Positions 1 through 64,000 of a DNA stretch of 64,000 bases are shown here, piece by piece. The DNA comes from an uncultured Enterobacteriaceae bacterium (GTDB taxonomy: Bacteria > Pseudomonadota > Gammaproteobacteria > Eutrophobiales > Eutrophobiaceae), in contig CAZDXS010000245.1 of assembly GCA_964509455.1 (NCBI GenBank), positions 9,392 to 73,391 of the forward strand. Reading direction: 5' to 3'. The first letter of the stretch is position 1. Every line of letters starts with the position of its first letter. The notes beneath the pieces are model-generated. The model ran no database searches. It saw only the letters and a list, made by a program, of their open reading frames with translations, and was not told where the DNA came from. The translations under genes were made by a program, and so were the position numbers.

Positions 1-287
1 TCCTCGATGTCGTCGTCCAGGGCGCGCACGCTGACCACCGTCGACTGTTGTCCGAAAGCGGCCGGCGCCAGGGCGACGCCGAGGAGCGCGAGCGCGACCG
101 CAAGTGCGCTTGCGGCGCGGCGCCGACGCGGCGCGGCAACGGCGGTGCGCCAACCAGCCGGTTGCTCGTTGCGGGCCGCGCCCGCCTGCGCCGGCCCGGT
201 GGATTGCGCGGCATCGGTCGCGGTGCTGGACCGCGCTCGAAAACAACGCGAATAGAGAATGCGGATGGAACGATGAACGGCTTTCAT
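1..287 (-). CDS. hypothetical exported protein, N-terminal part only (gene runs off left edge)
   Basis: Minus-strand frame is open from ATG (287-285) to the window edge. Translation MKAVHRSIRILYS...RRRRAASALAVALALLGVALAPAAFGQQ has an Arg-rich region plus a hydrophobic stretch, like a signal peptide. It is absent from the ORF track because there is no in-window stop. Confidence 0.35.
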   Translation of the reverse strand, partial: MKAVHRSIRILYSRCFRARSSTATDAAQSTGPAQAGAARNEQPAGWRTAVAAPRRRRAASALAVALALLGVALAPAAFGQQSTVVSVRALDDDIE

Positions 288-580
288 GCTGTCGTGTTTT
301 GTCATTATATTCACGTAATCCCCGCCCTGACCGCCGCGCACGGCGGTCAGGGGCAACTCAATGAAAAAAGCGCCAATTTATAAAGCATTGTCGGGATTGT
401 AACACGATTTTGGCCGGCCGGCTTTTTTGCGCCATAACTGCGTTGGCGTTGCGCTTTCACTTCGGTCGGCGTATTAGATACACGCCTCCCTTGTTCGGGC
501 GCGCGCCGCCGCGTTCTCACGCAATATCTTGCGCCAGGACTTCAATCAGGCGCCGCCGGCATCATTGGCCGGGGACAGGG

Positions 581-1696
581 TCATTCGGGGGCAACACGAA
601 CCTGTTCATACAATGCCAGGGTGCTGTCCAACATTCGCTCCAGGGTGTAGGTGCGGTTGACGGCGATGGCGGGCGGGGCGGCGAGAAACGCCAGGATCTT
701 CTCGACCACCGCCGCGACATCGCCCGGCGGGACCAGTCCTGCCGGTTGCAGCTCGCCCAGCACTTCCCGGGCGCCGCCGTGGTCGCAGGCGACGACGGGG
801 CGCCCTAGCGCCAGGGCCTCCAGCGCCGTTCTGCCGAAGGCCTCGGGGACGCGCGCCAGGGACAGGACGACGGCGGAGACCGCCAGCACCTCGCGCAGGT
901 CGTTGCGCCGCCCCAGAAACGTTATGTCGCCCGCCAGCCCCCGGGCGGCCGCCAGGCGCCGCAACCGGCGGTAAAAACGGCGGCGCGCCGGGTGGGCGGC
1001 GCCGGCGATGAGTCCGTGCGCATCGGGGTGCGCGCGCTTCACCGCGGCAATGACGTCGATGAAGTCCTCGTGGCCTTTCCAGCGGGTAATGCGCCCCGGC
1101 AAGGTGATGAGCGTCTTGCCCTCCAGGTGCGGGTAGTCGCGGCGCCGCTGCGCCTGCCAGCGCGGGTCGGGAGTGAAGCCCCGGGGGAACTGCCCGGGGT
1201 CAACGCCCCGGGGAATCACCACGACTTTTTCCGGGGACAGTTGCGGGTAGTTGCTGAGCAGGTAGTCGCGGATGAAGCCGGACACGGCGATGACCCGTTG
1301 CCCCCGGGTCATGACGCCGCTGTAGCGGTTGACGCTGTAGGGGCCGTGCGCCGTGGTGATGAACGCCGGGCGGGCGCGGGGGGACATGCCTTTCCACGCC
1401 AGGTAAGCAATCCAGGCCGGCAGGCGCGAGCGGGCGTGCACTATGTCCACCTGCTCGGCCGCCAACAGGCGGCGCAGGCGCCGCACCAACAACAGGGTGA
1501 GCGGGCTTTTCCTGCCGATGGGCCAGTCGTAATGGCGGGCGCCGGCGGCGGTCAGCGCGGCCGCCAGGGAGCCGCCCGCAGAGATCGCCAACGCCCGATG
1601 GCCGCGCCGCACCAGCTCGGCCGCCGTCTCCACGGCGCCCCGCTCCACGCCGCCCGCATCCAGGGCCGGCAGAACTTGCAACACGGTCAGCGGCAC
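581..1696 (-). CDS. glycosyltransferase family 4 (group 1)
   Basis: ORF 581..1846. The N-terminus VLQVLPALDAGGVERG and the C-terminal EAFGRTALEALALGRPVVA motif are typical of GT1/GT4 enzymes. The start was trimmed to GTG at 1696 to avoid overlap with the upstream gene, so the start is uncertain. Confidence 0.8.
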   Translation of the reverse strand: MPLTVLQVLPALDAGGVERGAVETAAELVRRGHRALAISAGGSLAAALTAAGARHYDWPIGRKSPLTLLLVRRLRRLLAAEQVDIVHARSRLPAWIAYLAWKGMSPRARPAFITTAHGPYSVNRYSGVMTRGQRVIAVSGFIRDYLLSNYPQLSPEKVVVIPRGVDPGQFPRGFTPDPRWQAQRRRDYPHLEGKTLITLPGRITRWKGHEDFIDVIAAVKRAHPDAHGLIAGAAHPARRRFYRRLRRLAAARGLAGDITFLGRRNDLREVLAVSAVVLSLARVPEAFGRTALEALALGRPVVACDHGGAREVLGELQPAGLVPPGDVAAVVEKILAFLAAPPAIAVNRTYTLERMLDSTLALYEQVRVAPE

Positions 1697-1727
1697 GGCG
1701 GCGCCGAACCTCGCCTCTGGGCGCCGC

Positions 1728-2735
1728 TCACGGGCGTTGCGGGGCGTCCAGCAAGCCCCGCTCCAACAACAGGTCCGCGCAACGCTCGGCCTCGTCCAGG
1801 GGTTGCGCGGGCGCCGCCAAGCGGCCGCGCTCTTGCCAGTCGGCAAAAGAAGACGCGAGACGCTCTTGCAACAACTGTTCTAGGGCGCGGCGCAGGCGAC
1901 CCGTGGTTTTTCCCGCCGCCGGCAACAGGCCCACGCGGCAACCCGCGGTCAGCGCCTCGTAAATCATGGAAATGCTGTCCTCGCTCACCCAGGCGTCGCC
2001 GGCGCGGGCCAACTCGCCCGCCAACCAGTCCGGCGCCTGTTCGCGCCAAGGCGCCGTGACCACGGCGGCGGAGCGCAACTCGTCCAGCCGGGCGGCCAGC
2101 GCGGCGGGCGTGCGCGGCGAAGCTGCTACGATCCAGCGGTTGCAACCGGCGGCGGCCACTACCTGCCGAATGCAGGAAAACAGGAGGTCCGCGTCAAAAT
2201 CGCAACGGCGGGACGGCCCGCCCACGAGCACCAGGCCTCGCTCCGGCTGGTGGTCCCGCCCCGGGCGCATCGCGGTGACGGCCCCGCGCGTAGGGATGAC
2301 GTTGGCGCGGGCGGGCGGGTTGTCGTGGCGCGGCGCCAGGCAGTAATCGAACCACGCCAGGGGCAGGCTGGGGCGCATCAGCACCACGGTTTTCGCGCGG
2401 CAGGCGCGGCCTGCGGCCAGCATGGGCAGGTGGGTGCCATGGCCGGCGCCGATGACGACTCGCGGCGGCGGCAACTGCCGCGCCCAGCCGCGGCGGCCGG
2501 TCAGCCAGGTCTGCAGGGACGCCCAGGGCGGCGGAATCTCCACCCGGTGCGTCTCCAGGCGCGCGCGGCGCCCCAGGGCGTTGATAAGGCCGGTGGACTG
2601 GTTCAGATGTCCCCGTTTGCCGTCGACCAGCTGCCAGACGACGACCGGCTTCGCATCGTCCCGGGGTTGGGCGCCGCAACGCAACGGGCTCAGGCGGCGG
2701 CTTCCAAAGTGAACTCCGTGCCGCAGTAGGGGCAT
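1728..2735 (-). CDS. ELM1/DUF1022-family protein (mitochondrial fission ELM1-like, putative LPS/sugar-related)
   Basis: ORF 1728..2789. VVVWQLVDGKRGHLNQSTGLINAL resembles the ELM1-family N-terminus. The start is uncertain (ATG 2735 or GTG 2714). Confidence 0.65.
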   Translation of the reverse strand: MPLLRHGVHFGSRRLSPLRCGAQPRDDAKPVVVWQLVDGKRGHLNQSTGLINALGRRARLETHRVEIPPPWASLQTWLTGRRGWARQLPPPRVVIGAGHGTHLPMLAAGRACRAKTVVLMRPSLPLAWFDYCLAPRHDNPPARANVIPTRGAVTAMRPGRDHQPERGLVLVGGPSRRCDFDADLLFSCIRQVVAAAGCNRWIVAASPRTPAALAARLDELRSAAVVTAPWREQAPDWLAGELARAGDAWVSEDSISMIYEALTAGCRVGLLPAAGKTTGRLRRALEQLLQERLASSFADWQERGRLAAPAQPLDEAERCADLLLERGLLDAPQRP

Positions 2736-2887
2736 TTCGCCCGCCCCGTCTCCTCTATGGGCAAATACACTCGCGGGTGGGAGTTCCACAGGCTCATGTC
2801 CGGCAACGGGCAGTGCAGCGGCAGGTCCCGGGCGGTGACCGCGTACTGCGTCCTGTCGCAGGGCGTGTTGTCTCCAGACTTCTTCAT
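2690..2887 (-). CDS. zinc-finger (zf-CHCC type) domain protein
   Basis: The translation ends ...LPLHCPLPDMSLWNSHPRVYLPIEETGRAKCPYCGTEFTLE. The internal ATG at 2887 forms an ATGA overlap with the ilvE stop. Confidence 0.75.
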   Translation of the reverse strand: MKKSGDNTPCDRTQYAVTARDLPLHCPLPDMSLWNSHPRVYLPIEETGRAKCPYCGTEFTLEAAA

Positions 2888-3834
2888 GCCCGGCGCCGCT
2901 CCTCGACGGGCTCTTGCACCCAGGTCAGCCATTCCCGGCAGCGGGCGCCGCGCCCGGCCGCCAGCTCGAAAAACGCGGACTGCAGGCGCTCGGTCAGGGG
3001 GCCGCGAGCGCCGTCGCCGATGATCCGCCGGTCCAGCTCGACGATGGGGGTCACCTCGGCCGCGGTGCCGGTGAAAAACGCCTCGTCCGCTATGCAGACC
3101 TCGTCCCGAGTCAGGCGTTTTTCCCGCACTTCAAGGCCCATGTCTCGCGCCAGGGTCATAATGCTGTCCCGGGTCACCCCTTCCAGCACCGCGGCAGTCT
3201 CCGGCGTATACAACACGCCGTCCCGCGCGATGAAAAGGTTCTCGCCGCTGCCCTCGGCCACGTAGCCGTCGTTGTCCAGCAACAGGGCCTCGTCGTACCC
3301 GCAATCCAGCGCTTCTTGCAACGCCAGCATGGAGTTGACGTAATGCCCGTTGACCTTGGCCTTGCACATGACGGCGTTCACGTGGTGGCGGGTGTAGGAG
3401 GAAGTCTTGACGCGAATGCCCTGCTCTAAGCTGTCTCCTCCCAGGTAGGCGCCCCATTCCCAGGCGGCGACCGCCGTGTGCGTTTTCAGGTTGTCCGCCC
3501 GCAGTCCCATGCCCTCGGGGCCGTAGAAGCACACGGGGCGGATGTAGGCTGACTCCAGTTGATTCTCGCGCACCACGTCAATGCAGGCCTGGTTGACCGC
3601 CTCCATGCTGTGGGGGATGTTCATTCTCAGAATGTGCGCCGAGCGAAACAAGCGGTGGGTGTGTTCCGGCAGGCGGAAGACGGCCGCCCCCGCCGGCGTT
3701 TCGTAAGCGCGCAGGCCTTCGAACACGCCCATGCCGTAGTGCAAGGTGTGAGTCAGTACGTGGACCCTGGCTTCGCGCCAGGGGACCAGCTCGCCGTCAA
3801 ACCAGATGACCCCGTCGCGGTCAGCCATTGTCAT
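2884..3834 (-). CDS. ilvE: branched-chain amino acid aminotransferase
   Basis: 316 aa. GVIWFDGELVPWREARVHVLTHTLHYGMGVFEGLRAY and the rest of the sequence match class IV aminotransferase IlvE. Confidence 0.95.
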   Translation of the reverse strand: MTMADRDGVIWFDGELVPWREARVHVLTHTLHYGMGVFEGLRAYETPAGAAVFRLPEHTHRLFRSAHILRMNIPHSMEAVNQACIDVVRENQLESAYIRPVCFYGPEGMGLRADNLKTHTAVAAWEWGAYLGGDSLEQGIRVKTSSYTRHHVNAVMCKAKVNGHYVNSMLALQEALDCGYDEALLLDNDGYVAEGSGENLFIARDGVLYTPETAAVLEGVTRDSIMTLARDMGLEVREKRLTRDEVCIADEAFFTGTAAEVTPIVELDRRIIGDGARGPLTERLQSAFFELAAGRGARCREWLTWVQEPVEERRRA

Positions 3835-4236
3835 GGAAAATACTCTCCGGTTGTTCCTATTGCGTTAAACATTCGTGGTAAAAACCCGCCGGCGGCGGAT
3901 GTGCTGGTGCGCGGGCGCCCCGGTGGTAATGCCTGCCGGCAACGTGCACTCGGCCCGCGAGAGTTCCCCGCCGGCGACGCCGGCCGGCGACACGCGCCCT
4001 CCCAGCGGCACCCCAGAGGCGACATCCCGCCGGCGGCACGCACCCCACAAGCGATGCCCAGAGGCAACGCTCCGGGCGCAATACTGCCTATTGTCGTTGG
4101 AAAGCAGGCCGCTGTCAAAATATAATATACTGGGCGCTCAACCGGCAACGCAACGCGGGCGCGGCATTCGGCCGGCAGCCCGCCCCTTTATCGGCGCGCG
4201 GGCGCACGAGAACATTAGACGCGAGGGCATTACACC

Positions 4237-4635
4237 ATGGTAAAAGAAGTCTCGCCGCAACAGGCCTGGCAAATATTGCAAGAGGAGCCGGGGGCCGTGT
4301 TGCTGGACGTGCGCTCCCGGATGGAGTTTGACTACGTGGGACACCCTGTCGGCGCCGTCAACATTCCCTTGCAAGACCCGCCGGGCGCGGACAATGACCC
4401 GGCGTTCGCGGACAAGGCGGCGGCGCAACTGGGCGCGGCCGCCAAGACGACGCCGGTGCTGGCGCTGTGCCGCAGCGGGCAACGCTCCATGGCCGCGGCG
4501 CAACTGCTGGAGCAGGCCGGGTTCCAGCGCGTGGTGAACATAGCCCAGGGTTTCGAGGGGGACCGGGACGAGCGCGGACAGCGCGGGCATCTGGGCGGCT
4601 GGCGCTTTCACGGCCTGCCTTGGGAGCAGACCTGA
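4237..4635 (+). CDS. rhodanese-like sulfurtransferase domain protein
   Basis: 132 aa. It has the AVLLDVRSRMEFDYVGHPVGAVNIP and LCRSGQRS active-site-loop pattern of single-domain rhodaneses. Confidence 0.85.
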   Translation: MVKEVSPQQAWQILQEEPGAVLLDVRSRMEFDYVGHPVGAVNIPLQDPPGADNDPAFADKAAAQLGAAAKTTPVLALCRSGQRSMAAAQLLEQAGFQRVVNIAQGFEGDRDERGQRGHLGGWRFHGLPWEQT

Positions 4636-4664
4636 GCGCCGGGCAACCCGCTCCGCTCATTCAA

Positions 4665-4849
4665 GGCGCCGGTGCCGGCGCTGTGTCGCAGCGGGCAACG
4701 TGCCATGGCCGCGGCGCAACTGCTGGAGCAGGCCGGGTTCCAGCGCGTGGTGAACATAGCCCAGGGCTTCGATGGGGCGGGACGAACGCGCACAGCGCGA
4801 CCGTCTGGGCGGCCGGCGCTTTCACGGCCTACCCTGGGAGCAGACCTGA
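4665..4849 (+). pseudogene. duplicated, frameshifted 3' fragment of the rhodanese gene
   Basis: Nucleotides 4665-4880 repeat 4449-4664 at a 216-bp offset. The fragment translates LCRSGQRAMAAAQLLEQAGFQRVVNIAQGF and then loses frame. Track ORF 4672..5097 is this fragment. Confidence 0.8.
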
Positions 4850-4916
4850 GTGCCTGGCAACCCGCGCAACCAAGGCAACCCGAGCGTCCGTTCAACCACA
4901 GCGCCTGGCAGCCCGC

Positions 4917-6140
4917 TCAGCCGCGGCGTCCCGGGGCTCCGTACACCCGCCGACTCTCGAATACCCGGGCGCTGAAACGGCGGCCGCCGCTGTGCAACAG
5001 GCGGTTCAGCATGAAACTGAACAGAATGGGGTTGTGGGGGCGCACCCGGTCCAGCACCGCCGCCTCGGCGGCGGTAATCAGCCCTTTTCTTTTGTAGCGG
5101 TTCAGGGGAAACAGCGGGATGACCCCGGGCAGGGGGTAATCGGAGCCGTGTATCAACCGGTGACGCCAGTCCTCGGTCTCCAGCAGCGTCCGCACCACGG
5201 AACCGGGGCGGTTGAGCATGGTGACCGCCGAGATTTCGCCAAACAGTTTCCCCCGGTAGCGCTCCTCGTTCATCAGGCGCGCGAACAGGCTGAAGTTGCT
5301 GCGCCGCGGGCCGTTGGCGCCCTGGTCCAGGTCGCGCCCCTTGCCCAGGGAGGCGCAGTGCGCCACCACCACCGTAACGCCGTGGTCCAGGGGGCGGCGC
5401 AACAGCAGGGGGTTGCCGAAGTCCTGGCGCTCGCTGCCAAACACGGCTTTTTCATCACCGGCATGGGTCAGCAGGGGGATGTCGGCGGCGGCCATGGCCG
5501 CGTAAAACCCATCGCAACGGGGGGCGCCGGGGTCCATCCCCATGACCGGCGGCAACCATTTCACAGCGCGGGCGCCGCCTTCCACGGCGCGGGCCAGGGC
5601 TTCCTCGGCGTCTTCGCGGTACGGATGGATGGACGCCACCCACTCAAAATGCTCGGGATACTGCCGGTGCAACTGCGCGGCCAGCTCGTTGGGGACGTAA
5701 AATGCGCTGCGGTCCAAGCGGCGTTGTCCGGCCTCGTCGTAACTGTAGTCAAACGCCAGCAACATGAAGCGGCTCCCCTCGGGGAACGCCTGTTTCATGA
5801 CCAGCAACCGGTCCAGGAAACTCTGGTCAATGTTGCCTTCTACCGCGCAAGCGGCGTTCAGGTAGAACCGCACCAGCGCGTTTTGCACCGGGTGCTTGAA
5901 ACTGCGCCAGCGCGGGCTCAGCCAGATGCCGTTGCCGCTGTCGCCGGTGCCCAGCAGGTGCACGTGGCCGTCCCACACCAAGTCGGCGCGCAACCCGGTG
6001 AATGCATGGCGCACCAGCTCGTGGGCCGCCAGGTCGGCCGGCAGCTGCGGCGGCTCGCAGGGGTTGAACAGCCTGGGCCCTAAGCGGCAACCGGAGGCGC
6101 CCAGGGCGGCGGCCGCGGCCAGGAAGTTACGCCGGCGCAT
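4917..6140 (-). CDS. amidohydrolase-family protein with Tat/lipoprotein-type signal
   Basis: 407 aa. The N-terminus MRRRNFLAAAAALGASGC shows a twin-Arg motif plus a lipobox Cys. The HVHLLG and DYPLP motifs fit a metal-dependent hydrolase fold. Confidence 0.75.
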   Translation of the reverse strand: MRRRNFLAAAAALGASGCRLGPRLFNPCEPPQLPADLAAHELVRHAFTGLRADLVWDGHVHLLGTGDSGNGIWLSPRWRSFKHPVQNALVRFYLNAACAVEGNIDQSFLDRLLVMKQAFPEGSRFMLLAFDYSYDEAGQRRLDRSAFYVPNELAAQLHRQYPEHFEWVASIHPYREDAEEALARAVEGGARAVKWLPPVMGMDPGAPRCDGFYAAMAAADIPLLTHAGDEKAVFGSERQDFGNPLLLRRPLDHGVTVVVAHCASLGKGRDLDQGANGPRRSNFSLFARLMNEERYRGKLFGEISAVTMLNRPGSVVRTLLETEDWRHRLIHGSDYPLPGVIPLFPLNRYKRKGLITAAEAAVLDRVRPHNPILFSFMLNRLLHSGGRRFSARVFESRRVYGAPGRRG

Positions 6141-6172
6141 GGGCGCACGCGCGGCGGCGGCCCGAACCGTCT

Positions 6173-6325
6173 GGCGGCACCGGGTCTCGCGTTCTCAATA
6201 ATGTCACGGGTGAAGTCATGGGCAAAATCATCAGCAAGGTCACAGGAGGCGGTCCCCGGACGCCGTGGTCAGCATGGCGGCGCCGGGTCTCGCAGGCTCA
6301 ACAATGTCACGGGCGAAGTCATGGA
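6173..6325. repeat. two ~49-bp direct repeats 104 bp apart
   Basis: ggcggcaccgggtctcgcgttctcaataatgtcacgggtgaagtcatgg (6173-6221) recurs as ggcggcgccgggtctcgcaggctcaacaatgtcacgggcgaagtcatgg (6277-6325). Confidence 0.8.
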
Positions 6326-6347
6326 AGTCGGCGTCAGGGCGTCGCGC

Positions 6348-7115
6348 TCAGCGGCCGCCGCTCTCCGCCTCGGGGGCGTCCTCGCGGCCGCGAGCGGCGA
6401 TGCGTCCCAACACCAGTCCCAGCTCGAACAGCAACCACACGGGCAGGGCCAGCAACACCTGGGAGATGATGTCCGGCGGGGTCAGCAACATGCCCGCCGT
6501 GAAAGCGCCGACTATTATATAGGGCCGCTTGCGCGCCAGCGAGTCCACGGAGGAGACGCCCGTCCACACCAGCAGGATGATGGCAATGGGTACCTCGAAA
6601 GCAAGCCCGAAGGCAAAGAACATTTTGAGGATGAAGTTCAGGTAATGGCCGATGTCGGTCATCATGGCGACCCCGTCCGGCGCCACTGACGCCAGGAACC
6701 CGAACAGCAGGGGGAACACGGCAAAAAAGGCGAACGCATTGCCCAGGTAAAACAACACCACGCTGCTGGCGACCAGCGGCAACACCAGGCGCCGCTCATT
6801 CTCGTAGAGGCCCGGCGCCACGAACGCCCAGCCCTGGTACAACAGGTAGGGCATGCAGACCAGCACGGCAGCGCAGAAAGCCAGCTTGAAAGGCACCAGG
6901 AACGGCGCCGCCACCTCGGTGGCGATCATCCCCCCGCTTGCCGGCAGCTGCGCCAGCAGGGGGGCGGCGACCAGGGCGTAGATGTCGCCGGCGAACAGGC
7001 TGAGCCCCAGGAACACGACAAACACGCATGCCAAGCACCGCAACAGGCGCCCGCGCAACTCGGCCAGGTGGGCAATGAGGGGTTGCTCGGAATCAGCGGC
7101 GGGAGCGGTCGGCAT
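6348..7115 (-). CDS. tatC: twin-arginine translocase subunit TatC
   Basis: 255 aa polytopic membrane protein. The N-terminus QPLIAHLAELRGRLL is the TatC signature. Confidence 0.95.
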   Translation of the reverse strand: MPTAPAADSEQPLIAHLAELRGRLLRCLACVFVVFLGLSLFAGDIYALVAAPLLAQLPASGGMIATEVAAPFLVPFKLAFCAAVLVCMPYLLYQGWAFVAPGLYENERRLVLPLVASSVVLFYLGNAFAFFAVFPLLFGFLASVAPDGVAMMTDIGHYLNFILKMFFAFGLAFEVPIAIILLVWTGVSSVDSLARKRPYIIVGAFTAGMLLTPPDIISQVLLALPVWLLFELGLVLGRIAARGREDAPEAESGGR

Positions 7116-7119
7116 CAGG

Positions 7120-7500
7120 CGCCCTGCCCGTGGTTTGAGCGTGCCGCGGCGTCCTGCCCGTGGCTTGAGCGTGCAGAGGCGCCCCGGCCGGCCGCAGGAA
7201 ACGCCGCACCCCGGCGGCCGGGTTCCCAGAATGATTGACCGGCAGGTGCGGCGACCGGCCCGTGGTTTGAGTGCGCAGAGACGCCCTGCCCGTGGTTCGA
7301 ACGTGCGGCGGCACCCCGTCCGGCCGCAAGGAACGCACGGCGGCGGCCGGGTTCCCAGAAAGATTGACCGGCAAGCGCGGCGCCCTGCCCGTGGTTTGAG
7401 CGCACAGAAGCGCCGCGGCCGGCCGCGGGGGAACGCGCCCCCGCCAGCGACAACCGCCTGTTGCCGGGGCGAGCGGGGAAGACGCCTATCATGGGCGGGG
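7120..7500. repeat. ~129-bp tandem array (about 3 units) filling the tatB-tatC spacer
   Basis: ggcggccgggttcccagaatgattgaccggca at 7213 recurs at 7342 (offset 129). The sub-motif gccctgcccgtggtttgagcg occurs about 5 times. Confidence 0.85.
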
Positions 7501-7511
7501 GACGACCCGCC

Positions 7512-7778
7512 TCAGGACTTGCCGGAGCGAGCGTCATCATCCTTGTCGGGGGCGATGTCCATCAGCGTGTCCACGTCCTGGATTTTCTCGGAGAAGTCTT
7601 TCATCTCGTCCAGGCGCAACTGCTGCTCGAACTCGTAGCGGGTCTGCGCGATGACGCGGCGCACCCTCGCCGCCCAGCGGCCCGCGTCCCGCACCAGCCC
7701 CGGCAGTTTTTCCGGGCCCGCCGCCAGCAGGGCGACCACGGCAATGACCAGCAACTCCCAGAAGCCGATGTCGAACAC
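7512..7778 (-). CDS. tatB: twin-arginine translocase subunit TatB
   Basis: MFDIGFWELLVIAVVALLAAGPEKLP is the TatA/B-family N-terminus. The gene sits between tatA and tatC. Confidence 0.9.
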   Translation of the reverse strand: MFDIGFWELLVIAVVALLAAGPEKLPGLVRDAGRWAARVRRVIAQTRYEFEQQLRLDEMKDFSEKIQDVDTLMDIAPDKDDDARSGKS

Positions 7779-7795
7779 GGGTTGCGCCCGCCGCC

Positions 7796-8029
7796 TCAGG
7801 AGTCGGGCTGCTTTGCCGGGCGGTCTTGTTCCACCTCGCCGTCGATGACCTGGCCGTCGGCGGAATTCTCCGCCGGCGCCTCCTTGTCGGGTGCGTCGTC
7901 TTTCATTGCGTTGCGAAAGCCTTTTATCGCATTGCCCAGGTCGCCCCCCATGGAGCCCAGTTTCCTGGTGCCGAACAACAGCGCGACAATCAGCAGGATG
8001 ATGCCCAGTTCCCAGATGCCAAAACTCAT
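7796..8029 (-). CDS. tatA: twin-arginine translocase subunit TatA
   Basis: [42 protein letters not shown] is a canonical TatA sequence. Confidence 0.92.
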
Positions 8030-8124
8030 AACGTGCGTGCCTCCGCTTGAATGCGTTCAGGGTAGATTATACGCCTTATCCGCCCGCCGTTGCACTGCCT
8101 TTGCGCCGGCGGGCGGGCGCCTGC

Positions 8125-8445
8125 TCACTTCTTTCGGGCGGCTTTTTCCTCGTGGCCGGAGACGCCGAAGCGCCGTTCCAGCTCCGCCAGCACTCGGGCG
8201 GGATGAACATCCAAGTGCGCCAACAATATCAGGGTGTGGAACCACAGGTCTGCGGTTTCGTGCACGACGGCGTCCGCGTTCAGGTCGGCGGCGCTGGCCG
8301 CTTCCGCCAGCTCGCCCGCCTCCTCCGCCACTTTCTCCAGGATGGCCGGCGTCCCGCGTGCGTACAGGGAAGCCGTGTAGGACTTGTCGGGGGCGGCGCG
8401 GCGGCGCTCTCTCAGCACTTCCGCCAGTTCTTCCACTATGCTCAT
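8125..8445 (-). CDS. hisE: phosphoribosyl-ATP pyrophosphatase
   Basis: 106 aa. SYTASLYARGTPAILEKVAEEAGELAEA...ETADLWFHTLILL matches HisE. Confidence 0.9.
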   Translation of the reverse strand: MSIVEELAEVLRERRRAAPDKSYTASLYARGTPAILEKVAEEAGELAEAASAADLNADAVVHETADLWFHTLILLAHLDVHPARVLAELERRFGVSGHEEKAARKK

Positions 8446-8514
8446 GGTTGTCTCCCGCCAGGGGGCGGTCCGTTGCCCGCCGCCGTTGCCGCGCCCCGCC
8501 GGACGCCGCGCAGG

Positions 8515-8931
8515 TTACTTATCAGAATCGCCATAGATGGCAACCGGGTCCTTGACGACGGGGTCCGCCTCCTCCCAGCCCGCCGCCGTTTTGCGCAGAA
8601 AAAAGCAGCTGGGGCGCCCGGTGTGGCAGGCGATGCCGCCGTCCTGCTCCACCAGCAACAACACGGCGTCGGCGTCGCAGTCCAGGCGTATTTCCCGCAC
8701 TTTCTGAACATGGCCGGACTGCTCGCCCTTGCGCCACAGCGCTTGGCGGGACCGGGACCAGTAAACGGCGCGGCCCTCCTCCCAGGTGAGCCGCAGGGCC
8801 TCGCGGTTCATCCATGCCAGCGTCAGCACGCGGCCGCCGCCGTGTTCCTGGGCGATGGCGGGAACCAGCCCCTCCGCGCTCCACTGGACGCGGTCCAGCC
8901 AGGCGGCCTGGTTGTCGGCGGCGCGGGACAC
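8515..8931 (-). CDS. hisI: phosphoribosyl-AMP cyclohydrolase
   Basis: [26 protein letters not shown]...[22 protein letters not shown]...DCDADAVLL...CHTG matches HisI. Confidence 0.92.
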
Positions 8932-8934
8932 GGC

Positions 8935-9708
8935 TCACATCCTCACCGGCAGGCGGTGCGCCGCCAGTGCCTGTTTCGCTTCCGCCACGGTGTGCCTGCC
9001 GAAGTGGAAAATGCTGGCCGCCAGCACCGCGTCGGCTTTCCCTTCGGTGACGCCTTCCACCAAGTGGCGCAACTCGCCGACACCGCCGGAGGCGATGACT
9101 GGAATCGGCACGGCAGTGCTGACCGCCCGGGTCAGGGGCAGGTCGAAGCCGTTGCAGGCGCCGTCCCGGTCCATGCTGGTCAGCAACAGCTCGCCGGCGC
9201 CGGCGGCGGCCATTCGCCGCGCCCAGTCCACGGCGTCAACGCCGGTGGCGCGCCGCCCGCCATGGGTGAACACCTGCCAGGCCGGCACCGCATCGGGGGC
9301 GCTGACTTGCTTGGCGTCCAGGGCCACGACAATGCACTGGGAGCCGAATTCCCGGGCGGCATCGCGCACGAATTCCGGGTTTTCCAGCGCCGCCGTGTTG
9401 ATGCTGATCTTGTCGGCGCCGGCGTTCAACAGGCGGCGAATGTCCTCCAGGGAGCGGATGCCGCCGCCCACGGTCAGGGGAATGAACACCTGGTCCGCCA
9501 CGGACTCCACCACCTCCTGCATGGTGTCCCGGCCCTCGTTGCTGGCGGTGATGTCGAGAAAGACCAGCTCGTCGGCGCCCTGCTCGTCATAGCCGCGCGC
9601 CGCCGCCACCGGGTCGCCTGCGTCCGTGATGTTGACGAACTGAACGCCCTTGACCACCCGGCCGGCGTCCACGTCCAGGCAGGGGATGATGCGTTTCGCC
9701 AGTCCCAT
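8935..9708 (-). CDS. hisF: imidazole glycerol phosphate synthase cyclase subunit
   Basis: [24 protein letters not shown]...[12 protein letters not shown] is canonical HisF. Confidence 0.96.
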
Positions 9709-9717
9709 GGCGTATTT

Positions 9718-10464
9718 TCAGTCGGCCGCCAGGTCGGCCGCCAGCGCCAGGCCTTCCTTGAGGTCAAGGGTCCCCTCGTAGATGGCGCGGCCGGTGATGG
9801 CGCCGATGATGTTGTCCTCGGGCACGGCGCACAGGGCCCGAATGTCTTCCAAGTCCCGGATGCCGCCGGAGGCGATGACCGACACCGCCACTTCCCCCGC
9901 CAGCTTGCGGGTGGCGTCCAGGTTGAGGCGCTCCATCATGCCGTCGCGGCCGATGTCGGTGAAAATGATGGCGGACGCCCCGTCCTGCTCGAAGCGGCGG
10001 GCCACATCGATGACGTCGTGGTGGGACTGCTTGGACCAGCCCTCTGTCGCCAGTTTCCCCTCTTTCGCGTCCAGCCCGACGATGACGTGGCCGGGAAACT
10101 CGATGCAGACGTCGGCGACAAAATGCGGCGTGGTCACCGCGCGGGTGCCGATGATCACGTAATTGACGCCGGCGTCCAGGTAGGCCTGTATCGTGTCCTC
10201 GTCGCGAATGCCGCCGCCCACCTGGATGGCGACGTCCGGACAGGCCTCGGCAATGTCGTGAATCACCGCGGCGTTCACGGGACGACCGCCGGCGGCGCCG
10301 TCCAGGTCAATGAGGTGCAGGCGGGCGGCGCCGGCCGCCGCCCACTTTTGCGCCATCGCCACCGGGTCGTCGCCGTACACGGTCGCGGCGCTCATGTCGC
10401 CCTGGCGCAGGCGCACGCATTTACCGCCTTTTATGTCAATCGCGGGAATAAGTAATTTGGTCAT
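9718..10464 (-). CDS. hisA: ProFAR isomerase (1-(5-phosphoribosyl)-5-[(5-phosphoribosylamino)methylideneamino]imidazole-4-carboxamide isomerase)
   Basis: [24 protein letters not shown]...LHLIDLDGA is canonical HisA. Confidence 0.95.
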
Positions 10465-10543
10465 GGCGGCTCAAGCCGGCGGCGGGGCGCCGAAAAACGC
10501 ATTTTTGCCGATAATAGCACACTTCGGTCGCTCCGGCAGGCGG

Positions 10544-13237
10544 TCAATGGGCCTCGTCCCAGTTGGCGCCGACGCCCACGTCCACGACCAGCGGCACGCT
10601 GAGTTCGGCCGCATCCTCCATCAGCCGGATGATTTCCCGGCGGCAGTCCTGGACCTGGGACTCCGCCGCCTCGAACACCAGCTCGTCGTGCACCTGCATG
10701 ATCATCTTGAGCTCGGCGCCGGCGCCCAGTAACTCCTGGTCAATGGCGGTCATGGCCCTCTTGATGATGTCGGCCGCAGTGCCCTGCAACGGCGCGTTGA
10801 TGGCGGTGCGCTCGGCGTAGCGGCGGCGGGCCGCGTTGCGGTCGCCGAGGCCGGGCAGGTACAGGCGGCGCTGGAACGCCGTTTCCACGTAGCCGTTTTC
10901 CCGGGCCTGCTCGCGCGTCGTGTCCATGTACCGCCGCACTCCGGGGTAGCGCTCGAAGTACTTTTCCACGTAGCGTTGCGCGGTGCCCCGGTCGGTATCC
11001 AGTTGCCGCGCCAGGCCAAACGCCGACATGCCGTACATCAGGCCGAAGTTGATGGCCTTGGCCGCCCGCCGTTGCTCGAAGCTGACCTCGTCGATGCCGC
11101 AGGAAAAGACCTCGGCCGCGGTGGCGCGGTGAATGTCTTGCCCCTGGGCGAACGCGGCCAGCAGGGTCTCATCGCCGGACAGGTGGGCCATGATGCGCAA
11201 CTCGATCTGGGAGTAATCGGCGGCCAACAACACGCTGCCGGCGGGCGCGATGAACGCTTGGCGGATTTTTCTGCCCTCCTCCGTGCGGATGGGAATGTTC
11301 TGCAGGTTGGGGTCCGACGAAGACAGGCGCCCGGTGGCGGCCACGGCTTGGTGATAAGAGGTGTGGACGCGCCCGTCGGCGGGGTTGACCTGCTCCGGCA
11401 GGCGGTCCGTGTACGTGGATTTCAGCTTGCTCAGCCCCCGGTGTTGCAGGATTAGCGCCGGCAGCTCGTGCTCGGCGGCCAGTTCCTGCAAGACGGACTC
11501 GGCGGTGGAGGGTTGCCCCTTGGGGGTTTTCTCGGTCACCGGCAGTTGCATTTTCTCGTACAGGATTTCCCGTATCTGCCCAGGGGAGCCGATGTTGAAA
11601 GCCGCCCCCGCCACACGGTGGGCCCGGCGCTCTGTCTCTCGCATCTGCTCCGCCAGCGCCGCGCTTTGCTTTTGCAACATGGCCGCGTCGATCATCACCC
11701 CGCGGCGCTCCATGCGGGCGAGGACGCTCAGCAGGGGGATCTCCAGTTCCGCATACAGCCGGCGCAACCCCTCCTGCTGACTCAACTGCGACCACAGCGC
11801 CTGGTGCAGTTGCAACGCGACGTTCGCGGCGGTGACCGCGTAGGCGGCGGCCTGCTCTATGGGGACCTGGTTGAAAGGAACCTGCCGGGCGCCCTTGCCG
11901 GCCACCTCCTCGTAACGGGCGACGGCCTGTCCCAGGTGGCGACTCGCCAGGCCGGCCAGGTCGTGACGCGAGCCGGCGCTGTCCAGCACGTAGGACTGCA
12001 ACATGACGTCATGGGCGATGCCGCCCAGGGCGACCCGGTGCCGCGCCAGCACGTTCAGGTCGTACTTCAGGTCGTGGCCGACTTTCGCGGGCTTTTCCGC
12101 TTCCAGCAGGGGGCGCAGCTTCTCCAGCGCCTTGCGCCGCGACAGCTGCCGCGGCGCGCCCTCGTAATCGTGGGCCAGGGGCAGGTATGCCGCCGCGCCC
12201 GGCGCCGCGGCGAACGACAGCCCCACCAGCTCGTCGCGCATGCAGTCCCGGGCGCTGGTTTCCGTGTGCAGGGCGAGCAACTCCGCCGCCGCCAGCCGGG
12301 GCAACCACTGCTCTAATTGCGCGGCGGTGTGAATGATCTCGCAACCGGGGGCGGCGCCGCTTTCTTCTGCGCGGCGCGGCGGCGGTGTCCCGTTGATTTC
12401 GGGCAACCAGCTGCGAAAGCCCCAGCGTTGGTAGTGGCGCTTCAGGGCCTCCTTGTCCTGCTCGGTGATCAGCAGTTGTTGCGGCGCCAGGGGCAGTTCC
12501 AGGTCCGTTTTCAGGGTCACCAGGCGGCGGCTCAGGGGGATCTGCTCCAGGTTTTCCCGCAACAGCTCGCCCACCCGGCCTTTGATCTCCGCGGCGGCGG
12601 CGACAATCGCATCCAGGCTGCCGTATTGTTGCAGCCACTTAGCCGCGGTCTTAGGGCCCACCTTGGGAATGCCTGGTACGTTGTCGGAACTGTCGCCCAC
12701 CAGCGCCAGGTAGTCGACCATGCGCTCCGGCGGCACGCCGAACTTGGCCGTCACGCCGTCGCGGTCGTAGCGGGTGTTGGTCATGGTGTTCACCAGGCGG
12801 ATGTTGTCATCGACTACCTGCGCCAAGTCCTTGTCGCCGGTGGAGATGAGGATTTTCAGCCCCTCCCGGGCGCCGGCCAGGGCCAGGGTGGCGATGACGT
12901 CATCCGCCTCCACGTTGTCGATGCACAACAACGGCACGCCCAGCGCCCGAATGATGTCGTGCAAGGGCGCTATCTGCACCGCCAGCTCGGGCGGCATCGG
13001 CGGGCGATGGGCCTTGTATTCCGGGTACAGTTCGTTGCGGAAACTCTTGCCGCTGGCGTCAAACACCACCGCGAAATAATCGGGCCGCTCCTCCCGCAAC
13101 AGTTTGCGCAACATGTTGACCACGCCGTAAATGGCGCTGGTGGGCTCGTCCTGCGAGGTGGTGAGGGACGGCATGGCGTAGTGCGCCCGAAACAAGTAAT
13201 AGGCGCCGTCCACCAGGACCAGTTGTTTTTGCGTCAT
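10544..13237 (-). CDS. polA: DNA polymerase I
   Basis: About 897 aa from ATG 13237 (MTQKQLVLVDGAYYLFRA). The 5'-3' exonuclease, 3'-5' exonuclease and Klenow polymerase motifs are present (ADYSQIELRIMAH, QVHDELVFE). Confidence 0.97.
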   Translation of the reverse strand: MTQKQLVLVDGAYYLFRAHYAMPSLTTSQDEPTSAIYGVVNMLRKLLREERPDYFAVVFDASGKSFRNELYPEYKAHRPPMPPELAVQIAPLHDIIRALGVPLLCIDNVEADDVIATLALAGAREGLKILISTGDKDLAQVVDDNIRLVNTMTNTRYDRDGVTAKFGVPPERMVDYLALVGDSSDNVPGIPKVGPKTAAKWLQQYGSLDAIVAAAAEIKGRVGELLRENLEQIPLSRRLVTLKTDLELPLAPQQLLITEQDKEALKRHYQRWGFRSWLPEINGTPPPRRAEESGAAPGCEIIHTAAQLEQWLPRLAAAELLALHTETSARDCMRDELVGLSFAAAPGAAAYLPLAHDYEGAPRQLSRRKALEKLRPLLEAEKPAKVGHDLKYDLNVLARHRVALGGIAHDVMLQSYVLDSAGSRHDLAGLASRHLGQAVARYEEVAGKGARQVPFNQVPIEQAAAYAVTAANVALQLHQALWSQLSQQEGLRRLYAELEIPLLSVLARMERRGVMIDAAMLQKQSAALAEQMRETERRAHRVAGAAFNIGSPGQIREILYEKMQLPVTEKTPKGQPSTAESVLQELAAEHELPALILQHRGLSKLKSTYTDRLPEQVNPADGRVHTSYHQAVAATGRLSSSDPNLQNIPIRTEEGRKIRQAFIAPAGSVLLAADYSQIELRIMAHLSGDETLLAAFAQGQDIHRATAAEVFSCGIDEVSFEQRRAAKAINFGLMYGMSAFGLARQLDTDRGTAQRYVEKYFERYPGVRRYMDTTREQARENGYVETAFQRRLYLPGLGDRNAARRRYAERTAINAPLQGTAADIIKRAMTAIDQELLGAGAELKMIMQVHDELVFEAAESQVQDCRREIIRLMEDAAELSVPLVVDVGVGANWDEAH

Positions 13238-13344
13238 TATGCGTTTGCGGCGTGGGGTCGTTGCCGCCCATTTTCCCATTTTTTGCTGTATTTTTCACTT
13301 GCCGGAGTATATCCTGTGGCGGCGATGCTGGAATATGAACCCTG

Positions 13345-13698
13345 ATGAGATTACTGTCCTACTTACTGTTTACGCTGGCGCTGGCGGGGGCTGTTGCGCT
13401 TCGCGGCGCCGCCGCGGAGGAGGAAGCGGGGCTTGCTCCGGTCCCTCATCCGCCGGAGTTGCCCGACCCGCTGAAAAGCGGCCAGGCTATAGAACCGCAG
13501 ATCACCATCATCCGGAAGGACGACGCCGTCATCGAGGAATACCGCCTGAACGGCAGGCTGTACATGACCAAAGTCACGCCGGCGGCGGGTCCCGCCTACT
13601 ACCTGGTGGACCGCGACGGCGACGGCCGCATGGAAAGCCGCATGAGCGGCCTGCGAGACGACATCGCCGTGCCGCAGTGGGTGTTGTTCAGCTGGTAG
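13345..13698 (+). CDS. DUF2782-family periplasmic protein
   Basis: 117 aa with a signal peptide. ITIIRKDDAVIEEYRLNGRLYMTKVTP...YYLVDRDGDG matches DUF2782. It is divergent from polA, as in many gammaproteobacteria. Confidence 0.8.
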   Translation: MRLLSYLLFTLALAGAVALRGAAAEEEAGLAPVPHPPELPDPLKSGQAIEPQITIIRKDDAVIEEYRLNGRLYMTKVTPAAGPAYYLVDRDGDGRMESRMSGLRDDIAVPQWVLFSW

Positions 13699-13717
13699 CC
13701 GGCAACGGTTGACGCCT

Positions 13718-13766
13718 CCGGCCGGGACGTCTCGGCCGGGGGCGGGCAAGGCAAGTCCTTGCCTTG
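13718..13766 (+). terminator. two GC-rich hairpins downstream of the DUF2782 gene (candidate terminator, no U-tract)
   Basis: ccggccg-N8-cggccgg (13718-13739) and caaggca-N6-tgccttg (13747-13766). Neither has a T-run, so this is weak. Confidence 0.25.
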
Positions 13767-14039
13767 GGGCAATCCCCGATTGCTTCGCGCCGGCCGGGTG
13801 CGCCGGGCCGGCGCCCGCATCCGTCCAATCCCCGGTTGAACCCCCTGCGCGGGGCGGCAAGCGTGTGCAGAGCCGGCCCCCGCATTGGTCCAGACGGCAA
13901 CTGATGCCGCCGGAACGGGCGGCGCGGTTGAAGCGCAGACAAGGCCGGTGTCTGTATCTGCCAGGCCCCGATTGGAAGCCTCTGGAAAGGGGGCGGTCTC
14001 GGGCGGGGACGCCCGGTTGACGCCGCCGACTGGGGCGGC

Positions 14040-15374
14040 TCAGGGCAACAGGAAGACGGCGGCAAGACCCAGGAAAGTCATAAAACCCACCACGTCCGTG
14101 ACAGTGGTCAGGAGCACTCCGCCGGCGATGGCCGGGTCCACGCCAAGGCGCTTCAGCGCCAGGGGGATGACGGCGCCGGCCAGCGCGGCGACCAGCAAGT
14201 TGATGAGCATGGCCAGCCCGATGACCACGCCCAGTCCCCGGTTGTCGAACCACAGGGCGGCGGCCGCTGCCACCAGCGTAGCCCAGGCGGCGCCGTTCAA
14301 CAGTCCCACGGCAAGTTCTTTCAGCACCAGCGAGCGGGCGTTCTTGCGGGAGAGCTGTCCCAGCGCCAGCCCCCGCACCGAGAGGGTCAGGGTCTGGTGG
14401 CCGGCGATGCCGCCCATGCCGGCGACAATGGGCATGAGGATGGCCAGCGCCACCAGCTCCCGGATGGTGTCCTCGAAACGACCAATCACCCAGGAGGCCA
14501 GGAACACGCTACCCAGGCTGACGCCCAGCCAGAGGGCGCGGCGGCGGACGCTGGCCAGGACCGGAGCAAAGAGCGCGTCTTCGCCCAGGCCGGCCAGGTT
14601 GCGCACGGTCTGCTCCGCTTCCTCCTGTATCACGTCCACCACGTCGTCCACCGTGATCCGCCCCAGCAGGCGCCCCTCTTCGTCCAGCACCGCCGCGGAC
14701 ACCAGGTCCCGTTGCTCAAACAGGCGCGCCACTTCCCCCGCCGGCAGGTCGGCGGCAATGCCGGCGCGCTCTGAGAGGTGTTCGCCGACGGTGTCTTCCG
14801 GACGGTTGACCAACAATCCCGCCAGCGGCAACAGTCCCAGGTAGCGATTTTCCCGGTCCACCACCACCAGGCTGTCGGTGTGCTCGGGAATGCTTCCCCG
14901 CTGGCGCAGGTAGCGGCTCACGGCGTCCAGGGACACGTCGGCGCGCACCGAGATCACGCTGGGATCCATCAGGCCGCCGGCGGTGTCTTCCGGGTAGGAC
15001 AACACCGCGGCAATGCGTTCCCGGTTTTGCAAGTCCATGGACAGCAACACGCTGTCCACCAGCTCCTCGGGCAGGTCTTGCAGGATGTCCGCGGCGTCGT
15101 CGGCTTCCAGCTCCTGGGTGACGTCCGCCACCTCTCGCGGCTGCATCTGCTCTAGCAGGCCGGCGCGAACGGCATCCTGCACATCGGACAGCACGTCTCC
15201 CTCCACCTTGCGGTCCACCAGCTCCCAGAGCAGTTCCCGGGAGGCGCGGGGCAGGCTCTCCAACAGGTCGGCTATCTCGGAGGGGTGAAAAGCCGCCAAC
15301 ATGGTCCGAACCTGGGCGAAGTCGCCGCTCTCCAGGCGGTCGACCAGAACTTCTTGCGGGGACGACTCGGTCAT
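14040..15374 (-). CDS. mgtE: magnesium transporter MgtE
   Basis: 444 aa. It has the N-domain, tandem CBS region and C-terminal membrane domain (GIAGHQTLTLSVRGLALG..., DPAIAGGVLLTTVTDVVGF). Confidence 0.95.
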   Translation of the reverse strand: MTESSPQEVLVDRLESGDFAQVRTMLAAFHPSEIADLLESLPRASRELLWELVDRKVEGDVLSDVQDAVRAGLLEQMQPREVADVTQELEADDAADILQDLPEELVDSVLLSMDLQNRERIAAVLSYPEDTAGGLMDPSVISVRADVSLDAVSRYLRQRGSIPEHTDSLVVVDRENRYLGLLPLAGLLVNRPEDTVGEHLSERAGIAADLPAGEVARLFEQRDLVSAAVLDEEGRLLGRITVDDVVDVIQEEAEQTVRNLAGLGEDALFAPVLASVRRRALWLGVSLGSVFLASWVIGRFEDTIRELVALAILMPIVAGMGGIAGHQTLTLSVRGLALGQLSRKNARSLVLKELAVGLLNGAAWATLVAAAAALWFDNRGLGVVIGLAMLINLLVAALAGAVIPLALKRLGVDPAIAGGVLLTTVTDVVGFMTFLGLAAVFLLP

Positions 15375-15490
15375 GGGGACAGGAGCGGGCTCATGGACGC
15401 AGGGTCACAGGCGCAAGAGCAGGGTCGGGGGTGCAAGAACGGGGTCATGCAAAGCAGTATAACAGGGCTTGCCGGGTTTTTAGCGGCGGC

Positions 15491-16002
15491 GGCCGCCGCG
15501 CACCGGGAAACCGCGGCCTACGCCAGGGGCTTTCCACGACAGCGGCCGCCGCGCACCAAGAAAGCGCCGGCAGGCGCCCCGCACCGGGGAAACGCCGACG
15601 GGCGCCAAGGGTGTTCCGCAACTGCGGCCGCCGCACACCGGGAAAACGCCGGCAGGCGCCGGGGCCTTTCCGCGACAGCGGCCGCCGCGCCCCAAGAAAG
15701 CACCGGCAAGCGCCAGGGGCTTTCCGCAATCGCGGCCGCCGCGCACCGGAAAAACGCCGGCAAGCGCCGGGGCCTTTCCGCGACAGCGGCCGCCGCGCAC
15801 CGGGAAACCGCGGCCTACGCCAGGGGCTTTCCACGACAGCGGCCGCCGCGCACCGGGAAAGCGCCGGCAAGCACCGGGGGCTTTCCACAACCGCGGCCGC
15901 TACGCACCGGGGAAGCGCCGGCAGGCGCCAAGGGCTTTCCACGACAGCGGCCCCCGCACCGGGAAAACGCCGGCCTACGCCAGGATTTTTTCCACGGCGG
16001 CA
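15491..16002. repeat. tandem array, 9 units of ~54 bp (one 82-bp variant), ending in the ptsP stop region
   Basis: The unit is ggccgccgcgcaccgggaaaNcgccggcaNgcgccNgggNctttccNcgacagc. Units 1 and 6 are identical and carry ctacgccagg, which copies the ptsP stop plus its last codons (real copy ctacgccaggattttttccacggcggc at 15975). Confidence 0.9.
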
Positions 16003-17699
16003 CCGGAGCGGGCCTGCAAAACAGCGTCCGCAATGGGCGTCAACTGCGACAGGTCGCTCTCCCTGATGGTCTTCTTCACTTCCAGCAAGCAGGTGGGGTG
16101 CACGCTGAACTCGCGCAGTCCCAGGGCCAGCAACAGTTTCGTGTAGCGGCTGTCGCCCGCCATTTCCCCGCACATGGCCACGGGGATGTCGGCCGCGGCG
16201 CCGGCGGCCAGGGTCATCTTGATCAGCCGCAACACGGCCGGGTGCAACGGCTCGTACAGGTAGTTCACCTCGTCATTGACCCGGTCAATGGCCATGGTGT
16301 ACTGGATCAGGTCGTTGGTGCCTATGGAGAGAAAGTCCAGTTGCTCGGCGAACATGTCCGCGCACACGGCGGCCGCCGGCACCTCCACCATGGCGCCCAC
16401 GGGAATGCGCTCATCGAAAGGCAGGCGCCGCGCCGCCAGGTCCTGCTTGAGCTCCTCTATCATCTCCAGCACCTGTCGGGTCTCTTGCAGGTTGGACAAC
16501 ATGGGAATCATCAGGCGCACTTCGCCGTGGGCGGAGGCGCGCAGGACGGCCCGCAACTGCGGCCGGAACAGGTCCGGCTCTTTCAGACACAGCCGCACGG
16601 CGCGCAACCCCAACGCCGGGTTCGATTGCACCGGCCCGTCCTGGCGGCCGCCGTCCACCTGCTTGTCGGCGCCCAGGTCGACGGTGCGAATCGTCAGCGG
16701 CAACCCCGCCATGGCGTCCAACACGCCCAGGTACGCCTGGTAATGCTCTTCTTCATCGGGCGGAGCGTCCCGGTTCATGTACAGGAACTCCGTGCGGTAC
16801 AACCCGACGCCGCCGGCCCCCACTTGCCTGACCGTGTCGAAGTCCTGGGGCAACTCGATGTTGGCTTGCAACTTGATGGGCGCCCCGTCCAGGGTTTTCG
16901 CCGGCGCTTTTTTCAGCCGCGCCAGGCTGGAGCGGTACTTGCGCTCCTCCCGTTGGCGGCGCTGGTAATAGCGCAGGCCGGCCGCGTCCGCGGCCAGCAG
17001 CATGACGCCGGCGGCGCCGTCGATGATCACCTGCTCATCCTCGCGCACCAGGCGCCCGGACTCGCGCAGGCCGACGATGGCGGGAATACCCAGGCTGCGG
17101 GCCAGGATGGCCGTGTGCGAGGTGGGGCCGCCGTATTCCGTGGCGAACGCGGCGATGCCGTGATGCTGCATCAGCACCGTGTCGGCGGGGGTGAGATCGT
17201 CCGCAATCACGATGTAGCCGTCCAGGCGGCTGTCGAGTTCTTCATGGCGCAACGGCTCTCGTTTCAACAGGATGCGCTGAATGCGGTTGACCACGTGGTC
17301 GATGTCGTCACGGCGGGTGCGCAGGTAGGCGTCGTTCATTTCCTCGAACACCTGGACCAGGGCGTCCCGTTGCAGGCGCAGGGCCCATTCCGCGTTGTAG
17401 CGAGAGGCGCGAATCAGCCGCAACGGCTCCCGAATCAGGGTCGCATCGTCCAGCATCAGCAGGTGCGCGTCTATGAAGGCGGCAATGTCCGTGGAGACGG
17501 CCGCGGGAATGTGTTCGCGAACGGCCCGCAGTTGCCGCTTGGCCTGGGCGATGGCGTCGTTGAGGCGGGCGGCTTCCGCCTCTATGGCGCCGTCCTCGAT
17601 GTAGTACTCGGGAATGGTGATGCGGTCGCGTTCAATGACGTGCGCGCGGCCGACGGCGATGCCGCGAGAGACGCCCATGCCGTGCAGCGTCAGGCTCAT
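15975..17699 (-). CDS. ptsP: phosphoenolpyruvate-protein phosphotransferase (enzyme I, no GAF domain)
   Basis: 574 aa. MSLTLHGMGVSRGIAVGRAHV...GGPTSHTAILARSLGIPAIVG...SIGTNDLIQYT are enzyme I motifs. ATGA overlap with the upstream HPr-like gene. Confidence 0.93.
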   Translation of the reverse strand: MSLTLHGMGVSRGIAVGRAHVIERDRITIPEYYIEDGAIEAEAARLNDAIAQAKRQLRAVREHIPAAVSTDIAAFIDAHLLMLDDATLIREPLRLIRASRYNAEWALRLQRDALVQVFEEMNDAYLRTRRDDIDHVVNRIQRILLKREPLRHEELDSRLDGYIVIADDLTPADTVLMQHHGIAAFATEYGGPTSHTAILARSLGIPAIVGLRESGRLVREDEQVIIDGAAGVMLLAADAAGLRYYQRRQREERKYRSSLARLKKAPAKTLDGAPIKLQANIELPQDFDTVRQVGAGGVGLYRTEFLYMNRDAPPDEEEHYQAYLGVLDAMAGLPLTIRTVDLGADKQVDGGRQDGPVQSNPALGLRAVRLCLKEPDLFRPQLRAVLRASAHGEVRLMIPMLSNLQETRQVLEMIEELKQDLAARRLPFDERIPVGAMVEVPAAAVCADMFAEQLDFLSIGTNDLIQYTMAIDRVNDEVNYLYEPLHPAVLRLIKMTLAAGAAADIPVAMCGEMAGDSRYTKLLLALGLREFSVHPTCLLEVKKTIRESDLSQLTPIADAVLQARSGAAVEKILA

Positions 17700-17965
17700 T
17701 TTTCCTCGCCAAATCGATCAAGCACCAGCTTTTCCAGGGACATTATCGCCTCCTCCTCGTCGGCGCCGCGAGCGGTCAGCTCCATGGTCGCGCCTTTTGC
17801 CGCGGCCAACATCATCAGGCCCATGATGCTTTTGCCGTTGACGGTTTTGCCGTTTGCCGCCACGTCAATCTTCGCTTCGAAAGCGGCCGCCTGCTGCACG
17901 AAACGGGCCGCGGCCCGGGCGTGCAGGCCCAGCTTGTTGATGACGACAACGCTTTTTTTTCTCAA
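17696..17965 (-). CDS. ptsO: HPr-family phosphocarrier protein (NPr)
   Basis: 89 aa. INKLGLHARAAARFVQ contains the active-site His context of HPr/NPr. Confidence 0.9.
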   Translation of the reverse strand: MRKKSVVVINKLGLHARAAARFVQQAAAFEAKIDVAANGKTVNGKSIMGLMMLAAAKGATMELTARGADEEEAIMSLEKLVLDRFGEEK

Positions 17966-18044
17966 TGCAAATACTCCGACGCGGCGCCGGGCGGGACGGC
18001 CGGCGGTTGTTTCATTCGCATGCCGCCGTGGTCTGGAGCGGGGC

Positions 18045-18518
18045 TCAGGCGGTCAGCAAGCGGTAAATCGTCTCTCCGGATTCTTCCTCCCTGAGCCGCG
18101 CTAAGAACGCCGCCTCGTTGAACCGCTCCGCCAGCTGCGACAGCACCTGCAAGTGCTCGTCGGCGGCATGTTCCGGCGCCAGCAATGCAAACAGCAGGTC
18201 CACCGGCCGCCGGTCCGCGGCGTCGTAATCCACGCCCTGCCGCAAGCGGATGAACGCGCCCACGGTGGAGTGGTTGTGCTTCAAGCGCCCGTGGGGCAAG
18301 GCGATGCCGTTGCCGAGGCCGGTGCCGCCCAGCCGCTCCCGGCTCAGCAGGCAGTCAAAAATCTCTTTTTCGCCCGCCCCGAAAGCGGCGCCGGCGAGCA
18401 GGCCGGACAGGGCTTCCAGGACCGCTTTTTTACTGGACAGCTCCACATCGCAGACCACGCGGTCCGGCGCCAGGATCTCCGCTATTTGCATTGCCGGGGT
18501 CGCGGCCTGGTTTCGCAA
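18045..18518 (-). CDS. ptsN: PTS IIA-like nitrogen regulatory protein PtsN
   Basis: 157 aa. RERLGGTGLGNGIALPHGRL is the EIIA-Ntr signature. The gene lies downstream of hpf. Confidence 0.92.
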   Translation of the reverse strand: MRNQAATPAMQIAEILAPDRVVCDVELSSKKAVLEALSGLLAGAAFGAGEKEIFDCLLSRERLGGTGLGNGIALPHGRLKHNHSTVGAFIRLRQGVDYDAADRRPVDLLFALLAPEHAADEHLQVLSQLAERFNEAAFLARLREEESGETIYRLLTA

Positions 18519-18528
18519 CGGGGCGCGG

Positions 18529-18822
18529 TCAGGGCCGGTGGTCCACCAGCTTTTCCTTGTGTTTTCTCACTTGCCGGTCCAGCCGGTCCATCATCTTGTC
18601 AATGGCCGCGTACATGTTGCCGTGCTCCGCCTCGGCAAACAGGTTGCCGCGGTTGACGTGAATGGTCGCCTCCGCCCGGTTGCGCTCCTTTTCAACGGAC
18701 AGCACCACGTGCGCGGTGGTGACGTGATCGAAGTGCCGTTCTATGCGTTGCATTTTCGTCTCGACGTAAGAACGCAACGCCGGAGTGATGTCAAGGTGAT
18801 GTCCCGCCAGGTTGATTTGCAT
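18529..18822 (-). CDS. hpf: ribosome hibernation promoting factor
   Basis: 97 aa. MQINLAGHHLDITPALRSYVETKMQRIERHFD matches the HPF/YfiA family. Confidence 0.92.
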   Translation of the reverse strand: MQINLAGHHLDITPALRSYVETKMQRIERHFDHVTTAHVVLSVEKERNRAEATIHVNRGNLFAEAEHGNMYAAIDKMMDRLDRQVRKHKEKLVDHRP

Positions 18823-18846
18823 GTCGTTTTTTCCGGTTGATGAGGT

Positions 18847-20307
18847 TCAGGCAATCTCTCTTCTGCGCTCGTTGGACGGCGGAATGGACAGCGCCTCGCG
18901 GTACTTGGCCACGGTCCTGCGGGCCACCCGAATGCCTTGGTCGCACAGCAGGGCGGCGATGCGGCTGTCGCTCAGCGGCTTGGCCGGGCTTTCGGCCTGC
19001 ACCAGCTTCCTGATCAGGGCGCGAATGGCCGTCGCCGAGCAGGCGCCGCCCCACTCCGTGTCAACATGGCTGGAGAAGAAGTATTTTAACTCGAAAATGC
19101 CGCGGGGCGTGTGCATGTACTTGCCGGTGGTGACGCGGGAGACGGTCGAATCGTGCAATTCCAGGCCGGCCGCGATGTCGCGCAACACCAGCGGCTTCAT
19201 CGCCTCCTCGCCGTATTCCAGGAACGCCCGTTGGCGCGCGACGATGGCGGCGGCGACGCGCAACAGGGTCTCGCCGCGGCTCTGCAGGCTCTTGATGAAC
19301 CAGCGGGCCTCTTGCAGGTGGCTTTTCAGCGACGCGTTGTCGGCGCTGTTGTCGGCGCGGCGAATCATGCCGGCGTAACTCGCATTGATGCGCAGGCGCG
19401 GCAGCGCGTCCTGGTTGAGCTCCACCTTCCAGGCGCCGTTGGACCGGGTCACCAGCACGTCCGGCGTGAGGTACTCGATGCCGGCGTCCTGCCCCCTGGC
19501 GCCGGGGCGCGGGTCCAGGGACTGCACCAGGTTGATTGCCTGGCGCAACGCGTCGCGCTCTAACTTCATGCGGCGCATCAGTTGCCGGTAATCGCGGGCG
19601 GCAAGCAATTGCAGGTGTTGGTCGACCAGCTCCCCGGCTTCTTTCAGCCAGGGGGTGTCGGGGTCCAGTTGCGCCAGTTGCAAGGACAGGCACTCCGCCA
19701 GGTCGCGGGCGCCGACGCCGGCAGGCTCTAAGGACTGCACGATGCGCAACACGGACTCGATTTGGTCCGCGCCGATGTTCGCCGCGGCGGGCAGGGCCTC
19801 CCGAATGTCGTCCAAGTCGGCGGCCAGGTAGCCGTCGTCATTGATCGCGTCCACCAGCGCGGCGGCAATGAGCTTGTCGGCGGCGGACAGGGTGACCAGG
19901 TTCAACTGCCACAGCAGGCGCCGGCGCAGGTCTTGCTCGTGGTTGTCCTGGCATTCATGGACGGGTTGCTCGGCGGCGGCCGCCGCGGGGGCGGGCGCGG
20001 CATCGTAGATGTCCTCCCATGCCGTATCCACCGGCAACTCCTCGGGAATGGCGTCGCTGTCAAACGGCTCGGCCTCTTCCGACTCGCGGTCGCCCGCCGC
20101 CGCGCCGTCCGCCGTCGCGCCCTCCGCCGCAACGGGCGCCGTCGTCTCATCCTCCTCGTCCAGCTCCAGCATCATGTTGGAGTCCAGCGCCTGGCGCACC
20201 TCCAGGTTCAACTCCAGGGCGGACAACTGCAACAGCCGGATGGACTGGCGCAACTGGGGCGTCATGGCCAGTCCCTGGCTGGTCTTTATGCGCAGGGATT
20301 GCTTCAT
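18847..20307 (-). CDS. rpoN: RNA polymerase sigma-54 factor
   Basis: The N-terminus is MKQSLRIKTSQGLAMTPQLRQSIRLLQLS. The C-terminus has the RpoN box ARRTVAKYRE and an acidic region II. Confidence 0.96.
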   Translation of the reverse strand: MKQSLRIKTSQGLAMTPQLRQSIRLLQLSALELNLEVRQALDSNMMLELDEEDETTAPVAAEGATADGAAAGDRESEEAEPFDSDAIPEELPVDTAWEDIYDAAPAPAAAAAEQPVHECQDNHEQDLRRRLLWQLNLVTLSAADKLIAAALVDAINDDGYLAADLDDIREALPAAANIGADQIESVLRIVQSLEPAGVGARDLAECLSLQLAQLDPDTPWLKEAGELVDQHLQLLAARDYRQLMRRMKLERDALRQAINLVQSLDPRPGARGQDAGIEYLTPDVLVTRSNGAWKVELNQDALPRLRINASYAGMIRRADNSADNASLKSHLQEARWFIKSLQSRGETLLRVAAAIVARQRAFLEYGEEAMKPLVLRDIAAGLELHDSTVSRVTTGKYMHTPRGIFELKYFFSSHVDTEWGGACSATAIRALIRKLVQAESPAKPLSDSRIAALLCDQGIRVARRTVAKYREALSIPPSNERRREIA

Positions 20308-20358
20308 GCCGGCGGCGTAACGCAAAAAACGGCGCTCATCGGGCTTGGAAAGCGGCGC

Positions 20359-21084
20359 TCACAGCCTGAAATCGGATCCCAGGTAGATGTCCCTGACGGT
20401 TTCATCCGCCAGGATTTCATCCGGCGCACCCTCGATCAACACCTCCCCGTCGTGAACGATGTAGGCCCGGTCGCAGGCGCTCAGGGCCTCTCGCACGTTG
20501 TGGTCGGTGATCAGGATGCCTATGCCCTTGTCCCGCAGGTAGCTGGTGATGCGCTGAATGTCGCTGATGGAGATGGGGTCGATGCCGGCAAACGGCTCGT
20601 CCAGCAGCAAAAAGCGCGGCTGTATGGCCAGGGCGCGGGCGATCTCCACCCGTCGGCGCTCGCCGCCGGACAGGCTCATGCCCAGGCTGTCGCGCAGGTG
20701 CGAGACGTGAAACTCGTGCAACAGCGCCTCCATGCGCTCACGCGCCTCGCTCCGGTCCATGTTCTTGCGCAACTCCAGGATGGCCATGATGTTCTCCTCC
20801 ACGGTCAGCTTGCGAAAAATGGAGGACTCCTGGGGCAGGTAGCCAAGCCCCAGCCGCGCCCTTTTTTCCATGGGCAAAAAGCCGATTTCCCGGTCGTCCA
20901 GGTAGATCCTGCCCTTGTCGCAGGGAATCAGCCCGACAATGATGTGAAAACTGGTGGTCTTGCCCGCCCCGTTGGGGCCCAGCAACCCGGTAATCTCGCC
21001 GCTGTTGACGTCCAGGCTGAGGTTGCGAACCACCTGCCGGGAGCGATAGGTCTTGGATATGCTCCGGACAGATAAAATGCTCAT
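20359..21084 (-). CDS. lptB: LPS export ABC transporter ATP-binding protein
   Basis: 241 aa. It has Walker [10 protein letters not shown], signature LSGGERRR and Walker B LLLDEP. It follows lptA. Confidence 0.96.
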
Positions 21085-21620
21085 TCGTCCTGTTTATCCC
21101 TCTTGAATATCAGCTTCACGCGGCTGTCCTCCCCGCTGCCGGGCGTACTGGTGGCTTTCACCCGGCTGAGTTCCGTGTCGTACTCGATTCTCTCGCCCGC
21201 CAGGGTCGCCGTGCCCTCGCCTTTTTTTATCCAGGCCTCCCCGATCAGCACGATCAGGTTTTTCAGGTCGTGGAACTCCATTCGCAACGCCGCCGCCTGG
21301 TCGGGCGTCTCGCTGTCGTCCGGCAACTGCTGGTAGGTGGCGGGCTTGCCCTCCAGCACCATGAGCTCCAGCAGGTCGTCCCGGGTGCTGTGCACCGTCA
21401 TGCGCTCGCCGGTCATGCGAATGGATCCCTGCTTGACCACGATATTGCCCTGGTAGGTGCTGATTCGATTCGGCTCGTCCAGTTCCACCTCGTCCGCCTC
21501 CACTTCAATGGGCTGATTCTTGTCGGTGGAAAGGGCGAACGCCGGCAGGGCGAGCGCAAGACAGAGTGCGCCGGCGAGGGCGTCAGCTGCCGGGCGCGGC
21601 GTCAAAAACAGTTTTTTCAT
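21081..21620 (-). CDS. lptA: LPS transport periplasmic protein LptA
   Basis: 179 aa. It has a signal peptide and an OstA-like sequence ([45 protein letters not shown]). Confidence 0.9.
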
Positions 21621-22203
21621 GTTCGATAATCTCCAGTCTGTCTTGTGGAAGAAACGCGCGCAACCCGATGCCGGTGACGACGGTACCGCCTCTCACTATG
21701 GTTGCGCGTTGGTCCGTCTCGGCGTATTCCTCGTCCAGAAATATGCGCACATCCGCCGTGTCGACCTCCAGCACGGCCGCGCCCGCGTCGTCGTACTCCC
21801 GTATTTTCACCGGGCCGCTCAGTACTATGGTATCACTGTTTCCCCGGCGTCGTCCCTGTTCCGCGATGATGTACAGGGGCGGCTTGTCTTCCCGAAACAG
21901 CTCCACTTCCAGTTTCAACAGCTCCGTGATGTTCTCCTCCGGATAATGGGCCATGTAGGCCGCGGTCAGCCGGTTCCGGGGGCTGCCGTCCTGTTTCATT
22001 CTCAGGGTGGTGAAGTCCTCCATGTAATAATCCGGCAGGCGCCCCTGATGTTGCCTCGCGGCGGCCGGGTCGTCCGCCAGCCACGCCAGCAATCCCGCGC
22101 TGCCGGTCACCACCAGCAACAGGGCAAGCAACGCCAGGCGGCGCCCCGACAGGCCGTTGCTGCGCCGCGCCTGGATGCGCAATAACGCGCGCCACAATCT
22201 CAT
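21583..22203 (-). CDS. lptC: LPS export system protein LptC
   Basis: 206 aa with an N-terminal membrane anchor and an LptC-like beta-jellyroll sequence. It lies immediately upstream of lptA. Confidence 0.85.
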   Translation of the reverse strand: MRLWRALLRIQARRSNGLSGRRLALLALLLVVTGSAGLLAWLADDPAAARQHQGRLPDYYMEDFTTLRMKQDGSPRNRLTAAYMAHYPEENITELLKLEVELFREDKPPLYIIAEQGRRRGNSDTIVLSGPVKIREYDDAGAAVLEVDTADVRIFLDEEYAETDQRATIVRGGTVVTGIGLRAFLPQDRLEIIEHEKTVFDAAPGS

Positions 22204-22278
22204 CGCGCCGGCCCCGGGCTTTCAACAAGGCGCTGGGGCGGTTTTTGGGGCAGGTTGCCCGCGGCCCGGTTGCCGTCG

Positions 22279-25200
22279 TTACAGGTTGTCATTCATCCCC
22301 GACATTTTTGAGCGGATTTTCTGCGTCTCCACCGAGACGTGGATGACCTGGCGAAGCAGCCGTATCAACGCGGCCCGATGGTCTTGCCACTGGTAGGGGC
22401 ATTGCCGCAGCAGTTCCGTCACCTCGTCTGAATGATGTTTCCTCTCCTTCGGCCGCCCCTCATGCTGGTGCTCCGCCAGGGGCCAGAGCATGGCGGGGTC
22501 GCCCGACAACTGGTAGTCCCAGGCCGCTTGCGGAATGTTCCGAATCTCCGTTTTCGTATCGATGCGAATGATTTTTCCACCCGTCTTGCTGACGCCGACC
22601 CGGCAGATTTTCTCGGGCGGATCGGCGGCATGCCACCGCTTTGGTCCCACCACCTTGCAATGACGGTCCTCCGGACATTCATCGAAGCGGGTGTGCAACC
22701 GGGCCAGCGCTCTGCCCGCTTCCGCCCATTCCCGGAAACGGGGGTGCAAGGGCAACCGGGGCAGGGATACGCGCAGGTTCCCGGCGAAGCGCGTGGCGTA
22801 CTCCGGATCGTTCAGCACCGCGTACGCGTAATAAAAAATATCCTCCCGGGTGATGCGCTGTTGCTTATAGTGTGCGCGAAAGCGCTCTAAGGCGAGGTCC
22901 GTGATGTTCGAGCGCTTGTTGCCGTTCTCGTCATAGACGTAGAGAGGGATATATTGGGGGGAAGGCAACACTTCACCATCCGGCACTGTGTCGCTGAGCA
23001 AGGCATCAAACGGCTTCTTTTTACCGGGGGACGTAAAACCGATGACTAGGTTGTCGGAAGCTCCCCGTATACGGAGCGGAAAAATTTTTTTCAGCTGGTA
23101 AAGGCGATGAATAAGGCGGGGGCGATAATACAGTTGCTTGCGGGTGAACGGCCGCCACAGGACGGTGCGAATGGCCTGAGAATCGTAGGCAATTCCTCCA
23201 TCGTCCCCTGCCGCATACAACGCCAGTTCGGTGGTCCACTTGATATGCGGCTTGAAGAATTCTTTAATGAGCCTGTTACCGAAGCGGGTCAGGTCTTTGC
23301 GGTTTTCCGGCGTGTTCTGCAACGCCGGCGGCAACTCGTCACGGGAAGCATGGTATCGCCTGCGCTCCTCTTCATAAATGCTCACGAAACGCCGCACCTT
23401 GATTTCCAGCGCGGCGCGGCCCAGGTCCCACATCCAGTCATCTCGTCTTGTTGCGCTTCCCATGCTGTACAACGCAAATACGGGAATTTCTCCCACTTCT
23501 TGCCGGCCTTTCTCGTATTTCTGCTTGTATTCCTTGCTGACGGCGGGCATTGGCAACCTGTCAAAGCCCGTATCAGCCTGCGTTGGACACAGGGGGCCGC
23601 CCCCGTCCCGCTCAAGAGACGTCCAGCCAGGGGTGTTGTCCTTGTCATCCAACCACCTCAGCTTGGTCTCGGCGCTCTCTCCATGCAGGACGCAGTGGTA
23701 CATCACCCGGGCGTCGGTCCCGCCGGAGTCTTTCTTGATGGCGAATATCACCTGGCAACCAACCTTGTTGGGGAACACGTTCCCATCCGAAGCCCCTTCT
23801 CCTCCCAGATCAAGAATATACAGGGCAGTGCACTGCTCGCGCAGGTATTGCCGCAACGGCGCATCGGAAACGGAGTCCAGGAAACCGCGATTGGTAATCA
23901 GCGCAACCATTCCTTGCTCCCGGATCCTGTCCAAGGACCAGACAAGAAAACGCTTGTACTGGTCCGTGGAAGACGGCTTTTGCACCCCGCTGCCCCGGTA
24001 CATGTCCGTCAACCGGGCGTCCAGGGCCGGATAGCTGGCGTTCTCATTCATCTCCATTGCATTCTTCTGGGAGGCGCGCCAGGGCGGATTCCCGATGACC
24101 AGGGTGATGTCGGTGTCGCGCTGCTTGCGTACCCGCTTGGTGTTTTCTTTCGAGAACCCGCCGCCCTCCATCTCAACCTGTTCCCCTTCCCCGGTCAGGG
24201 GCAACGCCAGGGTGTCCTGGTAGCACAGGCCGGGAAACTGCTGGTCCGTCTCACCCCCCGTCAAGTTATACAACGTGCGCTGAACGGCCACGCAGGCGAC
24301 GTAGTACGCCAGGAGCGATACCTCGTTGGCCCACAAGGCGCCGCGCCCGTCCTTGCCTTGCCCGGCCGCCAGGTACTTGGCCTGCAGTTTTTTGCTCCCG
24401 CCCTTTTTTGCGGCAATATGCCGCATGACGGCCGTCACAAAAGTTCCCGTCCCCGTGGCCGGGTCCAGGATGGGAACCTGCGGCGATTCCAGCCCCTTGC
24501 CAAAATGCTCGCGCAGCAGCGAGTCCGAGGTGCGCACCATGAAGTTCACCACCTCCTGAGGGGTATAGACAATGCCCAGCTTATCGCCGGACTTCTTTGC
24601 ATAAGCCCAGTAGAACTGCTGATAGACGTCCTTCAGCAGTTGCTCCGCCTTGTCCGGATGTTTCTCGACGCTCTTGGCCAAATCATACAAGTCCGAGTAG
24701 TAAGCTTGCACTTTCTGGGTGAGGTTTCCCCACTCTCCTGGCCCTGCCAGCTGGTTCTGTAGAGAATCCAGCTCCTTGGCGATCGGGTTGGTTCGGTCCA
24801 TGTCCTGGCCGTACAGGGAGCGGAGAAACTCTCCAGTCAGCACGTGTTGGACCAACATTTCTGTTACTTCGCTCTCTCCTACTGCTCCCTTGCCGCCCAT
24901 CAACTGGGAAATTTCCGCGGCGGCCGTTTTTACCGCGGATTCTGATGCCTTTCGCAGGAATATACCGTTCAAGTTTGCGGCAATCCTTGGAATGTCTTCA
25001 CTCAACGTTGCCCATGCCTCCTTGAATTTCCTATCGATTTGCCCGGCGCGCGTGAAAAACTCCTCCAGTAGCTGAACGAAGCCTGCCGGCTCGCCAATCT
25101 CGGCTGTTTTCGGTTTTGGAGAATCCTTTCCGCCCCCAACGCTTCCCCCTTTTGGGGACTGATGCAAGCGAACCTCCGTGCCGGAATCTTCGAACAGCAT

Positions 25201-25638
25201 ATTGGACATTTCATACTCGTCCCTCTGCTTTTGCCTGACCTTATCCATAATCTTGCCGGGACAGCAGGCCTCCCACCAGCCGATCACCATTCCCAGGCCG
25301 CCCAGCGCCTTGACTTGCCCGTCAGGACGCTTGCCGGGCGACTGCTCCACCTCCTGAAAAAAACTGCACTTGTAGTGGGGAGCGAGCTCTATCATCAGTT
25401 GAGCAAATGCGTCCCGGCGGTCCACTTCCTTGGTCCTTCGGTCTTTCGTCAGCTCCAGCTGACGCTGGTAATAGGCCGCCAGGGCCGAGACAACAGTTTC
25501 GCGGTATTTACGGGTCTTGCCGCTGAGGCTGCCGCGCAAAGCAACCCGGAGCCTGGACTCCTCGTGATACCCGGCATTCTCGATTCTGGCAGCGACAGAA
25601 TCCAGGAGCCTGATAGTTTCTTTTTTTGTAGAACGCAT
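22279..25638 (-). CDS. large N6-adenine DNA methyltransferase-like protein, paralog A (PD-ExK-like N-terminus, gamma-class MTase, type ISP-like C-terminal specificity region)
   Basis: 1119 aa. Motif X GIVYTPQEVVNFMV, motif I ILDPATGTGTF and motif IV VIGNPPW are present. The C-terminus DIFYYAYAVLNDPEYATRFAGNLRVSLPRLPL...AGRALARLHTRFDE...VIHVSVETQKI resembles type ISP/IIG TRD-C regions. The N-terminus reads RPDG-x16-WWEAC. Confidence 0.85.
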   Translation of the reverse strand: MRSTKKETIRLLDSVAARIENAGYHEESRLRVALRGSLSGKTRKYRETVVSALAAYYQRQLELTKDRRTKEVDRRDAFAQLMIELAPHYKCSFFQEVEQSPGKRPDGQVKALGGLGMVIGWWEACCPGKIMDKVRQKQRDEYEMSNMLFEDSGTEVRLHQSPKGGSVGGGKDSPKPKTAEIGEPAGFVQLLEEFFTRAGQIDRKFKEAWATLSEDIPRIAANLNGIFLRKASESAVKTAAAEISQLMGGKGAVGESEVTEMLVQHVLTGEFLRSLYGQDMDRTNPIAKELDSLQNQLAGPGEWGNLTQKVQAYYSDLYDLAKSVEKHPDKAEQLLKDVYQQFYWAYAKKSGDKLGIVYTPQEVVNFMVRTSDSLLREHFGKGLESPQVPILDPATGTGTFVTAVMRHIAAKKGGSKKLQAKYLAAGQGKDGRGALWANEVSLLAYYVACVAVQRTLYNLTGGETDQQFPGLCYQDTLALPLTGEGEQVEMEGGGFSKENTKRVRKQRDTDITLVIGNPPWRASQKNAMEMNENASYPALDARLTDMYRGSGVQKPSSTDQYKRFLVWSLDRIREQGMVALITNRGFLDSVSDAPLRQYLREQCTALYILDLGGEGASDGNVFPNKVGCQVIFAIKKDSGGTDARVMYHCVLHGESAETKLRWLDDKDNTPGWTSLERDGGGPLCPTQADTGFDRLPMPAVSKEYKQKYEKGRQEVGEIPVFALYSMGSATRRDDWMWDLGRAALEIKVRRFVSIYEEERRRYHASRDELPPALQNTPENRKDLTRFGNRLIKEFFKPHIKWTTELALYAAGDDGGIAYDSQAIRTVLWRPFTRKQLYYRPRLIHRLYQLKKIFPLRIRGASDNLVIGFTSPGKKKPFDALLSDTVPDGEVLPSPQYIPLYVYDENGNKRSNITDLALERFRAHYKQQRITREDIFYYAYAVLNDPEYATRFAGNLRVSLPRLPLHPRFREWAEAGRALARLHTRFDECPEDRHCKVVGPKRWHAADPPEKICRVGVSKTGGKIIRIDTKTEIRNIPQAAWDYQLSGDPAMLWPLAEHQHEGRPKERKHHSDEVTELLRQCPYQWQDHRAALIRLLRQVIHVSVETQKIRSKMSGMNDNL

Positions 25639-25853
25639 AACTGGGCTGGCTGACGTAGAAAATCGCTAAGGGTTCACTGGCCGCAACGGCAGAAACGATG
25701 ATGTCTTTGGCGAGTGTATCACATCAGCCGCGACAACAACGGTGCGTGCCCGCGCCTGTTGGGGCAAAACCGGTTGCTTCATCCCTGGGAATCAATAAAG
25801 TCCGCTGGATCGGGGGTTTGGGCAGGTTGCCCGCGGCCCGGTTGTCGCCGCCG

Positions 25854-28800
25854 TTACAGGTTGTCATTCATGCCGGACATTTTTGAGCGGATTTTCTGCG
25901 TCTCCACCGAGACGTGGATGACCTGGCGAAGCAGCCGTATCAACGCGGCCCGATGGTCTTGCCACTGGTAGGGGCATTGCCGCAACAGTTCCGTCACCTC
26001 GGACGAGCGATGTTGCCGCGCTTTCGGGCGCCCCTCATGCTGGTGCTCCGCCAGCGGCCAGAGCATGGCGGGGCGACCCGCCAACTGGTAGTCCCAGGCC
26101 GCTTGCGGAATGTTCCGAATCTCCGTTTTCGTATCGATGCGAATGATTTTTCCGCCCGTCTTGCTGACGCCGACCCGGCAGATTTTCTCGGGCGGGTCGG
26201 CGGCATGCCACCGCTTTGGTCCCGCCACTTCGCAATGACGGTCCTCCGGACATTCATCGAAGCGGGTGTGCAACCGGGCCAGCGCTCTGCCCGCCTCCGC
26301 CCATTCCCGGAAACGGGGGTGCAAGGGCAACCGCGGCAGGGCAACGCGCAGGTCCCCGGCGAAGCGCGTTGCGTACTCCGGATCGTTCAGCACCGCATAC
26401 GCATAGTAGAAGACGTCCTCTTGGGTGATGCGCGGCCGCTGGTAGTGCGCGCGAAAGCGCTCCAAGGCGAGGTCCGTGATGTTCGAGCGCTTTTTGCCGT
26501 GCTCGTCATAGACGTAAAGAGGGATATATTGGGCGAAAGGCAGGAAATGATGGTCCGGCACCGCGTTGCTGAGCAATGCGCCAAACGACCTCTTTTTACC
26601 GGGGGACGTAAAACCAATGACCAGGTTGTCGGAACCCCCTTGCCTGTCGAACGGGAAGATGCTTCCCATCTGGTAGGGGCGGTGAAGCAAGACGGGCCGG
26701 TAATACAGTTGCTTGCGGGTGAACGGCCGCCACAGGGCGGTGCGAATCGCCCGGGAGTCGCAGGCAAGCGTCCCGTCCTCCCTTGTTGCGTACGGCGCCA
26801 GTTCGGTGGTCCACTTGATGCGCTGGTCGAAAAATTCTTTCATCAGCCGGTGGCCGAAGCGGGTCAGGCTTTTGCGATTTTCCGGCGTGTTTTGCAACGC
26901 CGGCGGCAACTCGTCATGGGAAGCATGGTATCGCCTGCGCTCCTCTTCATAAATGCTCACGAAGCGCCGCACCTTGATTTCCAGCGCGGCGCGGCCCAGG
27001 TCCCACATCCAGTCATCCCGGTTTGATTTGCTCCCCATGCTGTACGACGCAAACACGGGGACTTCTCCCGCCTCCTGCCGGCCCTGCTTGTATTCCTTGC
27101 TGACGGCGGGCATCGGCAACCTGTCAAAGCCCGTAGCGGCAGGGGTTGGACACAGGGGGCCGCCCCCGTCCTGTTCAAGAGACGTCCAGCCGGGGGTGTT
27201 TTTCCCGTTGTCCAACCACCTCAGCTTGGTCTCGGCGCTCTCTCCATGCAGGACGCGATGGTACATCGCCCGGGCGCCGGGTGCGCCGGAGTCTTTCTTG
27301 ATGGCGAAAATCACCTGGCAACCGGTCTTGTTGCCGGAGAACACGTTGCCGTCCGCAGACCCGTTCAACCCGTCGCCGCCCAGATCAAGAATATACAGGG
27401 CAGTGCACTGCTCGCGCAGGTATTGCCGCAACGGCGCATCGGAAACGGAGTCCAGGAAACCGCGGTTGGTGATCAGCGCGACCAGCCCCTGCTTCTGGAC
27501 CCGGTCCAGGGACCAAACAAGAAAACGCTTGTACTGGTCCGTGGAAGACGGCTTTTGCACCCCGCTGCCCTGGTACATGTCCGTCAACCGGGCGTCCAGG
27601 GCCGGATAGCTGGCGTTCTCATTCATCTCCATGGCATTCTTCTGGGAGGCGCGCCAGGGCGGATTCCCGATGACCAGAGTGATGTCGGTGTCGCGTTGCC
27701 GGCGCACCCGCTTGGTGTTCTCTTTTGAGAACCCGTTGCCTTCCAACTCAACCTGCTCCCCTTCCCCGGTCAGGGGCAACGCCAGGGTGTCCTGGTAACA
27801 CAGGCCGGGAAACTGCTGGTCCGTCTCGTACTCCCCGCCCTCCGTCAGGTTGTACAGGGTGCGCTGAACGGCCACGCAGGCGACGTAGTACGCCAGGAGC
27901 GACACCTCGTTGGCCCACAGGGCGCCGCGCCCGTCCTTGCCGTGCCCGGCCGCCAGGTACTTGGCCTGCAGTTTTTTGCTCCCGCCTCTTTTTGCGGCAA
28001 TATGCCGCATGACGGCCGTTACGAAAGTTCCCGTCCCCGCGGCCGGGTCCAGGATGGGAACCTGCGGCGATTCCAGCCCCTTGCCGAAATGCTCGCGCAA
28101 CAGCGAGTCCGAGGTGCGCACCATGAAGTTCACCACCTCCCGGGGGGTATAGACAATGCCCAGCCTGTCGCCGGACTTCCTGCCGTAAGCCCAGTAGAAC
28201 TGCTGATAGACGTCTTTCAGCAACTGCTCCGCCTGGTCCGGATAATCCTCGACGCTCCGCGCCAATCCTTGCAGGCCGGAGTAGTAGTCCCGCACTTTCC
28301 GGGTGAGGTTCCCCCACTCCCGCGGCCCCGCCAGCTGGTTCTGCAGGGCGTTCAACTCCCTGGCGATCGGGTTGGTGCGGTCGATGTCCTGGCCGTACAG
28401 GGAGCGGAGGAACTCCCCGGTCAGCACGTGCTGGACCAGCATGTCGGTCACTTCCTGTCCGCTCACGGCGCCCTCGCCGCCCATCAACCGGGAGATTTCC
28501 ACGGCGGCCGCCTGTACCGCGGCCGCCGCCTCTTGCTGTTGGAAGATGCTGTTCAGGCTTGCGGCGATTTCTGGTATTTCTTTTTCCAGCGCCGACCAGG
28601 CCTCCTTGAATTTCCTGTCGATTTGCCCGGCGCGGGTGAAGAAGCGATCCAGCAACCCGATGAACTGCGCCGGGTCGTCAATCCCGACGCGTTCTTGCTG
28701 CGGGGGCGCCGCGCCGTCCGCCTGGCACAGGCAGGCCTGCGTGCCGCAATCCTCGAACAGCATGTTGGACATTTCGTACTCGTCCGCCTGTTTTTGCCTG

Positions 28801-29222
28801 ATCTTGTCCGCAATCCTGCCGGGACGGCAGGCCTCCCACCAGCCGATGACCATTCCCAGGCCGCCCAGCGCCTTGACCTGTCCGTCCGGGCGTTTGCCGG
28901 GCGACTGCTCCTGCTCTGGAATGAACCCGCACTTGTAGAGGGGGGCGAGCGCTCTCATCAGGCCAACGAATGCGTCGCGGCGGTCCAACTCTCCCGTGAC
29001 GCGGCTCTTCGTCAGCTCCAACTGACGCTGGTAATAGGCCGCCAGGGCCGAGACGACGACCCCGCGATGGTTACGGGTCTTGCCGCTGAGTCTGCCGCGC
29101 AAGGCGTCCCCGAGCCTGGACTCCTCGTGATACCCGGCCGCCCTGATCCTGGCAGCGACAGAATCCAGGCGCTTGATGGTTTCCTGGTTCGCAGAACGCA
29201 TGGCTGGATAGGTTGACGTCAA
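25854..29222 (-). CDS. large N6-adenine DNA methyltransferase-like protein, paralog B
   Basis: 1122 aa, collinear with paralog A and roughly 80-90 percent identical by eye, with the same motifs (DPAAGTGTF, VIGNPPW). By alignment with A the start may be ATG 29201 (MRSANQETIKRLD). Confidence 0.85.
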   Translation of the reverse strand: MTSTYPAMRSANQETIKRLDSVAARIRAAGYHEESRLGDALRGRLSGKTRNHRGVVVSALAAYYQRQLELTKSRVTGELDRRDAFVGLMRALAPLYKCGFIPEQEQSPGKRPDGQVKALGGLGMVIGWWEACRPGRIADKIRQKQADEYEMSNMLFEDCGTQACLCQADGAAPPQQERVGIDDPAQFIGLLDRFFTRAGQIDRKFKEAWSALEKEIPEIAASLNSIFQQQEAAAAVQAAAVEISRLMGGEGAVSGQEVTDMLVQHVLTGEFLRSLYGQDIDRTNPIARELNALQNQLAGPREWGNLTRKVRDYYSGLQGLARSVEDYPDQAEQLLKDVYQQFYWAYGRKSGDRLGIVYTPREVVNFMVRTSDSLLREHFGKGLESPQVPILDPAAGTGTFVTAVMRHIAAKRGGSKKLQAKYLAAGHGKDGRGALWANEVSLLAYYVACVAVQRTLYNLTEGGEYETDQQFPGLCYQDTLALPLTGEGEQVELEGNGFSKENTKRVRRQRDTDITLVIGNPPWRASQKNAMEMNENASYPALDARLTDMYQGSGVQKPSSTDQYKRFLVWSLDRVQKQGLVALITNRGFLDSVSDAPLRQYLREQCTALYILDLGGDGLNGSADGNVFSGNKTGCQVIFAIKKDSGAPGARAMYHRVLHGESAETKLRWLDNGKNTPGWTSLEQDGGGPLCPTPAATGFDRLPMPAVSKEYKQGRQEAGEVPVFASYSMGSKSNRDDWMWDLGRAALEIKVRRFVSIYEEERRRYHASHDELPPALQNTPENRKSLTRFGHRLMKEFFDQRIKWTTELAPYATREDGTLACDSRAIRTALWRPFTRKQLYYRPVLLHRPYQMGSIFPFDRQGGSDNLVIGFTSPGKKRSFGALLSNAVPDHHFLPFAQYIPLYVYDEHGKKRSNITDLALERFRAHYQRPRITQEDVFYYAYAVLNDPEYATRFAGDLRVALPRLPLHPRFREWAEAGRALARLHTRFDECPEDRHCEVAGPKRWHAADPPEKICRVGVSKTGGKIIRIDTKTEIRNIPQAAWDYQLAGRPAMLWPLAEHQHEGRPKARQHRSSEVTELLRQCPYQWQDHRAALIRLLRQVIHVSVETQKIRSKMSGMNDNL

Positions 29223-29268
29223 AAACTTCTATGGGTTTACATTCCGTGACATTTTAGAACGACGGCGG

Positions 29269-29850
29269 TCATGCTTCAATAAACCGCGCCGTAATCTCAT
29301 CGTATTTGCCCTGGGCTTTCAGGATGAGGTCGCATATTTGCCGCACCGCGCCGGCGCCGCCGTTGCGGGCGGTCACCCAGTCGGCGCACTGCCGCACCGC
29401 GGGATGGGCGTCCGCCGGAGCGAGGGCCAGTCCCGCCATGGCCATGGCCGCCAGGTCCAACAGGTCATCGCCGGCGTAGGCGACCGCCTCGCTTTCCAGT
29501 CCCAGCCGCTTCATCACCTGGGCCAGCGCCGCCGGCTTGTGGTCCCGCCCCTGGTACGCGTACTCTATGCCCAGCTCCTCCATGCGCACCGCCACCGCGG
29601 CGGAGGAGCGGGCGCTGATGACGGCGACCTGGCAACCGGCCTGCTTTAGCAACGTCAACCCCTGCCCGTCGCGGGCGTGAAACCGCCTGAACTCGCGGCC
29701 GTCGTCGCTGAGAAAAAGGCCGCCGTCCGTCAATACGCCGTCCACGTCGAAGACCGCCAGCCGGACGCGGGCCGCTTTTTCCATGACGGCGGGCGGCGCA
29801 CCGGGCTCGTCCCGCGCGGCGGGGCGTTCTGTTGTCGATTTTTCCGGCAT
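29269..29850 (-). CDS. kdsC: 3-deoxy-D-manno-octulosonate 8-phosphate phosphatase
   Basis: VRLAVFDVDGVLTDGGLFLSDDGREFRRFHARDGQGL is an HAD-family KdsC sequence. The start may be the internal MEKAARV. Confidence 0.9.
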   Translation of the reverse strand: MPEKSTTERPAARDEPGAPPAVMEKAARVRLAVFDVDGVLTDGGLFLSDDGREFRRFHARDGQGLTLLKQAGCQVAVISARSSAAVAVRMEELGIEYAYQGRDHKPAALAQVMKRLGLESEAVAYAGDDLLDLAAMAMAGLALAPADAHPAVRQCADWVTARNGGAGAVRQICDLILKAQGKYDEITARFIEA

Positions 29851-29913
29851 CTCAGCCGGGTCTCCCCGTGCGGCTGCGGTGCCGCAGCGTCCCGTTGCGA
29901 GCGGCCGCCATGG

Positions 29914-30906
29914 TCAGACCACCTGCGCCCGCAACAGGTCGTGCATGTTCAGGGCGCCCGCCAGCCGCCGCTCAGCGTCCAGCACCAGCAGGGCGTTGAT
30001 GCGGTGTTCTTTCATCATGCGCAACACCTCGGCTGCCGGGGCGTCCGGCGCAACAGAGCGGGCGCCCCGGGTCATCACCTGGGCCATGGTGGTCGCGCGC
30101 ACGTCATGGCCGGCGTCCAGGGCGCGGCGCAGGTCGCCGTCGGTGAAGATGCCCGCCGCTTCATCGCTTGCCGTGACCACTGCGGTCATGCCCAGTCCTT
30201 TCGCGCTCATTTCCAGCAGGGCCTGGTCCAGGGGGGCGTCTTCACGCACGCGCGGCACGTCGGCGCCGGTGCGCATTACATCGCTGACCCGCAACAGCAA
30301 CCGCCGCCCCAACGGCCCGCCGGGGTGGGAGCGGGCGAAATCCTCCTCGCCAAAGCCGCGAGCGGCCGCCACCGCCAGGGCCAGGGCGTCGCCCAATGCC
30401 AGGCAGGCCGCGGCGCTGGCCGTGGGCGCCAGGTTCAGCGGGCAGGCTTCCCTGGCGACGCTCGCGTCAAGACACACCGCGGCGGCCCTGCCCAGGGTGG
30501 AGCCGGGGTTGCCGGTCATGGCGAGCAGGGGAACGTCCAGGCGCTTGATGACGGGCAACAGGACAAGCAGTTCGGCGGCCTCGCCGGACTTGGACAGAGC
30601 TACCGCCACGTCGTTTCGGGCAATGACGCCAATGTCGCCATGGGCGGCCTCGCCCGGATGAAGGAAGAAAGACGGCGTACCGGTGCTGGCCAGGGTGGCC
30701 GCCAGCTTGCGGGCGATGTGGCCGGACTTGCCCACGCCGGTAACCACGGTCTTGCCCTTGCAGTCCAGGAGCAACCGGCAGGCCGCCGCAAAACGCTCAT
30801 CGATGCGCCGGCGCAGGGCGGCAACGGCCTGTTGCTCCGTGTCGATGACCGCCAGGGCCGACTTTATCAGCCGGTCTGGGTCGGGATGCCCGGCGCCGCC
30901 GCCCAT
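29914..30906 (-). CDS. kdsD: arabinose-5-phosphate isomerase (SIS + tandem CBS)
   Basis: The start is set to ATG 30906, just after the upstream stop at 30914. VVTGVGKSGHIARKLAATLASTGTPSFFLHPGEAAHGDIG is the KdsD/KpsF signature. Confidence 0.93.
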   Translation of the reverse strand: MGGGAGHPDPDRLIKSALAVIDTEQQAVAALRRRIDERFAAACRLLLDCKGKTVVTGVGKSGHIARKLAATLASTGTPSFFLHPGEAAHGDIGVIARNDVAVALSKSGEAAELLVLLPVIKRLDVPLLAMTGNPGSTLGRAAAVCLDASVAREACPLNLAPTASAAACLALGDALALAVAAARGFGEEDFARSHPGGPLGRRLLLRVSDVMRTGADVPRVREDAPLDQALLEMSAKGLGMTAVVTASDEAAGIFTDGDLRRALDAGHDVRATTMAQVMTRGARSVAPDAPAAEVLRMMKEHRINALLVLDAERRLAGALNMHDLLRAQVV

Positions 30907-30913
30907 GATGCTC

Positions 30914-31858
30914 TCAGCCTCGAAACAGCCAGTACTGGTAACCGACGAAACCGGCCAGCAACAGGGCCCCCTCCCAGCGGGAGAGCCGGTTTTTGCCCGC
31001 ATGAAAGATCATCCAGCCCATGGCCAGGCTCAGCGCCGCCATGACGGAAAAATCCCGCCACAGCACCTCCGCGCCGAAGCGGCCGGGATGAATCAGGGGC
31101 GGGACGCCCAACACCATCAGCATGTTGAACATGTTGGAGCCGACCACGTTGCCTATGGCGATGTCCACCTCGTTCTTGACGACGCTCGCCAGGGAAGCAG
31201 CCAGTTCCGGCAGGCTGGTGCCTACCGCCACCACGGTCAGGCCGATGACCAGTTCGCTGACGCCCAGGGCGCGGGCGATGTCGACGGCGCCGCGCACCAG
31301 CAACTCGGCGCCCAACAACAGCACCGGCAGGCCGATCAGCATCAGGACCAGCGGCCGGGCAATGCCCGACTGCGGTTTCTCCGCATCGTGGGGCGGCGCG
31401 GCTTGGGCTTCCCGCAGCGCCGGCTTGACGATCCAGCCCATCATCACCGCCAGCGCGACCAACAGCAGCAGGCCGTCCAGTCGTCCCAGCTCCCGGTCCA
31501 GCATCACCAGGAATGCGCCCAACATGGCCAGGATCATGCACAGGAACTCGCGCCGCAGGGCCTGGGACTGGACCGGCAGGGGCGCCAGCAAGGCGGTGGC
31601 GCCCAGCACCAACCCAATGTTGGCGATGTTGGAGCCTAGGGCGTTGCCGATGGCGATGGTGGTTTTTCCATCCCAGGCGGCAACGCTGCCCACCAGCACT
31701 TCCGGCATCGAGGTGGCGACTCCGACGATGGTCAAGCCGATGACCAGGGGCGGAACGCCCAGGTTGCGGGCCGTGCCGGAAGCGCCGGCGACAAACCGGT
31801 CGGCGCCCAGCACCAGCAGGGCCAGGCCGCCGGCCAACAGGATGATAGCGGTCAACAT
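30914..31858 (-). CDS. calcium/sodium antiporter (CaCA family, YrbG-like)
   Basis: From MLTAIILLAGGLALLVLGADRFV. Two alpha-repeats are present (GLTIVGVATSMPE and GLTVVAVGTSLPE). Confidence 0.88.
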   Translation of the reverse strand: MLTAIILLAGGLALLVLGADRFVAGASGTARNLGVPPLVIGLTIVGVATSMPEVLVGSVAAWDGKTTIAIGNALGSNIANIGLVLGATALLAPLPVQSQALRREFLCMILAMLGAFLVMLDRELGRLDGLLLLVALAVMMGWIVKPALREAQAAPPHDAEKPQSGIARPLVLMLIGLPVLLLGAELLVRGAVDIARALGVSELVIGLTVVAVGTSLPELAASLASVVKNEVDIAIGNVVGSNMFNMLMVLGVPPLIHPGRFGAEVLWRDFSVMAALSLAMGWMIFHAGKNRLSRWEGALLLAGFVGYQYWLFRG

Positions 31859-32016
31859 GTACTCGTTTGTTTTGCGTAAGATTGTCGGCGGCGTTGAGTG
31901 CGTCCCTGTCCCTGCCGGGAGCTCCACTTTCTCATGTCCGCGGCGGCGCCGCAAACCCGCGGCGGCGCACTGTTATAAACTATACCATTAGTTCCAATGT
32001 TATGGGGGTAAAACCG

Positions 32017-32352
32017 ATGTACTACTGGTTGCTGCTCGCCGCGGCGATTGTGTTGGAAGTCGCCGGCACCACGTTTATGAAACTGTCTTATGGGTTCACC
32101 CGCCTGGTTCCGTCGTTGCTGGTGGCGGTTTTCTACGCCGGTTCTTTCCTGGCCCTGGCGCTGTGCCTGAAAAAACTGGAAGTCAGCGTCACCTACGCCA
32201 TCTGGGCCGGAGTGGGCACCGCCTTGGTGGCGCTGATTGGCGTGGCGTATTTTCACGAGCCCATGACCCCGATGAAGCTGGCCGGCCTGGCCCTGATCAT
32301 TGCCGGGGTGGTGAGCCTGCATCTGGGCGGGACCGCCCCGCTTTCCGACTGA
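32017..32352 (+). CDS. SMR-family small multidrug resistance transporter
   Basis: About 111 aa. MYYWLLLAAAIVLEVAGTTFMKLS carries the conserved membrane Glu of EmrE/SugE. An alternative start is at 32002. Confidence 0.85.
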   Translation: MYYWLLLAAAIVLEVAGTTFMKLSYGFTRLVPSLLVAVFYAGSFLALALCLKKLEVSVTYAIWAGVGTALVALIGVAYFHEPMTPMKLAGLALIIAGVVSLHLGGTAPLSD

Positions 32353-32370
32353 GCGGCGGCGGGCAGCCTC

Positions 32371-33048
32371 ATGCGCGCGATGATCCTGGCGGCGGGGCGG
32401 GGCGAGAGAATGCGCCCGCTGACCGCAACGCTGCCCAAGCCCATGTTGGCGGCCGCCGGCAAGCCCCTGTTGCAATACCAGGTGGAGGCGCTGGCGCGGG
32501 CCGGTTTTGCCGAGCTGGTCATCAACCGGGCGCGGCTGGGCGAGAAAATAACCGCTTATTTCGGCGACGGCGCTGATTTTGGCGTGTCCATACGCTACTC
32601 CGACGAGGGCGACGAGCCGCTGGAGACCGGCGGCGGCGTCCGGCAGGCCCTGCCCCTGCTGGGCGCCGAGCCGTTCCTGGTGGTGAACGGCGACATCTGG
32701 ACCGATTTCCCCCTGGCCGCCCTGAAACAGGCGGCGCCGGCGGCGGCGCACCTGGTGCTGGCGCCCAACCCGCCCCACCATCCCCGGGGAGACTTCGCCC
32801 TGGAGGACGGGCGCGTGCTGGCTGCGGGCCGCCCCGCTTTCACGTTCAGCGGCATCGGCGTGTATCACCCCTCCCTGTTTGCCGACATTCCAGAGCGCAA
32901 CTTCCCTCTGGCGCGGGTCCTGCGGCCGGCCCTGGAACGGCGGCAGGTCACGGGCGAGCTGTATGACGGCCGCTGGTTCGACATCGGCACACCGGCGCGG
33001 CTGGCGGCGCTGGAGCAGTTGCTGGACGAGTGTGCGGCTCAGCGGTAG
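32371..33048 (+). CDS. murU: nucleotidyltransferase, MurU-like (N-acetylmuramate 1-phosphate uridylyltransferase family)
   Basis: MRAMILAAGRGERMRPLTATLPKPML is the NTP-transferase G-rich loop. The 225-aa size and sequence are like MurU. Confidence 0.8.
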   Translation: MRAMILAAGRGERMRPLTATLPKPMLAAAGKPLLQYQVEALARAGFAELVINRARLGEKITAYFGDGADFGVSIRYSDEGDEPLETGGGVRQALPLLGAEPFLVVNGDIWTDFPLAALKQAAPAAAHLVLAPNPPHHPRGDFALEDGRVLAAGRPAFTFSGIGVYHPSLFADIPERNFPLARVLRPALERRQVTGELYDGRWFDIGTPARLAALEQLLDECAAQR

Positions 33049-33215
33049 CGGGTGGGGTCGGGAATGCCGGCGGCGCTGGGCAGATCACGGGCGAGATGCG
33101 TGACGGCCGCTGGTTCGACTTAGGCGCGCCGGCGCGGCCGGCGGCGCCGGCGCGGTTGCTGGACGAGCGCGCGGCTCAACGGTAGCGGGTGGGGTCGGGA
33201 ATGCCGGCGGCGCTG
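32944..33215. repeat. 137-bp tandem duplication (2 units) of the convergent murU/queC 3' ends
   Basis: tagcgggtggggtcgggaatgccggcggcgctg occurs at 33046 and 33183. Unit 1 holds the functional murU stop. Unit 2 holds the functional queC stop. Confidence 0.9.
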
Positions 33216-33865
33216 AATCCCTGGCGACGGAAGCGGCAGGAATCGCACTCGCCGCAGGCGCGCCCCTGCTCATCCGCCTGGTAGCAGGAAACGGTGAGTG
33301 CGTAATCAACGCCCAGCGCGGCGCCGGTGCTGATAATCTCCGCCTTGCTGAGCTGGATGAGCGGCGCATGGATGGCGTACTCGGCGCCTTCGATGCCGGC
33401 CCGGGTAGCCAGTTGCGCCAGGGAAGCAAACGCCTTGATGTACTCCGGGCGGCAGTCCGGGTAACCGGAATAATCCACGGCGTTGACGCCGATGAAAATA
33501 TCCCGGGCGCCCGCCGTCTCGGCATGGGCCAGCGCAAAAGACAAGAAGATGGTGTTGCGGGCCGGCACGTAGGTTACGGGAATGTCGCTCGCCGGCGAGT
33601 CAGCGGCGTCGGCAGCCGCCGGCACATCGATAGCGGCGTCGGTCAGGGCGGAGCCGCCGAACTGTCCCAGGTCCAGGCGCACGACCCGGTGTTCCGCCGC
33701 CGCCAGGGCGCGGGCGATGCGGCGCGCCGCCGCCAGCTCGGACTGGTGGCGCTGGCCGTAATCGAAGCTCAGCGCCCGGCAACGAAAACCGGCGCGGCGC
33801 GCCAGCGCCAGGGCCGTGGCGGAATCCAACCCGCCGGAAAGCAACACCACTGCATCCCGTTGCAT
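33176..33865 (-). CDS. queC: 7-cyano-7-deazaguanine synthase
   Basis: 229 aa from [20 protein letters not shown]. It has the C-terminal CGECDSC zinc cluster. The long upstream ORF extension was rejected. Confidence 0.95.
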
Positions 33866-34545
33866 CAGACCCCCCGCCGCTCCCCCCACAGGTACTTGTG
33901 CAACTGCACCTGCAGACGCACCGGCAGGCGGTCCGCCAGGATCCAGTCGGCCAGGTCGACCGCCGCCAGTTGCTGGTGGCTGGGGGAGAACAACACCTCC
34001 ACCCGCCCCGCCAGCGCATGCTCCTCCACCAGGCGGCGGCTCCATTCGTAATCCTGCCGGTCGCAGATGACAAACTTGACCTGGTCCCGGGCGGACAGGA
34101 GGCGCAGGTTGGCAAGCCGGTTGCGGTGCGCCTCGCCGGAGCCGGGGGTTTTTACGTCTACTATCCTGGCGACCCGGGGATCTACGGACTCGATGTCCAA
34201 GGCGCCGCTGGTCTCCAGGGACGCCTGGTAGCCATGGTCGCACAGCAGGGTCAAAAGGGCCGGGCAGTTGGCCTGGGCCAGGGGCTCGCCGCCGGTAACA
34301 GTCACGTAACGGGAGCGATGGCCGGCGCAGACCTGCATGATTTCGTCCAGGGACATTGGCTTGCCTTCGTTAAAAGCATACTCCGTGTCGCAGTAGCGGC
34401 AACGCAGGGGACAACCGGTCAGGCGAATGAAAGAAGTGGGCAACCCAGCCCGGTTGGACTCGCCCTGGATGGAGTAGAAAATCTCGTTGACCACCAGGGT
34501 TTTCGCCGCGGCGGCGGTCGGGCTCTGCGGGCGTTGCGGCGTCAT
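33865..34545 (-). CDS. queE: 7-carboxy-7-deazaguanine synthase (radical SAM)
   Basis: [42 protein letters not shown] matches QueE. The stop overlaps the queC start by 1 nt. Confidence 0.92.
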
Positions 34546-34651
34546 TATGGGGGTTGTCGCGGGGTTGTCATGGGGTGGTCGTTGCGGGATGGTTGCATTC
34601 CCGCCGCCGGCCGCCGGCGTCCGTCCGCTGCGCCGGGCGCGGCCGCGAGCG

Positions 34652-35965
34652 TTAATTGACCGGCGCCATGTCGGGGAGCGTAACCGCCCTGATCTCCCTC
34701 AGACGTTCTTCCGCCAGGCGGGCAACCGTCGTGCCGGGGTGTTGCCGCGCCGCCTCTTCCAGCCGCCGGCCGGCTTGCTCCATCCGGCCCAGCTCGTAGA
34801 GACAGAACCCGGCTTTCAGTTGCGCCTGGGCGGCCTTGCGGCTGTCGGGGTGGTCCTGCAACAGCCGGGAGTATTCTTCCAGCGCCAGGTCAAACCGCCC
34901 GTTCACGTAATAGGCCTCGGCCAGCCAGAAGCGCGCGTCCGGCGCCTGTTCGGCGGTCCCATGACGCGCCAGGAACGCTCGCAAGGCCGGCACGGCTTGC
35001 TGGTAGCGGGCGCGCTTTAGCAGGTCGAAAGCGCGGCGATACTCGGCGCGGGCCTGCTCCGGGTCTGACGGGGCTGGGGGCGCGGGCCGGCCCACGCCTA
35101 AGGGCGGCCAAGCCGCTTCCTGCGGGAATGTGTCCGCGTCCGGCGGCGACAATGCCTGCTCCTGCGGGAGTGCACCCGCGCCCGGCGGCGGCAATGCCTG
35201 CTCCTGCGGGAATGCGGCCGCGCCCGACCCCGCCAACGCTTGCTCCTGCGGGAATGCACCCGTGCCCGGCCCCGACAACGCCTGCTCCTGCGGGAATGCG
35301 GCCGTGTCCGACCCCGATAACGCTTGCTCCTGCGGGAGTGTACCCGCACCCGACCCCGACAATGCCTGCTCCTGCGGGAGTGCGCCCGTGTCCGGCGGCG
35401 GCAACGCCTGCTCCTGCGGGAATGCGCCCGTGTCCGGCGGCGGCAACGCCTCTTCCCGCGAGAAGGCGCCCGTGTCCAGCGGCGGCAACGCCTCTTCCCG
35501 CGAGAAGGCGCCCGTGCCCGGCGGCGGCAACGCCTCCTCCCGCGAGAATGCGCCCGCGCCCAGCGGTTCAATGATGGGATACAGCGGGTCCAGCATCTCG
35601 TCCTCCGCGCCCGGCGCCGGGTCAAAAGCGGCGACCCGGCGCGGCGGCGCCGCCTGCAAACGGCGCAAGCGCTCATCGAGATCCGCGTACAGGTCGCGCT
35701 GTTGCTTCTTGATCTGCTCTAACAAGTGACTCTGCGTCTCCAGCTCGCCGCGCAGGCGCTCCATTTCCTGTTGCATGGCTTCCAGCTGTTGCAACATTCG
35801 CACCAGCCCCTGGTTGCTCAGCAGTCGCTCGATGCGCTCCAAGCGCGCCGCCGTGTCCGCCTCGGGAGCCGCGGCTTCCTGGGCGCGGGCGCCGTCAAAA
35901 GCCGCGACCGCCGGCAGGACCAGCGCCGGCCACAGGGCAAATCGCAACAGGCGCAAGCGCATCAT
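34652..35965 (-). CDS. cpoB: cell division coordinator CpoB (YbgF) with expanded repeat linker
   Basis: It has a signal peptide, an N-terminal coiled coil (LERIERLLSNQGLVRMLQQLEAMQQEMERLRGELE) and a C-terminal TPR (YRRAFDLLKRARYQQAV...). It follows pal. Confidence 0.9.
   Translation of the reverse strand: MMRLRLLRFALWPALVLPAVAAFDGARAQEAAAPEADTAARLERIERLLSNQGLVRMLQQLEAMQQEMERLRGELETQSHLLEQIKKQQRDLYADLDERLRRLQAAPPRRVAAFDPAPGAEDEMLDPLYPIIEPLGAGAFSREEALPPPGTGAFSREEALPPLDTGAFSREEALPPPDTGAFPQEQALPPPDTGALPQEQALSGSGAGTLPQEQALSGSDTAAFPQEQALSGPGTGAFPQEQALAGSGAAAFPQEQALPPPGAGALPQEQALSPPDADTFPQEAAWPPLGVGRPAPPAPSDPEQARAEYRRAFDLLKRARYQQAVPALRAFLARHGTAEQAPDARFWLAEAYYVNGRFDLALEEYSRLLQDHPDSRKAAQAQLKAGFCLYELGRMEQAGRRLEEAARQHPGTTVARLAEERLREIRAVTLPDMAPVN
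35105..35565 (-). repeat. in-frame 42-bp (14-aa) tandem repeat, about 10.5 units, inside cpoB
   Basis: DNA unit is ctcctgcgggaatgcNcccgNNcccgNccccgNcaaNgcNtg. Peptide units are FSREEALPPPGTGA and FPQEQALSGSGAGA. Confidence 0.9.
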
Positions 35966-36256
35966 CAGTACGCGAACTCCGCCTTTCTGCTCAGCCGCTG
36001 GGCTTCCTGGGCGCAGGCGCCGTCACAAGCCGCGGCCGCCGGCAGGACCGGCGCCGGCCACAGGGCAAGTCGCAACAGACGCAAGCGCACCATCAGTACG
36101 CGAACTCCGCCTTTCTGCTCAGCCGCCGGGCTTCCTGGGCGCGGACGCCGTCACAAGCCGCGGCCGCCGGCAGGACCGCCGCCGGCCACAGGGCAAATCG
36201 CAACAGGCGCAAGCGAATCATCAGTACGCGAACTCCACCCTTCTGTTCAACCGCCA
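35873..36256. repeat. 128-bp tandem triplication of the pal-stop/cpoB-start junction
   Basis: ATG copies are at 35965 (real cpoB), 36093 and 36221. The boundary motif GGC(T/C)TCCTGG occurs at 35873, 36001, 36129 and 36257. Confidence 0.92.
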
Positions 36257-36754
36257 GGCCTCCTGGTCATGGCCGGCAACGGCGGGACGCTCCTCGCCGT
36301 AGCTCACGGTGATGAGTTGCGCCGGGTCAACGCCCAACACCACCAGTTGCTGTTTCACCGCACGCGCCCGTTGTTCGCCAAGGGCCAGGTTGTATTCCCG
36401 GGAACCGCGCTCATCGGCGTGCCCTTCCAGGGTCGCCTCGCGGCCCGGGTTGGCTTGCAAAAAACGGGCGTGGGCATGGATGAGCGCGTTGGAGTCCAGC
36501 GGCACGGCGCTGCTGTCGTAGTCAAAATAGATGACGCGCACCGGCGGCATGCTGGCCGGGTCGCCCAGCGGCGACATACCGCCGGCGCCGTCGTCTCCCA
36601 TTCCGAAAGCGCGGGCGCTTTCGTCCTCCCCTGCTGGTTGTTCCGCGCCGGCAGGGGCGCCGCCGCGCTCTTCGACGGGCACTTTCCTGGCGGATTCGGT
36701 GCAGGCGGTGAGCATCGCGCTCAGCAGGAGCGCCGATAAGATTTTACAGGTCAT
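36221..36754 (-). CDS. pal: peptidoglycan-associated lipoprotein Pal
   Basis: It has a lipobox (LSAMLTAC) and an OmpA-like domain (VIYFDYDSSAV...LEGHADERGSREYNLALGEQRA). Confidence 0.94.
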   Translation of the reverse strand: MTCKILSALLLSAMLTACTESARKVPVEERGGAPAGAEQPAGEDESARAFGMGDDGAGGMSPLGDPASMPPVRVIYFDYDSSAVPLDSNALIHAHARFLQANPGREATLEGHADERGSREYNLALGEQRARAVKQQLVVLGVDPAQLITVSYGEERPAVAGHDQEAWRLNRRVEFAY

Positions 36755-36805
36755 AAGCAGTCTCCAATATTCAAGGTTAAAGCATAGCGGGGAACCGAGT
36801 CGTTT

Positions 36806-38128
36806 TCACCAGGGGCGGAACGGTCCCCAAGCCGGCTCCCGCGCCGCGCCGTCGTCCGGCAACGGCGCCCGCTGGTGTCGGACGCCGTCCACGGAAACTA
36901 CGCGCAACTCGGAGCCGCCGGGGCCGGCGGCGGCATAGATGATCTGGTTGCCGTCCGGCGAAAAATCAGGCGCCTCGTCCAACTGGTTGTCCGTCAGCAC
37001 CCGCAGGTGGCCGCTGTCCCGGTCCAGATGGCCCACCCGGTACGCCCGGTCTTCGCCGTACACCAAGGCGACGGCGGCGCCGTCCGGCGAATAACGCGGG
37101 CGGGCGAAATAAGTCCCGTCGAAAGTGATGCGCTGGGGCTTGCCGCCCGCCAGGCGCACTTCATAGACCTGCGGCGAACCGCCGCGGTCGGAGGTGAACA
37201 GGAGTTTTTCGCCGTCCGGCGAGAAGTCCGGCTCGGTGTCAATGGCCGGGTGGCGGGTGATGCGGCGCAGGGCGTCAGTGGCCAGGTCCAGCACGAAAAT
37301 TTCCGGATTTCCCTCCCGGGACAGGGTCAGGGCCAACCGACGGCCGTCCGGCGACCAGGCCGGCGCGCCGTTGATGCCGTCATAAGCGGCCGCTTTCTTT
37401 CTTTCCCGGGCGTACAGGTCCTGCACGAACACCGCGGAGCGCCGCTCCTCGAACGAGACATACGCCAGCCTGCGCCCGTCCGGCGACCAGGCCGGCGACA
37501 GCAACGGCGCCGGCGACTCCAGCAGGGTGCGCGGGTTGAACCCGTCCGCATCAACGACTCGCAGGGCGTAGCGCGAGCGGCCGGCCGCGTCCTGCTTCAC
37601 GGCAATGTAGGCGATGAGCGTATCGAAAGCGCTGTGCGCGCCGGTCAGCTTTTCAAAGATGACGTCGCTGGCGCGGTGGGCCGCGCGCCGCAGGTTGGCC
37701 GCCGCAACGTTCAGCCGAAAACCGGCCAGTTGCGTCTCCTTGTAGACGTCCAGCAAGCGGAACTCCACTTCAAACTCCGCCGCCGCCGTTTGCCGCAGCT
37801 TGCCGATGACGATGCTCTCCATGCGCAACAACTGCCAGTCCTTGAAGTTGACCGCCTGGTAGTCCGCCGGGCGTTGCGGCATGTCGCGCTCATCCATGGC
37901 GGAGAAACGGCCGCTTCTTTCCAGGTTGGCGACAATGATGCGGTGGGGTTCCAACGGCGGCGCCGGCGCGTCCGCCGCACCGGACCAGCGGAAAGGGACC
38001 ACGGCGATGGGCAGGGGCTTTTCCACTCCCTTGTCGATGAGGATCTCCAGCCGGCCCTGGGCCGGCAACGGCGGCGCCGCGGCCGCCAACAGCAGCAACA
38101 GGACAATGCAACAGCGACGGGTGGTCAT
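36806..38128 (-). CDS. tolB: Tol-Pal system beta-propeller protein TolB
   Basis: 440 aa. PAWSPDGRRLAY-type WD-like repeats are present, in tol cluster context. Confidence 0.96.
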   Translation of the reverse strand: MTTRRCCIVLLLLLAAAAPPLPAQGRLEILIDKGVEKPLPIAVVPFRWSGAADAPAPPLEPHRIIVANLERSGRFSAMDERDMPQRPADYQAVNFKDWQLLRMESIVIGKLRQTAAAEFEVEFRLLDVYKETQLAGFRLNVAAANLRRAAHRASDVIFEKLTGAHSAFDTLIAYIAVKQDAAGRSRYALRVVDADGFNPRTLLESPAPLLSPAWSPDGRRLAYVSFEERRSAVFVQDLYARERKKAAAYDGINGAPAWSPDGRRLALTLSREGNPEIFVLDLATDALRRITRHPAIDTEPDFSPDGEKLLFTSDRGGSPQVYEVRLAGGKPQRITFDGTYFARPRYSPDGAAVALVYGEDRAYRVGHLDRDSGHLRVLTDNQLDEAPDFSPDGNQIIYAAAGPGGSELRVVSVDGVRHQRAPLPDDGAAREPAWGPFRPW

Positions 38129-38131
38129 ACC

Positions 38132-39034
38132 TTACTCCTCGGGCTCGAATATGAAATCGAAGTTCCGAAGCCTCAGCCGGTCCAAGGTCTCCGTGTTGCG
38201 CGGCAGGGGCAACGGCGAGGCCTGCCGCACGGCGATAATGGCGCGCTTGTCAAACAGGTCGTTGCCGCTGGTTTTGCTGATCTTCACGCCAACCACCTCG
38301 CCGCCGGGCACGGTCTGCACTGTTAATACGCATTTCAGCCCCTGCGGCAAGCCGGCCTTGTTGAAATGGCCTGATACCTGGTGAGAGACGTCGGCGATGA
38401 CGCTTTTCATCAGTTTTTGGTCCCGTTCGCGCTGGGCCTGTTGCGCCGCCGCCCGGCGGCGGCGCTCCTCTTCCATGCGCTGACGCTCCTCCTCGGCTTC
38501 GCGTTTTGCCGCCTCGGCCTGGCGTTTTTGCTCCTCGGCCGCGCGTTGCTCTGCCGCCAGGCGCTTGCGCACCGCCTCCTGCTCCTGCTGGTTCGCCTCC
38601 AGGCGCTTGCGCTCTGCCGCCAGGCGCCGGTCCTCCGCCGCCTGTTTTTGTTGCGCCGCCGCCTGCTTTTTTCGCTCCGCCGCCAGGCGCCGGCGCTCGT
38701 CCGCCGCTTTTTTCTCCTCCGCCTTGCGCCGCTGCTCCGCCGCTTGGGTTTTCTTCTCTGCTTCCTTTCTTTTCCGCTCCGCCGCGCCGGCTTGTTGGTC
38801 CAGCTCCCTCAGGCGTTTTTCCCGGGTGCGCCGCTCCCTGTCTTCCAGTTCTTGGAGCCTCTTGAGCTCCTCTTCAACGGCCTGGCTGTCCACGGTAACC
38901 GCCTCCACGATGTCTTGCGGGGGCGGCGGCAACACCGGGCGGTGCGCCAGGTTAAAGTTGCTGATCAAGGCCGCGCCGATGAGCGCGTGCAACACCAGCG
39001 AGTAAAACAGGGAACGCAGCGTCAGGAAACGCAT
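38132..39034 (-). CDS. tolA: Tol-Pal system protein TolA
   Basis: It has an N-terminal anchor, a long K/E/A/R-rich helical domain II and a C-terminal domain III. It sits between tolR and tolB. Confidence 0.85.
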   Translation of the reverse strand: MRFLTLRSLFYSLVLHALIGAALISNFNLAHRPVLPPPPQDIVEAVTVDSQAVEEELKRLQELEDRERRTREKRLRELDQQAGAAERKRKEAEKKTQAAEQRRKAEEKKAADERRRLAAERKKQAAAQQKQAAEDRRLAAERKRLEANQQEQEAVRKRLAAEQRAAEEQKRQAEAAKREAEEERQRMEEERRRRAAAQQAQRERDQKLMKSVIADVSHQVSGHFNKAGLPQGLKCVLTVQTVPGGEVVGVKISKTSGNDLFDKRAIIAVRQASPLPLPRNTETLDRLRLRNFDFIFEPEE

Positions 39035-39037
39035 GAC

Positions 39038-39463
39038 TCATTGTTGCTCCGGCGGGCGGGTGACCAGTCCCACGCCTTTCGCGCCTGCGCGTTGCAACAG
39101 GACCAGGACCTGGGCGACCCGGCCGTAGTTGACCCCGGCGTCACCTTTCACCAGCACCGGCAACCGGGGGCGATACTTGACCAGGGCGCCGACCCGGTTG
39201 ACCAGCACCTCGGGCGAAACGGGCTGGTCCTGGTTCTCGCCGTAATTGATGAAAAAATTGCCCGCCGCATCCACGCTGACGATGACCGGGTCGCCGGCGC
39301 CGGCGGGCAACGGCTCCGACGGCGCGCGCGGCAGTTCAACGATGACTCCCTGGGACAGCAACGGCGCCGTGATCATGAAGATGATCAACAACACCAGCAT
39401 GACGTCGATGTAGGGGACCACGTTGATCTCCGACAGGGGGCGCTTGCGGGTGCGGGGACGCAT
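39038..39463 (-). CDS. tolR: Tol-Pal system protein TolR
   Basis: 141 aa from MRPRTRKRPLSEINVVPYIDVMLVLLIIFM (ExbD/TolR family). Confidence 0.92.
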   Translation of the reverse strand: MRPRTRKRPLSEINVVPYIDVMLVLLIIFMITAPLLSQGVIVELPRAPSEPLPAGAGDPVIVSVDAAGNFFINYGENQDQPVSPEVLVNRVGALVKYRPRLPVLVKGDAGVNYGRVAQVLVLLQRAGAKGVGLVTRPPEQQ

Positions 39464-39471
39464 GGGTGTGC

Positions 39472-40146
39472 TCAGCTGTGGGTCTGCCGATGCAAGATGG
39501 CGGAAAACTCTTCCGTGAACGTATCGTAGCGGTTGATCAGCCGCTCCACGTCGTTGGAAAACCGGTTGTAGGCAATCACCGCGGGAATGGCGGCAAACAG
39601 CCCCATGGCCGTGGCGACCAGGGCTTCCGCGATGCCGGGGGCCACCATGGAAATGGATGCCTGCTGCACGTTGCCCAGGGCGCGAAAGCTGTTCATGATG
39701 CCCCACACGGTGCCGAACAAGCCGATGTAGGGACTGGTGGAGCCCACCGTGGCGAGAAACGAAAGGTGCGTCTCCAGCTCCTCGATTTCCTTGTTCAAGG
39801 CGACGCGCATGGCCCGTTGCGCCCCTTCCATGATCACGTCCGCCACCACGCCCTCCTGTTGCTCTAAGCGAATGAACTCCCGAAAACCGGCCTCGAACAG
39901 CAACTCCATGCCGGTCGCCTTGTGGCGCTGGCTGCTGATGCGGTTGTACAGGGGCGTCAGCTCTTCTAAGGCCCAGAACCGCTCCTCGAAAGCGTCGGCG
40001 GCGCGGCGCGCCCGGTTCAGCCAGATGCGCTTTTTGAAAATCATCGTCCAGGACAGGACGGAGGCCAGGACCAGGACGGCCATCACCGCCTGGACCGGCA
40101 GGCTGGCGTTGGCAACCAGGTGAACGAAAGTCAGGTCAGGAGTCAT
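39472..40146 (-). CDS. tolQ: Tol-Pal system protein TolQ
   Basis: 224 aa of the MotA/TolQ/ExbB family (LATVGSTSPYIGLFGTVWGIMNSF). Confidence 0.94.
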   Translation of the reverse strand: MTPDLTFVHLVANASLPVQAVMAVLVLASVLSWTMIFKKRIWLNRARRAADAFEERFWALEELTPLYNRISSQRHKATGMELLFEAGFREFIRLEQQEGVVADVIMEGAQRAMRVALNKEIEELETHLSFLATVGSTSPYIGLFGTVWGIMNSFRALGNVQQASISMVAPGIAEALVATAMGLFAAIPAVIAYNRFSNDVERLINRYDTFTEEFSAILHRQTHS

Positions 40147-40182
40147 TATTGTAATCCACAGGTAGCGAAACCGGCGCGGACT

Positions 40183-41235
40183 TCATCCGCTCCGGAAAGT
40201 TTGCTCGAACAGGTCTTTTTCCACAACCCGCCCCGCCGGCGCGGGCATGCCGAAATGCTCCCAGGCGTTCCTGGTGGCGACGCGGCCGCGAGGGGTGCGC
40301 ATCACAAAACCCTGCTGTATCAGGTACGGCTCGATAACATCCTCTATGGTGTCTTTTTCTTCGCCCACGGCGGCGGCAATATTGTCCAGCCCCACGGGGC
40401 CGCCGTCAAATTTTTCGATGATGGCCAGCAGCAACCGGCGATCCATGGCGTCGAAGCCGTGCTCGTCCACTTTCATCATGTCCAGGGCCTGGGCGGCGAG
40501 CTTTGCGCTGACCCTGCCGTCCGCCCGAACCTCGCTGTAATCGCGGACGCGGCGCAACAGGCGGTTGGCGATGCGCGGCGTGCCCCGGGCGCGCACGGCG
40601 ATTTCCCGGGCGCCCGCCGCATCGATGGGCGTCTTCAATATTTGCGCCGAGCGGGCGACAATGTCCGCCAGGTCGTCCGCCGAGTAAAACTCCAGCCGTT
40701 GCACGATGCCGAAGCGGTCCCGCAACGGCGAGGTCAACATGCCGGCCCGGGTGGTGGCGCCCACCAAGGTGAAACCCGGCACGTCCAGCTTGATGGCGCG
40801 CGCCGCCGGGCCTTCGCCAATCATGATGTCGATCTGGTAGTCCTCCATGGCCGGGTAGAGGATCTCCTCCACGACCGGGCTCAGGCGATGTATCTCGTCA
40901 ACAAACAACACGGCCCTTGGCTCTAAGTTGGTGAGCAAGGCCGCCAGGTCGCCGGGGCGCTCTAACACCGGGCCCGAGGTCTGCGCCAGGGGTACGCCCA
41001 GCTCGTTGGCGATTACGTGCGCCAGGGTTGTCTTGCCGAGGCCGGGCGGGCCGAAGATCAGCACGTGATCCAGGGCTTCCTCCCGCCGGCGAGCGGCGCT
41101 GATGAAAATCTCCATCTGCTCATGCACTGCCGGTTGCCCCCGGTATTCCGCCAGCGAGCGGGGCCTCAGGCTGTTCTCGGCCAAGGCGTCCTCTTCCGAC
41201 CTGTCGGCGGAGATGACCGGGTCGGGCGCGTTCAT
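40183..41235 (-). CDS. ruvB: Holliday junction branch migration ATPase RuvB
   Basis: [23 protein letters not shown], Walker [12 protein letters not shown] and FVDEIHRL match RuvB. Confidence 0.97.
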
Positions 41236-41554
41236 GTCGTCAGGGGGCGTAGCATGGGAACCGTCGGCGCAATTGGATCATTCTACAATCCAGGGCGCGG
41301 CGATGCAAGCCGCTGTGCCGGGCCGCTGGCATGCAACGCCTGGGGCGGGGACGAGCCCGGATCGGAGCGAAAGCGGACAACGGCGGGCGGCGGGGGCCTT
41401 ATCCCCGGCGCCGTGGTTGGCGCGGCGACGGCGGGCAGGAGAGACCGCGGGCCCGGCAAGCGCCGCACATCGCCTCGCGCAACCGCCCCGGCGCCCGGGC
41501 GGACGAATAACCGGCGCGGGAATAACGGACAGGCGTTGCGGGGCAGGGTATCAG

Positions 41555-44500
41555 CTAGGCGGTAACCAGGGTTACGTCCGGGTCCACGATGAAGCTGCCG
41601 GCAACGCCGGCGTACTGCTCGTAGTCCTCGCCGGCCACAGCCACGTCATCTCCCCGGGTGAAATCGTCCAGGTCGAAACGCAGAGTGTCATCGCTGTCGC
41701 CGTCGATGCGAAGCTGATAGTTGCCGTCGCCGTCCGCCAGCACCGCCAGGGCCTCAGTAGATAGGGTCAGGTCCGTGTTGCCGGCGCCTGCGCCCGCCAG
41801 GTCGATTTGCGGCACGCCCGCCAGCAGGGTCGCATCAACGGGAAGAAGCGCATTGGCTTGACCTGTCGACACCGCGGTCTGCAACTCGGACGCGACAGCA
41901 AGATCGGCAGAGTACGCAAAACCGTCCAGGGCGCCGGGGCCGGTTCGGCTCCAGCCGGACGCCAACGGCGCTCCATTCCCACCATGGAAAGTCACCGTGT
42001 AAGCGGGCCCATCGCCAAGGAGCGTTATCGTGTGTACGACCAGGTTGCCGGCGGCGCCCCACTGCCCGTGGAACTCCAGCCGGTCCAGCATGCCGTCGTT
42101 GTCGCTGTCGCGGCCCACCCAGTCCGGGCTGCCGTTGGCGTCGTGGTCATAGTGGTGTTCGTCGATGGCGCCGTCCCCGTCCTCATCAACACTGGAGCGT
42201 TCCACGATGCCGTCATCGCCTTCATCAAAGTCGGTGCGCACCACGGCGCCGGCCGCGTTGCGCGTGTAGGTCTCGGAGCGAATGGCAACATCGTCTCCCA
42301 GATCGTCCAACATGGAATCGAACGGAGTGCGCGCGCCTGCCTCGTCAGCGGCGCCGGTTTCCTTGCCGGCAACGCCCCGCGCACCAGGAGCGCCCGCGGC
42401 AGAGCGTCCCAGGCTGTTGCCGCTCCCACCCTCGATTCCAGGCTCCTCGGCAGGGGCGTCGCCCTCGCCGCCCACCGCCATCACTTTCTTGATCAGGTTC
42501 CCGTGGGCGTCGTAGGAGTAGGTCTCGATGCGATCCAACGTGCCGTCGCCCTCGTCATCGAACGCGGCCCGGTCGATGACCCCGTCCACGTTGTCATCGT
42601 AGTACGTGCCAATAACGGCGCCGGCGGTGTTCCACGCATAGACTTCCACGCGGTCCACGGTGTTGTCCGCATCGTCGTCAAAATCCGCGCGGATGATGCG
42701 GCCGTTGACGTCCCGCACGTAGGACTCAATACGGTCCACGGTGTTGTTCGCATCGTCGTCAAACCCGGTGCGGAGGCTGTTGCCCTGGTCGTCCCGCTCG
42801 TAGTAGGTCTCGATGCGGTCCAGGACCCCGTCCCCGTTCGGGTCAAAATGGGTGCGATCCACCCGGCCGTTGCCGTTGTCGTCGTAGTCGGTGCGAATGA
42901 TGATATTGGCGCCGTTCCGCGCATACGCCACGGTGCGCTCCGGGGCGCCGTCGGCATTGGCATCGAAGACGGTGCGGTCAATATAGCCGTTCGCATCGTC
43001 ATCGACGTCTGTGCGAATAACCTGACCCTGGCCGTTCCGCACATAGACTTCAACGCGGTCCGTCGTCCCGTCCGCGTCATCGTCAAAATCAGTGCGCAAA
43101 ATATTGCCGTTGGGATACCGCAGGTAGCTTTCCGTACGATCCACCGCGCCGTCGGCGTCGTCATCGAAGTCAGTGCGCTGAATACGGCCATTGGGGAACC
43201 GCGCGTAGGCCTCGGTGCGCTCCACAGTGCCGTCCGCATTGGCGTCAAAGTGGGCGCGATCCGCCCGGTCATCCAAATCGTCATCGAAGTCGGTCTGGAT
43301 GATGTCGCCGCCGGCGTTCCGCACGTAGGCCTCGGCGCGCTCCACTGTACCGTCCTCGTCCGCATCAACCCTGGCGCGGTCGGCATTGCCATCGCCGTCG
43401 TCATCGTACTCGATGCGCTCGGCCGTGCCGTTTTCGTTGGCGTCAAACTCCACCCGGTCCACCGTGCCGTCATCGTCCGCATCCACCTCGGTGCGCTCCG
43501 CCGCGCCGTCGGCGTCCGCGTCAAACTCGCGCCGGTCGACGATGCCGTCGGCGTCGCTGTCAACATCGGTCTGGATGACGTCCCCGGCGCTGTTTCGCAC
43601 ATACGTCTCGATGCGATCCAGCGTGCTGTCCGCGTTGTCGTCAAAGGCGGTGCGGGCAATGCGACCGGCGCCGTCCAGCGTGTAAGACTCGATGCGCTCG
43701 GCCGTGCCGTCGGCGTCATCATCAAACTCGGTACGGATGATGCGCCCGTTGCCGTCCCGCCCATAGGTCTCGATGCGCTCGGCCGTGCCGTCCGCGTCAT
43801 TGTCAAACTCGGTGCGGGTGATGCGCCCATGGCCGTCCCGCCCGTAGGTCTCGATGCGGTCCGCCGTGCCGTCATCGTTCGCATCAAACTCCACCCGGTC
43901 TGCCGTGCAGTCATCGTCCGCATCCACTTCGGTGCGCTCCGCCGTACCGTCCGCGTCCGCGTCAAACTCGCGGCGGTTGACGATACCGTCGGCATCGCTG
44001 TCAACACCGGTCTCAATGGCGTCGCCGTCGCTGTTCCGCACATACGTCTCGATGCGGTCCGCCGTGCCGTCCGCATCGTCATCGAAAGCAGTGCGGGTGA
44101 TGCGGCCGTCGACGCCCCGCGTGTGGGACTCGATGCGGTCCACCGTACCGTCGGCGTCCGGGTCAAAATGGTCGCGGTCAATATGGCCGTCCGCATCGTC
44201 ATCGAAGCGGGTGCGAATGATTTCCTTGGCGCCGTTCCGCAGGTAGTTTTCAGCGCGCTCAAACGTGCCGTCGCCGTCCGAGTCGAAGAATATCCAGTCA
44301 ATATGACCATCTTGATCCGTATCGACCTCGATGTCGGCAGATTGCGTGGCGACCCCGGACTGTTGCGGCGGCGCGGCATTCCCGGGGTCTTGCTCCTGCG
44401 GCTCGATGCGGTCCACCGTGCCGTCCGCGTCGTCATCGTACTCGGTGCGCGTCACCTGCCCGGCGGTATTGCGCGTATAGAACTCGATGCGATCAACGGC

Positions 44501-45346
44501 GCCGTCGGCATTGTCATCGAAGTCGGTGCGCTCCACCTGCCCGGCGGTATTGCGCGTATGATGCTCGATGCGCTCGCTGATCCCGTCATCGTTGTCATCG
44601 AACACCACCCTGACCAGGCGACCCTGCCCATCGTAAGCGTATATCTCCAGCCCCTCCGCAACACCGTCCGCATCGCCGTCAACCGCCGCCCGGGACGGCA
44701 ACCCGGCCGCATTGAAAAAGTTGTAGCGCAGGATCCTATCCGCCGTTCCATCGGCGTCGCTGTCCGTGGAGAGACGGACTACGCGCCCTTGGGCATCGTA
44801 GCCGTACTGTTCGATTCGATCCGCGGCGAACGCGGTCCCGTCGTAATCGTCATCGAACTGCACTTCAATCCGTTGCCCCACGTCCGCCTGGGAAATAGCG
44901 CCGGCATTGGCCTGCGCCTGGGCGCCATAGACATAGCGCTCCACACGGTCTACTGTGCCGTCCGCATTGTCGTCAAAGTCGGTGCGGACGATGCGGCTGT
45001 CGGCATCCTGCGTGTGTACCTCGGGGGGATTGACGGCATCGCTACCAGCATCGCCGGAACCTCCGGAATCATCAGAGCTTCCGGTGTCGCCGGAACTTCC
45101 CGTCTCATCGGGAACAGCGGGAGGTGCGTCAAAAAACCCGGGGGACAGCGTAGAAAGCAAGTCCAAGCTCGAGTAATAGCGATAGATCACATCTTCGTAT
45201 GTCACCTCCGAGGGAAAGATCTCGGGAAACAGCCAAAAAGCATCGGGCGTATAAACAGCGGGATCATAATGATCGTAAAAACGGGACGCCAGCCCAGCGC
45301 TTCCGTCCGGGATCAAGAAATCTCTTGTGTTCATTTCAGTCGTCAT
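41555..45346 (-). CDS. giant secreted-type repeat protein (~41 D-x-D-x-D-G calcium-loop/YD-like repeats; T1SS-like C-terminus)
   Basis: ORF 41555..45361 has a GTG start. ATG 45346 gives MTTEMNTRDFL. The ~28-30-aa unit DDDADGTVDRIETYxRxxxGxIxRTxF repeats throughout. The C-terminus is acidic and Gly-rich and ends DPDVTLVTA. Confidence 0.8.
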   Translation of the reverse strand: MTTEMNTRDFLIPDGSAGLASRFYDHYDPAVYTPDAFWLFPEIFPSEVTYEDVIYRYYSSLDLLSTLSPGFFDAPPAVPDETGSSGDTGSSDDSGGSGDAGSDAVNPPEVHTQDADSRIVRTDFDDNADGTVDRVERYVYGAQAQANAGAISQADVGQRIEVQFDDDYDGTAFAADRIEQYGYDAQGRVVRLSTDSDADGTADRILRYNFFNAAGLPSRAAVDGDADGVAEGLEIYAYDGQGRLVRVVFDDNDDGISERIEHHTRNTAGQVERTDFDDNADGAVDRIEFYTRNTAGQVTRTEYDDDADGTVDRIEPQEQDPGNAAPPQQSGVATQSADIEVDTDQDGHIDWIFFDSDGDGTFERAENYLRNGAKEIIRTRFDDDADGHIDRDHFDPDADGTVDRIESHTRGVDGRITRTAFDDDADGTADRIETYVRNSDGDAIETGVDSDADGIVNRREFDADADGTAERTEVDADDDCTADRVEFDANDDGTADRIETYGRDGHGRITRTEFDNDADGTAERIETYGRDGNGRIIRTEFDDDADGTAERIESYTLDGAGRIARTAFDDNADSTLDRIETYVRNSAGDVIQTDVDSDADGIVDRREFDADADGAAERTEVDADDDGTVDRVEFDANENGTAERIEYDDDGDGNADRARVDADEDGTVERAEAYVRNAGGDIIQTDFDDDLDDRADRAHFDANADGTVERTEAYARFPNGRIQRTDFDDDADGAVDRTESYLRYPNGNILRTDFDDDADGTTDRVEVYVRNGQGQVIRTDVDDDANGYIDRTVFDANADGAPERTVAYARNGANIIIRTDYDDNGNGRVDRTHFDPNGDGVLDRIETYYERDDQGNSLRTGFDDDANNTVDRIESYVRDVNGRIIRADFDDDADNTVDRVEVYAWNTAGAVIGTYYDDNVDGVIDRAAFDDEGDGTLDRIETYSYDAHGNLIKKVMAVGGEGDAPAEEPGIEGGSGNSLGRSAAGAPGARGVAGKETGAADEAGARTPFDSMLDDLGDDVAIRSETYTRNAAGAVVRTDFDEGDDGIVERSSVDEDGDGAIDEHHYDHDANGSPDWVGRDSDNDGMLDRLEFHGQWGAAGNLVVHTITLLGDGPAYTVTFHGGNGAPLASGWSRTGPGALDGFAYSADLAVASELQTAVSTGQANALLPVDATLLAGVPQIDLAGAGAGNTDLTLSTEALAVLADGDGNYQLRIDGDSDDTLRFDLDDFTRGDDVAVAGEDYEQYAGVAGSFIVDPDVTLVTA

Positions 45347-45606
45347 AAGTACCTCAGCCACGGCTCAATCAGTACGCCGGCCAGGATGTGTGACACTCGC
45401 ATTATGGCAAAAGTTCAAACAATTGTCAAGCGTGCGCGGGTTCATTACGCATTGAAATCCGGGAGTTGCTCAAGCAACGCTCGGGCCTAAGGACTCTTTT
45501 GTGTTCGTTTCAGTCGTCATAAGTACCTCCACTACAGCTCAATTAGCACGCCAGCCAAGACGTGTGACACCCGCATTATGGCAAAAGTTCAAACGGTCGT
45601 CAAGGA
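45322..45606. repeat. ~110-bp direct repeat at 174-bp offset covering the start codon and upstream region of the giant gene
   Basis: ttcagtcgtcataagtacctc occurs at 45335 and 45509. cattatggcaaaagttcaaac occurs at ~45400 and ~45574. Confidence 0.88.
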
Positions 45607-45813
45607 ATATGCACCGGCTCGCAACATACAACGTTTGGGGAGGGCGGGCAAGGCCTTGCATGGGTTCATATCATATTGGAATCCGGTAGTTAATCAAGTA
45701 GTGCCTGAGGCCGGGGACTTCAATCCCCGGCATCTGGGCGGGAGAGCTGGGTGGAGGGCGCACCAGGCAGGCAGGCGCGGGTAGGCAGCCGCGGCCGTGG
45801 GCAGACGCCACGG

Positions 45814-46419
45814 TCAGGCGACCGCCGCTTTCAGGGCGGCGCGGATCAAGTCCTCGCTGCTCATGCCCTCCCCCGCCGCACCGCGCACCAGGCGGCCGGC
45901 TTCCCTGGGGTTGTAGCCCAGGGCCACCAGGGCGGCGATGGCTTCGTTGACCGGCGCCGCTGCGCTCGTTGCGGGGGCGGCGCCCTTCCCGCCGGCGGCA
46001 GGCTCTGCCGCTGGGCGGTCTTTCAGGCGGTCGCTCATCTCCACGAGCAGGCGCTCCGCCATCTTCTTGCCGACGCCCGGCAGGCGGGTGAGACGCGCCG
46101 CGTTGCCGGTTTCTATGCATTGCACGAACTCGTCGGCGCCGATGCCGGACAGTATCGCCAGCGCTGTCTTGGCGCCTACGCCGCTGACCTTGATCAGGGC
46201 GCGAAACACGTAGCGCTCGTCCCCGGAGGCGAAACCGTACAGCAAGTGGGCGTCGTCCCGCACCACCAGGTGCGTCAACAGCTCAACCTCCTCGCCGGCG
46301 GGCGGCAGGACGTAAAACGTGTTCATGGACGCTTCCAGTTCGTACCCCACGCCTTGCACGTCCAGGGTCAGCGTCGGCGGTTGGCGGGCGATGATCCTGC
46401 CGCGCAGAAACCCGATCAT
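45814..46419 (-). CDS. ruvA: Holliday junction DNA helicase subunit RuvA
   Basis: 201 aa from MIGFLRGRIIARQPPTLTLDVQGVGYELEASMNTFY. The HhH motifs are LIKVSGVGAKTALAILS and LPGVGKKMAERL. Confidence 0.95.
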   Translation of the reverse strand: MIGFLRGRIIARQPPTLTLDVQGVGYELEASMNTFYVLPPAGEEVELLTHLVVRDDAHLLYGFASGDERYVFRALIKVSGVGAKTALAILSGIGADEFVQCIETGNAARLTRLPGVGKKMAERLLVEMSDRLKDRPAAEPAAGGKGAAPATSAAAPVNEAIAALVALGYNPREAGRLVRGAAGEGMSSEDLIRAALKAAVA

Positions 46420-46888
46420 GGCCGCAGCGCCGGGGTCTGCGGCTGGACGAGCGCCAGGGGGCGCCGCGAATGACCGCAGCGCAGGGCAACGTCCAGGGCC
46501 GGCGGCGGTTGGCGGGTGATGATCCTGCCGCGCAGAAACCCGATCATGGCCGCAACGCCGAGGTCTGCGGCCGGCCGGGCGCCGGGGGGCGCCGCGAATG
46601 ACCGCAACGCAGGGCAACGTCCAAGGCCGGCGTCGGCGGTTGGCGGGCGATGAGCCTGCCGCGCAGAAATCCGATCATGGTCGCGGCGCCGGGGTCTGCG
46701 GCTGGACGGGCGCCAGGGGGCGCCGCGAATGACCGCAATGCAGGGCAACGTCCAGGGTCAGCGTCGGCGGTTGGCGGGCGATGATCCTGCCGCGCAGGAA
46801 TCCGATCATGGTCGCCGCGCCAAGGTCTGCGGCTGGACGGGCGCCAGGGGGCGCCGCGAATGGCCGTGACACAGGGCAACGGCCAGGG
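46358..46888. repeat. tandem array, 4 units (128/131/131/131 bp), of the ruvC-stop/ruvA-start junction
   Basis: ATG copies are at 46419 (real ruvA), 46547, 46678 and 46809. Boundary motifs are ACGTCCAGGG (ruvA side, 46358) and ACGGCCAGGG (ruvC side, 46879). Confidence 0.92.
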
Positions 46889-47378
46889 CGTCGGCGGCAT
46901 CCTCCTGGGGCGGCTCCGCCAGGCACAGCAGGACCTTGACCATGTACTGCACCTGGGTTTTCTGCGCGTGTCCCTTGCCCACGGCAGCCTGCTTGACCTG
47001 GTTCGCCGTGTACTCAAAAACCGGCAGGCGCAGTTCGGCGCAGGCGGTGACGGCGGCGCCGCGGGCTTGCCCCAGCTTCAGCGCGGAATCGGCATTGCGG
47101 TACATGAATATTTTTTCGACGGCGGCCTCGGCCGGGCGGAATTCGCGTATTACTCCGGCAATTTCATGGAAAATTCGCCCTAGGCGCTCCGCCAGGGCTT
47201 CTCCTTGCACCGCGACGTGACCGTGGGTCACGTGCACGGCGTGATTGCCGGCAATGTCAATGACGCCGTACCCCGTTTGGCGAAAGCCCGGGTCAATCCC
47301 CAGGATGCGCACCACAGGCGCGGCGCCGGCCCGAGGCCGCGCCGGCGGCCGCTCAGTCCGGGCGGCGCCGGGCGTCAT
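46806..47378 (-). CDS. ruvC: crossover junction endodeoxyribonuclease RuvC
   Basis: RILGIDPGFRQTGYGVIDIAG...KIFMYRNADSALKLGQARG...DAADALAVALCHGH matches RuvC. The true start may be downstream of ATG 47378. Confidence 0.92.
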   Translation of the reverse strand: MTPGAARTERPPARPRAGAAPVVRILGIDPGFRQTGYGVIDIAGNHAVHVTHGHVAVQGEALAERLGRIFHEIAGVIREFRPAEAAVEKIFMYRNADSALKLGQARGAAVTACAELRLPVFEYTANQVKQAAVGKGHAQKTQVQYMVKVLLCLAEPPQEDAADALAVALCHGHSRRPLAPVQPQTLARRP

Positions 47379-47420
47379 GCATCCGGTCCCGGATCGCGGC
47401 GGCGCACGGCAACGCCCGGC

Positions 47421-48167
47421 TTACTCCATCTGGGCGAGAACCGCATCGGGGATTTCCGCGTTGGAATACACTTTCTGCACGTCGTTCAGGTCCTCCAGGG
47501 CCCCCAGCAGGCGCACCATGGTCTGGGCGCCGGACAGGTCCAGGGCGACGCCGCTGGCCGCGCGCATCGTCACTTCCGCCGTCTCGGGCGCGTAACCGGC
47601 CTTGAGCAGCGCGTCTTTCACGCGGACGAAATCATCCGGCGCCGTGAGCACGTCCAGGGAGCCGTCCTCGTTGCTCACCACGTCATCCGCCCCGGCTTCC
47701 AGGGCCGCCTCCAGCAGGGCGTCCTCCTCAACGCCGGGCGCACAGGCAAACAGGCCCACCTTGGTGAACAGGTAGGAGACCGAGCCGTCGGTGCCCAGGT
47801 TGCCGCCGTAACGGGTGAGGACATGACGCACCTCCGCCACGGTGCGGTTGCGGTTGTCGGTCAGACAATCCACCATGACGGCGACGCCGTTGGGGCCGTA
47901 GCCCTCGTAGCGCGCTTCTTCCAGGTTTTCGCCCTCGCCGCCGCCGGCGCCGCGCTTGACGGCGCGTTCAATGGCGTCCTTGGGCACGTTGCTGGAAAGG
48001 GCGTGATCCACCGCGGTGCGCAGGCGGGGATTGCCGTCGGGATCGGCGCCGCCCAGGCGCGCCGCCACCGTGAGTTCGCGGATCAGCCTGCTGAACAGGC
48101 GCCCGCGCTTGGCGTCCTGGCGCCCCTTGCGGTGCTGAATGTTCGCCCACTTGCTGTGTCCCGCCAT
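47421..48167 (-). CDS. YebC/PmpR-family DNA-binding transcriptional regulator
   Basis: [40 protein letters not shown] is the canonical YebC N-terminus. Confidence 0.95.
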
Positions 48168-48248
48168 GATGATTGCCTGGTCCTGTTTCGTAAGTCGCAA
48201 CGCTGGTTGGAATGTCCCGCGCCCCGGAGGACGGCGGCGGGTGGCGCC

Positions 48249-49325
48249 TCAGGCGTCGCCGGCGCCGTATATGGGTTGTTGTCGCTGGGCGGCGAAATCC
48301 AGCAACCGCTCTATGGGCGCCCGGGCCCGCTTGATGACGTCCGCGTCAACGAAAATCTCGGTAGCGCCGGACTCCAGCGCGGCTTGCAGCTTTGTGAGGC
48401 TGTTCATGGCCATCCAGGGGCAGTGGCCGCAACTTTTGCAGGCGGCGCCCTTGCCCGCGGTGGGCGCTTCCAGCAGGGTCTTGCCGGGCGCGGCCCGTTG
48501 CATCTGGTGGAAAATGCCGCGGTCGGTGGCGATGATGAACGTATCCGCGTCCAGTTTCTCGACCGCCCGTATGAGGCCCGAGGTGGAGCTCACCACGTCA
48601 GCTTGTTCGATCACCGCGGCGGGCGATTCCGGGTGCGCCAGCACCGCCGCCCGGGGATGTTGCCGCCGCAACTCCGCCAGTTCCTTGCCCTTGAACTCCT
48701 CGTGCACCACGCAACTGCCCTGCCACAGCACCATTTCGGCGCCGGTGCGGGCTTGCACGTATTCGCCCAAGTACTTGTCCGGGGCCCAGAGGATTTTTTC
48801 CCCTTGCGCCGCCAGGTGCTTCACCACGTCCACCGCGCTGCCCGAGGTGACCATCCAGTCGGCGCGGGCTTTCACCGCGGCGCTGGTATTGGCATAGACC
48901 ACCACGGTATGGTCCGGATGACGGTCGCAAAAAGCGCTGAAAGCGTCAATGGGACAGCCCAGGTCCAGGGAACATTCCGCCTGCAGGTCGGGCATCAACA
49001 CGCGCTTTTCGGGATTCAGAATCTTCGCGGTCTCGCCCATGAAGCGCACCCCGCAGACCACCAACACGGCCGCGCCCGATTCGTGGCCGAATCGGGCCAT
49101 GTCCAGGGAGTCGGAGACGCAACCGCCGGTCTCGTCCGCCAGCAACTGTATGTCCGGCTCGGTGTAGTAGTGCGCCACCAGCACGGCGTTGCGCTCGCGC
49201 AACAACTGCTTGATGCGGCGAATGCACTGGTCCCGTTCCTCGAGACCCAAGGCCTCGACGACGGTTTCCGGCACCCGCTCCGACGGTAGCCGATAGTCCT
49301 GACTGGTTGTTGCTGTGTTCATCAT
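48249..49325 (-). CDS. nadA: quinolinate synthase
   Basis: 358 aa. [28 protein letters not shown] and the downstream Cys ligands match NadA. Confidence 0.95.
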
Positions 49326-49375
49326 TTACAAGCAGTCATTGTAAGCGTTCAGGCGCGGCGCTTCAATGCGTATCG

Positions 49376-49800
49376 CGCAACGTTGCGGGACAACCGCTCG
49401 CAGGAAGCCGCCCAACGTTTGCCCCGCCGCGGGGTCCGGCATAGTCGCGACAGGCGACGCGGAGCGGACGCTCGCAGGCGGCCGCGGCAACATCCGTCCC
49501 GCCGCGGGGCCCGACCTGGTCGCGACAGGCGACGCGGAGCGGACACCCGCAGGCGGCTACGGCAACATCCGTCCCGCCGCGGGGCCCGGCACGGTCGCGA
49601 CAAGCGACGCGGAGCGGACATCCGCAGGCGGCCGCAACTCCGTTTGCCCCGCCGCGGGGCCCGGCATCGTTACGGCGGGCGCCGTGGTCAGCGGGCAGGA
49701 GGCGGTCTGGGTCCTTGGGCAAAGCGATCACGTCCCGAATCCCCGCGGCGCCGGCCAGGATCATGGCGATGCGATCCAGGTCGAAAACAATGCCGGGGCG
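49376..49800. repeat. 75-bp tandem array (about 4 units) plus a ~125-bp pseudo-copy of an internal aspS 3' segment
   Basis: gcgacaggcgacgcggagcgg occurs at 49447, 49522 and 49597. gatcacgtcccgaatccccgcggcgccggccaggatcatg at 49726 copies aspS 49920 (offset 194). Confidence 0.88.
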
Positions 49801-49802
49801 GG

Positions 49803-51569
49803 TTACGGTTTTGGCGGCTTTGCGGCAGGCCGGATGCCCAGTTCGCGCAACTGGCGCGGCGATGCCGGGGACGGCGCCGCGGTCAGCGGGCAGGAAGCGG
49901 TCTGGGTCTTGGGGAAGGCGATCACGTCCCGAATCCCCGCGGCGCCGGCCAGGATCATGACGATGCGGTCCAGACCGAAAGCGATGCCGCCGTGGGGCGG
50001 GCAACCGTACGCCAGGGCGTCAATGAGAAAGCCGAATTTTTCCCGGGCCTGGGCCTCGTCGAAACCCGACAACTCCAGGACTTTCAACTGCGTCTCCTGA
50101 TCATGGATGCGGATGGACCCGCCGCCCAGCTCCAGGCCGTTCAACACCAGGTCGTAGGCCCGCGACAGGCCGTGTTGCAGGTCGGCGGCCGCCGCCGGTT
50201 GCGGGGCGGTGAACGGATGGTGCAGGGCCTCCCAGCGCTGTTCGTCCTCCTTGTATTCAAACAGCGGGAAGTTCACCACCCACAGCGGCGCCCAGTCCCC
50301 TTCCTGCAACTGCTGGTCTTCTCCCAGCCGCTCCCGCAATGCGCCCAGCGAGTTGTTGACGATGCGCGCCTTGCCGGCGCCGAAGAACACGACATCGCCG
50401 GTGCGCGCGCCGGTGCGTTGCAACACGGACTGCACCATCTCCCCGGGCAGGAATTTCAGAATGGGCGACTGCAGTCCGTCAATGCCTTTCTCAAGATCAT
50501 TGACCTTGATGTACGCCAGGCCGCGAGCGCCGTACTTGCCGACGTAGGCGGTATATTCGTCAATCTGCCCGCGGCTGAGCGCGGCGCCGCCGGGCAGGCG
50601 CAGGGCGGCAACCCGGCCGTCGGGGTCGGCGGCCGGTTCGGAAAACACCTTGAACTCCACCTGTTGCGCCAGGTCGGCCGCTTCCACCAGCTCCAGCGGG
50701 TTGCGCAGGTCCGGCTTGTCCGTGCCGTAGCGGCGCATGGCGTCGGCATAGGACAGGCGGGGAAACGGCTGCGGCAACTCGATGTCTTTCACCTGCTGGA
50801 ACAAGGTGCGCAACAATCCCTCCGCCAGGTTGATGACGTCCTCTTCCTCGACGAAAGACATCTCCAGGTCCAGCTGGGTGAATTCGGGCTGGCGGTCGGC
50901 CCGCAGGTCCTCGTCGCGAAAACAGCGGGCCACCTGGTAGTAGCGCTCCATGCCCCCCATCATCAACAGTTGCTTGAACAGTTGCGGCGACTGGGGCAGG
51001 GCAAAGAAATCGCCCGGGTGGGTGCGGCTGGGCACCAAGTAATCGCGGGCGCCTTCGGGCGTGGCGCGGGTCAGGAAAGGCGTTTCAATCTCGAGGAATC
51101 CCTGCGGCTCCAGGTAGTCGCGAACGGCGCGGGTGACGCGGCTGCGCAACACTAGGTTGTCCCGCATGGCGTCGCGGCGCAGGTCAACGTAGCGGTAGCG
51201 CAGGCGAATGTCGTCCTGCACGTTGTCGTCGTCCAGTTGGAACGGCGGGGTCCTGGCCGGGTTCAGGATGTCGATGGCGCGGCCCGCCACCTCCACCTCG
51301 CCGGTGGCCATGTTGGGGTTGATGGTGCCTTCCGGGCGCCGCCGCACCGTGCCGCGAATGCGAATGACGTACTCGTTTCGGACCGCGTCCGCAACGGCGA
51401 AAGAAGCAGCCTGGTCCGGATTGAAAACGACCTGCGCCAATCCTTCCCGGTCGCGCAGGTCGATGAAGATCACGCCCCCGTGGTCGCGCCGCCGGTGCAC
51501 CCAGCCGCACAGGGTCACCTCCGCATCGATCAGGTCGGCGGTTAGTTGGCCGCAATAATGGCTGCGCAT
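49803..51569 (-). CDS. aspS: aspartate--tRNA ligase
   Basis: 588 aa. [43 protein letters not shown] is present, along with the class II motifs and the C-terminal FPKT. Confidence 0.97.
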
Positions 51570-51968
51570 GGGTGCGTTTCCGGCGGCGTCAGGCGCACGG
51601 GGCGCGGTGCGCCAAGTCGCTGCTTGCCGGCAACGCCGCGCCGGCCGGCGTCAGTGCCGGGGCCGTACCGGCGCCGGCAAGGTTAACGCCCGGCAACGCG
51701 GCCGGTCGAGGCGCCGGCGACAATAACCGCAGGGAACCGACCGGGCCGGCGCCGTCACACCGGGCGCCGGTTGCCGGGAGCGGCAACGGCGACCGCGCCG
51801 CCGGTCCGGAGTCAATGTGTTTTCGCAACGCAGTCATTATGTTAAAGGCAACAGGCCCGGCAACGGCAAACATTCCGCCGTCAAGGCGCCGGCGGCGGGA
51901 TTTACGACCGCAACGGCGTCTGGGCCGGACGAGTTCAAGCTCCGGAGTAAACGGCGGCGCGGCGCAGG

Positions 51969-52379
51969 TCAGGATGCCGACCTTGCCGCATTTGCACCGG
52001 CGGCGGTGTTTTGCTTAGGTTTGGCAACGTCGCCCGACTCGGCGGACGCCGTCTTGTCCGGTTTTTTCGCCGCCTTGTCGCCGGACTTGCCGGTTTTGTC
52101 GGTTTTGGCGTCCTTGGCGCCCTTGGCATCCTTGCCCTCCTTGGCGTCCTTGTCCTTGGGGCCGTCATCCCCGGAAGCCAGATTTTTCTGGGACTTCCCG
52201 TCCTTGAAATCCGTTTCATACCAGCCGCTGCCTTTCAGACGAAAAGCGGCGGCGGACACCAGTTTTCGCAGGGCGGGCTCGCGGCAGGCGGGGCAGTCCG
52301 CCAGGGGAGCGTCGCCCAGCTTTTGCAGTTTCTCCAGCCGGTGGCCGCAGCTGCCGCAGGTGTATTCATAAATCGGCAA
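51969..52379 (-). CDS. FmdB-family zinc-ribbon protein with Lys-rich tail
   Basis: MPIYEYTCGSCGHRLEKLQKLGDAPLADCPACREPALRKL is the CxxC..CxxC zinc ribbon. It is followed by a KDAKEGKDAKGAKDAK low-complexity tail. Confidence 0.85.
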   Translation of the reverse strand: MPIYEYTCGSCGHRLEKLQKLGDAPLADCPACREPALRKLVSAAAFRLKGSGWYETDFKDGKSQKNLASGDDGPKDKDAKEGKDAKGAKDAKTDKTGKSGDKAAKKPDKTASAESGDVAKPKQNTAAGANAARSAS

Positions 52380-52461
52380 GGCAACCTCTCCTCATGCGGG
52401 GCTTCTCAGCAACTGAAAAACAGCGGCTGACTGATGAAATTTCAAGCAGCGTCGGGCGCAC

Positions 52462-53016
52462 TCATGCCTCCGACTTCATGCCGAACGTCATGCGCCGCAA
52501 AGTGTTGTCTTTCAAGTAAAAATGATGGTACAGGGCGGCCGCGATGTGCAAGACCAGCAACGCCAGGATCAGGATGGGGAACAATTCGTGCAGGGCGCCG
52601 GCCGTTTCTTTCAGGGCCTCGTCCTTGCCCAGCGGCAGGGGAATTTCCAGGCCGAAGAACGGCGCCGGGTACCCCGCGGCGGCGAACCGCATCAGCCCGC
52701 TGAGCGCCTGGGCGAACAACAGCAGGTACAGCCCGTAGTGAACGACCCGCGACAGCACGTGCAGGCGCATCGACAGGTGCGGCATTTTCTCGGGAGTGAT
52801 GTTGCGCCGGCGCCACAGCAAGCGCACCGCCAGCAGGAGCAACAACAGCAAGCCGAACGAGGCGTGCAACAACACCAGCTCCCGCTTCTCCGGGCCCCTG
52901 GGCAACTCGTCGGACATCGCGGCGATAACCGCCAGCACGACCACGACGGCCGCTGTCAGCCAGTGCAACGCCTTGCTCACGGCGCCGTATTCTTGTGCAG
53001 TATTTTTGAGCGGCAT
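52462..53016 (-). CDS. cytochrome b561-family protein
   Basis: 184 aa from MPLKNTAQEYGAVSKALHWLTA. It has four helices with conserved His residues (LHW, LLHASFG, VHYGLY, LHIAAALYHH). The longer track ORF runs through the tRNA and was trimmed. Confidence 0.85.
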   Translation of the reverse strand: MPLKNTAQEYGAVSKALHWLTAAVVVVLAVIAAMSDELPRGPEKRELVLLHASFGLLLLLLLAVRLLWRRRNITPEKMPHLSMRLHVLSRVVHYGLYLLLFAQALSGLMRFAAAGYPAPFFGLEIPLPLGKDEALKETAGALHELFPILILALLVLHIAAALYHHFYLKDNTLRRMTFGMKSEA

Positions 53017-53039
53017 AATGTAACTCCCCCCTGTGATTA

Positions 53040-53115
53040 TGGTGGGTCGTGCAGGAATCGAACCTGCGACATGCTGATTAAAAGTCAGCTGCTCTGCCGA
53101 CTGAGCTAACGACCC
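53040..53115 (-). tRNA. tRNA-Lys (anticodon UUU)
   Basis: The reverse complement GGGTCGTTAGCTCAGTCGGCAGAGCAGCTGACTTTTAATCAGCATGTCGCAGGTTCGATTCCTGCACGACCCACCA folds as a cloverleaf. It has a 7-bp acceptor stem, anticodon loop CTTTTAA, T-loop TTCGATT and an encoded CCA. Confidence 0.93.
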
Positions 53116-53844
53116 GGGCAAGCCCTTCGGCGACAGCCTCTTGGCTGAAAACGCAACAAGCGGAACGGTCCCGCCGGCGGCTGGGAGGCAACCCCGGCGA
53201 ACGCGGTGCGACCCGCGCCCGCCCCTGGCGGGAGCCCCCGCTCCGCCTCTTCGCCATGGGAGTTCGCAACCGCGCACCGCCGCGACAGCTATTGTTGGGG
53301 CATGGTAACACAACGGCGCTGAAACGCAAGCGCCTGTACGGCCCCCGGCGACGGGCGCGCGCGCTGCTTGCGATGATATCCGGCGCAGAGGTTTACCGGA
53401 GGGTCGGCGACCCGGCCGGCCGTCGTGCGGAGGTCGGGACGGCGCCCCTTCTTGCCGGCAACGCTTCACCAGCCGCCGCAACCGGCACAGGCACACGCCA
53501 GCCGCGCCGCCCGGCCGCGCGATGCGCCGGCGCAACTCTTTGTGCGCCGCCCGCAGGACCGCTCCCCGTCGGGCCCTGGTTCGTTGCCCCCGCGCCAGGC
53601 CTCTCCTTGCGCACGACGGCGTCTTCGCTCCGCCTAGAAGCCCATCGCGGCGCAACGAGAAGGGGGCGTCCGGCAACGCGCTTGCAAAAACACGCACGGG
53701 TTATGTACTTTTGCGGGCTTGTTCTTTATACTTACCGGAATTTGAACGCGTATCGCCGCGGCGCTGAACGAGCGGGGAGCCGCTTGGCGCCCGGTGCGTT
53801 TCACCTTTGAACAGAAGCATAACAATGACAAGCAAGACAACCTG

Positions 53845-54990
53845 ATGGGCGTACCGTTACTCCAACAGTACCGCATCACCAAGTACATCCTGGGCAAAAA
53901 GCTGAGCGGCGAACGGCGCTATCCCCTGGTGTTGATGTTGGAACCCCTGTTTCGTTGCAACCTGGCGTGCTCCGGTTGCGGGAAGATTGACTACGCAGAA
54001 GACGTCCTGGACAAGCGCCTCAGCGTCGAGGAGTGCATGCAGTCCGTTGATGAGTGCGGTGCGCCGGTCGTCTCCATCGCCGGCGGCGAGCCGCTGATTC
54101 ACCGGGACATGCCGGAAATCGTGCGGGGCTTCATCGCCAGGAAGAAGTTCGTTTACTTGTGCACCAACGCCCTGTTGCTGGAGCGGCGCATGGATGATTA
54201 TTCCCCCTCGGTTTACCTGACGTTCTCCATTCACCTGGACGGCAACCGCGAGCGGCACGACGCCTCCGTCTGCCGCGACGGCGTGTTTGACAAGTGCATC
54301 GAGGTCATCAGGAAAGCGCGGGGAAAAGGCTTTCGGGTCACCATCAACTGCACCCTGTTTCAGGGCGAGGCGGCGCAGGAAGTGGCGGAGTTCATGGACA
54401 TGGCCATGGCCCTGGGCGTGGAAGGCGTCACCATCTCCCCCGGCTACAGCTACGAAAGGGCGCCGCGCCAGGACGTGTTTCTGAAACGCCGCGAGAGCAA
54501 GCAGTTGTTTCGAGACATCTTCAAACTGGGCGCGGGGAAGAAATGGCGCTTTAACCAGTCGTCCCTGTACCTGGATTTTCTGGCGGGCAACCAGCAGTAC
54601 CAATGTACGCCCTGGGGCAACCCCACCCGCAACGTTTTCGGCTGGCAGAAACCCTGCTACCTGCTGGTGGGCGAGGGCTACGCCCCCACGTTCAGGCAGT
54701 TGATGGAAGAAACCGAGTGGCATCGATACGGCACCGGCAACAACCCGAAATGCGCCAACTGCATGGTGCATTCCGGCTACGAGGCGTCGGCGGTGGATGA
54801 TGCGTTCCGACGACCGTGGAAGGCGTTGAAAGTGTTCCTGTCGGGGCCCGCAACAGAGGGCGAGATGGCGCCCGAGTTGCCGGTCATGTACGACGAGGCG
54901 GCGCCGCCGCCGACACCCGAGATTGCCGCATCCGGCAACCCGGTCCCAATCATAATCCACCGCGACAACAGCAACAAGCAAGCGGCCTGA
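53845..54990 (+). CDS. hpnH: adenosyl-hopene transferase (radical SAM)
   Basis: MGVPLLQQYRITKYILGKKLSGERRYPLVLMLEPLFRCNLACSGCGKIDY matches the HpnH N-terminus and its CxxxCxxC cluster. Confidence 0.92.
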   Translation: MGVPLLQQYRITKYILGKKLSGERRYPLVLMLEPLFRCNLACSGCGKIDYAEDVLDKRLSVEECMQSVDECGAPVVSIAGGEPLIHRDMPEIVRGFIARKKFVYLCTNALLLERRMDDYSPSVYLTFSIHLDGNRERHDASVCRDGVFDKCIEVIRKARGKGFRVTINCTLFQGEAAQEVAEFMDMAMALGVEGVTISPGYSYERAPRQDVFLKRRESKQLFRDIFKLGAGKKWRFNQSSLYLDFLAGNQQYQCTPWGNPTRNVFGWQKPCYLLVGEGYAPTFRQLMEETEWHRYGTGNNPKCANCMVHSGYEASAVDDAFRRPWKALKVFLSGPATEGEMAPELPVMYDEAAPPPTPEIAASGNPVPIIIHRDNSNKQAA

Positions 54991-56147
54991 TGGAGACGGC
55001 GTGGCTGGTCCTGCCGGGGCTTTTCATCTGGGCCGCGGTACCGGCGCTTCCCTGGCAACCCTGCCGCATTCGCGAACAACTGGACTCGACCGGCGATCAA
55101 TCCGCCGACCTGCGGGACGTGACCGTGTTGATGCCGGCCCGCAACGAGGCTGCGGTGATTGCCGACGTGTTGCGCGCCCTGGGCCGCCAGGGGCGGGGAT
55201 TGCGGGTCGTCCTGGTCAACGACCAGTCGACGGACGCCACCGCGGCCGCGGCGCGGCAGGCGGGGCTTGAAAACCTGGACATTGTCGACGGCAAACCGCC
55301 GCCGCCGGGCTGGAGCGGCAAGTTGTGGGCGTTGCACCAGGGGCTGTCCCGTGTGAAAACGGAGCACGTGTTGTTGCTGGACGCCGACATTCAACTGGCG
55401 CCCGGCACGGCGGCCGTCCTGAAAACCAAGATGCAAGAGGACGACTTGCACCTGGCGTCCTTGATGGCGCTGTTGCCGGCGCAGTCTTTCTGGGAGAAGT
55501 TGCTGTTGCCCGCTTTTGTCTATTTCTTCAAGTTGCTTTACCCGTTTCATCTGTCGAACTCCGGCTCCCGCCGGGTCGCCGCGGCGGCCGGCGGTTGCAT
55601 CCTGTTGCGCACCGCCGCGCTGGCCCGGGTCGGCGGTTTCGAGTCCATTAAAGACCGACTCATCGACGACTGCGCCCTGGCGCGGCGCTTCAGGGACGCC
55701 GGGCTCGCCACCTGGATCGGGCTGACGCGCTCGGTGCGCAGCCTGCGGCGCTATCACGGTCCCGGCGGCATCTGGCGCATGACGGCCAGGACCGCGTTCA
55801 CCCAGTTGCGCTATTCCTACGCCCTGCTGGTCTTGTGCAGCATCCTGATGACGGCCGCTTTCGCCGCGCCGGCGGCGGGATTGTTGTGGGGCGCCCCGGG
55901 CGACCGCCTGCTCGCAGGCATCGCCGTCCTGCTGATGGCGGGCAGCTACCTGCCCATCCTGCGCTACTACCGTCTCAATCCGCTGTGGGCCCTGGCGTTG
56001 CCGGCGGCCGGCATGCTGTACCTGCTGATGACCTGGGACTCCGCGCGGCGCTACCGGAGCGGCGTCGCGGCGACCTGGAAAAACCGCAACTACGGCACCC
56101 CGGGTATTACGGCGGAAGCGCCCGAAAAACGCGGCGCCCCCGGCTGA
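54990..56147 (+). CDS. family 2 glycosyltransferase, hopene-associated (HpnB-like)
   Basis: TGATG overlap with hpnH. VLMPARNEAAVI...VLVNDQSTD...PGWSGKLWALHQG...LLLDADIQL...AAGGCILLR...LIDDCALA fits a membrane GT2 of the HpnB type. Confidence 0.78.
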   Translation: METAWLVLPGLFIWAAVPALPWQPCRIREQLDSTGDQSADLRDVTVLMPARNEAAVIADVLRALGRQGRGLRVVLVNDQSTDATAAAARQAGLENLDIVDGKPPPPGWSGKLWALHQGLSRVKTEHVLLLDADIQLAPGTAAVLKTKMQEDDLHLASLMALLPAQSFWEKLLLPAFVYFFKLLYPFHLSNSGSRRVAAAAGGCILLRTAALARVGGFESIKDRLIDDCALARRFRDAGLATWIGLTRSVRSLRRYHGPGGIWRMTARTAFTQLRYSYALLVLCSILMTAAFAAPAAGLLWGAPGDRLLAGIAVLLMAGSYLPILRYYRLNPLWALALPAAGMLYLLMTWDSARRYRSGVAATWKNRNYGTPGITAEAPEKRGAPG

Positions 56148-56152
56148 GCGCC

Positions 56153-56833
56153 ATGGGCGGAAGATGTCTCAGCGCCGCCCTGGTTGCCTGGTTGTTGTCG
56201 GGCGCCGGCGCGGCGGTGCCCAACGGCGCAAACGCGGCGGCCCCCAACGGCGCGGACGCGGCGGCGGAACTGGACGCGCCCGCCCTGGTGGTGCAAGAGT
56301 TGCACGAAAAATTGCTGTCCGTAATGCAACGCGCCGCGCAACTGGGATACCCGGGGCGCTACCGGGAGCTGGAGCCGTTCATCAACAGCCGGTTCGACTT
56401 CCCTTTCATGTCCAGGGTGATATTGGGGCGTTACCGGCAAGAGCTGGATGAGGCGCAGACCCGCGAGTTCATACGCCTGTTCAGCCGCCTCAGCACGGCC
56501 GTGTACGCCCGCCGCTTCAACGGCCACAACGGCGAGGTTTTTCTGGAAGTCTCGCGCCGCCCGTTGAGAAAGGGCCGGGCGCTGGTGAAAACCGAGTTGC
56601 GCCGCCCCGCTGAACCGCCGGCGTCATTGGACTACCTGCTGCACGAGCGGGACGGAAAGTGGTATATTATTGGCGTCAGCGCCAACGGCGTGAATGATCT
56701 CTCGTTGAAACGCGCCGAGTACGCCGCCGTTATCAAGGCGCAGGGCTACCCCGGACTCATCGAGGAGATGCGGGCAAAAATCCAGGACCTGGAAGCCCCG
56801 GCTGACGGGGCGGGCAACCCGGGTGACACGTAA
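56153..56833 (+). CDS. MlaC/Ttg2D-family lipid-binding periplasmic protein (HpnM-like)
   Basis: It has a signal peptide. FINSRFDFPFMSRVILGRYRQELDEAQTREFIRLFSRL is typical of the toluene-tolerance Ttg2D/MlaC family. Confidence 0.8.
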   Translation: MGGRCLSAALVAWLLSGAGAAVPNGANAAAPNGADAAAELDAPALVVQELHEKLLSVMQRAAQLGYPGRYRELEPFINSRFDFPFMSRVILGRYRQELDEAQTREFIRLFSRLSTAVYARRFNGHNGEVFLEVSRRPLRKGRALVKTELRRPAEPPASLDYLLHERDGKWYIIGVSANGVNDLSLKRAEYAAVIKAQGYPGLIEEMRAKIQDLEAPADGAGNPGDT

Positions 56834-56869
56834 TGCGCCGGTTCCGACAACCGGCGCGGAGTTGAGAAC

Positions 56870-57655
56870 ATGAAATCCAACAGGCAACAGGAAAAACAAC
56901 CGGCTTTTTTGCTTCCAGCGTTGCTGCTGGCGGGACTGCTCGCCGGTTGCGCCGGCGCCCCGACGGCGGACGGGGAACCCAACCCGGACCCCGCCGAGGG
57001 TATGAACCGGGCTTTCTACAAGTTCAACGACGCGCTGGACCGGCGCGTAATGAAGCCGGCCGCGAAAGGCTATATCAAGGTCACCTCGGCGCCGATGCGC
57101 AGCGGCGTAACAAGCTTTTTTGACAACCTGAGATACCTGAACGTGGTCCTGCACTCGTTCTTGCAGGGGAAAGTCGGCCAGGGCTTTGCCGACGCCTCCC
57201 GCTTCGTTGTCAACTCCTCGGTGGGCGTGGGCGGCTTGTTTGATCCGGCCGCGTCCATGGGGCTGGAAAAACACCAGGAGGACTTCGGCCAGACGCTGGC
57301 AACCTGGGGCGTGGGACGCGGCGCCTACTTGTACTTCCCCTTTTTCGGCCCGAACACCGCGCGCAACACGCCGGATTTCGCCGGCAGCTATTTCACCAAT
57401 CCCCTCTCCTATTTTTCCACCGTGCTCCTGTTTCCGGTCACGGCGCTGAACCTGGTCAACACCCGGGCGAACCTGCTGGAGACCACGGAGTTCGTGGACG
57501 AGGCCGCCCTGGACCCGTACTCATTCACGCGGGAGGCCTACTTGCAACGGCGCGAGTACCTCATCCACGACGGCGACCCGCCCGCCGAGGACTTCGACGA
57601 AATGTTTGACGCGGGTCTGGATGAGCTGGAAGACCTGGAGGACCTGGAGGAATAG
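56870..57655 (+). CDS. MlaA/VacJ-family outer-membrane lipoprotein
   Basis: It has a lipobox (LLAGC). DPAEGMNRAFYKFNDALDRRVMKPAAKGY...FFDNLRYLNVVLHSFLQGK...VNSSVGVGGLFDPA is canonical VacJ. Confidence 0.9.
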   Translation: MKSNRQQEKQPAFLLPALLLAGLLAGCAGAPTADGEPNPDPAEGMNRAFYKFNDALDRRVMKPAAKGYIKVTSAPMRSGVTSFFDNLRYLNVVLHSFLQGKVGQGFADASRFVVNSSVGVGGLFDPAASMGLEKHQEDFGQTLATWGVGRGAYLYFPFFGPNTARNTPDFAGSYFTNPLSYFSTVLLFPVTALNLVNTRANLLETTEFVDEAALDPYSFTREAYLQRREYLIHDGDPPAEDFDEMFDAGLDELEDLEDLEE

Positions 57656-57694
57656 ACCCTCCAGCCGCCCCCCTGCCCGCCGCCGGACGGAACC

Positions 57695-58516
57695 TCAGGC
57701 GGACGGGTGCCAGCCCGCATCGGCCCACAGCTGGCCCGACACGATCGAGTTGGTGATCATGAAGCAAATCGCGTCTGCTATTTCCTCCGGCCGGATCAAC
57801 CGGCTGAGCTGGGTGTCCGGCAGTATGTGCTGTTCGATATAGTCGTCCCCCAGGGCCCGCACCATGGGAGTGTCGGTGAACCCGGGATGGATGACGCTGC
57901 AACGAATGCCGTGAAAAATCGCCTCCTTGGACAGGGTGGATGCGGCGCCTTCCAGTCCCGCCTTGGTGGAAGCGTAGGACACTTGACCCTTCACCCCCTG
58001 GGACGACACGGAGCCAATGAAGATGACGGCGCCTTGCACCTCTTCTTCCGGACTCCACTTTTTCAGGCCGCGCCCGGCCCGGTCTTCTGCGGTGCGGGCA
58101 ATCATTTCCATCGCCCAATACACCGCGGCGGTCAGGTTGATGCGCACCACCAGTTCGAAGTCGTCCCGGGAATAGATGCGGGCTTTGCCCGTCTCGCCGT
58201 CTACTCGAACGGCCAGGGCGTCCCGGGTAATGCCCGCGGCGGGAATGCATATATTGACCAGCCCCTGGCGGGCGATTATGTCGTCATAGACGCGCGTGCG
58301 GAAGCTGTCGTCGGCGACGTCGCCCTGGTAAGGCACGGCGACTTGCCGATCCACCTCGCTGTTGACCTGCCCGGCGGCAATATCCACCTGCTCCGACTGG
58401 TCCACCAGGGCAATGCCCCGGGCGCCGCGGCGCGCCAATTCGATGGATACGGCGCGGCCGATGCCGCTGGCCCCGCCCGTAACAACCGCTATTTTATCTT
58501 GTATGTGCATGTACAT
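57695..58516 (-). CDS. SDR-family oxidoreductase
   Basis: It has the KIAVVTGGASGIGRA Rossmann motif and a YASTKAGL catalytic motif. Confidence 0.85.
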   Translation of the reverse strand: MYMHIQDKIAVVTGGASGIGRAVSIELARRGARGIALVDQSEQVDIAAGQVNSEVDRQVAVPYQGDVADDSFRTRVYDDIIARQGLVNICIPAAGITRDALAVRVDGETGKARIYSRDDFELVVRINLTAAVYWAMEMIARTAEDRAGRGLKKWSPEEEVQGAVIFIGSVSSQGVKGQVSYASTKAGLEGAASTLSKEAIFHGIRCSVIHPGFTDTPMVRALGDDYIEQHILPDTQLSRLIRPEEIADAICFMITNSIVSGQLWADAGWHPSA

Positions 58517-58576
58517 TAATATCTCCTGCGTAACGCAATCCGGCTACTAATAAAAATGCCATCATAGCGGATTTTA

Positions 58577-59310
58577 TGCGGCGCAACAACAACTTTTTGC
58601 GGCGCATAAGCGAGTTGTCTGAAGACGGCGGGGAAACGACCCGCCGCGCCACCGGGGGAGTGCGGCGCAGAGGGCGCGGCGCACAGTGCGGGAAAGCGGC
58701 GCACGCCACGGGACAGAGGCGGCGCGGGAGTGCGGCGCGGCGGGAAGCGCGGCGCAAGGGGCGCGAGGCGGCATAACGCAAGGACACAGCAGAGCGCGGA
58801 GCGCACGGGACGCAGGCCGCGGCGCGGCGGGAAGCGCGGCGCATAAACGGGTTGCCTTATGACGGCGAGGAGGCGCCCAGTCGCGGCGCGGAGGCGCGAC
58901 GCAGGCCGCAGCGCGGCGCGGGAAGTGCGGAGCATACCATGGGGCGCGGGTGGAACATGCGCTACGCGGCGCTGGGAGCGGCGCAAGATGCGCGGAGAGC
59001 GCGAAGCGCACGGGACGCAGACCTCGGTGCGGCAGGGAAACGACCAGCCGCGGCACCGGGGGAGTGCGGCGCAGAGGCCGCGGCGCACAGTGCGGGAAGG
59101 CGGCGCACGCCACGGGACAGAGGCGGCGCGGGAGTGCGGCGCAGCGGGGGAAACGCGGCGCAAGAGGCGCGAGGCGGCATAGCGCAAGGGCAAAGCAGAG
59201 CGCGGAGCGCACGGGACGTAGGCCGCGGCGCGGCGGGAGGCGCGGTGCATAAACGGGTTGCCTTATGACGGCGAGGAGGCGCCCAGTCACGGCGCGGAGG
59301 CGCGGCGCAA
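58577..59310. repeat. complex GC-rich repeat region (~270-bp segment repeated at ~405-bp offset, plus shorter internal repeats)
   Basis: gcggcgcataaacgggttgccttatgacggcgaggaggcgcccagtc occurs at 58838 and 59243. ggaaacgacc...ccgggggagtgcggcgcagagg occurs at ~58630 and ~59036. Confidence 0.8.
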
Positions 59311-59316
59311 GCGGCG

Positions 59317-60321
59317 CTACTCGGCAAACTGGGGGATGATGCGCTCTGCGTACCCGGCAATAATCTCCTCCTCGTTGCCGTTGTCCAGGTAAATATTGAA
59401 CTGCGTCACACCCGCGTCACGCAACCGGCGCAACCGGGCGATGTGATCGGCGGGGTTGCCCAGCACGCAGAAGCCCTGGACAATGTCGTCGGTGATAAAA
59501 TCCAAAAACGGGTTGTCGGCGGCGCCGTGTTTCTTGTAGTCGTAACCGCGCCGCTTTGCGATGTACGCGGTCAGACTCCGGGGCGCCTTGTCCGTGTCCG
59601 CGCCGTATTTTTCCACGATGTCGGCAACATGGTTCCCCACCATGGCGGGAAACCACCGGACGGCCGCGATGCACTCGTCCATTGAGCCGAAATACGCCGG
59701 CGCCGCCGCCATTACCCGAAACGCCGCCGGGTCCCGCCCGGCGTCCCGGACCGCCGCATGGCACTGCTGGACGAACCAGCGCACCAGGGCCGGCTCGGCA
59801 ATCTGCAGTACCACCCCGTCGCCGCATTCACCCGCCACGGCCAGCGCTCGCGGCCCATAGGCGGCGATCCACACGGGCAACTCGTATCCCTCAGCCCAGC
59901 TGAATTGCACCGGCGCCGGGCAATCCGGGTACGTCGCTTCCTCGCCGCGCACCAGGGCTTTGACCGTGCGGGCAAACTCGGCAACGCGCGCCAGGGTCGC
60001 CGGTTTCCTGCCCATCACCCGCATGGAGCTGTCGCCCCTGCCCAGCCCCAGATCGAAGCGCCCGCCGCTTTGCCGGGCCAGGCTCGCAAACATGCTTGCC
60101 GCCACGGACCAGTCGCGCACGTTCGGGTTGGTAACGCAGGGGCCAAAACGCATGGTCGTCGTGTGCTCCATGCCCAGGGCGATGGCGGCGTAGCAGTCGC
60201 GCCAGAGGATGTGCGAGTCGTAGAACCAGCAGTAGGCGAACCCGCCGGTCTCCGCCTGGCGCACCAGGCGGCGCAACCGGCCGGGACTGACAACGCCCTT
60301 GAAGCAGACGCCGAACTCCAT
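59317..60321 (-). CDS. LLM-class (luciferase-like) flavin/F420-dependent oxidoreductase
   Basis: MEFGVCFKG...GGFAYCWFYDSHILWRD...FDLGLGRGDS matches the luciferase-like monooxygenase fold. The track start is GTG 60330. Confidence 0.82.
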   Translation of the reverse strand: MEFGVCFKGVVSPGRLRRLVRQAETGGFAYCWFYDSHILWRDCYAAIALGMEHTTTMRFGPCVTNPNVRDWSVAASMFASLARQSGGRFDLGLGRGDSSMRVMGRKPATLARVAEFARTVKALVRGEEATYPDCPAPVQFSWAEGYELPVWIAAYGPRALAVAGECGDGVVLQIAEPALVRWFVQQCHAAVRDAGRDPAAFRVMAAAPAYFGSMDECIAAVRWFPAMVGNHVADIVEKYGADTDKAPRSLTAYIAKRRGYDYKKHGAADNPFLDFITDDIVQGFCVLGNPADHIARLRRLRDAGVTQFNIYLDNGNEEEIIAGYAERIIPQFAE

Positions 60322-60746
60322 CCGGCTCACCCTCCCGGGGCGGCGCCCGGCGGCTCAACCGGCGCCGAACCTCCGGGTGAAACGAACGCCGAACTCACTG
60401 CGATCATTGTTGCGAATGGTACGCGCGAAAGGATTGCCAAAGGCGCCCGAGGCATCATCATACACCTTGTTGAACACATGCCCACCGCAACCAGCAACGC
60501 TCCAGGCGGCGCAACCGGCCGGGGCCAACAACGCCCTTGAAGCAGACGCCGAACTCCATCCGGCTCACCCTCCCGGGGCGGCGCCCGGCGGCTCAGCCGG
60601 CGCCGAACCTCCGGGTGAAACGAATGCCGAACTCACTGCGATCATTGTTGCGAATGGTAAGCGCGAAAGGGTTGCCAAAGGCGCCCGAGGCAGTATCATA
60701 CACCTTGTTGAACACATTCTCACCATAGACGGCAACGCTCCAGGCG
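60271..60746. repeat. 238-bp tandem duplication (2 units) of the TonB-receptor-stop/LLM-start boundary
   Basis: CCAGGCG occurs at 60264, 60502 and 60740. The pseudo-stop at 60355 corresponds to the real stop at 60593, and the real ATG at 60321 to the pseudo-ATG at 60559. Confidence 0.93.
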
Positions 60747-62812
60747 CCGTTGTCGGGCTGGTAGCGCACGTTGAAACCCAACAAGTCGCGGGCGGCAATC
60801 CGGTTCAACGGGTTGTTGTCCGCCTCGCCGTACAGCGCGCTCCGGTAATGGTAGTTGAGACTGCAAGCAACGATGCCGCCGCCCAACGGCAACCTCAGCT
60901 CGGGCGCAACGGACACAGTCCATTTCGGCGCCAGCTGCGGCACGGCCCCTTCCCTGGTTCCTGCAACGCCCGGCCCCACCTTGGTGAACTCGGCGTCCAG
61001 GTAGCCCACGGCAAACTGTACGCTGAAATAATCCGCCAGGCGCCACAGGCCTTCCAGCTCCGCGCCCCGGGCGCGGGAGGCGCCGGCGTTTTCAGTGATG
61101 GTGAGAAACCCTGCGCCGGCGCGGGCGTTGAAGCGGTTCGTCTGCAGTTGCAGATCGGTGTACTCGGTCCAGAACAGGGCCGCCGCCAGCCGCCACTGGT
61201 CAAGAAACACGCCCTTGACGCCCGCTTCGTAGTTCATGGCAAACTGCGGGTCGAAAGCCGTGAACGCATCGGCGCCGCCAAAAGGCCGCGCCGGAAACCC
61301 ACCGCTTTGGTAGCCGCGAGACGCCGCCAGGTAGGCGTTCACCTCCTCGGTGAGAGCATACGTCGCAGACAGCTCCCAGGTCGCCTCCGTCCAATCCGCC
61401 TGCCGCGGCACGGGAACGGCCGGCGGGGCCGTCGCCGCCGCGCCGGCGGCGTCTTTCTCATCCCGGGTGATGCGCGCGCCGCCGCCCAGGGACAGGGCGT
61501 CGGTGACGGCATAATCGACGGAGGCGAACAGTGCCATGCTGTCCGTCTCCTGGGAGATGTTGAGCTCTCCTGCGACGCCGCCCAGGGTCTTGAACGGCGC
61601 GGATACGGTGCGCCCGGATTCGGCGAAATAATACGCCCCCGCGACAAAATCCCAGGCGCCGAACCCGCCGGCCAGCTGCAACTCGGCGGAGAACTGCTCG
61701 GCTTCGCCCCATTCCGGAAAAACCACGCTGCCGGCACTGTCCTGCTGGTCCAGGCCGCCGCGGTATTCGCTGAAACGATAACTGCCGATGGCTTTCAAGG
61801 AAAGATCCTCCCCCAAGCGGTGCGTTGCCGTGGCGGAGAAACCGTAGGCGCGGCTGGTCTGCCTGGCCACGTGCTCGTGGGGGGATGCGTTGTCGTCCGG
61901 ATCAGCGGCAAACAGCCGCCCCGGCAGGTCGTTGGGGAACTTCCCCGGCGCGGCGTTGAAGTGCGTGGGCGACTGGCCGTGGGCGGCGTCCGCCAGGTCC
62001 GCGGCCAGCAACAGGGAAAAATCCGCGGACGGGGCAAAGTCAAACATGATCCGGCCGCCGGCCTCCCGCACCTGCCCCACCTCGACTTCCGTGTGCGGCT
62101 GGTTAATGAACTCGCCGACGCCGTTGCGCCGGTTGTAGAACCCGGCAACGGACGCCGCCAGGGTTTCGGACAGGGGCGCCGCGCCGTAAAAATCAAATCT
62201 CCCGCGGCCGCGGGAGCCGCCTTGCAGGGTCAGCGTCGCCGCGGGGGCGGCGCCCGGCTTCTTCGTGATGACGTTGATTGCGCCGCCTATGGCGTTGCGC
62301 CCGTACAAGACGCCTTGGGGGCCGCGCGCCGCTTCCACCCGCTCGATGTTGGCAAGCCCCAGGTTGGCGCCGACCTGGCGCCCCAGGTAAACGCCGTCAA
62401 GGTAGAGGGCGACTGCCGAATCCACCGTGATGATGTGGTCTTGCACGCCCACGCCGCGCATGAACACGCTGACGTGGTTCTGGTTGCCGTTGCCGTAGTT
62501 GCCGATGAACAGGTTGGGCGCATGGTTGCCGACGGCGAACAGGTCGTCCGCGTTGCGGCGGGCAAGGTCCGCGGCGGTCAAGGCCGTCACGGCAACGGGA
62601 ACGTCCGCCAGGCGCTCTTCCCGCTTGCGCGCGGTCACGACCATTTCTTCCACGGCGGCGGCCGCGGCAACCACCGGGGCGGCGCTGCCGCCCGCGCCGG
62701 CGGCGCACAACGCCAGGACCAGGGGCGCCGCGGCGGCGCCTGCCAGGCGCTCCCGGCGCGGCGCCGGCCGGGTCCGGGCCGGGGGGCGAGCTTTCTCCCG
62801 TTTCAAGAACAT
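60593..62812 (-). CDS. TonB-dependent outer-membrane receptor
   Basis: 739 aa. It has a signal peptide, a plug (EEMVVTARKREERLADVPVAVTALTA...IERVEAARGPQGVLYGRNAIGGAINVITKKP) and a beta-barrel. Confidence 0.9.
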   Translation of the reverse strand: MFLKREKARPPARTRPAPRRERLAGAAAAPLVLALCAAGAGGSAAPVVAAAAAVEEMVVTARKREERLADVPVAVTALTAADLARRNADDLFAVGNHAPNLFIGNYGNGNQNHVSVFMRGVGVQDHIITVDSAVALYLDGVYLGRQVGANLGLANIERVEAARGPQGVLYGRNAIGGAINVITKKPGAAPAATLTLQGGSRGRGRFDFYGAAPLSETLAASVAGFYNRRNGVGEFINQPHTEVEVGQVREAGGRIMFDFAPSADFSLLLAADLADAAHGQSPTHFNAAPGKFPNDLPGRLFAADPDDNASPHEHVARQTSRAYGFSATATHRLGEDLSLKAIGSYRFSEYRGGLDQQDSAGSVVFPEWGEAEQFSAELQLAGGFGAWDFVAGAYYFAESGRTVSAPFKTLGGVAGELNISQETDSMALFASVDYAVTDALSLGGGARITRDEKDAAGAAATAPPAVPVPRQADWTEATWELSATYALTEEVNAYLAASRGYQSGGFPARPFGGADAFTAFDPQFAMNYEAGVKGVFLDQWRLAAALFWTEYTDLQLQTNRFNARAGAGFLTITENAGASRARGAELEGLWRLADYFSVQFAVGYLDAEFTKVGPGVAGTREGAVPQLAPKWTVSVAPELRLPLGGGIVACSLNYHYRSALYGEADNNPLNRIAARDLLGFNVRYQPDNGAWSVAVYGENVFNKVYDTASGAFGNPFALTIRNNDRSEFGIRFTRRFGAG

Positions 62813-62917
62813 TGCGTTATACTACACCGTTGATGCCGGGCGGGCGCGGCGCCCCGCCGGCGAAGCCGTGGACAACATTCAGGCCCGGCCCCCTGCCGCC
62901 GGGCGTTCAGAGCAATC

Positions 62918-64000
62918 ATGACAACAATCAGACAGCGCGACCTGATAGACAGCGTGGCCGACGCCCTGCAATTCATCTCCTATTACCATCCCCGGGACTT
63001 CATCGAGGCGGTGCATGCCGCCTACCAGCGGGAAGAATCCCCCGCGGCCCGGGACGCGCTGGCGCAGATACTGGTCAATTCCCGCATGTGCGCCCAGGGG
63101 CGGCGGCCCTTGTGCCAGGACACGGGCATTGTAACGGTATTTATGAAAATCGGCATGGACGCGCGCTGGGACGCCGCCGACCTGAGCATAGCGGAGATGG
63201 TTGACGAGGGCGTGCGGCGCGCCTACACCCATCCGGACAACGTGTTGCGCGCTTCCATCATGTCCGACCCGGCCGGCGAGCGCCGCAACACCGGCGACAA
63301 CACGCCGGCGGTCACCCACGTGGAGATGGTGCCGGGCGACCGGGTGGAGGCGCACCTGGCGGCGAAGGGCGGCGGCTCGGAGAACAAGGCCAGGATGGCG
63401 ATGCTGAACCCCGCCGACGACATTGCCGACTGGGTCGTTGACGTGCTGCCGACCCTGGGGGCCGGCTGGTGCCCGCCCGGCATCCTGGGTCTGGGCATAG
63501 GCGGCACGGCGGAAAAAGCGGTGTTGCTGGCCAAGGAGTCCCTGCTGGCGCCCATAGACATACAGGCGTTGCAGCAACGCGGCCCCGGCTCGCGGCTGGA
63601 GGAGTTGCGCCTGGAAATTTTTCAGCGGGTTAACGACCTGGGCATAGGCGCCCAGGGACTGGGGGGACTGACCACGGCGCTGGACGTGAAAATCCTCGAT
63701 TATCCCACCCACGCCGCCTCCCTGCCCGTGGCGCTGATTCCCAACTGCGCGGCCACCCGCCACGCGCATTTTGTGCTGGACGGCAACGGGCCGGCCCGGC
63801 AAACGCCGCCCAGCCTGGACGACTGGCCCGACGTGGAGTGGGCGGCGGGGCCCGACGCCCGCCGCGTCGACCTGGACGCCGTTGACCGCGACCAAGTCGC
63901 CGCTTGGCGCCCCGGCGAGACCCTGCTTCTGAGCGGCAAGTTGCTGACCGGCCGGGACGCGGCCCACAAGCGCATCACCGACCTGCTGGCCCAGGGGAAA
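62918..64000 (+). CDS. class I fumarate hydratase (Fe-S type), N-terminal 361 codons; runs off right edge
   Basis: The frame is open from ATG 62918 to the window end. MTTIRQRDLIDSVADALQFISYYHP...RPLCQDTGIVTVFMKIGMD...AKGGGSENKA...LLSGKLLTGRDAAHKR matches FumA/TtdAB-type hydro-lyases. Confidence 0.9.
   Translation, partial: MTTIRQRDLIDSVADALQFISYYHPRDFIEAVHAAYQREESPAARDALAQILVNSRMCAQGRRPLCQDTGIVTVFMKIGMDARWDAADLSIAEMVDEGVRRAYTHPDNVLRASIMSDPAGERRNTGDNTPAVTHVEMVPGDRVEAHLAAKGGGSENKARMAMLNPADDIADWVVDVLPTLGAGWCPPGILGLGIGGTAEKAVLLAKESLLAPIDIQALQQRGPGSRLEELRLEIFQRVNDLGIGAQGLGGLTTALDVKILDYPTHAASLPVALIPNCAATRHAHFVLDGNGPARQTPPSLDDWPDVEWAAGPDARRVDLDAVDRDQVAAWRPGETLLLSGKLLTGRDAAHKRITDLLAQGK

Follow-up and report, generated by a model that had tools for sequence, protein, structure and literature searches.

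What kind of protein is encoded by the long reading frame that separates ruvA from ruvB, and how could its gene have come to lie there? In the window, by which we mean the whole 64-kb stretch of DNA that was analysed, ruvA (45814-46419) and ruvB (40183-41235) flank a gene at 41555-45346, and all three are on the minus strand. The reading that best accounts for our comparisons, to which we give a probability of roughly 0.6, is that the gene encodes a type-I-secretion-style, calcium-folded exoprotein, i.e., a secreted or surface structural protein, an adhesin or a matrix component.

The insertion between ruvA and ruvB

The initial annotation had taken the gene for an insertion, and a check of gene spacing in relatives bears this out, as ruvA and ruvB are adjacent in the relative with 96% identical RuvA and in all 73%-RuvA relatives compared. 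The ruvA-ruvB gap is 28 bp in L030 and L031 and 223 bp in the closest relative (L029, RuvA 96% identical), from which the gene is absent. Since the two genes are adjacent in L029, 223 bp apart, the window carries a 4338-bp insertion; in a blastn comparison with the window, the L029 alignment breaks at 45791 and at 41452, and the junction sequences were read directly. By this comparison, the 4.3-kb insertion appears to be strain-specific. The features of the locus are as follows.

45791..45802, minus strand: left copy (GCCCACGGCCGC) of an imperfect 12-bp direct repeat, 11/12 against the single copy in L029
41453..45790, strand.: insertion relative to L029, 4338 bp, spanning the promoter region and the entire gene together with 102 bp of its 3' flank (blastn, junctions read)
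45575..45603, minus strand: distal duplicate promoter, TTGACG, 17-nt spacer, CATAAT, 10/12 (promoter scan)
45401..45429, minus strand: proximal sigma-70-type promoter, TTGACA, 17-nt spacer, TG-n-CATAAT, 11/12, extended -10 (promoter scan)
45308..45604, minus strand: promoter, 5'UTR and first codons duplicated in tandem, as two 123-nt copies with 84% identity and a spacing of 174 nt
41555..45346, minus strand: coding sequence, 1263 aa and stop, 136 kDa, pI 4.05, 303 Asp+Glu, 1 Cys, 4 Lys, with homologues up to 75% identical
41441..41452, minus strand: right copy (GCCCGCGGTCTC) of the 12-bp direct repeat, 10/12 against the single copy in L029
41280..41308, minus strand: promoter-like TTGCAT, 17-nt spacer, TAGAAT before ruvB, outside the insertion (read by eye, below the promoter-scan threshold)

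The single copy of the repeat in L029 is GCCCGCGGCCGC (L029 positions 3238-3249), and at the matching place before ruvB this relative reads TTGCAT-17-TAAAAT. The insertion is predicted to bring its own duplicated strong sigma-70 promoter. Downstream of the distal promoter lies a copy of the Shine-Dalgarno sequence, the ATG and ~10 codons, running into a 16-codon ORF. The ~450 bp of lower-GC upstream sequence noticed earlier measures 444 bp, with a GC of 0.547 compared to 0.66 in the whole window. The ruvC/ruvA junction, like the promoter region, shows tandem duplication.

The longest ORF extends from 41555 to 45361 on the minus strand (GTG start, 1268 aa). The true start is likely the ATG at 45346, giving 1263 aa, because the Shine-Dalgarno sequence (GAGGT, 5 nt upstream) and the ATG are both kept in the duplicated upstream copy, and the start coordinate proposed earlier is favoured on the same grounds. 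An opposite-strand ORF (41807..45490, 1227 aa) was rejected as a shadow ORF, since it is the minus strand that has codon-like GC by position (0.70/0.45/0.76) and homologues.

Relatives with an FG-GAP propeller

The encoded protein could be divided into the following parts, all on the minus strand.

45092..45346, minus strand: orphan N-terminal ~85 aa, atypical composition, codon-position GC 0.52/0.45/0.55
45038..45091, minus strand: Ser/Gly/Asp-rich linker, read directly from the sequence
42518..45013, minus strand: main array of ~36 calcium-type loops in 27-aa long and 13-aa short units, with one Pro/Gln-rich interruption and a 147-aa super-repeat
42287..42517, minus strand: Gly/Ala/Glu/Pro-rich linker, predicted disordered (pLDDT ~30 in the full-length model), 78% identical to the segment in the closest homologue
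42074..42286, minus strand: second small array, one long unit and four short loops (sequence reading)
41828..42073, minus strand: pre-terminal ~82-aa region, EFHGQWG...ELQTAVSTG, conserved in closest relatives only
41558..41827, minus strand: terminal ~88-aa module, LLAGVPQIDLAGAGAGNTDL...FIVDPDVTLVTA, rare, common to RTX, FG-GAP and BapA_N giant proteins

A non-repetitive N-terminus followed by a Ser/Gly/Asp linker was thus found as first described, the non-repetitive part being ~85 aa. A search of 5.8 billion proteins returned no homologue of this part, and no hydrophobic, signal-peptide-like stretch was seen on reading its sequence (MTTEMNTRDFLIPDGSAG...). The closest homologue (P0001) is colinear with the window protein (75% identity) from residue ~234 through to the C-terminus, and carries a ~590-aa FG-GAP/VCBS propeller (FG-GAP_3 130 bits, FG-GAP 74 bits) where the window protein has its orphan N-terminus. 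FG-GAP repeats (PF01839/PF13517) have no match in the window protein itself. In paralogue-type relatives, true FG-GAP calcium blades (ADLDGDGDLDLVVG) and the Dx[DN]xDG array occur in one polypeptide. On the best reading of these alignments, the window copy would be a 5'-truncated relative of the FG-GAP-propeller proteins, and with the propeller it may have lost the binding function.

Truncation raises the question whether the gene is only a decaying remnant, i.e., whether the 3' part of an adhesin gene with an FG-GAP propeller was duplicated, landed between ruvA and ruvB and lost its functional head, its frame still being open but functionless or no more than tolerated. The missing ~590-aa propeller is consistent with such decay, and so are the replacement 85 codons, which have no homologue and no GC3 bias (0.55 compared to 0.76-0.81 in the array), the tandem duplications at both spots, which suggest an unstable locus, and the lack of the gene in the 96%-RuvA relative. 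However, the frame is intact over 3.8 kb, 80% of residues are conserved in the columns aligned with P0001, identity to it is 82% over the C-terminal 173 aa, and the gene is preceded by a strong promoter with an extended -10 and by a good Shine-Dalgarno sequence. In alphaproteobacterial relatives, moreover, array and propeller are separable and their order is variable. We therefore consider a decaying remnant unlikely and favour the exoprotein reading.

The loop array and its predicted fold

The initial annotation had counted ~41 loops by eye, and pattern matching gives a similar number, about 40-41 in total: 35 strict matches to D.[DN].[DN]G, 38 relaxed ones and, by visual inspection, 3 degenerate loops, where shuffling of the sequence would yield 1.16 ± 1.08 strict loops (maximum 6 in 2000 shuffles). 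The consensus, D-[DAS]-[DN]-A-[DN]-G-T-[VAI]-[DE]-R-[ITV]-E, agrees with the EF-loop ligand positions 1, 3, 5, 6, 9 and 12; in 40 loops, position 1 is Asp in all 40, position 3 Asp/Asn in 38, position 5 Asp/Asn in 40, position 6 Gly in 35, position 9 Asp/Glu in 39 and position 12 Glu in 28. Loops are most often spaced by 13 aa (12 times) or 27 aa (11 times), the 13-aa short unit being read as a loop with one strand and the 27-aa long unit as a loop with a YD-type beta-hairpin. The ~150-aa super-repeat reported before was recovered at an offset of 147 aa, with 72.5% identity over 120 aa (roughly 43400-44170).

An AlphaFold model of four 27-aa units (residues 492-599; alignment of 39 rows of in-register four-unit windows) reached a pLDDT of 96.8 and a pTM of 0.81 and has eight strands in four hairpins; it is free of helices, every loop being flanked by beta-strands, while the full-length model is of low confidence (pLDDT 50.6, pTM 0.30). 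The top 29 Foldseek matches in the PDB are all YD shells (Rhs effectors, teneurins, Tc toxin B/C and Rhs-like SGS1), superposed with a TM of 0.66-0.71 and an rmsd of 3.0-3.4 A over ~100 columns. Given the hairpin model and the exclusively YD-shell matches, the long units are modelled as YD hairpins joined by EF-hand-type loops rather than as helix-loop-helix EF-hands. The EF-hand-like character proposed at the outset thus stands for the over-represented 12-residue pattern but not for the flanks, which are beta-strands, and only 6 loops fit the full PROSITE PS00018 pattern. Positions 9 and 12 of the loop would fall on opposite faces of a regular beta-strand, so Glu12 may not act as a metal ligand in the way known from genuine EF-hands.

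Profile searches place the protein in no known family, in keeping with the earlier impression of an unrecognised repeat: no Pfam or NCBIfam model reaches its threshold. Pfam EF-hand (PF00036/PF13499) has no match on the whole protein, and EF-hand_1 gives 15.8 bits (cut-off 25.4) on a short-unit fragment. RHS_repeat (PF05593) scores 15.5 bits on the window's own units (cut-off 22); the long units of an alphaproteobacterial homologue (P0005), which read YTYDxxGR, pass both RHS_repeat (23.3 against 22) and TIGR01643 (23.7 against 15.8), and together with the structural matches this upholds the YD-like strands noted earlier. Thrombospondin type 3 (PF02412/PF18884) has no Pfam match, and the protein has only 1 Cys in 1263 aa. 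Distant matches of the first homologue search carry PF02412.

A fold of this kind could also belong to an Rhs/YD-type encapsulation shell, be it a polymorphic toxin or a Tc-like cocoon, which T6SS or some other route would deliver. The long units match Rhs, teneurin and Tc shells exclusively, as modelled, and the ~830 aa of hairpin repeats are comparable in length to an Rhs shell, but Pfam and NCBIfam find no Rhs-associated core, PAAR, VgrG or toxin domain in the protein, the DPxG[LW] autoproteolysis motif is absent, the 64-kb window holds no immunity, T6SS or Tc gene nearby, the sheet is interrupted by the 13-aa single-strand units and two disordered linkers, and the extreme negative charge and terminal module fit RTX/BapA proteins instead. 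We regard such a shell as very improbable.

The odds are just as long for metal sequestration, by a high-capacity Ca2+ buffer or a lanmodulin-like lanthanide binder that is not a structural adhesin. The sole NCBIfam match is lanmodulin LanM (NF053806; 35.1 bits over 6 stretches), with whose loop the window loops share Thr7, a hydrophobic position 8, Asp9 and Glu12 in alignment, and ~40 predicted sites per chain would mean a very high capacity; this score, however, is far under the cut-off of 135, the predicted context is beta-hairpin and not helix-loop-helix, and no methanol/lanthanide (xoxF-type) genes were seen among the window ORFs scanned. Pro at loop position 2 is a hallmark of LanM loops and is present in just 2 of 40 loops here. 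Counted in favour of sequestration is the evaluation of calcium-binding peptides for rare-earth separations (PMC12152738).

Secretion-type features and known systems

A pI of 4.05, the single Cys and the lack of a hydrophobic N-terminal stretch are traits of type I secretion substrates. The C-terminus had likewise been described as resembling a type I secretion target; this holds in so far as the ~88-aa module ends RTX-rich and BapA_N proteins elsewhere, but TIGR03661 does not match the window protein and the module also occurs internally and repeated in relatives, which indicates that it is more than a signal, namely a folded domain. The module has no Pfam, NCBIfam or PDB sequence match and is rare, with 323 clusters in a set of 1.84 billion representatives. 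As a rule it stands last in the chain, with a copy at most 12 aa from the C-terminus in 107 of 179 carriers, which have a median length of 1323 aa and a maximum of 7309 aa; of 107 large carriers, a crude test found a signal-peptide-like N-terminus in only 2. The module co-occurs with RTX repeats or BapA_N in 12 of the 13 other carriers scanned: among these, RTX nonapeptide repeats exceed the Pfam threshold in 9 and BapA_N is present in 3. On the sequences compared, its position at the ends of RTX proteins is to be read as an association, not as functional proof. As first reported, the 64-kb window holds no type I secretion components among coding-like ORFs of at least 345 aa, and there are no type I secretion genes beside the two alphaproteobacterial homologue loci inspected.

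The combination of a calcium-type loop array on YD-like hairpins with an RTX-adhesin terminal module is why a secreted, calcium-stiffened surface protein is most likely. The anatomy of the sequence, the insertion and the company that the terminal module keeps were observed directly, and the hairpin fold of the long units is a high-confidence prediction; that the protein binds metal, by which route it is secreted, that calcium triggers its folding and that its role is adhesive or structural is what we infer. The body would be a long ribbon of YD/Rhs-type beta-hairpins in which the turn between hairpins is swapped for a Dx[DN]xDG-T-x-[DE]-R-x-E calcium-type loop. As long as the 136-kDa chain is in the cytoplasm, where calcium is scarce, its ~40 acidic loops could hold it unfolded and export-competent, and it would leave without a Sec signal peptide by a type I secretion style route recognising the C-terminal end (the ~88-aa module). 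Outside the cell, binding of Ca2+ would close the loops and make the ribbon fold up as a rod or sheet that is rigid and highly anionic, and the array would thus take the role of the RTX beta-roll in classical type I substrates. The gene itself could derive from proteins with an N-terminal ~590-aa FG-GAP/VCBS propeller by 5' truncation, with the orphan low-GC N-terminus instead, and have arrived recently between ruvA and ruvB as a 4.3-kb insertion with its own duplicated sigma-70 promoter.

More tentatively, we propose that the Dx[DN]xDG site has a new structural context here, a "calcium-loop YD ribbon" with a metal-binding loop at each Rhs-type inter-hairpin turn, which may replace the RTX beta-roll as calcium-triggered folding engine in rare type-I-style exoproteins marked by the ~88-aa terminal module. 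Genes of this class may spread as stand-alone promoter-carrying cassettes and settle in housekeeping loci, ruvA-ruvB being one. A description of Dx[DN]xDG calcium sites (Rigden et al. 2011, PMC3123361) uses neither "hairpin" nor "Rhs" in its text, so the motif is not described there in a YD or beta-hairpin-ribbon setting.

With EF-hands and other Dx[DN]xDG sites, the window protein has the linear motif in common (ligand-type residues at 1, 3, 5, 9 and 12, and Gly 6); it differs from EF-hand proteins and lanmodulin in that the modelled fold is not helix-loop-helix, and both profile models score below threshold. In thrombospondin type 3 repeats, tandem loops come in units of two lengths that alternate, the one length being 13 residues. 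The window protein resembles them in its tandem DxDxDG loops and two unit lengths, including 13 residues, but lacks the disulfide cysteines and has strands and hairpins between loops where they have a calcium-wrapping "wire". With YD/RHS proteins (Rhs T6SS effectors, TcB/TcC, teneurins), the long units would share successive antiparallel hairpins, as modelled, and homologues retain the YxYDxxGR signature; unlike these, the window array has a 12-residue Dx[DN]xDG calcium-type loop in place of the inter-hairpin turn, intersperses 13-aa single-strand units and has no Rhs core, DPxGL, toxin or plug, while the acidity and terminal module fit type I exoproteins. RTX repeats are a hallmark of type I substrates, with calcium-driven folding after export, according to the abstracts of PMC3034196, PMC6891781 and PMC4642704. 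Compared to RTX proteins, the window protein lacks GGxGxDxUx nonapeptides (no GG.G.D and no PF00353 match), the beta-roll and a TIGR03661-type end, its calcium-type sites are on YD hairpins, and ABC/MFP/TolC genes are absent near the gene in the 64-kb window. It nevertheless resembles RTX/Bap-type adhesins (PF00353, PF22783) in being large, acidic and Cys-poor and in having tens of calcium-type Asp/Gly sites but no evident signal peptide, its last ~88 aa are the module which ends RTX, BapA_N and FG-GAP proteins, and by analogy calcium-triggered folding after export would be expected of it too.

Insertion of a large gene between ruvA and ruvB

Along the window, the minus-strand genes lie in the order tolB, tolA, tolR, tolQ, ruvB, a big ORF of 3.8 kb, ruvA, ruvC, yebC, and nadA. 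The initial annotation had regarded the big gene as an insertion between ruvA and ruvB, and this was borne out by a Logan contig of the closest relative (L029; RuvA 96% identical), in which yebC-ruvC-ruvA-ruvB-tolQRAB runs without interruption, a 223-bp spacer lying between the adjacent ruvA and ruvB. Comparison of L029 with the window by blastn placed the breakpoints at window positions 45791 and 41452. The features of the locus are as follows.

40183-41235, minus strand: ruvB
41280-41308, minus strand: promoter-like TTGCAT-17-TAGAAT upstream of ruvB, read by eye
41453-45790: insert of 4338 bp, delimited by blastn against L029
41555-45346, minus strand: big gene
45308-45604: tandem duplication of promoter, 5'UTR and the first ~10 codons of the big gene (123 nt, 84% identity, 174-nt spacing)
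45814-46419, minus strand: ruvA
46806-47378, minus strand: ruvC

The insert consists of 444 bp of GC-poor upstream DNA (0.547), the big gene, and 102 bp of 3' flank. Its borders are GCCCACGGCCGC and GCCCGCGGTCTC, where L029 has one GCCCGCGGCCGC at the same point, and these border repeats could represent either a target duplication or microhomology. No transposase or integrase was found in the 4338-bp insert, and Rfam gave no match in window 41000-47500. The insertion event is well supported, and the locus is a clean natural case of a recent insertion separating ruvA from ruvB.

The minus strand is the coding strand, as shown by the codon-position GC of the big gene on that strand (0.70/0.45/0.76) and by homologues of up to 75% identity. 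Homologues give no support to an antisense plus-strand ORF (41807-45490, 1227 aa), and its codon-position GC is wrong for a gene; this shadow ORF arises from Asp/Gly/Thr-rich codon repeats. The ORF listing puts the start at GTG 45361; ATG 45346 appears more likely, since a GAGGT Shine-Dalgarno sequence lies 5 nt upstream and the SD-ATG block is conserved in the upstream duplicate. From this ATG, the protein has 1263 aa (136 kDa, pI 4.05), with 303 Asp+Glu against 105 Lys+Arg, only four Lys, and a single Cys.

The proximal promoter of the big gene (45401-45429) carries TTGACA, a 17-nt spacer, and TG-n-CATAAT, an 11/12 match. The upstream duplicate copy, with a second promoter at 45575-45603, opens a 16-codon ORF (MTTETNTKESLGPSVA, then stop), which could be a leader peptide or a mere remnant of the duplication. 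As the sequence beyond the stop codon of the big gene forms no significant terminator hairpin (z = +1.5), read-through from the insert's promoter into ruvB is plausible; a strong foreign promoter is now aimed at ruvB with no terminator between, which could change the expression of a core recombination gene. The ruvA-ruvB spacer is 28 bp in relatives with 73% RuvA identity, and the 223 bp of L029 place the widening of this gap before the insertion. L029 also keeps the promoter-like element upstream of ruvB as TTGCAT-17-TAAAAT (~3400-3430). The conserved element and the spacer predating the insertion suggest, at the level of sequence, that ruvB has its own promoter, and hence that the site would permit insertion.

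Two further observations were made in the window. A 131-bp tandem repeat (4.1 copies, 89% matches; 46358-46889) spans the junction of the ruvC stop and ruvA start, so that the N-terminus of RuvA (MIGFLRGRIIARQPP...) and the C-terminus of RuvC (HGHSRRPLAPVQPQT...) are each encoded about four times; full-length ruvC uses the first of these ends and full-length ruvA the last of these starts, and in L029 the unit is single and the ruvC/ruvA overlap normal. Two adjacent ~1120-aa genes on the minus strand (22279-25638 and 25854-29222) have features of Type ISP restriction-modification (N6_Mtase, Eco57I, and Type_ISP_C, with ISP_coupler in one of the two) and lie in a lower-GC stretch (0.54-0.62) which may be a defence islet.

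An array of calcium-type loops on predicted YD hairpins

The anatomy of the protein is well supported. We counted 35 strict D.[DN].[DN]G motifs and 38 relaxed ones, against 1.16 +/- 1.08 expected (maximum 6) in 2000 shuffles; with three degenerate loops recognized by eye, the total comes to the approximately 41 loops originally claimed, and the super-repeat reported alongside them was recovered as well (147 aa, 72.5% identity). The loops share the consensus D-[DAS]-[DN]-A-[DN]-G-T-[VAI]-[DE]-R-[ITV]-E, and the commonest spacings between consecutive loops are 13 residues (12 cases) and 27 residues (11 cases), periods which also dominate the homologue set as a whole (708 and 468 times, respectively). 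The 27-aa long unit follows the pattern F-DxDxDGTxDRIE-xY-xRxxxG-xIxRT-x, and the 13-aa short unit is a loop with a single strand.

From an alignment of 39 in-register windows of four long units, drawn from the protein and its homologues, AlphaFold2 modelled residues 492-599 as eight strands forming four hairpins with no helices (pLDDT 96.8, pTM 0.81), in which the DxDxDG segments are 8-residue links between hairpins. The full-length model (residues 106-1268, 15-row alignment) reached only pLDDT 50.6 and pTM 0.30. In a Foldseek search of the PDB, the top 29 matches of the four-unit model were Rhs T6SS effectors, teneurins, Tc toxin B/C subunits, and the Rhs-like SGS1 (TM-scores up to 0.71, rmsd about 3 A), in agreement with the YD-like strands initially proposed. 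The hairpin sequence in alphaproteobacterial homologues is YTYDxxGR, and their units exceed the curated cut-offs of RHS_repeat (23.3 > 22) and TIGR01643 (23.7 > 15.8); the protein's own units score 15.5 on RHS_repeat (cut-off 22). Based on the hairpin model, the Foldseek matches, and the homologue units above cut-off, the long unit reads as a YD repeat whose inter-hairpin turn has become an EF-hand-type loop. Of the EF-hand likeness noted at first, the loop pattern stands but the domain does not, since the model contains no helices, EF-hand_1 reaches 15.8 against a cut-off of 25.4, and PS00018 fits only six loops.

A rare terminal module and the distribution of the family

The C-terminal 173 aa are 79-82% identical to three homologues (P0001-P0003), and their final ~88 aa form a discrete module. 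A TIGR03661-type terminus had been suggested but was rejected, as TIGR03661 gives no match; nor has the module any match in Pfam, NCBIfam, or PDB sequences. PDB matches of the C-terminal profiles (a designed repeat protein and weak EF-hand/LanM hits) were judged spurious. The module is very rare: when 1.84 billion cluster representatives were searched exhaustively with its profile, 323 proteins matched at E <= 1e-3, and 58 when the limit was E <= 1e-10. A copy lies within 12 residues of the C-terminus in 107 of the 179 carriers; their median length is 1323 aa (maximum 7309 aa), and only two of 107 large carriers begin with a signal-peptide-like N-terminus by a crude test. In a Pfam scan of 13 carriers, RTX nonapeptide repeats turned up in nine, usually alongside FG-GAP; three carry a BapA_N prefix domain, and one FG-GAP only. 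The module also occurs internally in relatives, with up to five copies in P0055. The four to five internal copies in P0055 and P0035, together with residues 460-876 of P0043, which are nearly all short units with 27 loops in succession, indicate that both elements are autonomous building blocks.

The array family had 89 matches at E <= 1e-5 among 5.8 billion proteins, the strongest of which fall into two groups. The first comprises six NCBI-only proteins on 33-73-kb contigs (P0001-3, P0008, P0009, P0015), which may be paralogues from the window's own genome or a sister genome. The second consists of numerous paralogues from a small number of alphaproteobacterial MAGs (Litorimonas, Hyphomicrobiales), with the array at the N-terminus and FG-GAP propellers and terminal modules after it. 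A search of genome contigs gave 28 loci, all in four alphaproteobacterial MAGs, the window's own genome not being among them, and scanning of JGI metagenomes with terminal-module patterns and a promoter 23-mer gave no match. The alphaproteobacterial genes stand singly or in pairs among housekeeping genes, some adjoining IS fragments. In two such loci, L032 (Litorimonas MAG; 1674-2123, 6858-7517, and 15005-15768) and L033 (10001-22845), the neighbours are biotin synthesis, mreBCD, and pyrimidine synthesis genes; transposase fragments border the L032 homologues, L033 carries two paralogues in tandem (1600 and 2489 aa), and no secretion genes adjoin the homologues in either. The family had been called unrecognised, and indeed neither the regular 13/27-aa array fusion nor the terminal module is captured by Pfam/NCBIfam, so that both currently escape annotation.

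Proposed function and relation to known systems

We infer, with a probability of roughly 0.6, that the gene encodes a structural or adhesive protein, secreted in type I style and stiffened by metal. Export of this style is suggested by a terminal module associated with RTX and BapA_N in an acidic protein that has no signal peptide. The Ca-loop YD ribbon would take the role of the RTX beta-roll, the chain remaining unfolded in the calcium-poor cytoplasm and folding once outside the cell. Such calcium-driven folding outside the cell is described as a general principle for RTX proteins in PMC3034196, PMC6891781, and PMC4642704, and rigidification of adhesin stalks by Ca2+ in PMC7493085. No ABC, MFP, or TolC genes were found among the coding-like ORFs of at least 345 aa in the 64-kb window, or beside the two homologues examined in alphaproteobacterial MAGs.

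P0001 (1661 aa), the closest homologue, aligns colinearly with the protein from residue ~234 to the C-terminus (75% identity) but starts with ~590 aa of genuine FG-GAP/VCBS repeats, and the protein therefore resembles a derivative that has lost this head and acquired a new N-terminus. A search of 5.8 billion proteins gave no homologue of the protein's first ~85 residues, whose codons (GC3 0.55, against 0.76-0.81 in the array) are missing the GC3 bias of the genome. That the protein is a functionless truncated remnant appears unlikely. An Rhs-type cocoon, which the YD fold would recall, is a still poorer candidate; the protein has no core, DPxGL motif, or toxin, and the Rhs-toxin reading was rejected for want of the first two. 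Just as improbable is a lanmodulin-like metal sequestrator, as the LanM score of 35 bits lies below the 135-bit cut-off and Pro2 is found in 2/40 loops; the only whole-protein matches in Pfam and NCBIfam, to DUF6426 and LanM (35 bits), are sub-threshold noise.

Our literature search found no paper linking the DxDxDG motif with YD repeats. The words 'hairpin' and 'Rhs' are absent from a survey of Dx[DN]xDG contexts (PMC3123361), so the YD-hairpin context is not described there and, if true, would join the catalogue of such sites as a new structural context. The regularity of the array (as modelled for four units) and its about 40 putative metal sites per chain would make it an attractive scaffold for studies of cooperative metal-induced folding or for metal capture. 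In essence, the parts are known, namely YD hairpins, Dx[DN]xDG loops, and giant acidic exoproteins tied to type I secretion. If the proposed secreted, metal-stiffened protein is real, the calcium-driven folding of type I substrates could be built not only on the RTX beta-roll but also on the YD hairpin sheet, a fold known elsewhere from toxin cocoons and teneurins.

Follow-up and report, generated by a model that had tools for sequence, protein, structure and literature searches.

Termination-reinitiation in E. coli and Haloferax requires that the stop codon of one gene and the start codon of the next overlap or nearly overlap, and it is lost when the two lie approximately 20–38 nt apart; the terminal 15 nt of the gene upstream are enough for it (PMC10666635). 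Coupling at −4 is also found in MIRUs, whose internal ORF is coupled in this way to the downstream gene, an arrangement thought to minimise the effect of the insertion on downstream translation (PMC12548453; PMC4213456). Microhomology-mediated tandem duplications (MTDs) are found between short GC-rich direct repeats and contain one intact copy of each flank, and survivors in constrained regions are in frame (PMC8639346). Long GC-rich microhomologies are approximately 1000-fold more duplication-prone, surviving duplications in essential genes keep the frame, and tandem duplicates normally revert quickly (PMC8639346).

Here we compare these systems with a tandem array at the ruvC/ruvA junction of a gammaproteobacterial genome. 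MIRUs (e.g., the senX3-regX3 array) are, like the ruvC/ruvA array, tandem units of tens to ~100 bp located between co-transcribed genes, and in both the stop codon of the unit ORF overlaps the next start codon at −4. MIRUs are, however, a dispersed family with a common consensus, apparently mobile and polymorphic in copy number, whereas the ruvC/ruvA array was built from the local junction and had no dispersed copies. The array shared with MTDs the short GC-rich direct repeats, the single intact copy of each flank and the preserved frame. Described MTDs are mostly young, subclonal and fast-reverting, while the ruvC/ruvA array was fixed, contained four junction copies with 8–10% divergence and was not intragenic but extended across a gene boundary. 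As in NTGA (−4) coupled pairs, the array junctions consisted of a canonical ATGA overlap preceded by over 15 nt of 3′ sequence from the upstream gene, which is what coupling needs (PMC10666635; PMC12548453). A normal NTGA pair has one junction between two functional genes, whereas here four junctions were chained via three ORFs without a function. Bacterial VNTRs and in-frame tandem repeats inside genes, of which the 42-bp repeats of cpoB and the 81-bp repeats of a 1268-aa protein are examples in the window, are likewise head-to-tail repeats kept open by frame constraints, but their periods are multiples of three and lengthen one protein; the ruvC/ruvA period was ≡ 2 (mod 3) and generated separate ORFs. 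In the literature collection searched, chains of relay ORFs derived from a gene junction had not been described. The closest functional counterpart of the array is the MIRU, and by origin the array is a microhomology-mediated tandem duplication. With moderate confidence, we interpret the array as a fixed and old microhomology-mediated tandem duplication of a stop-start overlap, with an in-frame geometry that is probably due to a survivorship filter. Rather than a new gene, the array represents a by-product of duplication that has been tolerated, and its mini-ORFs are decaying.

The window, i.e., the whole stretch of 64,000 nucleotides that was analysed, had a GC content of 68% and was of gammaproteobacterial origin. 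Its minus strand encoded aspS, nadA, yebC, ruvC, ruvA, a 4.3-kb insert, ruvB, tolQRAB, pal, cpoB and queE (Pfam; GC3 gene map). At the ruvC/ruvA junction, Tandem Repeats Finder (TRF) detected 4.1 copies of a repeat with 89% matches and a score of 847. Four ATGATCGG starts were present on the minus strand at 46809, 46678, 46547 and 46419, with spacings of 131, 131 and 128 bp, and the order on this strand was intact ruvC, the three extra units and intact ruvA (Table 1). Each extra unit contained an ORF encoding RuvA(1–20)::RuvC(last 23), the TGA of which overlapped the following ATG; for unit 3, this was the genuine ruvA ATG. The ATGA signal was present at four of four array junctions. A preliminary description of the sequence had reported four copies of the junction, three RuvA(1–20)::RuvC(C-terminal) ORFs chained by ATGA, a joint at ACG(T/G)CCAGGG and unit lengths differing by multiples of three. 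These observations were borne out: the copies were recovered with TRF and from the ATGATCGG positions, the translations were identical (44, 44 and 43 aa), the joint was found in both parental arms, and the sole indel was 3 nt long. The C-terminal tail of the ruvC product agreed with the tail in the closest relative, contig L162. Units 1 and 3 were present as gene calls (P0121 and P0122, respectively) on the source NCBI contig. Gene callers thus report junction-derived units as hypothetical proteins, which calls for caution in annotation.

Table 1. Features of the ruvC/ruvA array and other tandem duplications in the window.
Feature	Position	Strand	Length or period	Remarks
ruvC, intact	46806–47378	−	190 aa	Pfam RuvC at residues 25–171, whole 148-position model
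ruvC stop TGA	46808–46806	−		Overlaps first extra ATG
ruvC microhomology arm CCCTGGCCGT	46879–46888	−		Upstream parent of joint
Extra unit 1	46679–46809 (with ORF, 46675–46809)	−	131 bp	44-codon chimeric ORF, TGA overlapping next ATG
Extra unit 2	46548–46678 (with ORF, 46544–46678)	−	131 bp	44-codon chimeric ORF
Extra unit 3	46420–46547 (with ORF, 46416–46547)	−	128 bp	3-nt deletion; 43-codon chimeric ORF
ruvA, intact	45814–46419	−	201 aa	ATG at 46419; Pfam RuvA_N, HHH_5, RuvA_C
ruvA microhomology arm CCCTGGACGT	46358–46367	−		Codons 18–21; downstream parent of joint and array end
Array	7118–7408		132 bp	Upstream of tatC
Array	15575–15984		54 bp (54/161)	ptsI 3′ end in each unit
Array	32942–33215		137 bp	3′ end of nucleotidyltransferase gene
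Array	35868–36266	−	128 bp	pal/cpoB
Array	46358–46889	−	131 bp	ruvC/ruvA
Array	49421–49667		75 bp	aspS/nadA spacer and diverged extra copy of aspS 3′ end
Array	60260–60746		238 bp	TonB-dependent receptor / luciferase-like gene
Duplication	~45300–45700	−	~174 bp	Promoter and 5′ end of 1268-aa gene

The duplicated 131-bp segment comprised the final 23 codons of ruvC and the initial 20 of ruvA, and the unit consisted of the first 62 nt of ruvA and the last 69 nt of ruvC. The parental end-points shared CCCTGG(C/A)CGT, with C in ruvC and A in ruvA (10 of 11 positions identical when the flanking base was counted), and this short direct repeat occurred once per joint. Together with the head-to-tail copies of a local segment (TRF, unit alignment), its presence at both parental break points marks the array as a microhomology-mediated tandem duplication. 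Units 1 and 3 retained the joint motif, whereas unit 2 had a mutated form, CCTTGGACGT; with 10 changes relative to the inferred ancestor, unit 2 was also the one that had diverged most. The change in unit 2 from CCCTGG to CCTTGG was of the 5-methylcytosine-deamination type. Units 1–3 shared three derived changes (TGTGyCAC to TGCrTTGC) that neither the true ruvC nor the outgroup L162 had, which shows that one founder copy diverged first and was amplified later. The duplication left a whole ruvC at the upstream edge and a whole ruvA at the downstream edge. The founder copy gathered its own changes before amplification raised its number to three, and these copies then continued to diverge.

A RuvA with 96% identity (P0002) was found through a protein collection and was encoded on Logan contig L162; the identity of the window ruvA product with P0002/L162 was 95–96%. 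Across aspS to cpoB, L162 had approximately 93% DNA identity to the window. It contained a single GTGA ruvC/ruvA overlap without an array, and it had neither a pal/cpoB array nor an insert between ruvA and ruvB. An array at the ruvC/ruvA junction was present in none of 80 more distant relatives from the genome collection, the nearest of which had a RuvA identity of 72%, and a scan of the metagenome collection returned nothing closer than 62%. Since the junction was unduplicated in L162 and the 80 further relatives, the array is a derived state and is lineage-specific. The pairwise divergence of the units was 8–10%, and the window and L162 diverged by 8.9% at four-fold sites, with a dS of 0.165. 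Measured against this genome dS, the unit divergence places the origin of the array roughly halfway back to the split between the window lineage and L162; the array is old and fixed and does not represent a transient amplification. The ruvA start codon was ATG in all four window copies and GTG in L162 (position 2620), and distant relatives had either. The start codon changed either before the duplication or in the L162 lineage.

The RuvC C-terminal tail (46806–46880) was proline-rich (SRRPLAPVQPQTLARRP) in the window lineage and L162. In the more distant relatives L001–L009, the tail was SRENILRLK..., which is likely helical. The duplicated RuvC tail is itself lineage-specific and poorly conserved. 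A relative with a RuvA identity of 61% (L006) contained a 189-bp array of 2.9 copies with 95% matches at 2001–2547. It was rejected as a parallel to the ruvC/ruvA array, since it was located in the nadA-yebC spacer and not at a gene junction.

Every long-period array in the window touched a gene end. Arrays with a period of at least 50 that was not a multiple of three numbered five in 64 kb, compared with three in 1,417 kb of other loci, which corresponds to a roughly 37-fold difference. The pal/cpoB array comprised 3.1 copies of its unit, which were joined at CCAGGA(G/A)GCC and had the stop-start overlap TGATG (−1); it contained two in-frame 42-codon ORFs encoding cpoB(1–31)::pal(last 11). 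Both of its extra units shared eight differences from the functional copies, the same pattern of a founder copy followed by amplification as at ruvC/ruvA. For the TonB-dependent receptor/luciferase junction, a close orthologue was not found, and the best match of the protein search was 80%. The microhomology bias and the frame preservation reported in the literature fit this genome. We infer that the ruvC/ruvA array belongs to a large set of duplications at gene boundaries in a GC-rich lineage under somewhat relaxed selection; the latter is hinted at by a dN/dS of 0.16 and would help fixation.

The unit ORFs are not genes. Changes at codon positions 1, 2 and 3 of the units numbered 8, 8 and 4, respectively, and units 1 and 2 differed in 9 of 44 residues. 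The chimeric peptides diverged by approximately 20% at the amino acid level, compared with 10% at the nucleotide level. A search of the chimeric peptide against 5.8 billion proteins yielded two matches only, both of them on the source contig (82.7 kb). Neither purifying selection on the encoded peptide nor homologues elsewhere, which would characterise a functional small protein or fusion, were found, and the units are unconstrained and non-functional as proteins. The flanking genes are both under purifying selection, with a dN/dS relative to L162 of 0.20 for ruvC and 0.17 for ruvA. The array was also considered as a structured RNA, a REP-like element or a terminator. These candidates were rejected, as the array contained no Rfam family, no unusual RNA structure (fold z-score of −1.1) and no promoter-like or terminator-like site.

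The preliminary description had implied that the persistence of open frames and ATGA signals reflected selection or translation, and had proposed a permutation test for ORF preservation. We ran this test by distributing the 21 observed substitutions (16 transitions and 5 transversions) at random over the ancestral unit as inferred. The three frames all remained open in 63% of the simulations, all ATGA signals were intact in 51%, and both held in 32%, an unremarkable outcome (P = 0.32). The other two frames of the units were nearly stop-free too. Since both properties were retained this often by chance and the alternative frames were almost free of stop codons, persistence alone is no evidence of selection. 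The implied inference was not supported, also in view of the unconstrained peptides, and we no longer used the persistence of the ORFs by itself as an argument for selection. For the pal/cpoB array, the chance persistence of frames and signals had a P of 0.55.

The geometry of the units is more telling than their persistence. An ORF that begins with the copied ruvA ATG ends with the copied ruvC TGA, in overlap with the following ATG, only when the unit length is ≡ 2 (mod 3), as is the case for 131. The two overlapping-junction arrays in the window, ruvC/ruvA and pal/cpoB, were both in frame. The TonB-dependent receptor/luciferase-like array, the junction of which had a 35-nt spacer and its own Shine-Dalgarno (SD) sequence, was out of frame. 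The joint neutral probability of two relay-competent arrays was approximately 0.004–0.007, with n = 2. At this sample size, the frame geometry is suggestive of a selective filter, which is plausible but unproven.

The stop and start codons at the ruvC/ruvA junction overlapped as in a coupled gene pair, and in 11 of 15 relatives checked the (A/G)TGA overlap was conserved and preceded by a RuvC-like ORF. An SD-like motif was absent from ruvA and from every unit. The preliminary description had named a promoter or ribosome-binding site belonging to ruvA itself among the findings that would refute it. Both were looked for and neither was found, but the absence of an SD sequence is common in this genome. 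Since 11 of 17 well-supported window genes had no SD-like motif, SD-independent initiation is common in the window, and translation of ruvA might begin independently. The local structure at the ruvA start had a folding energy of −26 kcal/mol, compared with −2 to −10 kcal/mol for operon-first genes. The mRNA strand of the array was C-rich (C 0.42, G 0.32).

We hypothesized that the array acts as a translational relay whose frame has been filtered, a reading that is plausible but unproven. Because 131 ≡ 2 (mod 3), each unit would recreate the ancestral −4 (ATGA) overlap. Each unit also contains 69 nt of ruvC 3′ sequence, and with the exact −4 overlap it should relay ribosomes. A ribosome ending ruvC could thus terminate and reinitiate three more times and reach the true ruvA start in frame. 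The mini-ORFs would serve as a relay only and probably just pass ribosomes on to ruvA. They may also keep the C-rich stretch translated and hence shielded from Rho, for which the array mRNA, if untranslated, would be a plausible entry site. If a duplication at a coupled junction had another length, ribosomes would be stranded or put out of frame, and the duplication would be lost. That the units are in frame is then probably due to a survivorship filter rather than an adaptation.

Other explanations concern the reality of the array and the source of its units. The ruvC/ruvA array itself was present in one public assembly only, as would be expected if a long-read assembly had produced a spurious repeat expansion, but such an artefact is extremely unlikely. 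The differences among the copies, at 21 positions and in one 3-nt deletion, followed a tree-like pattern that is not generated by assemblers, and copies 8–10% apart are explained by neither assembly collapse nor expansion. A contig from an independent short-read assembly (L081, Logan SRR16090826) had a 100% match to window positions 47463–49753 and reproduced the neighbouring 75-bp array in full. Alternatively, the units could be a mobile MIRU-like intercistronic element that was inserted at the ruvA start codon, since they resemble MIRUs in being tandem units between operon genes with ORFs coupled at −4 (PMC12548453). However, both halves of the unit were the flanking genes' own sequence, and a BLAST search of the unit within the window matched its own array and the two parents only. 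In addition, the other window arrays had unrelated, locally derived units, and neither an Rfam family nor a notable structure was present. The restriction of matches to the array and its parents effectively refutes a mobile-element origin, to which we attach hardly any credence.

Two further explanations accept the same locus and differ in what maintained it. Following the same mutational origin, the frame geometry could be due to chance, with ruvA initiating independently of ruvC, whether or not the units are translated, and the array being neutral junk fixed by drift. This deserves serious consideration, although we regard it as rather unlikely. One duplication is in frame one-third of the time, the frames and ATGA signals often survived by chance in the simulations, and all three unit frames were nearly stop-free. 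Genes without an SD sequence were the majority in the window, and the somewhat relaxed selection suggested by the genome dN/dS would allow neutral or slightly deleterious insertions to fix. In contrast, both overlapping-junction arrays were in frame with a sole indel of 3 nt (joint probability of ~0.005), the −4 overlap was conserved across the clade, and the ruvA start was GC-rich and structured. Reinitiation at a first extra ATG in another frame would, moreover, bypass or misread the true start (PMC10666635). The array could also be adaptive, either by attenuating or tuning RuvA against RuvC according to copy number, with each reinitiation step losing ribosomes, or through functional chimeric peptides. 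We consider this improbable, even though the array lasted to 8–10% divergence while tandem duplicates usually revert fast (PMC8639346), the expansion came after the founder copy had diverged, and pal/cpoB had the same architecture. The peptides were unconstrained and had no homologues elsewhere, the diverged units speak against an actively switching contingency locus, and the closest relative functions without the array. Many other window arrays were located at junctions where such tuning does not apply. For the interpretation as a tolerated, filtered duplication, the survival to 8–10% divergence is the least explained aspect; neutrality alone does not account for it, and retention could have been favoured.

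By itself, the array is a duplication that has been tolerated and has brought no new function; it is of value as a marker. It demonstrates that repeated copying of a stop-start overlap is compatible with retention of both genes, and such arrays bear on what lets normally short-lived tandem duplicates persist to approximately 10% divergence. In-frame versus out-of-frame units at overlapping junctions, counted across the complete genome, would provide a natural test of the dependence of operons on termination-reinitiation coupling. We consider the interest of the array to be moderate and to derive mainly from the genome-wide gene-boundary duplication phenomenon that it exemplifies. On a wider and decidedly tentative view, which we think doubtful, the genome experienced a burst of 50–250-bp microhomology-mediated tandem duplications that survived almost only at gene boundaries. 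At coupled (−4/−1) junctions, only overlap-restoring lengths would have been tolerated, giving chains of non-functional relay ORFs. If both the burst and the filter are real, the genome would represent a natural mutagenesis experiment showing which operon junctions depend on termination-reinitiation.

Joints were mapped precisely at 46879–46888/46358–46367, at ~36010 and 36240, and at ~60270 and 60745. A CCWGG (Dcm/Vsr-type) site was located inside the microhomology in three of four precisely mapped joints, compared with 4.9% of comparable 11-mer pairs in the window (nominal P = 5e-4, post hoc). CCWGG was absent from the 137-bp and 174-bp duplications. The duplication burst may have a specific cause, given CCWGG in three of four joints; as the association was noticed post hoc, it is only a lead.

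Further repeats were observed elsewhere in the window. The 3′ end of aspS (49873–49947) had an extra copy with 93% identity just past the aspS stop codon (49678–49753), upstream of the 75-bp array, the units of which contained a GC-rich palindrome (GCCCCGCGGCGGGGC). The 4.3-kb insertion between ruvA and ruvB (41452–45791), absent from the 93%-identical L162, encoded a 1268-aa protein with 27-residue Asp-rich repeats (81-bp periods) and no Pfam match. Both copies of the ~174-bp duplication contained a near-consensus sigma-70 promoter (TTGACA/TTGACG, 17 nt, CATAAT, extended TG), an SD sequence and the first codons of the 1268-aa gene, and the ORF of the upstream copy stopped after 16 codons. Within cpoB (35103–35566), eleven in-frame 42-bp (14-residue) repeats were present, a further sign of frequent tandem duplication with only frame-preserving events surviving inside genes.
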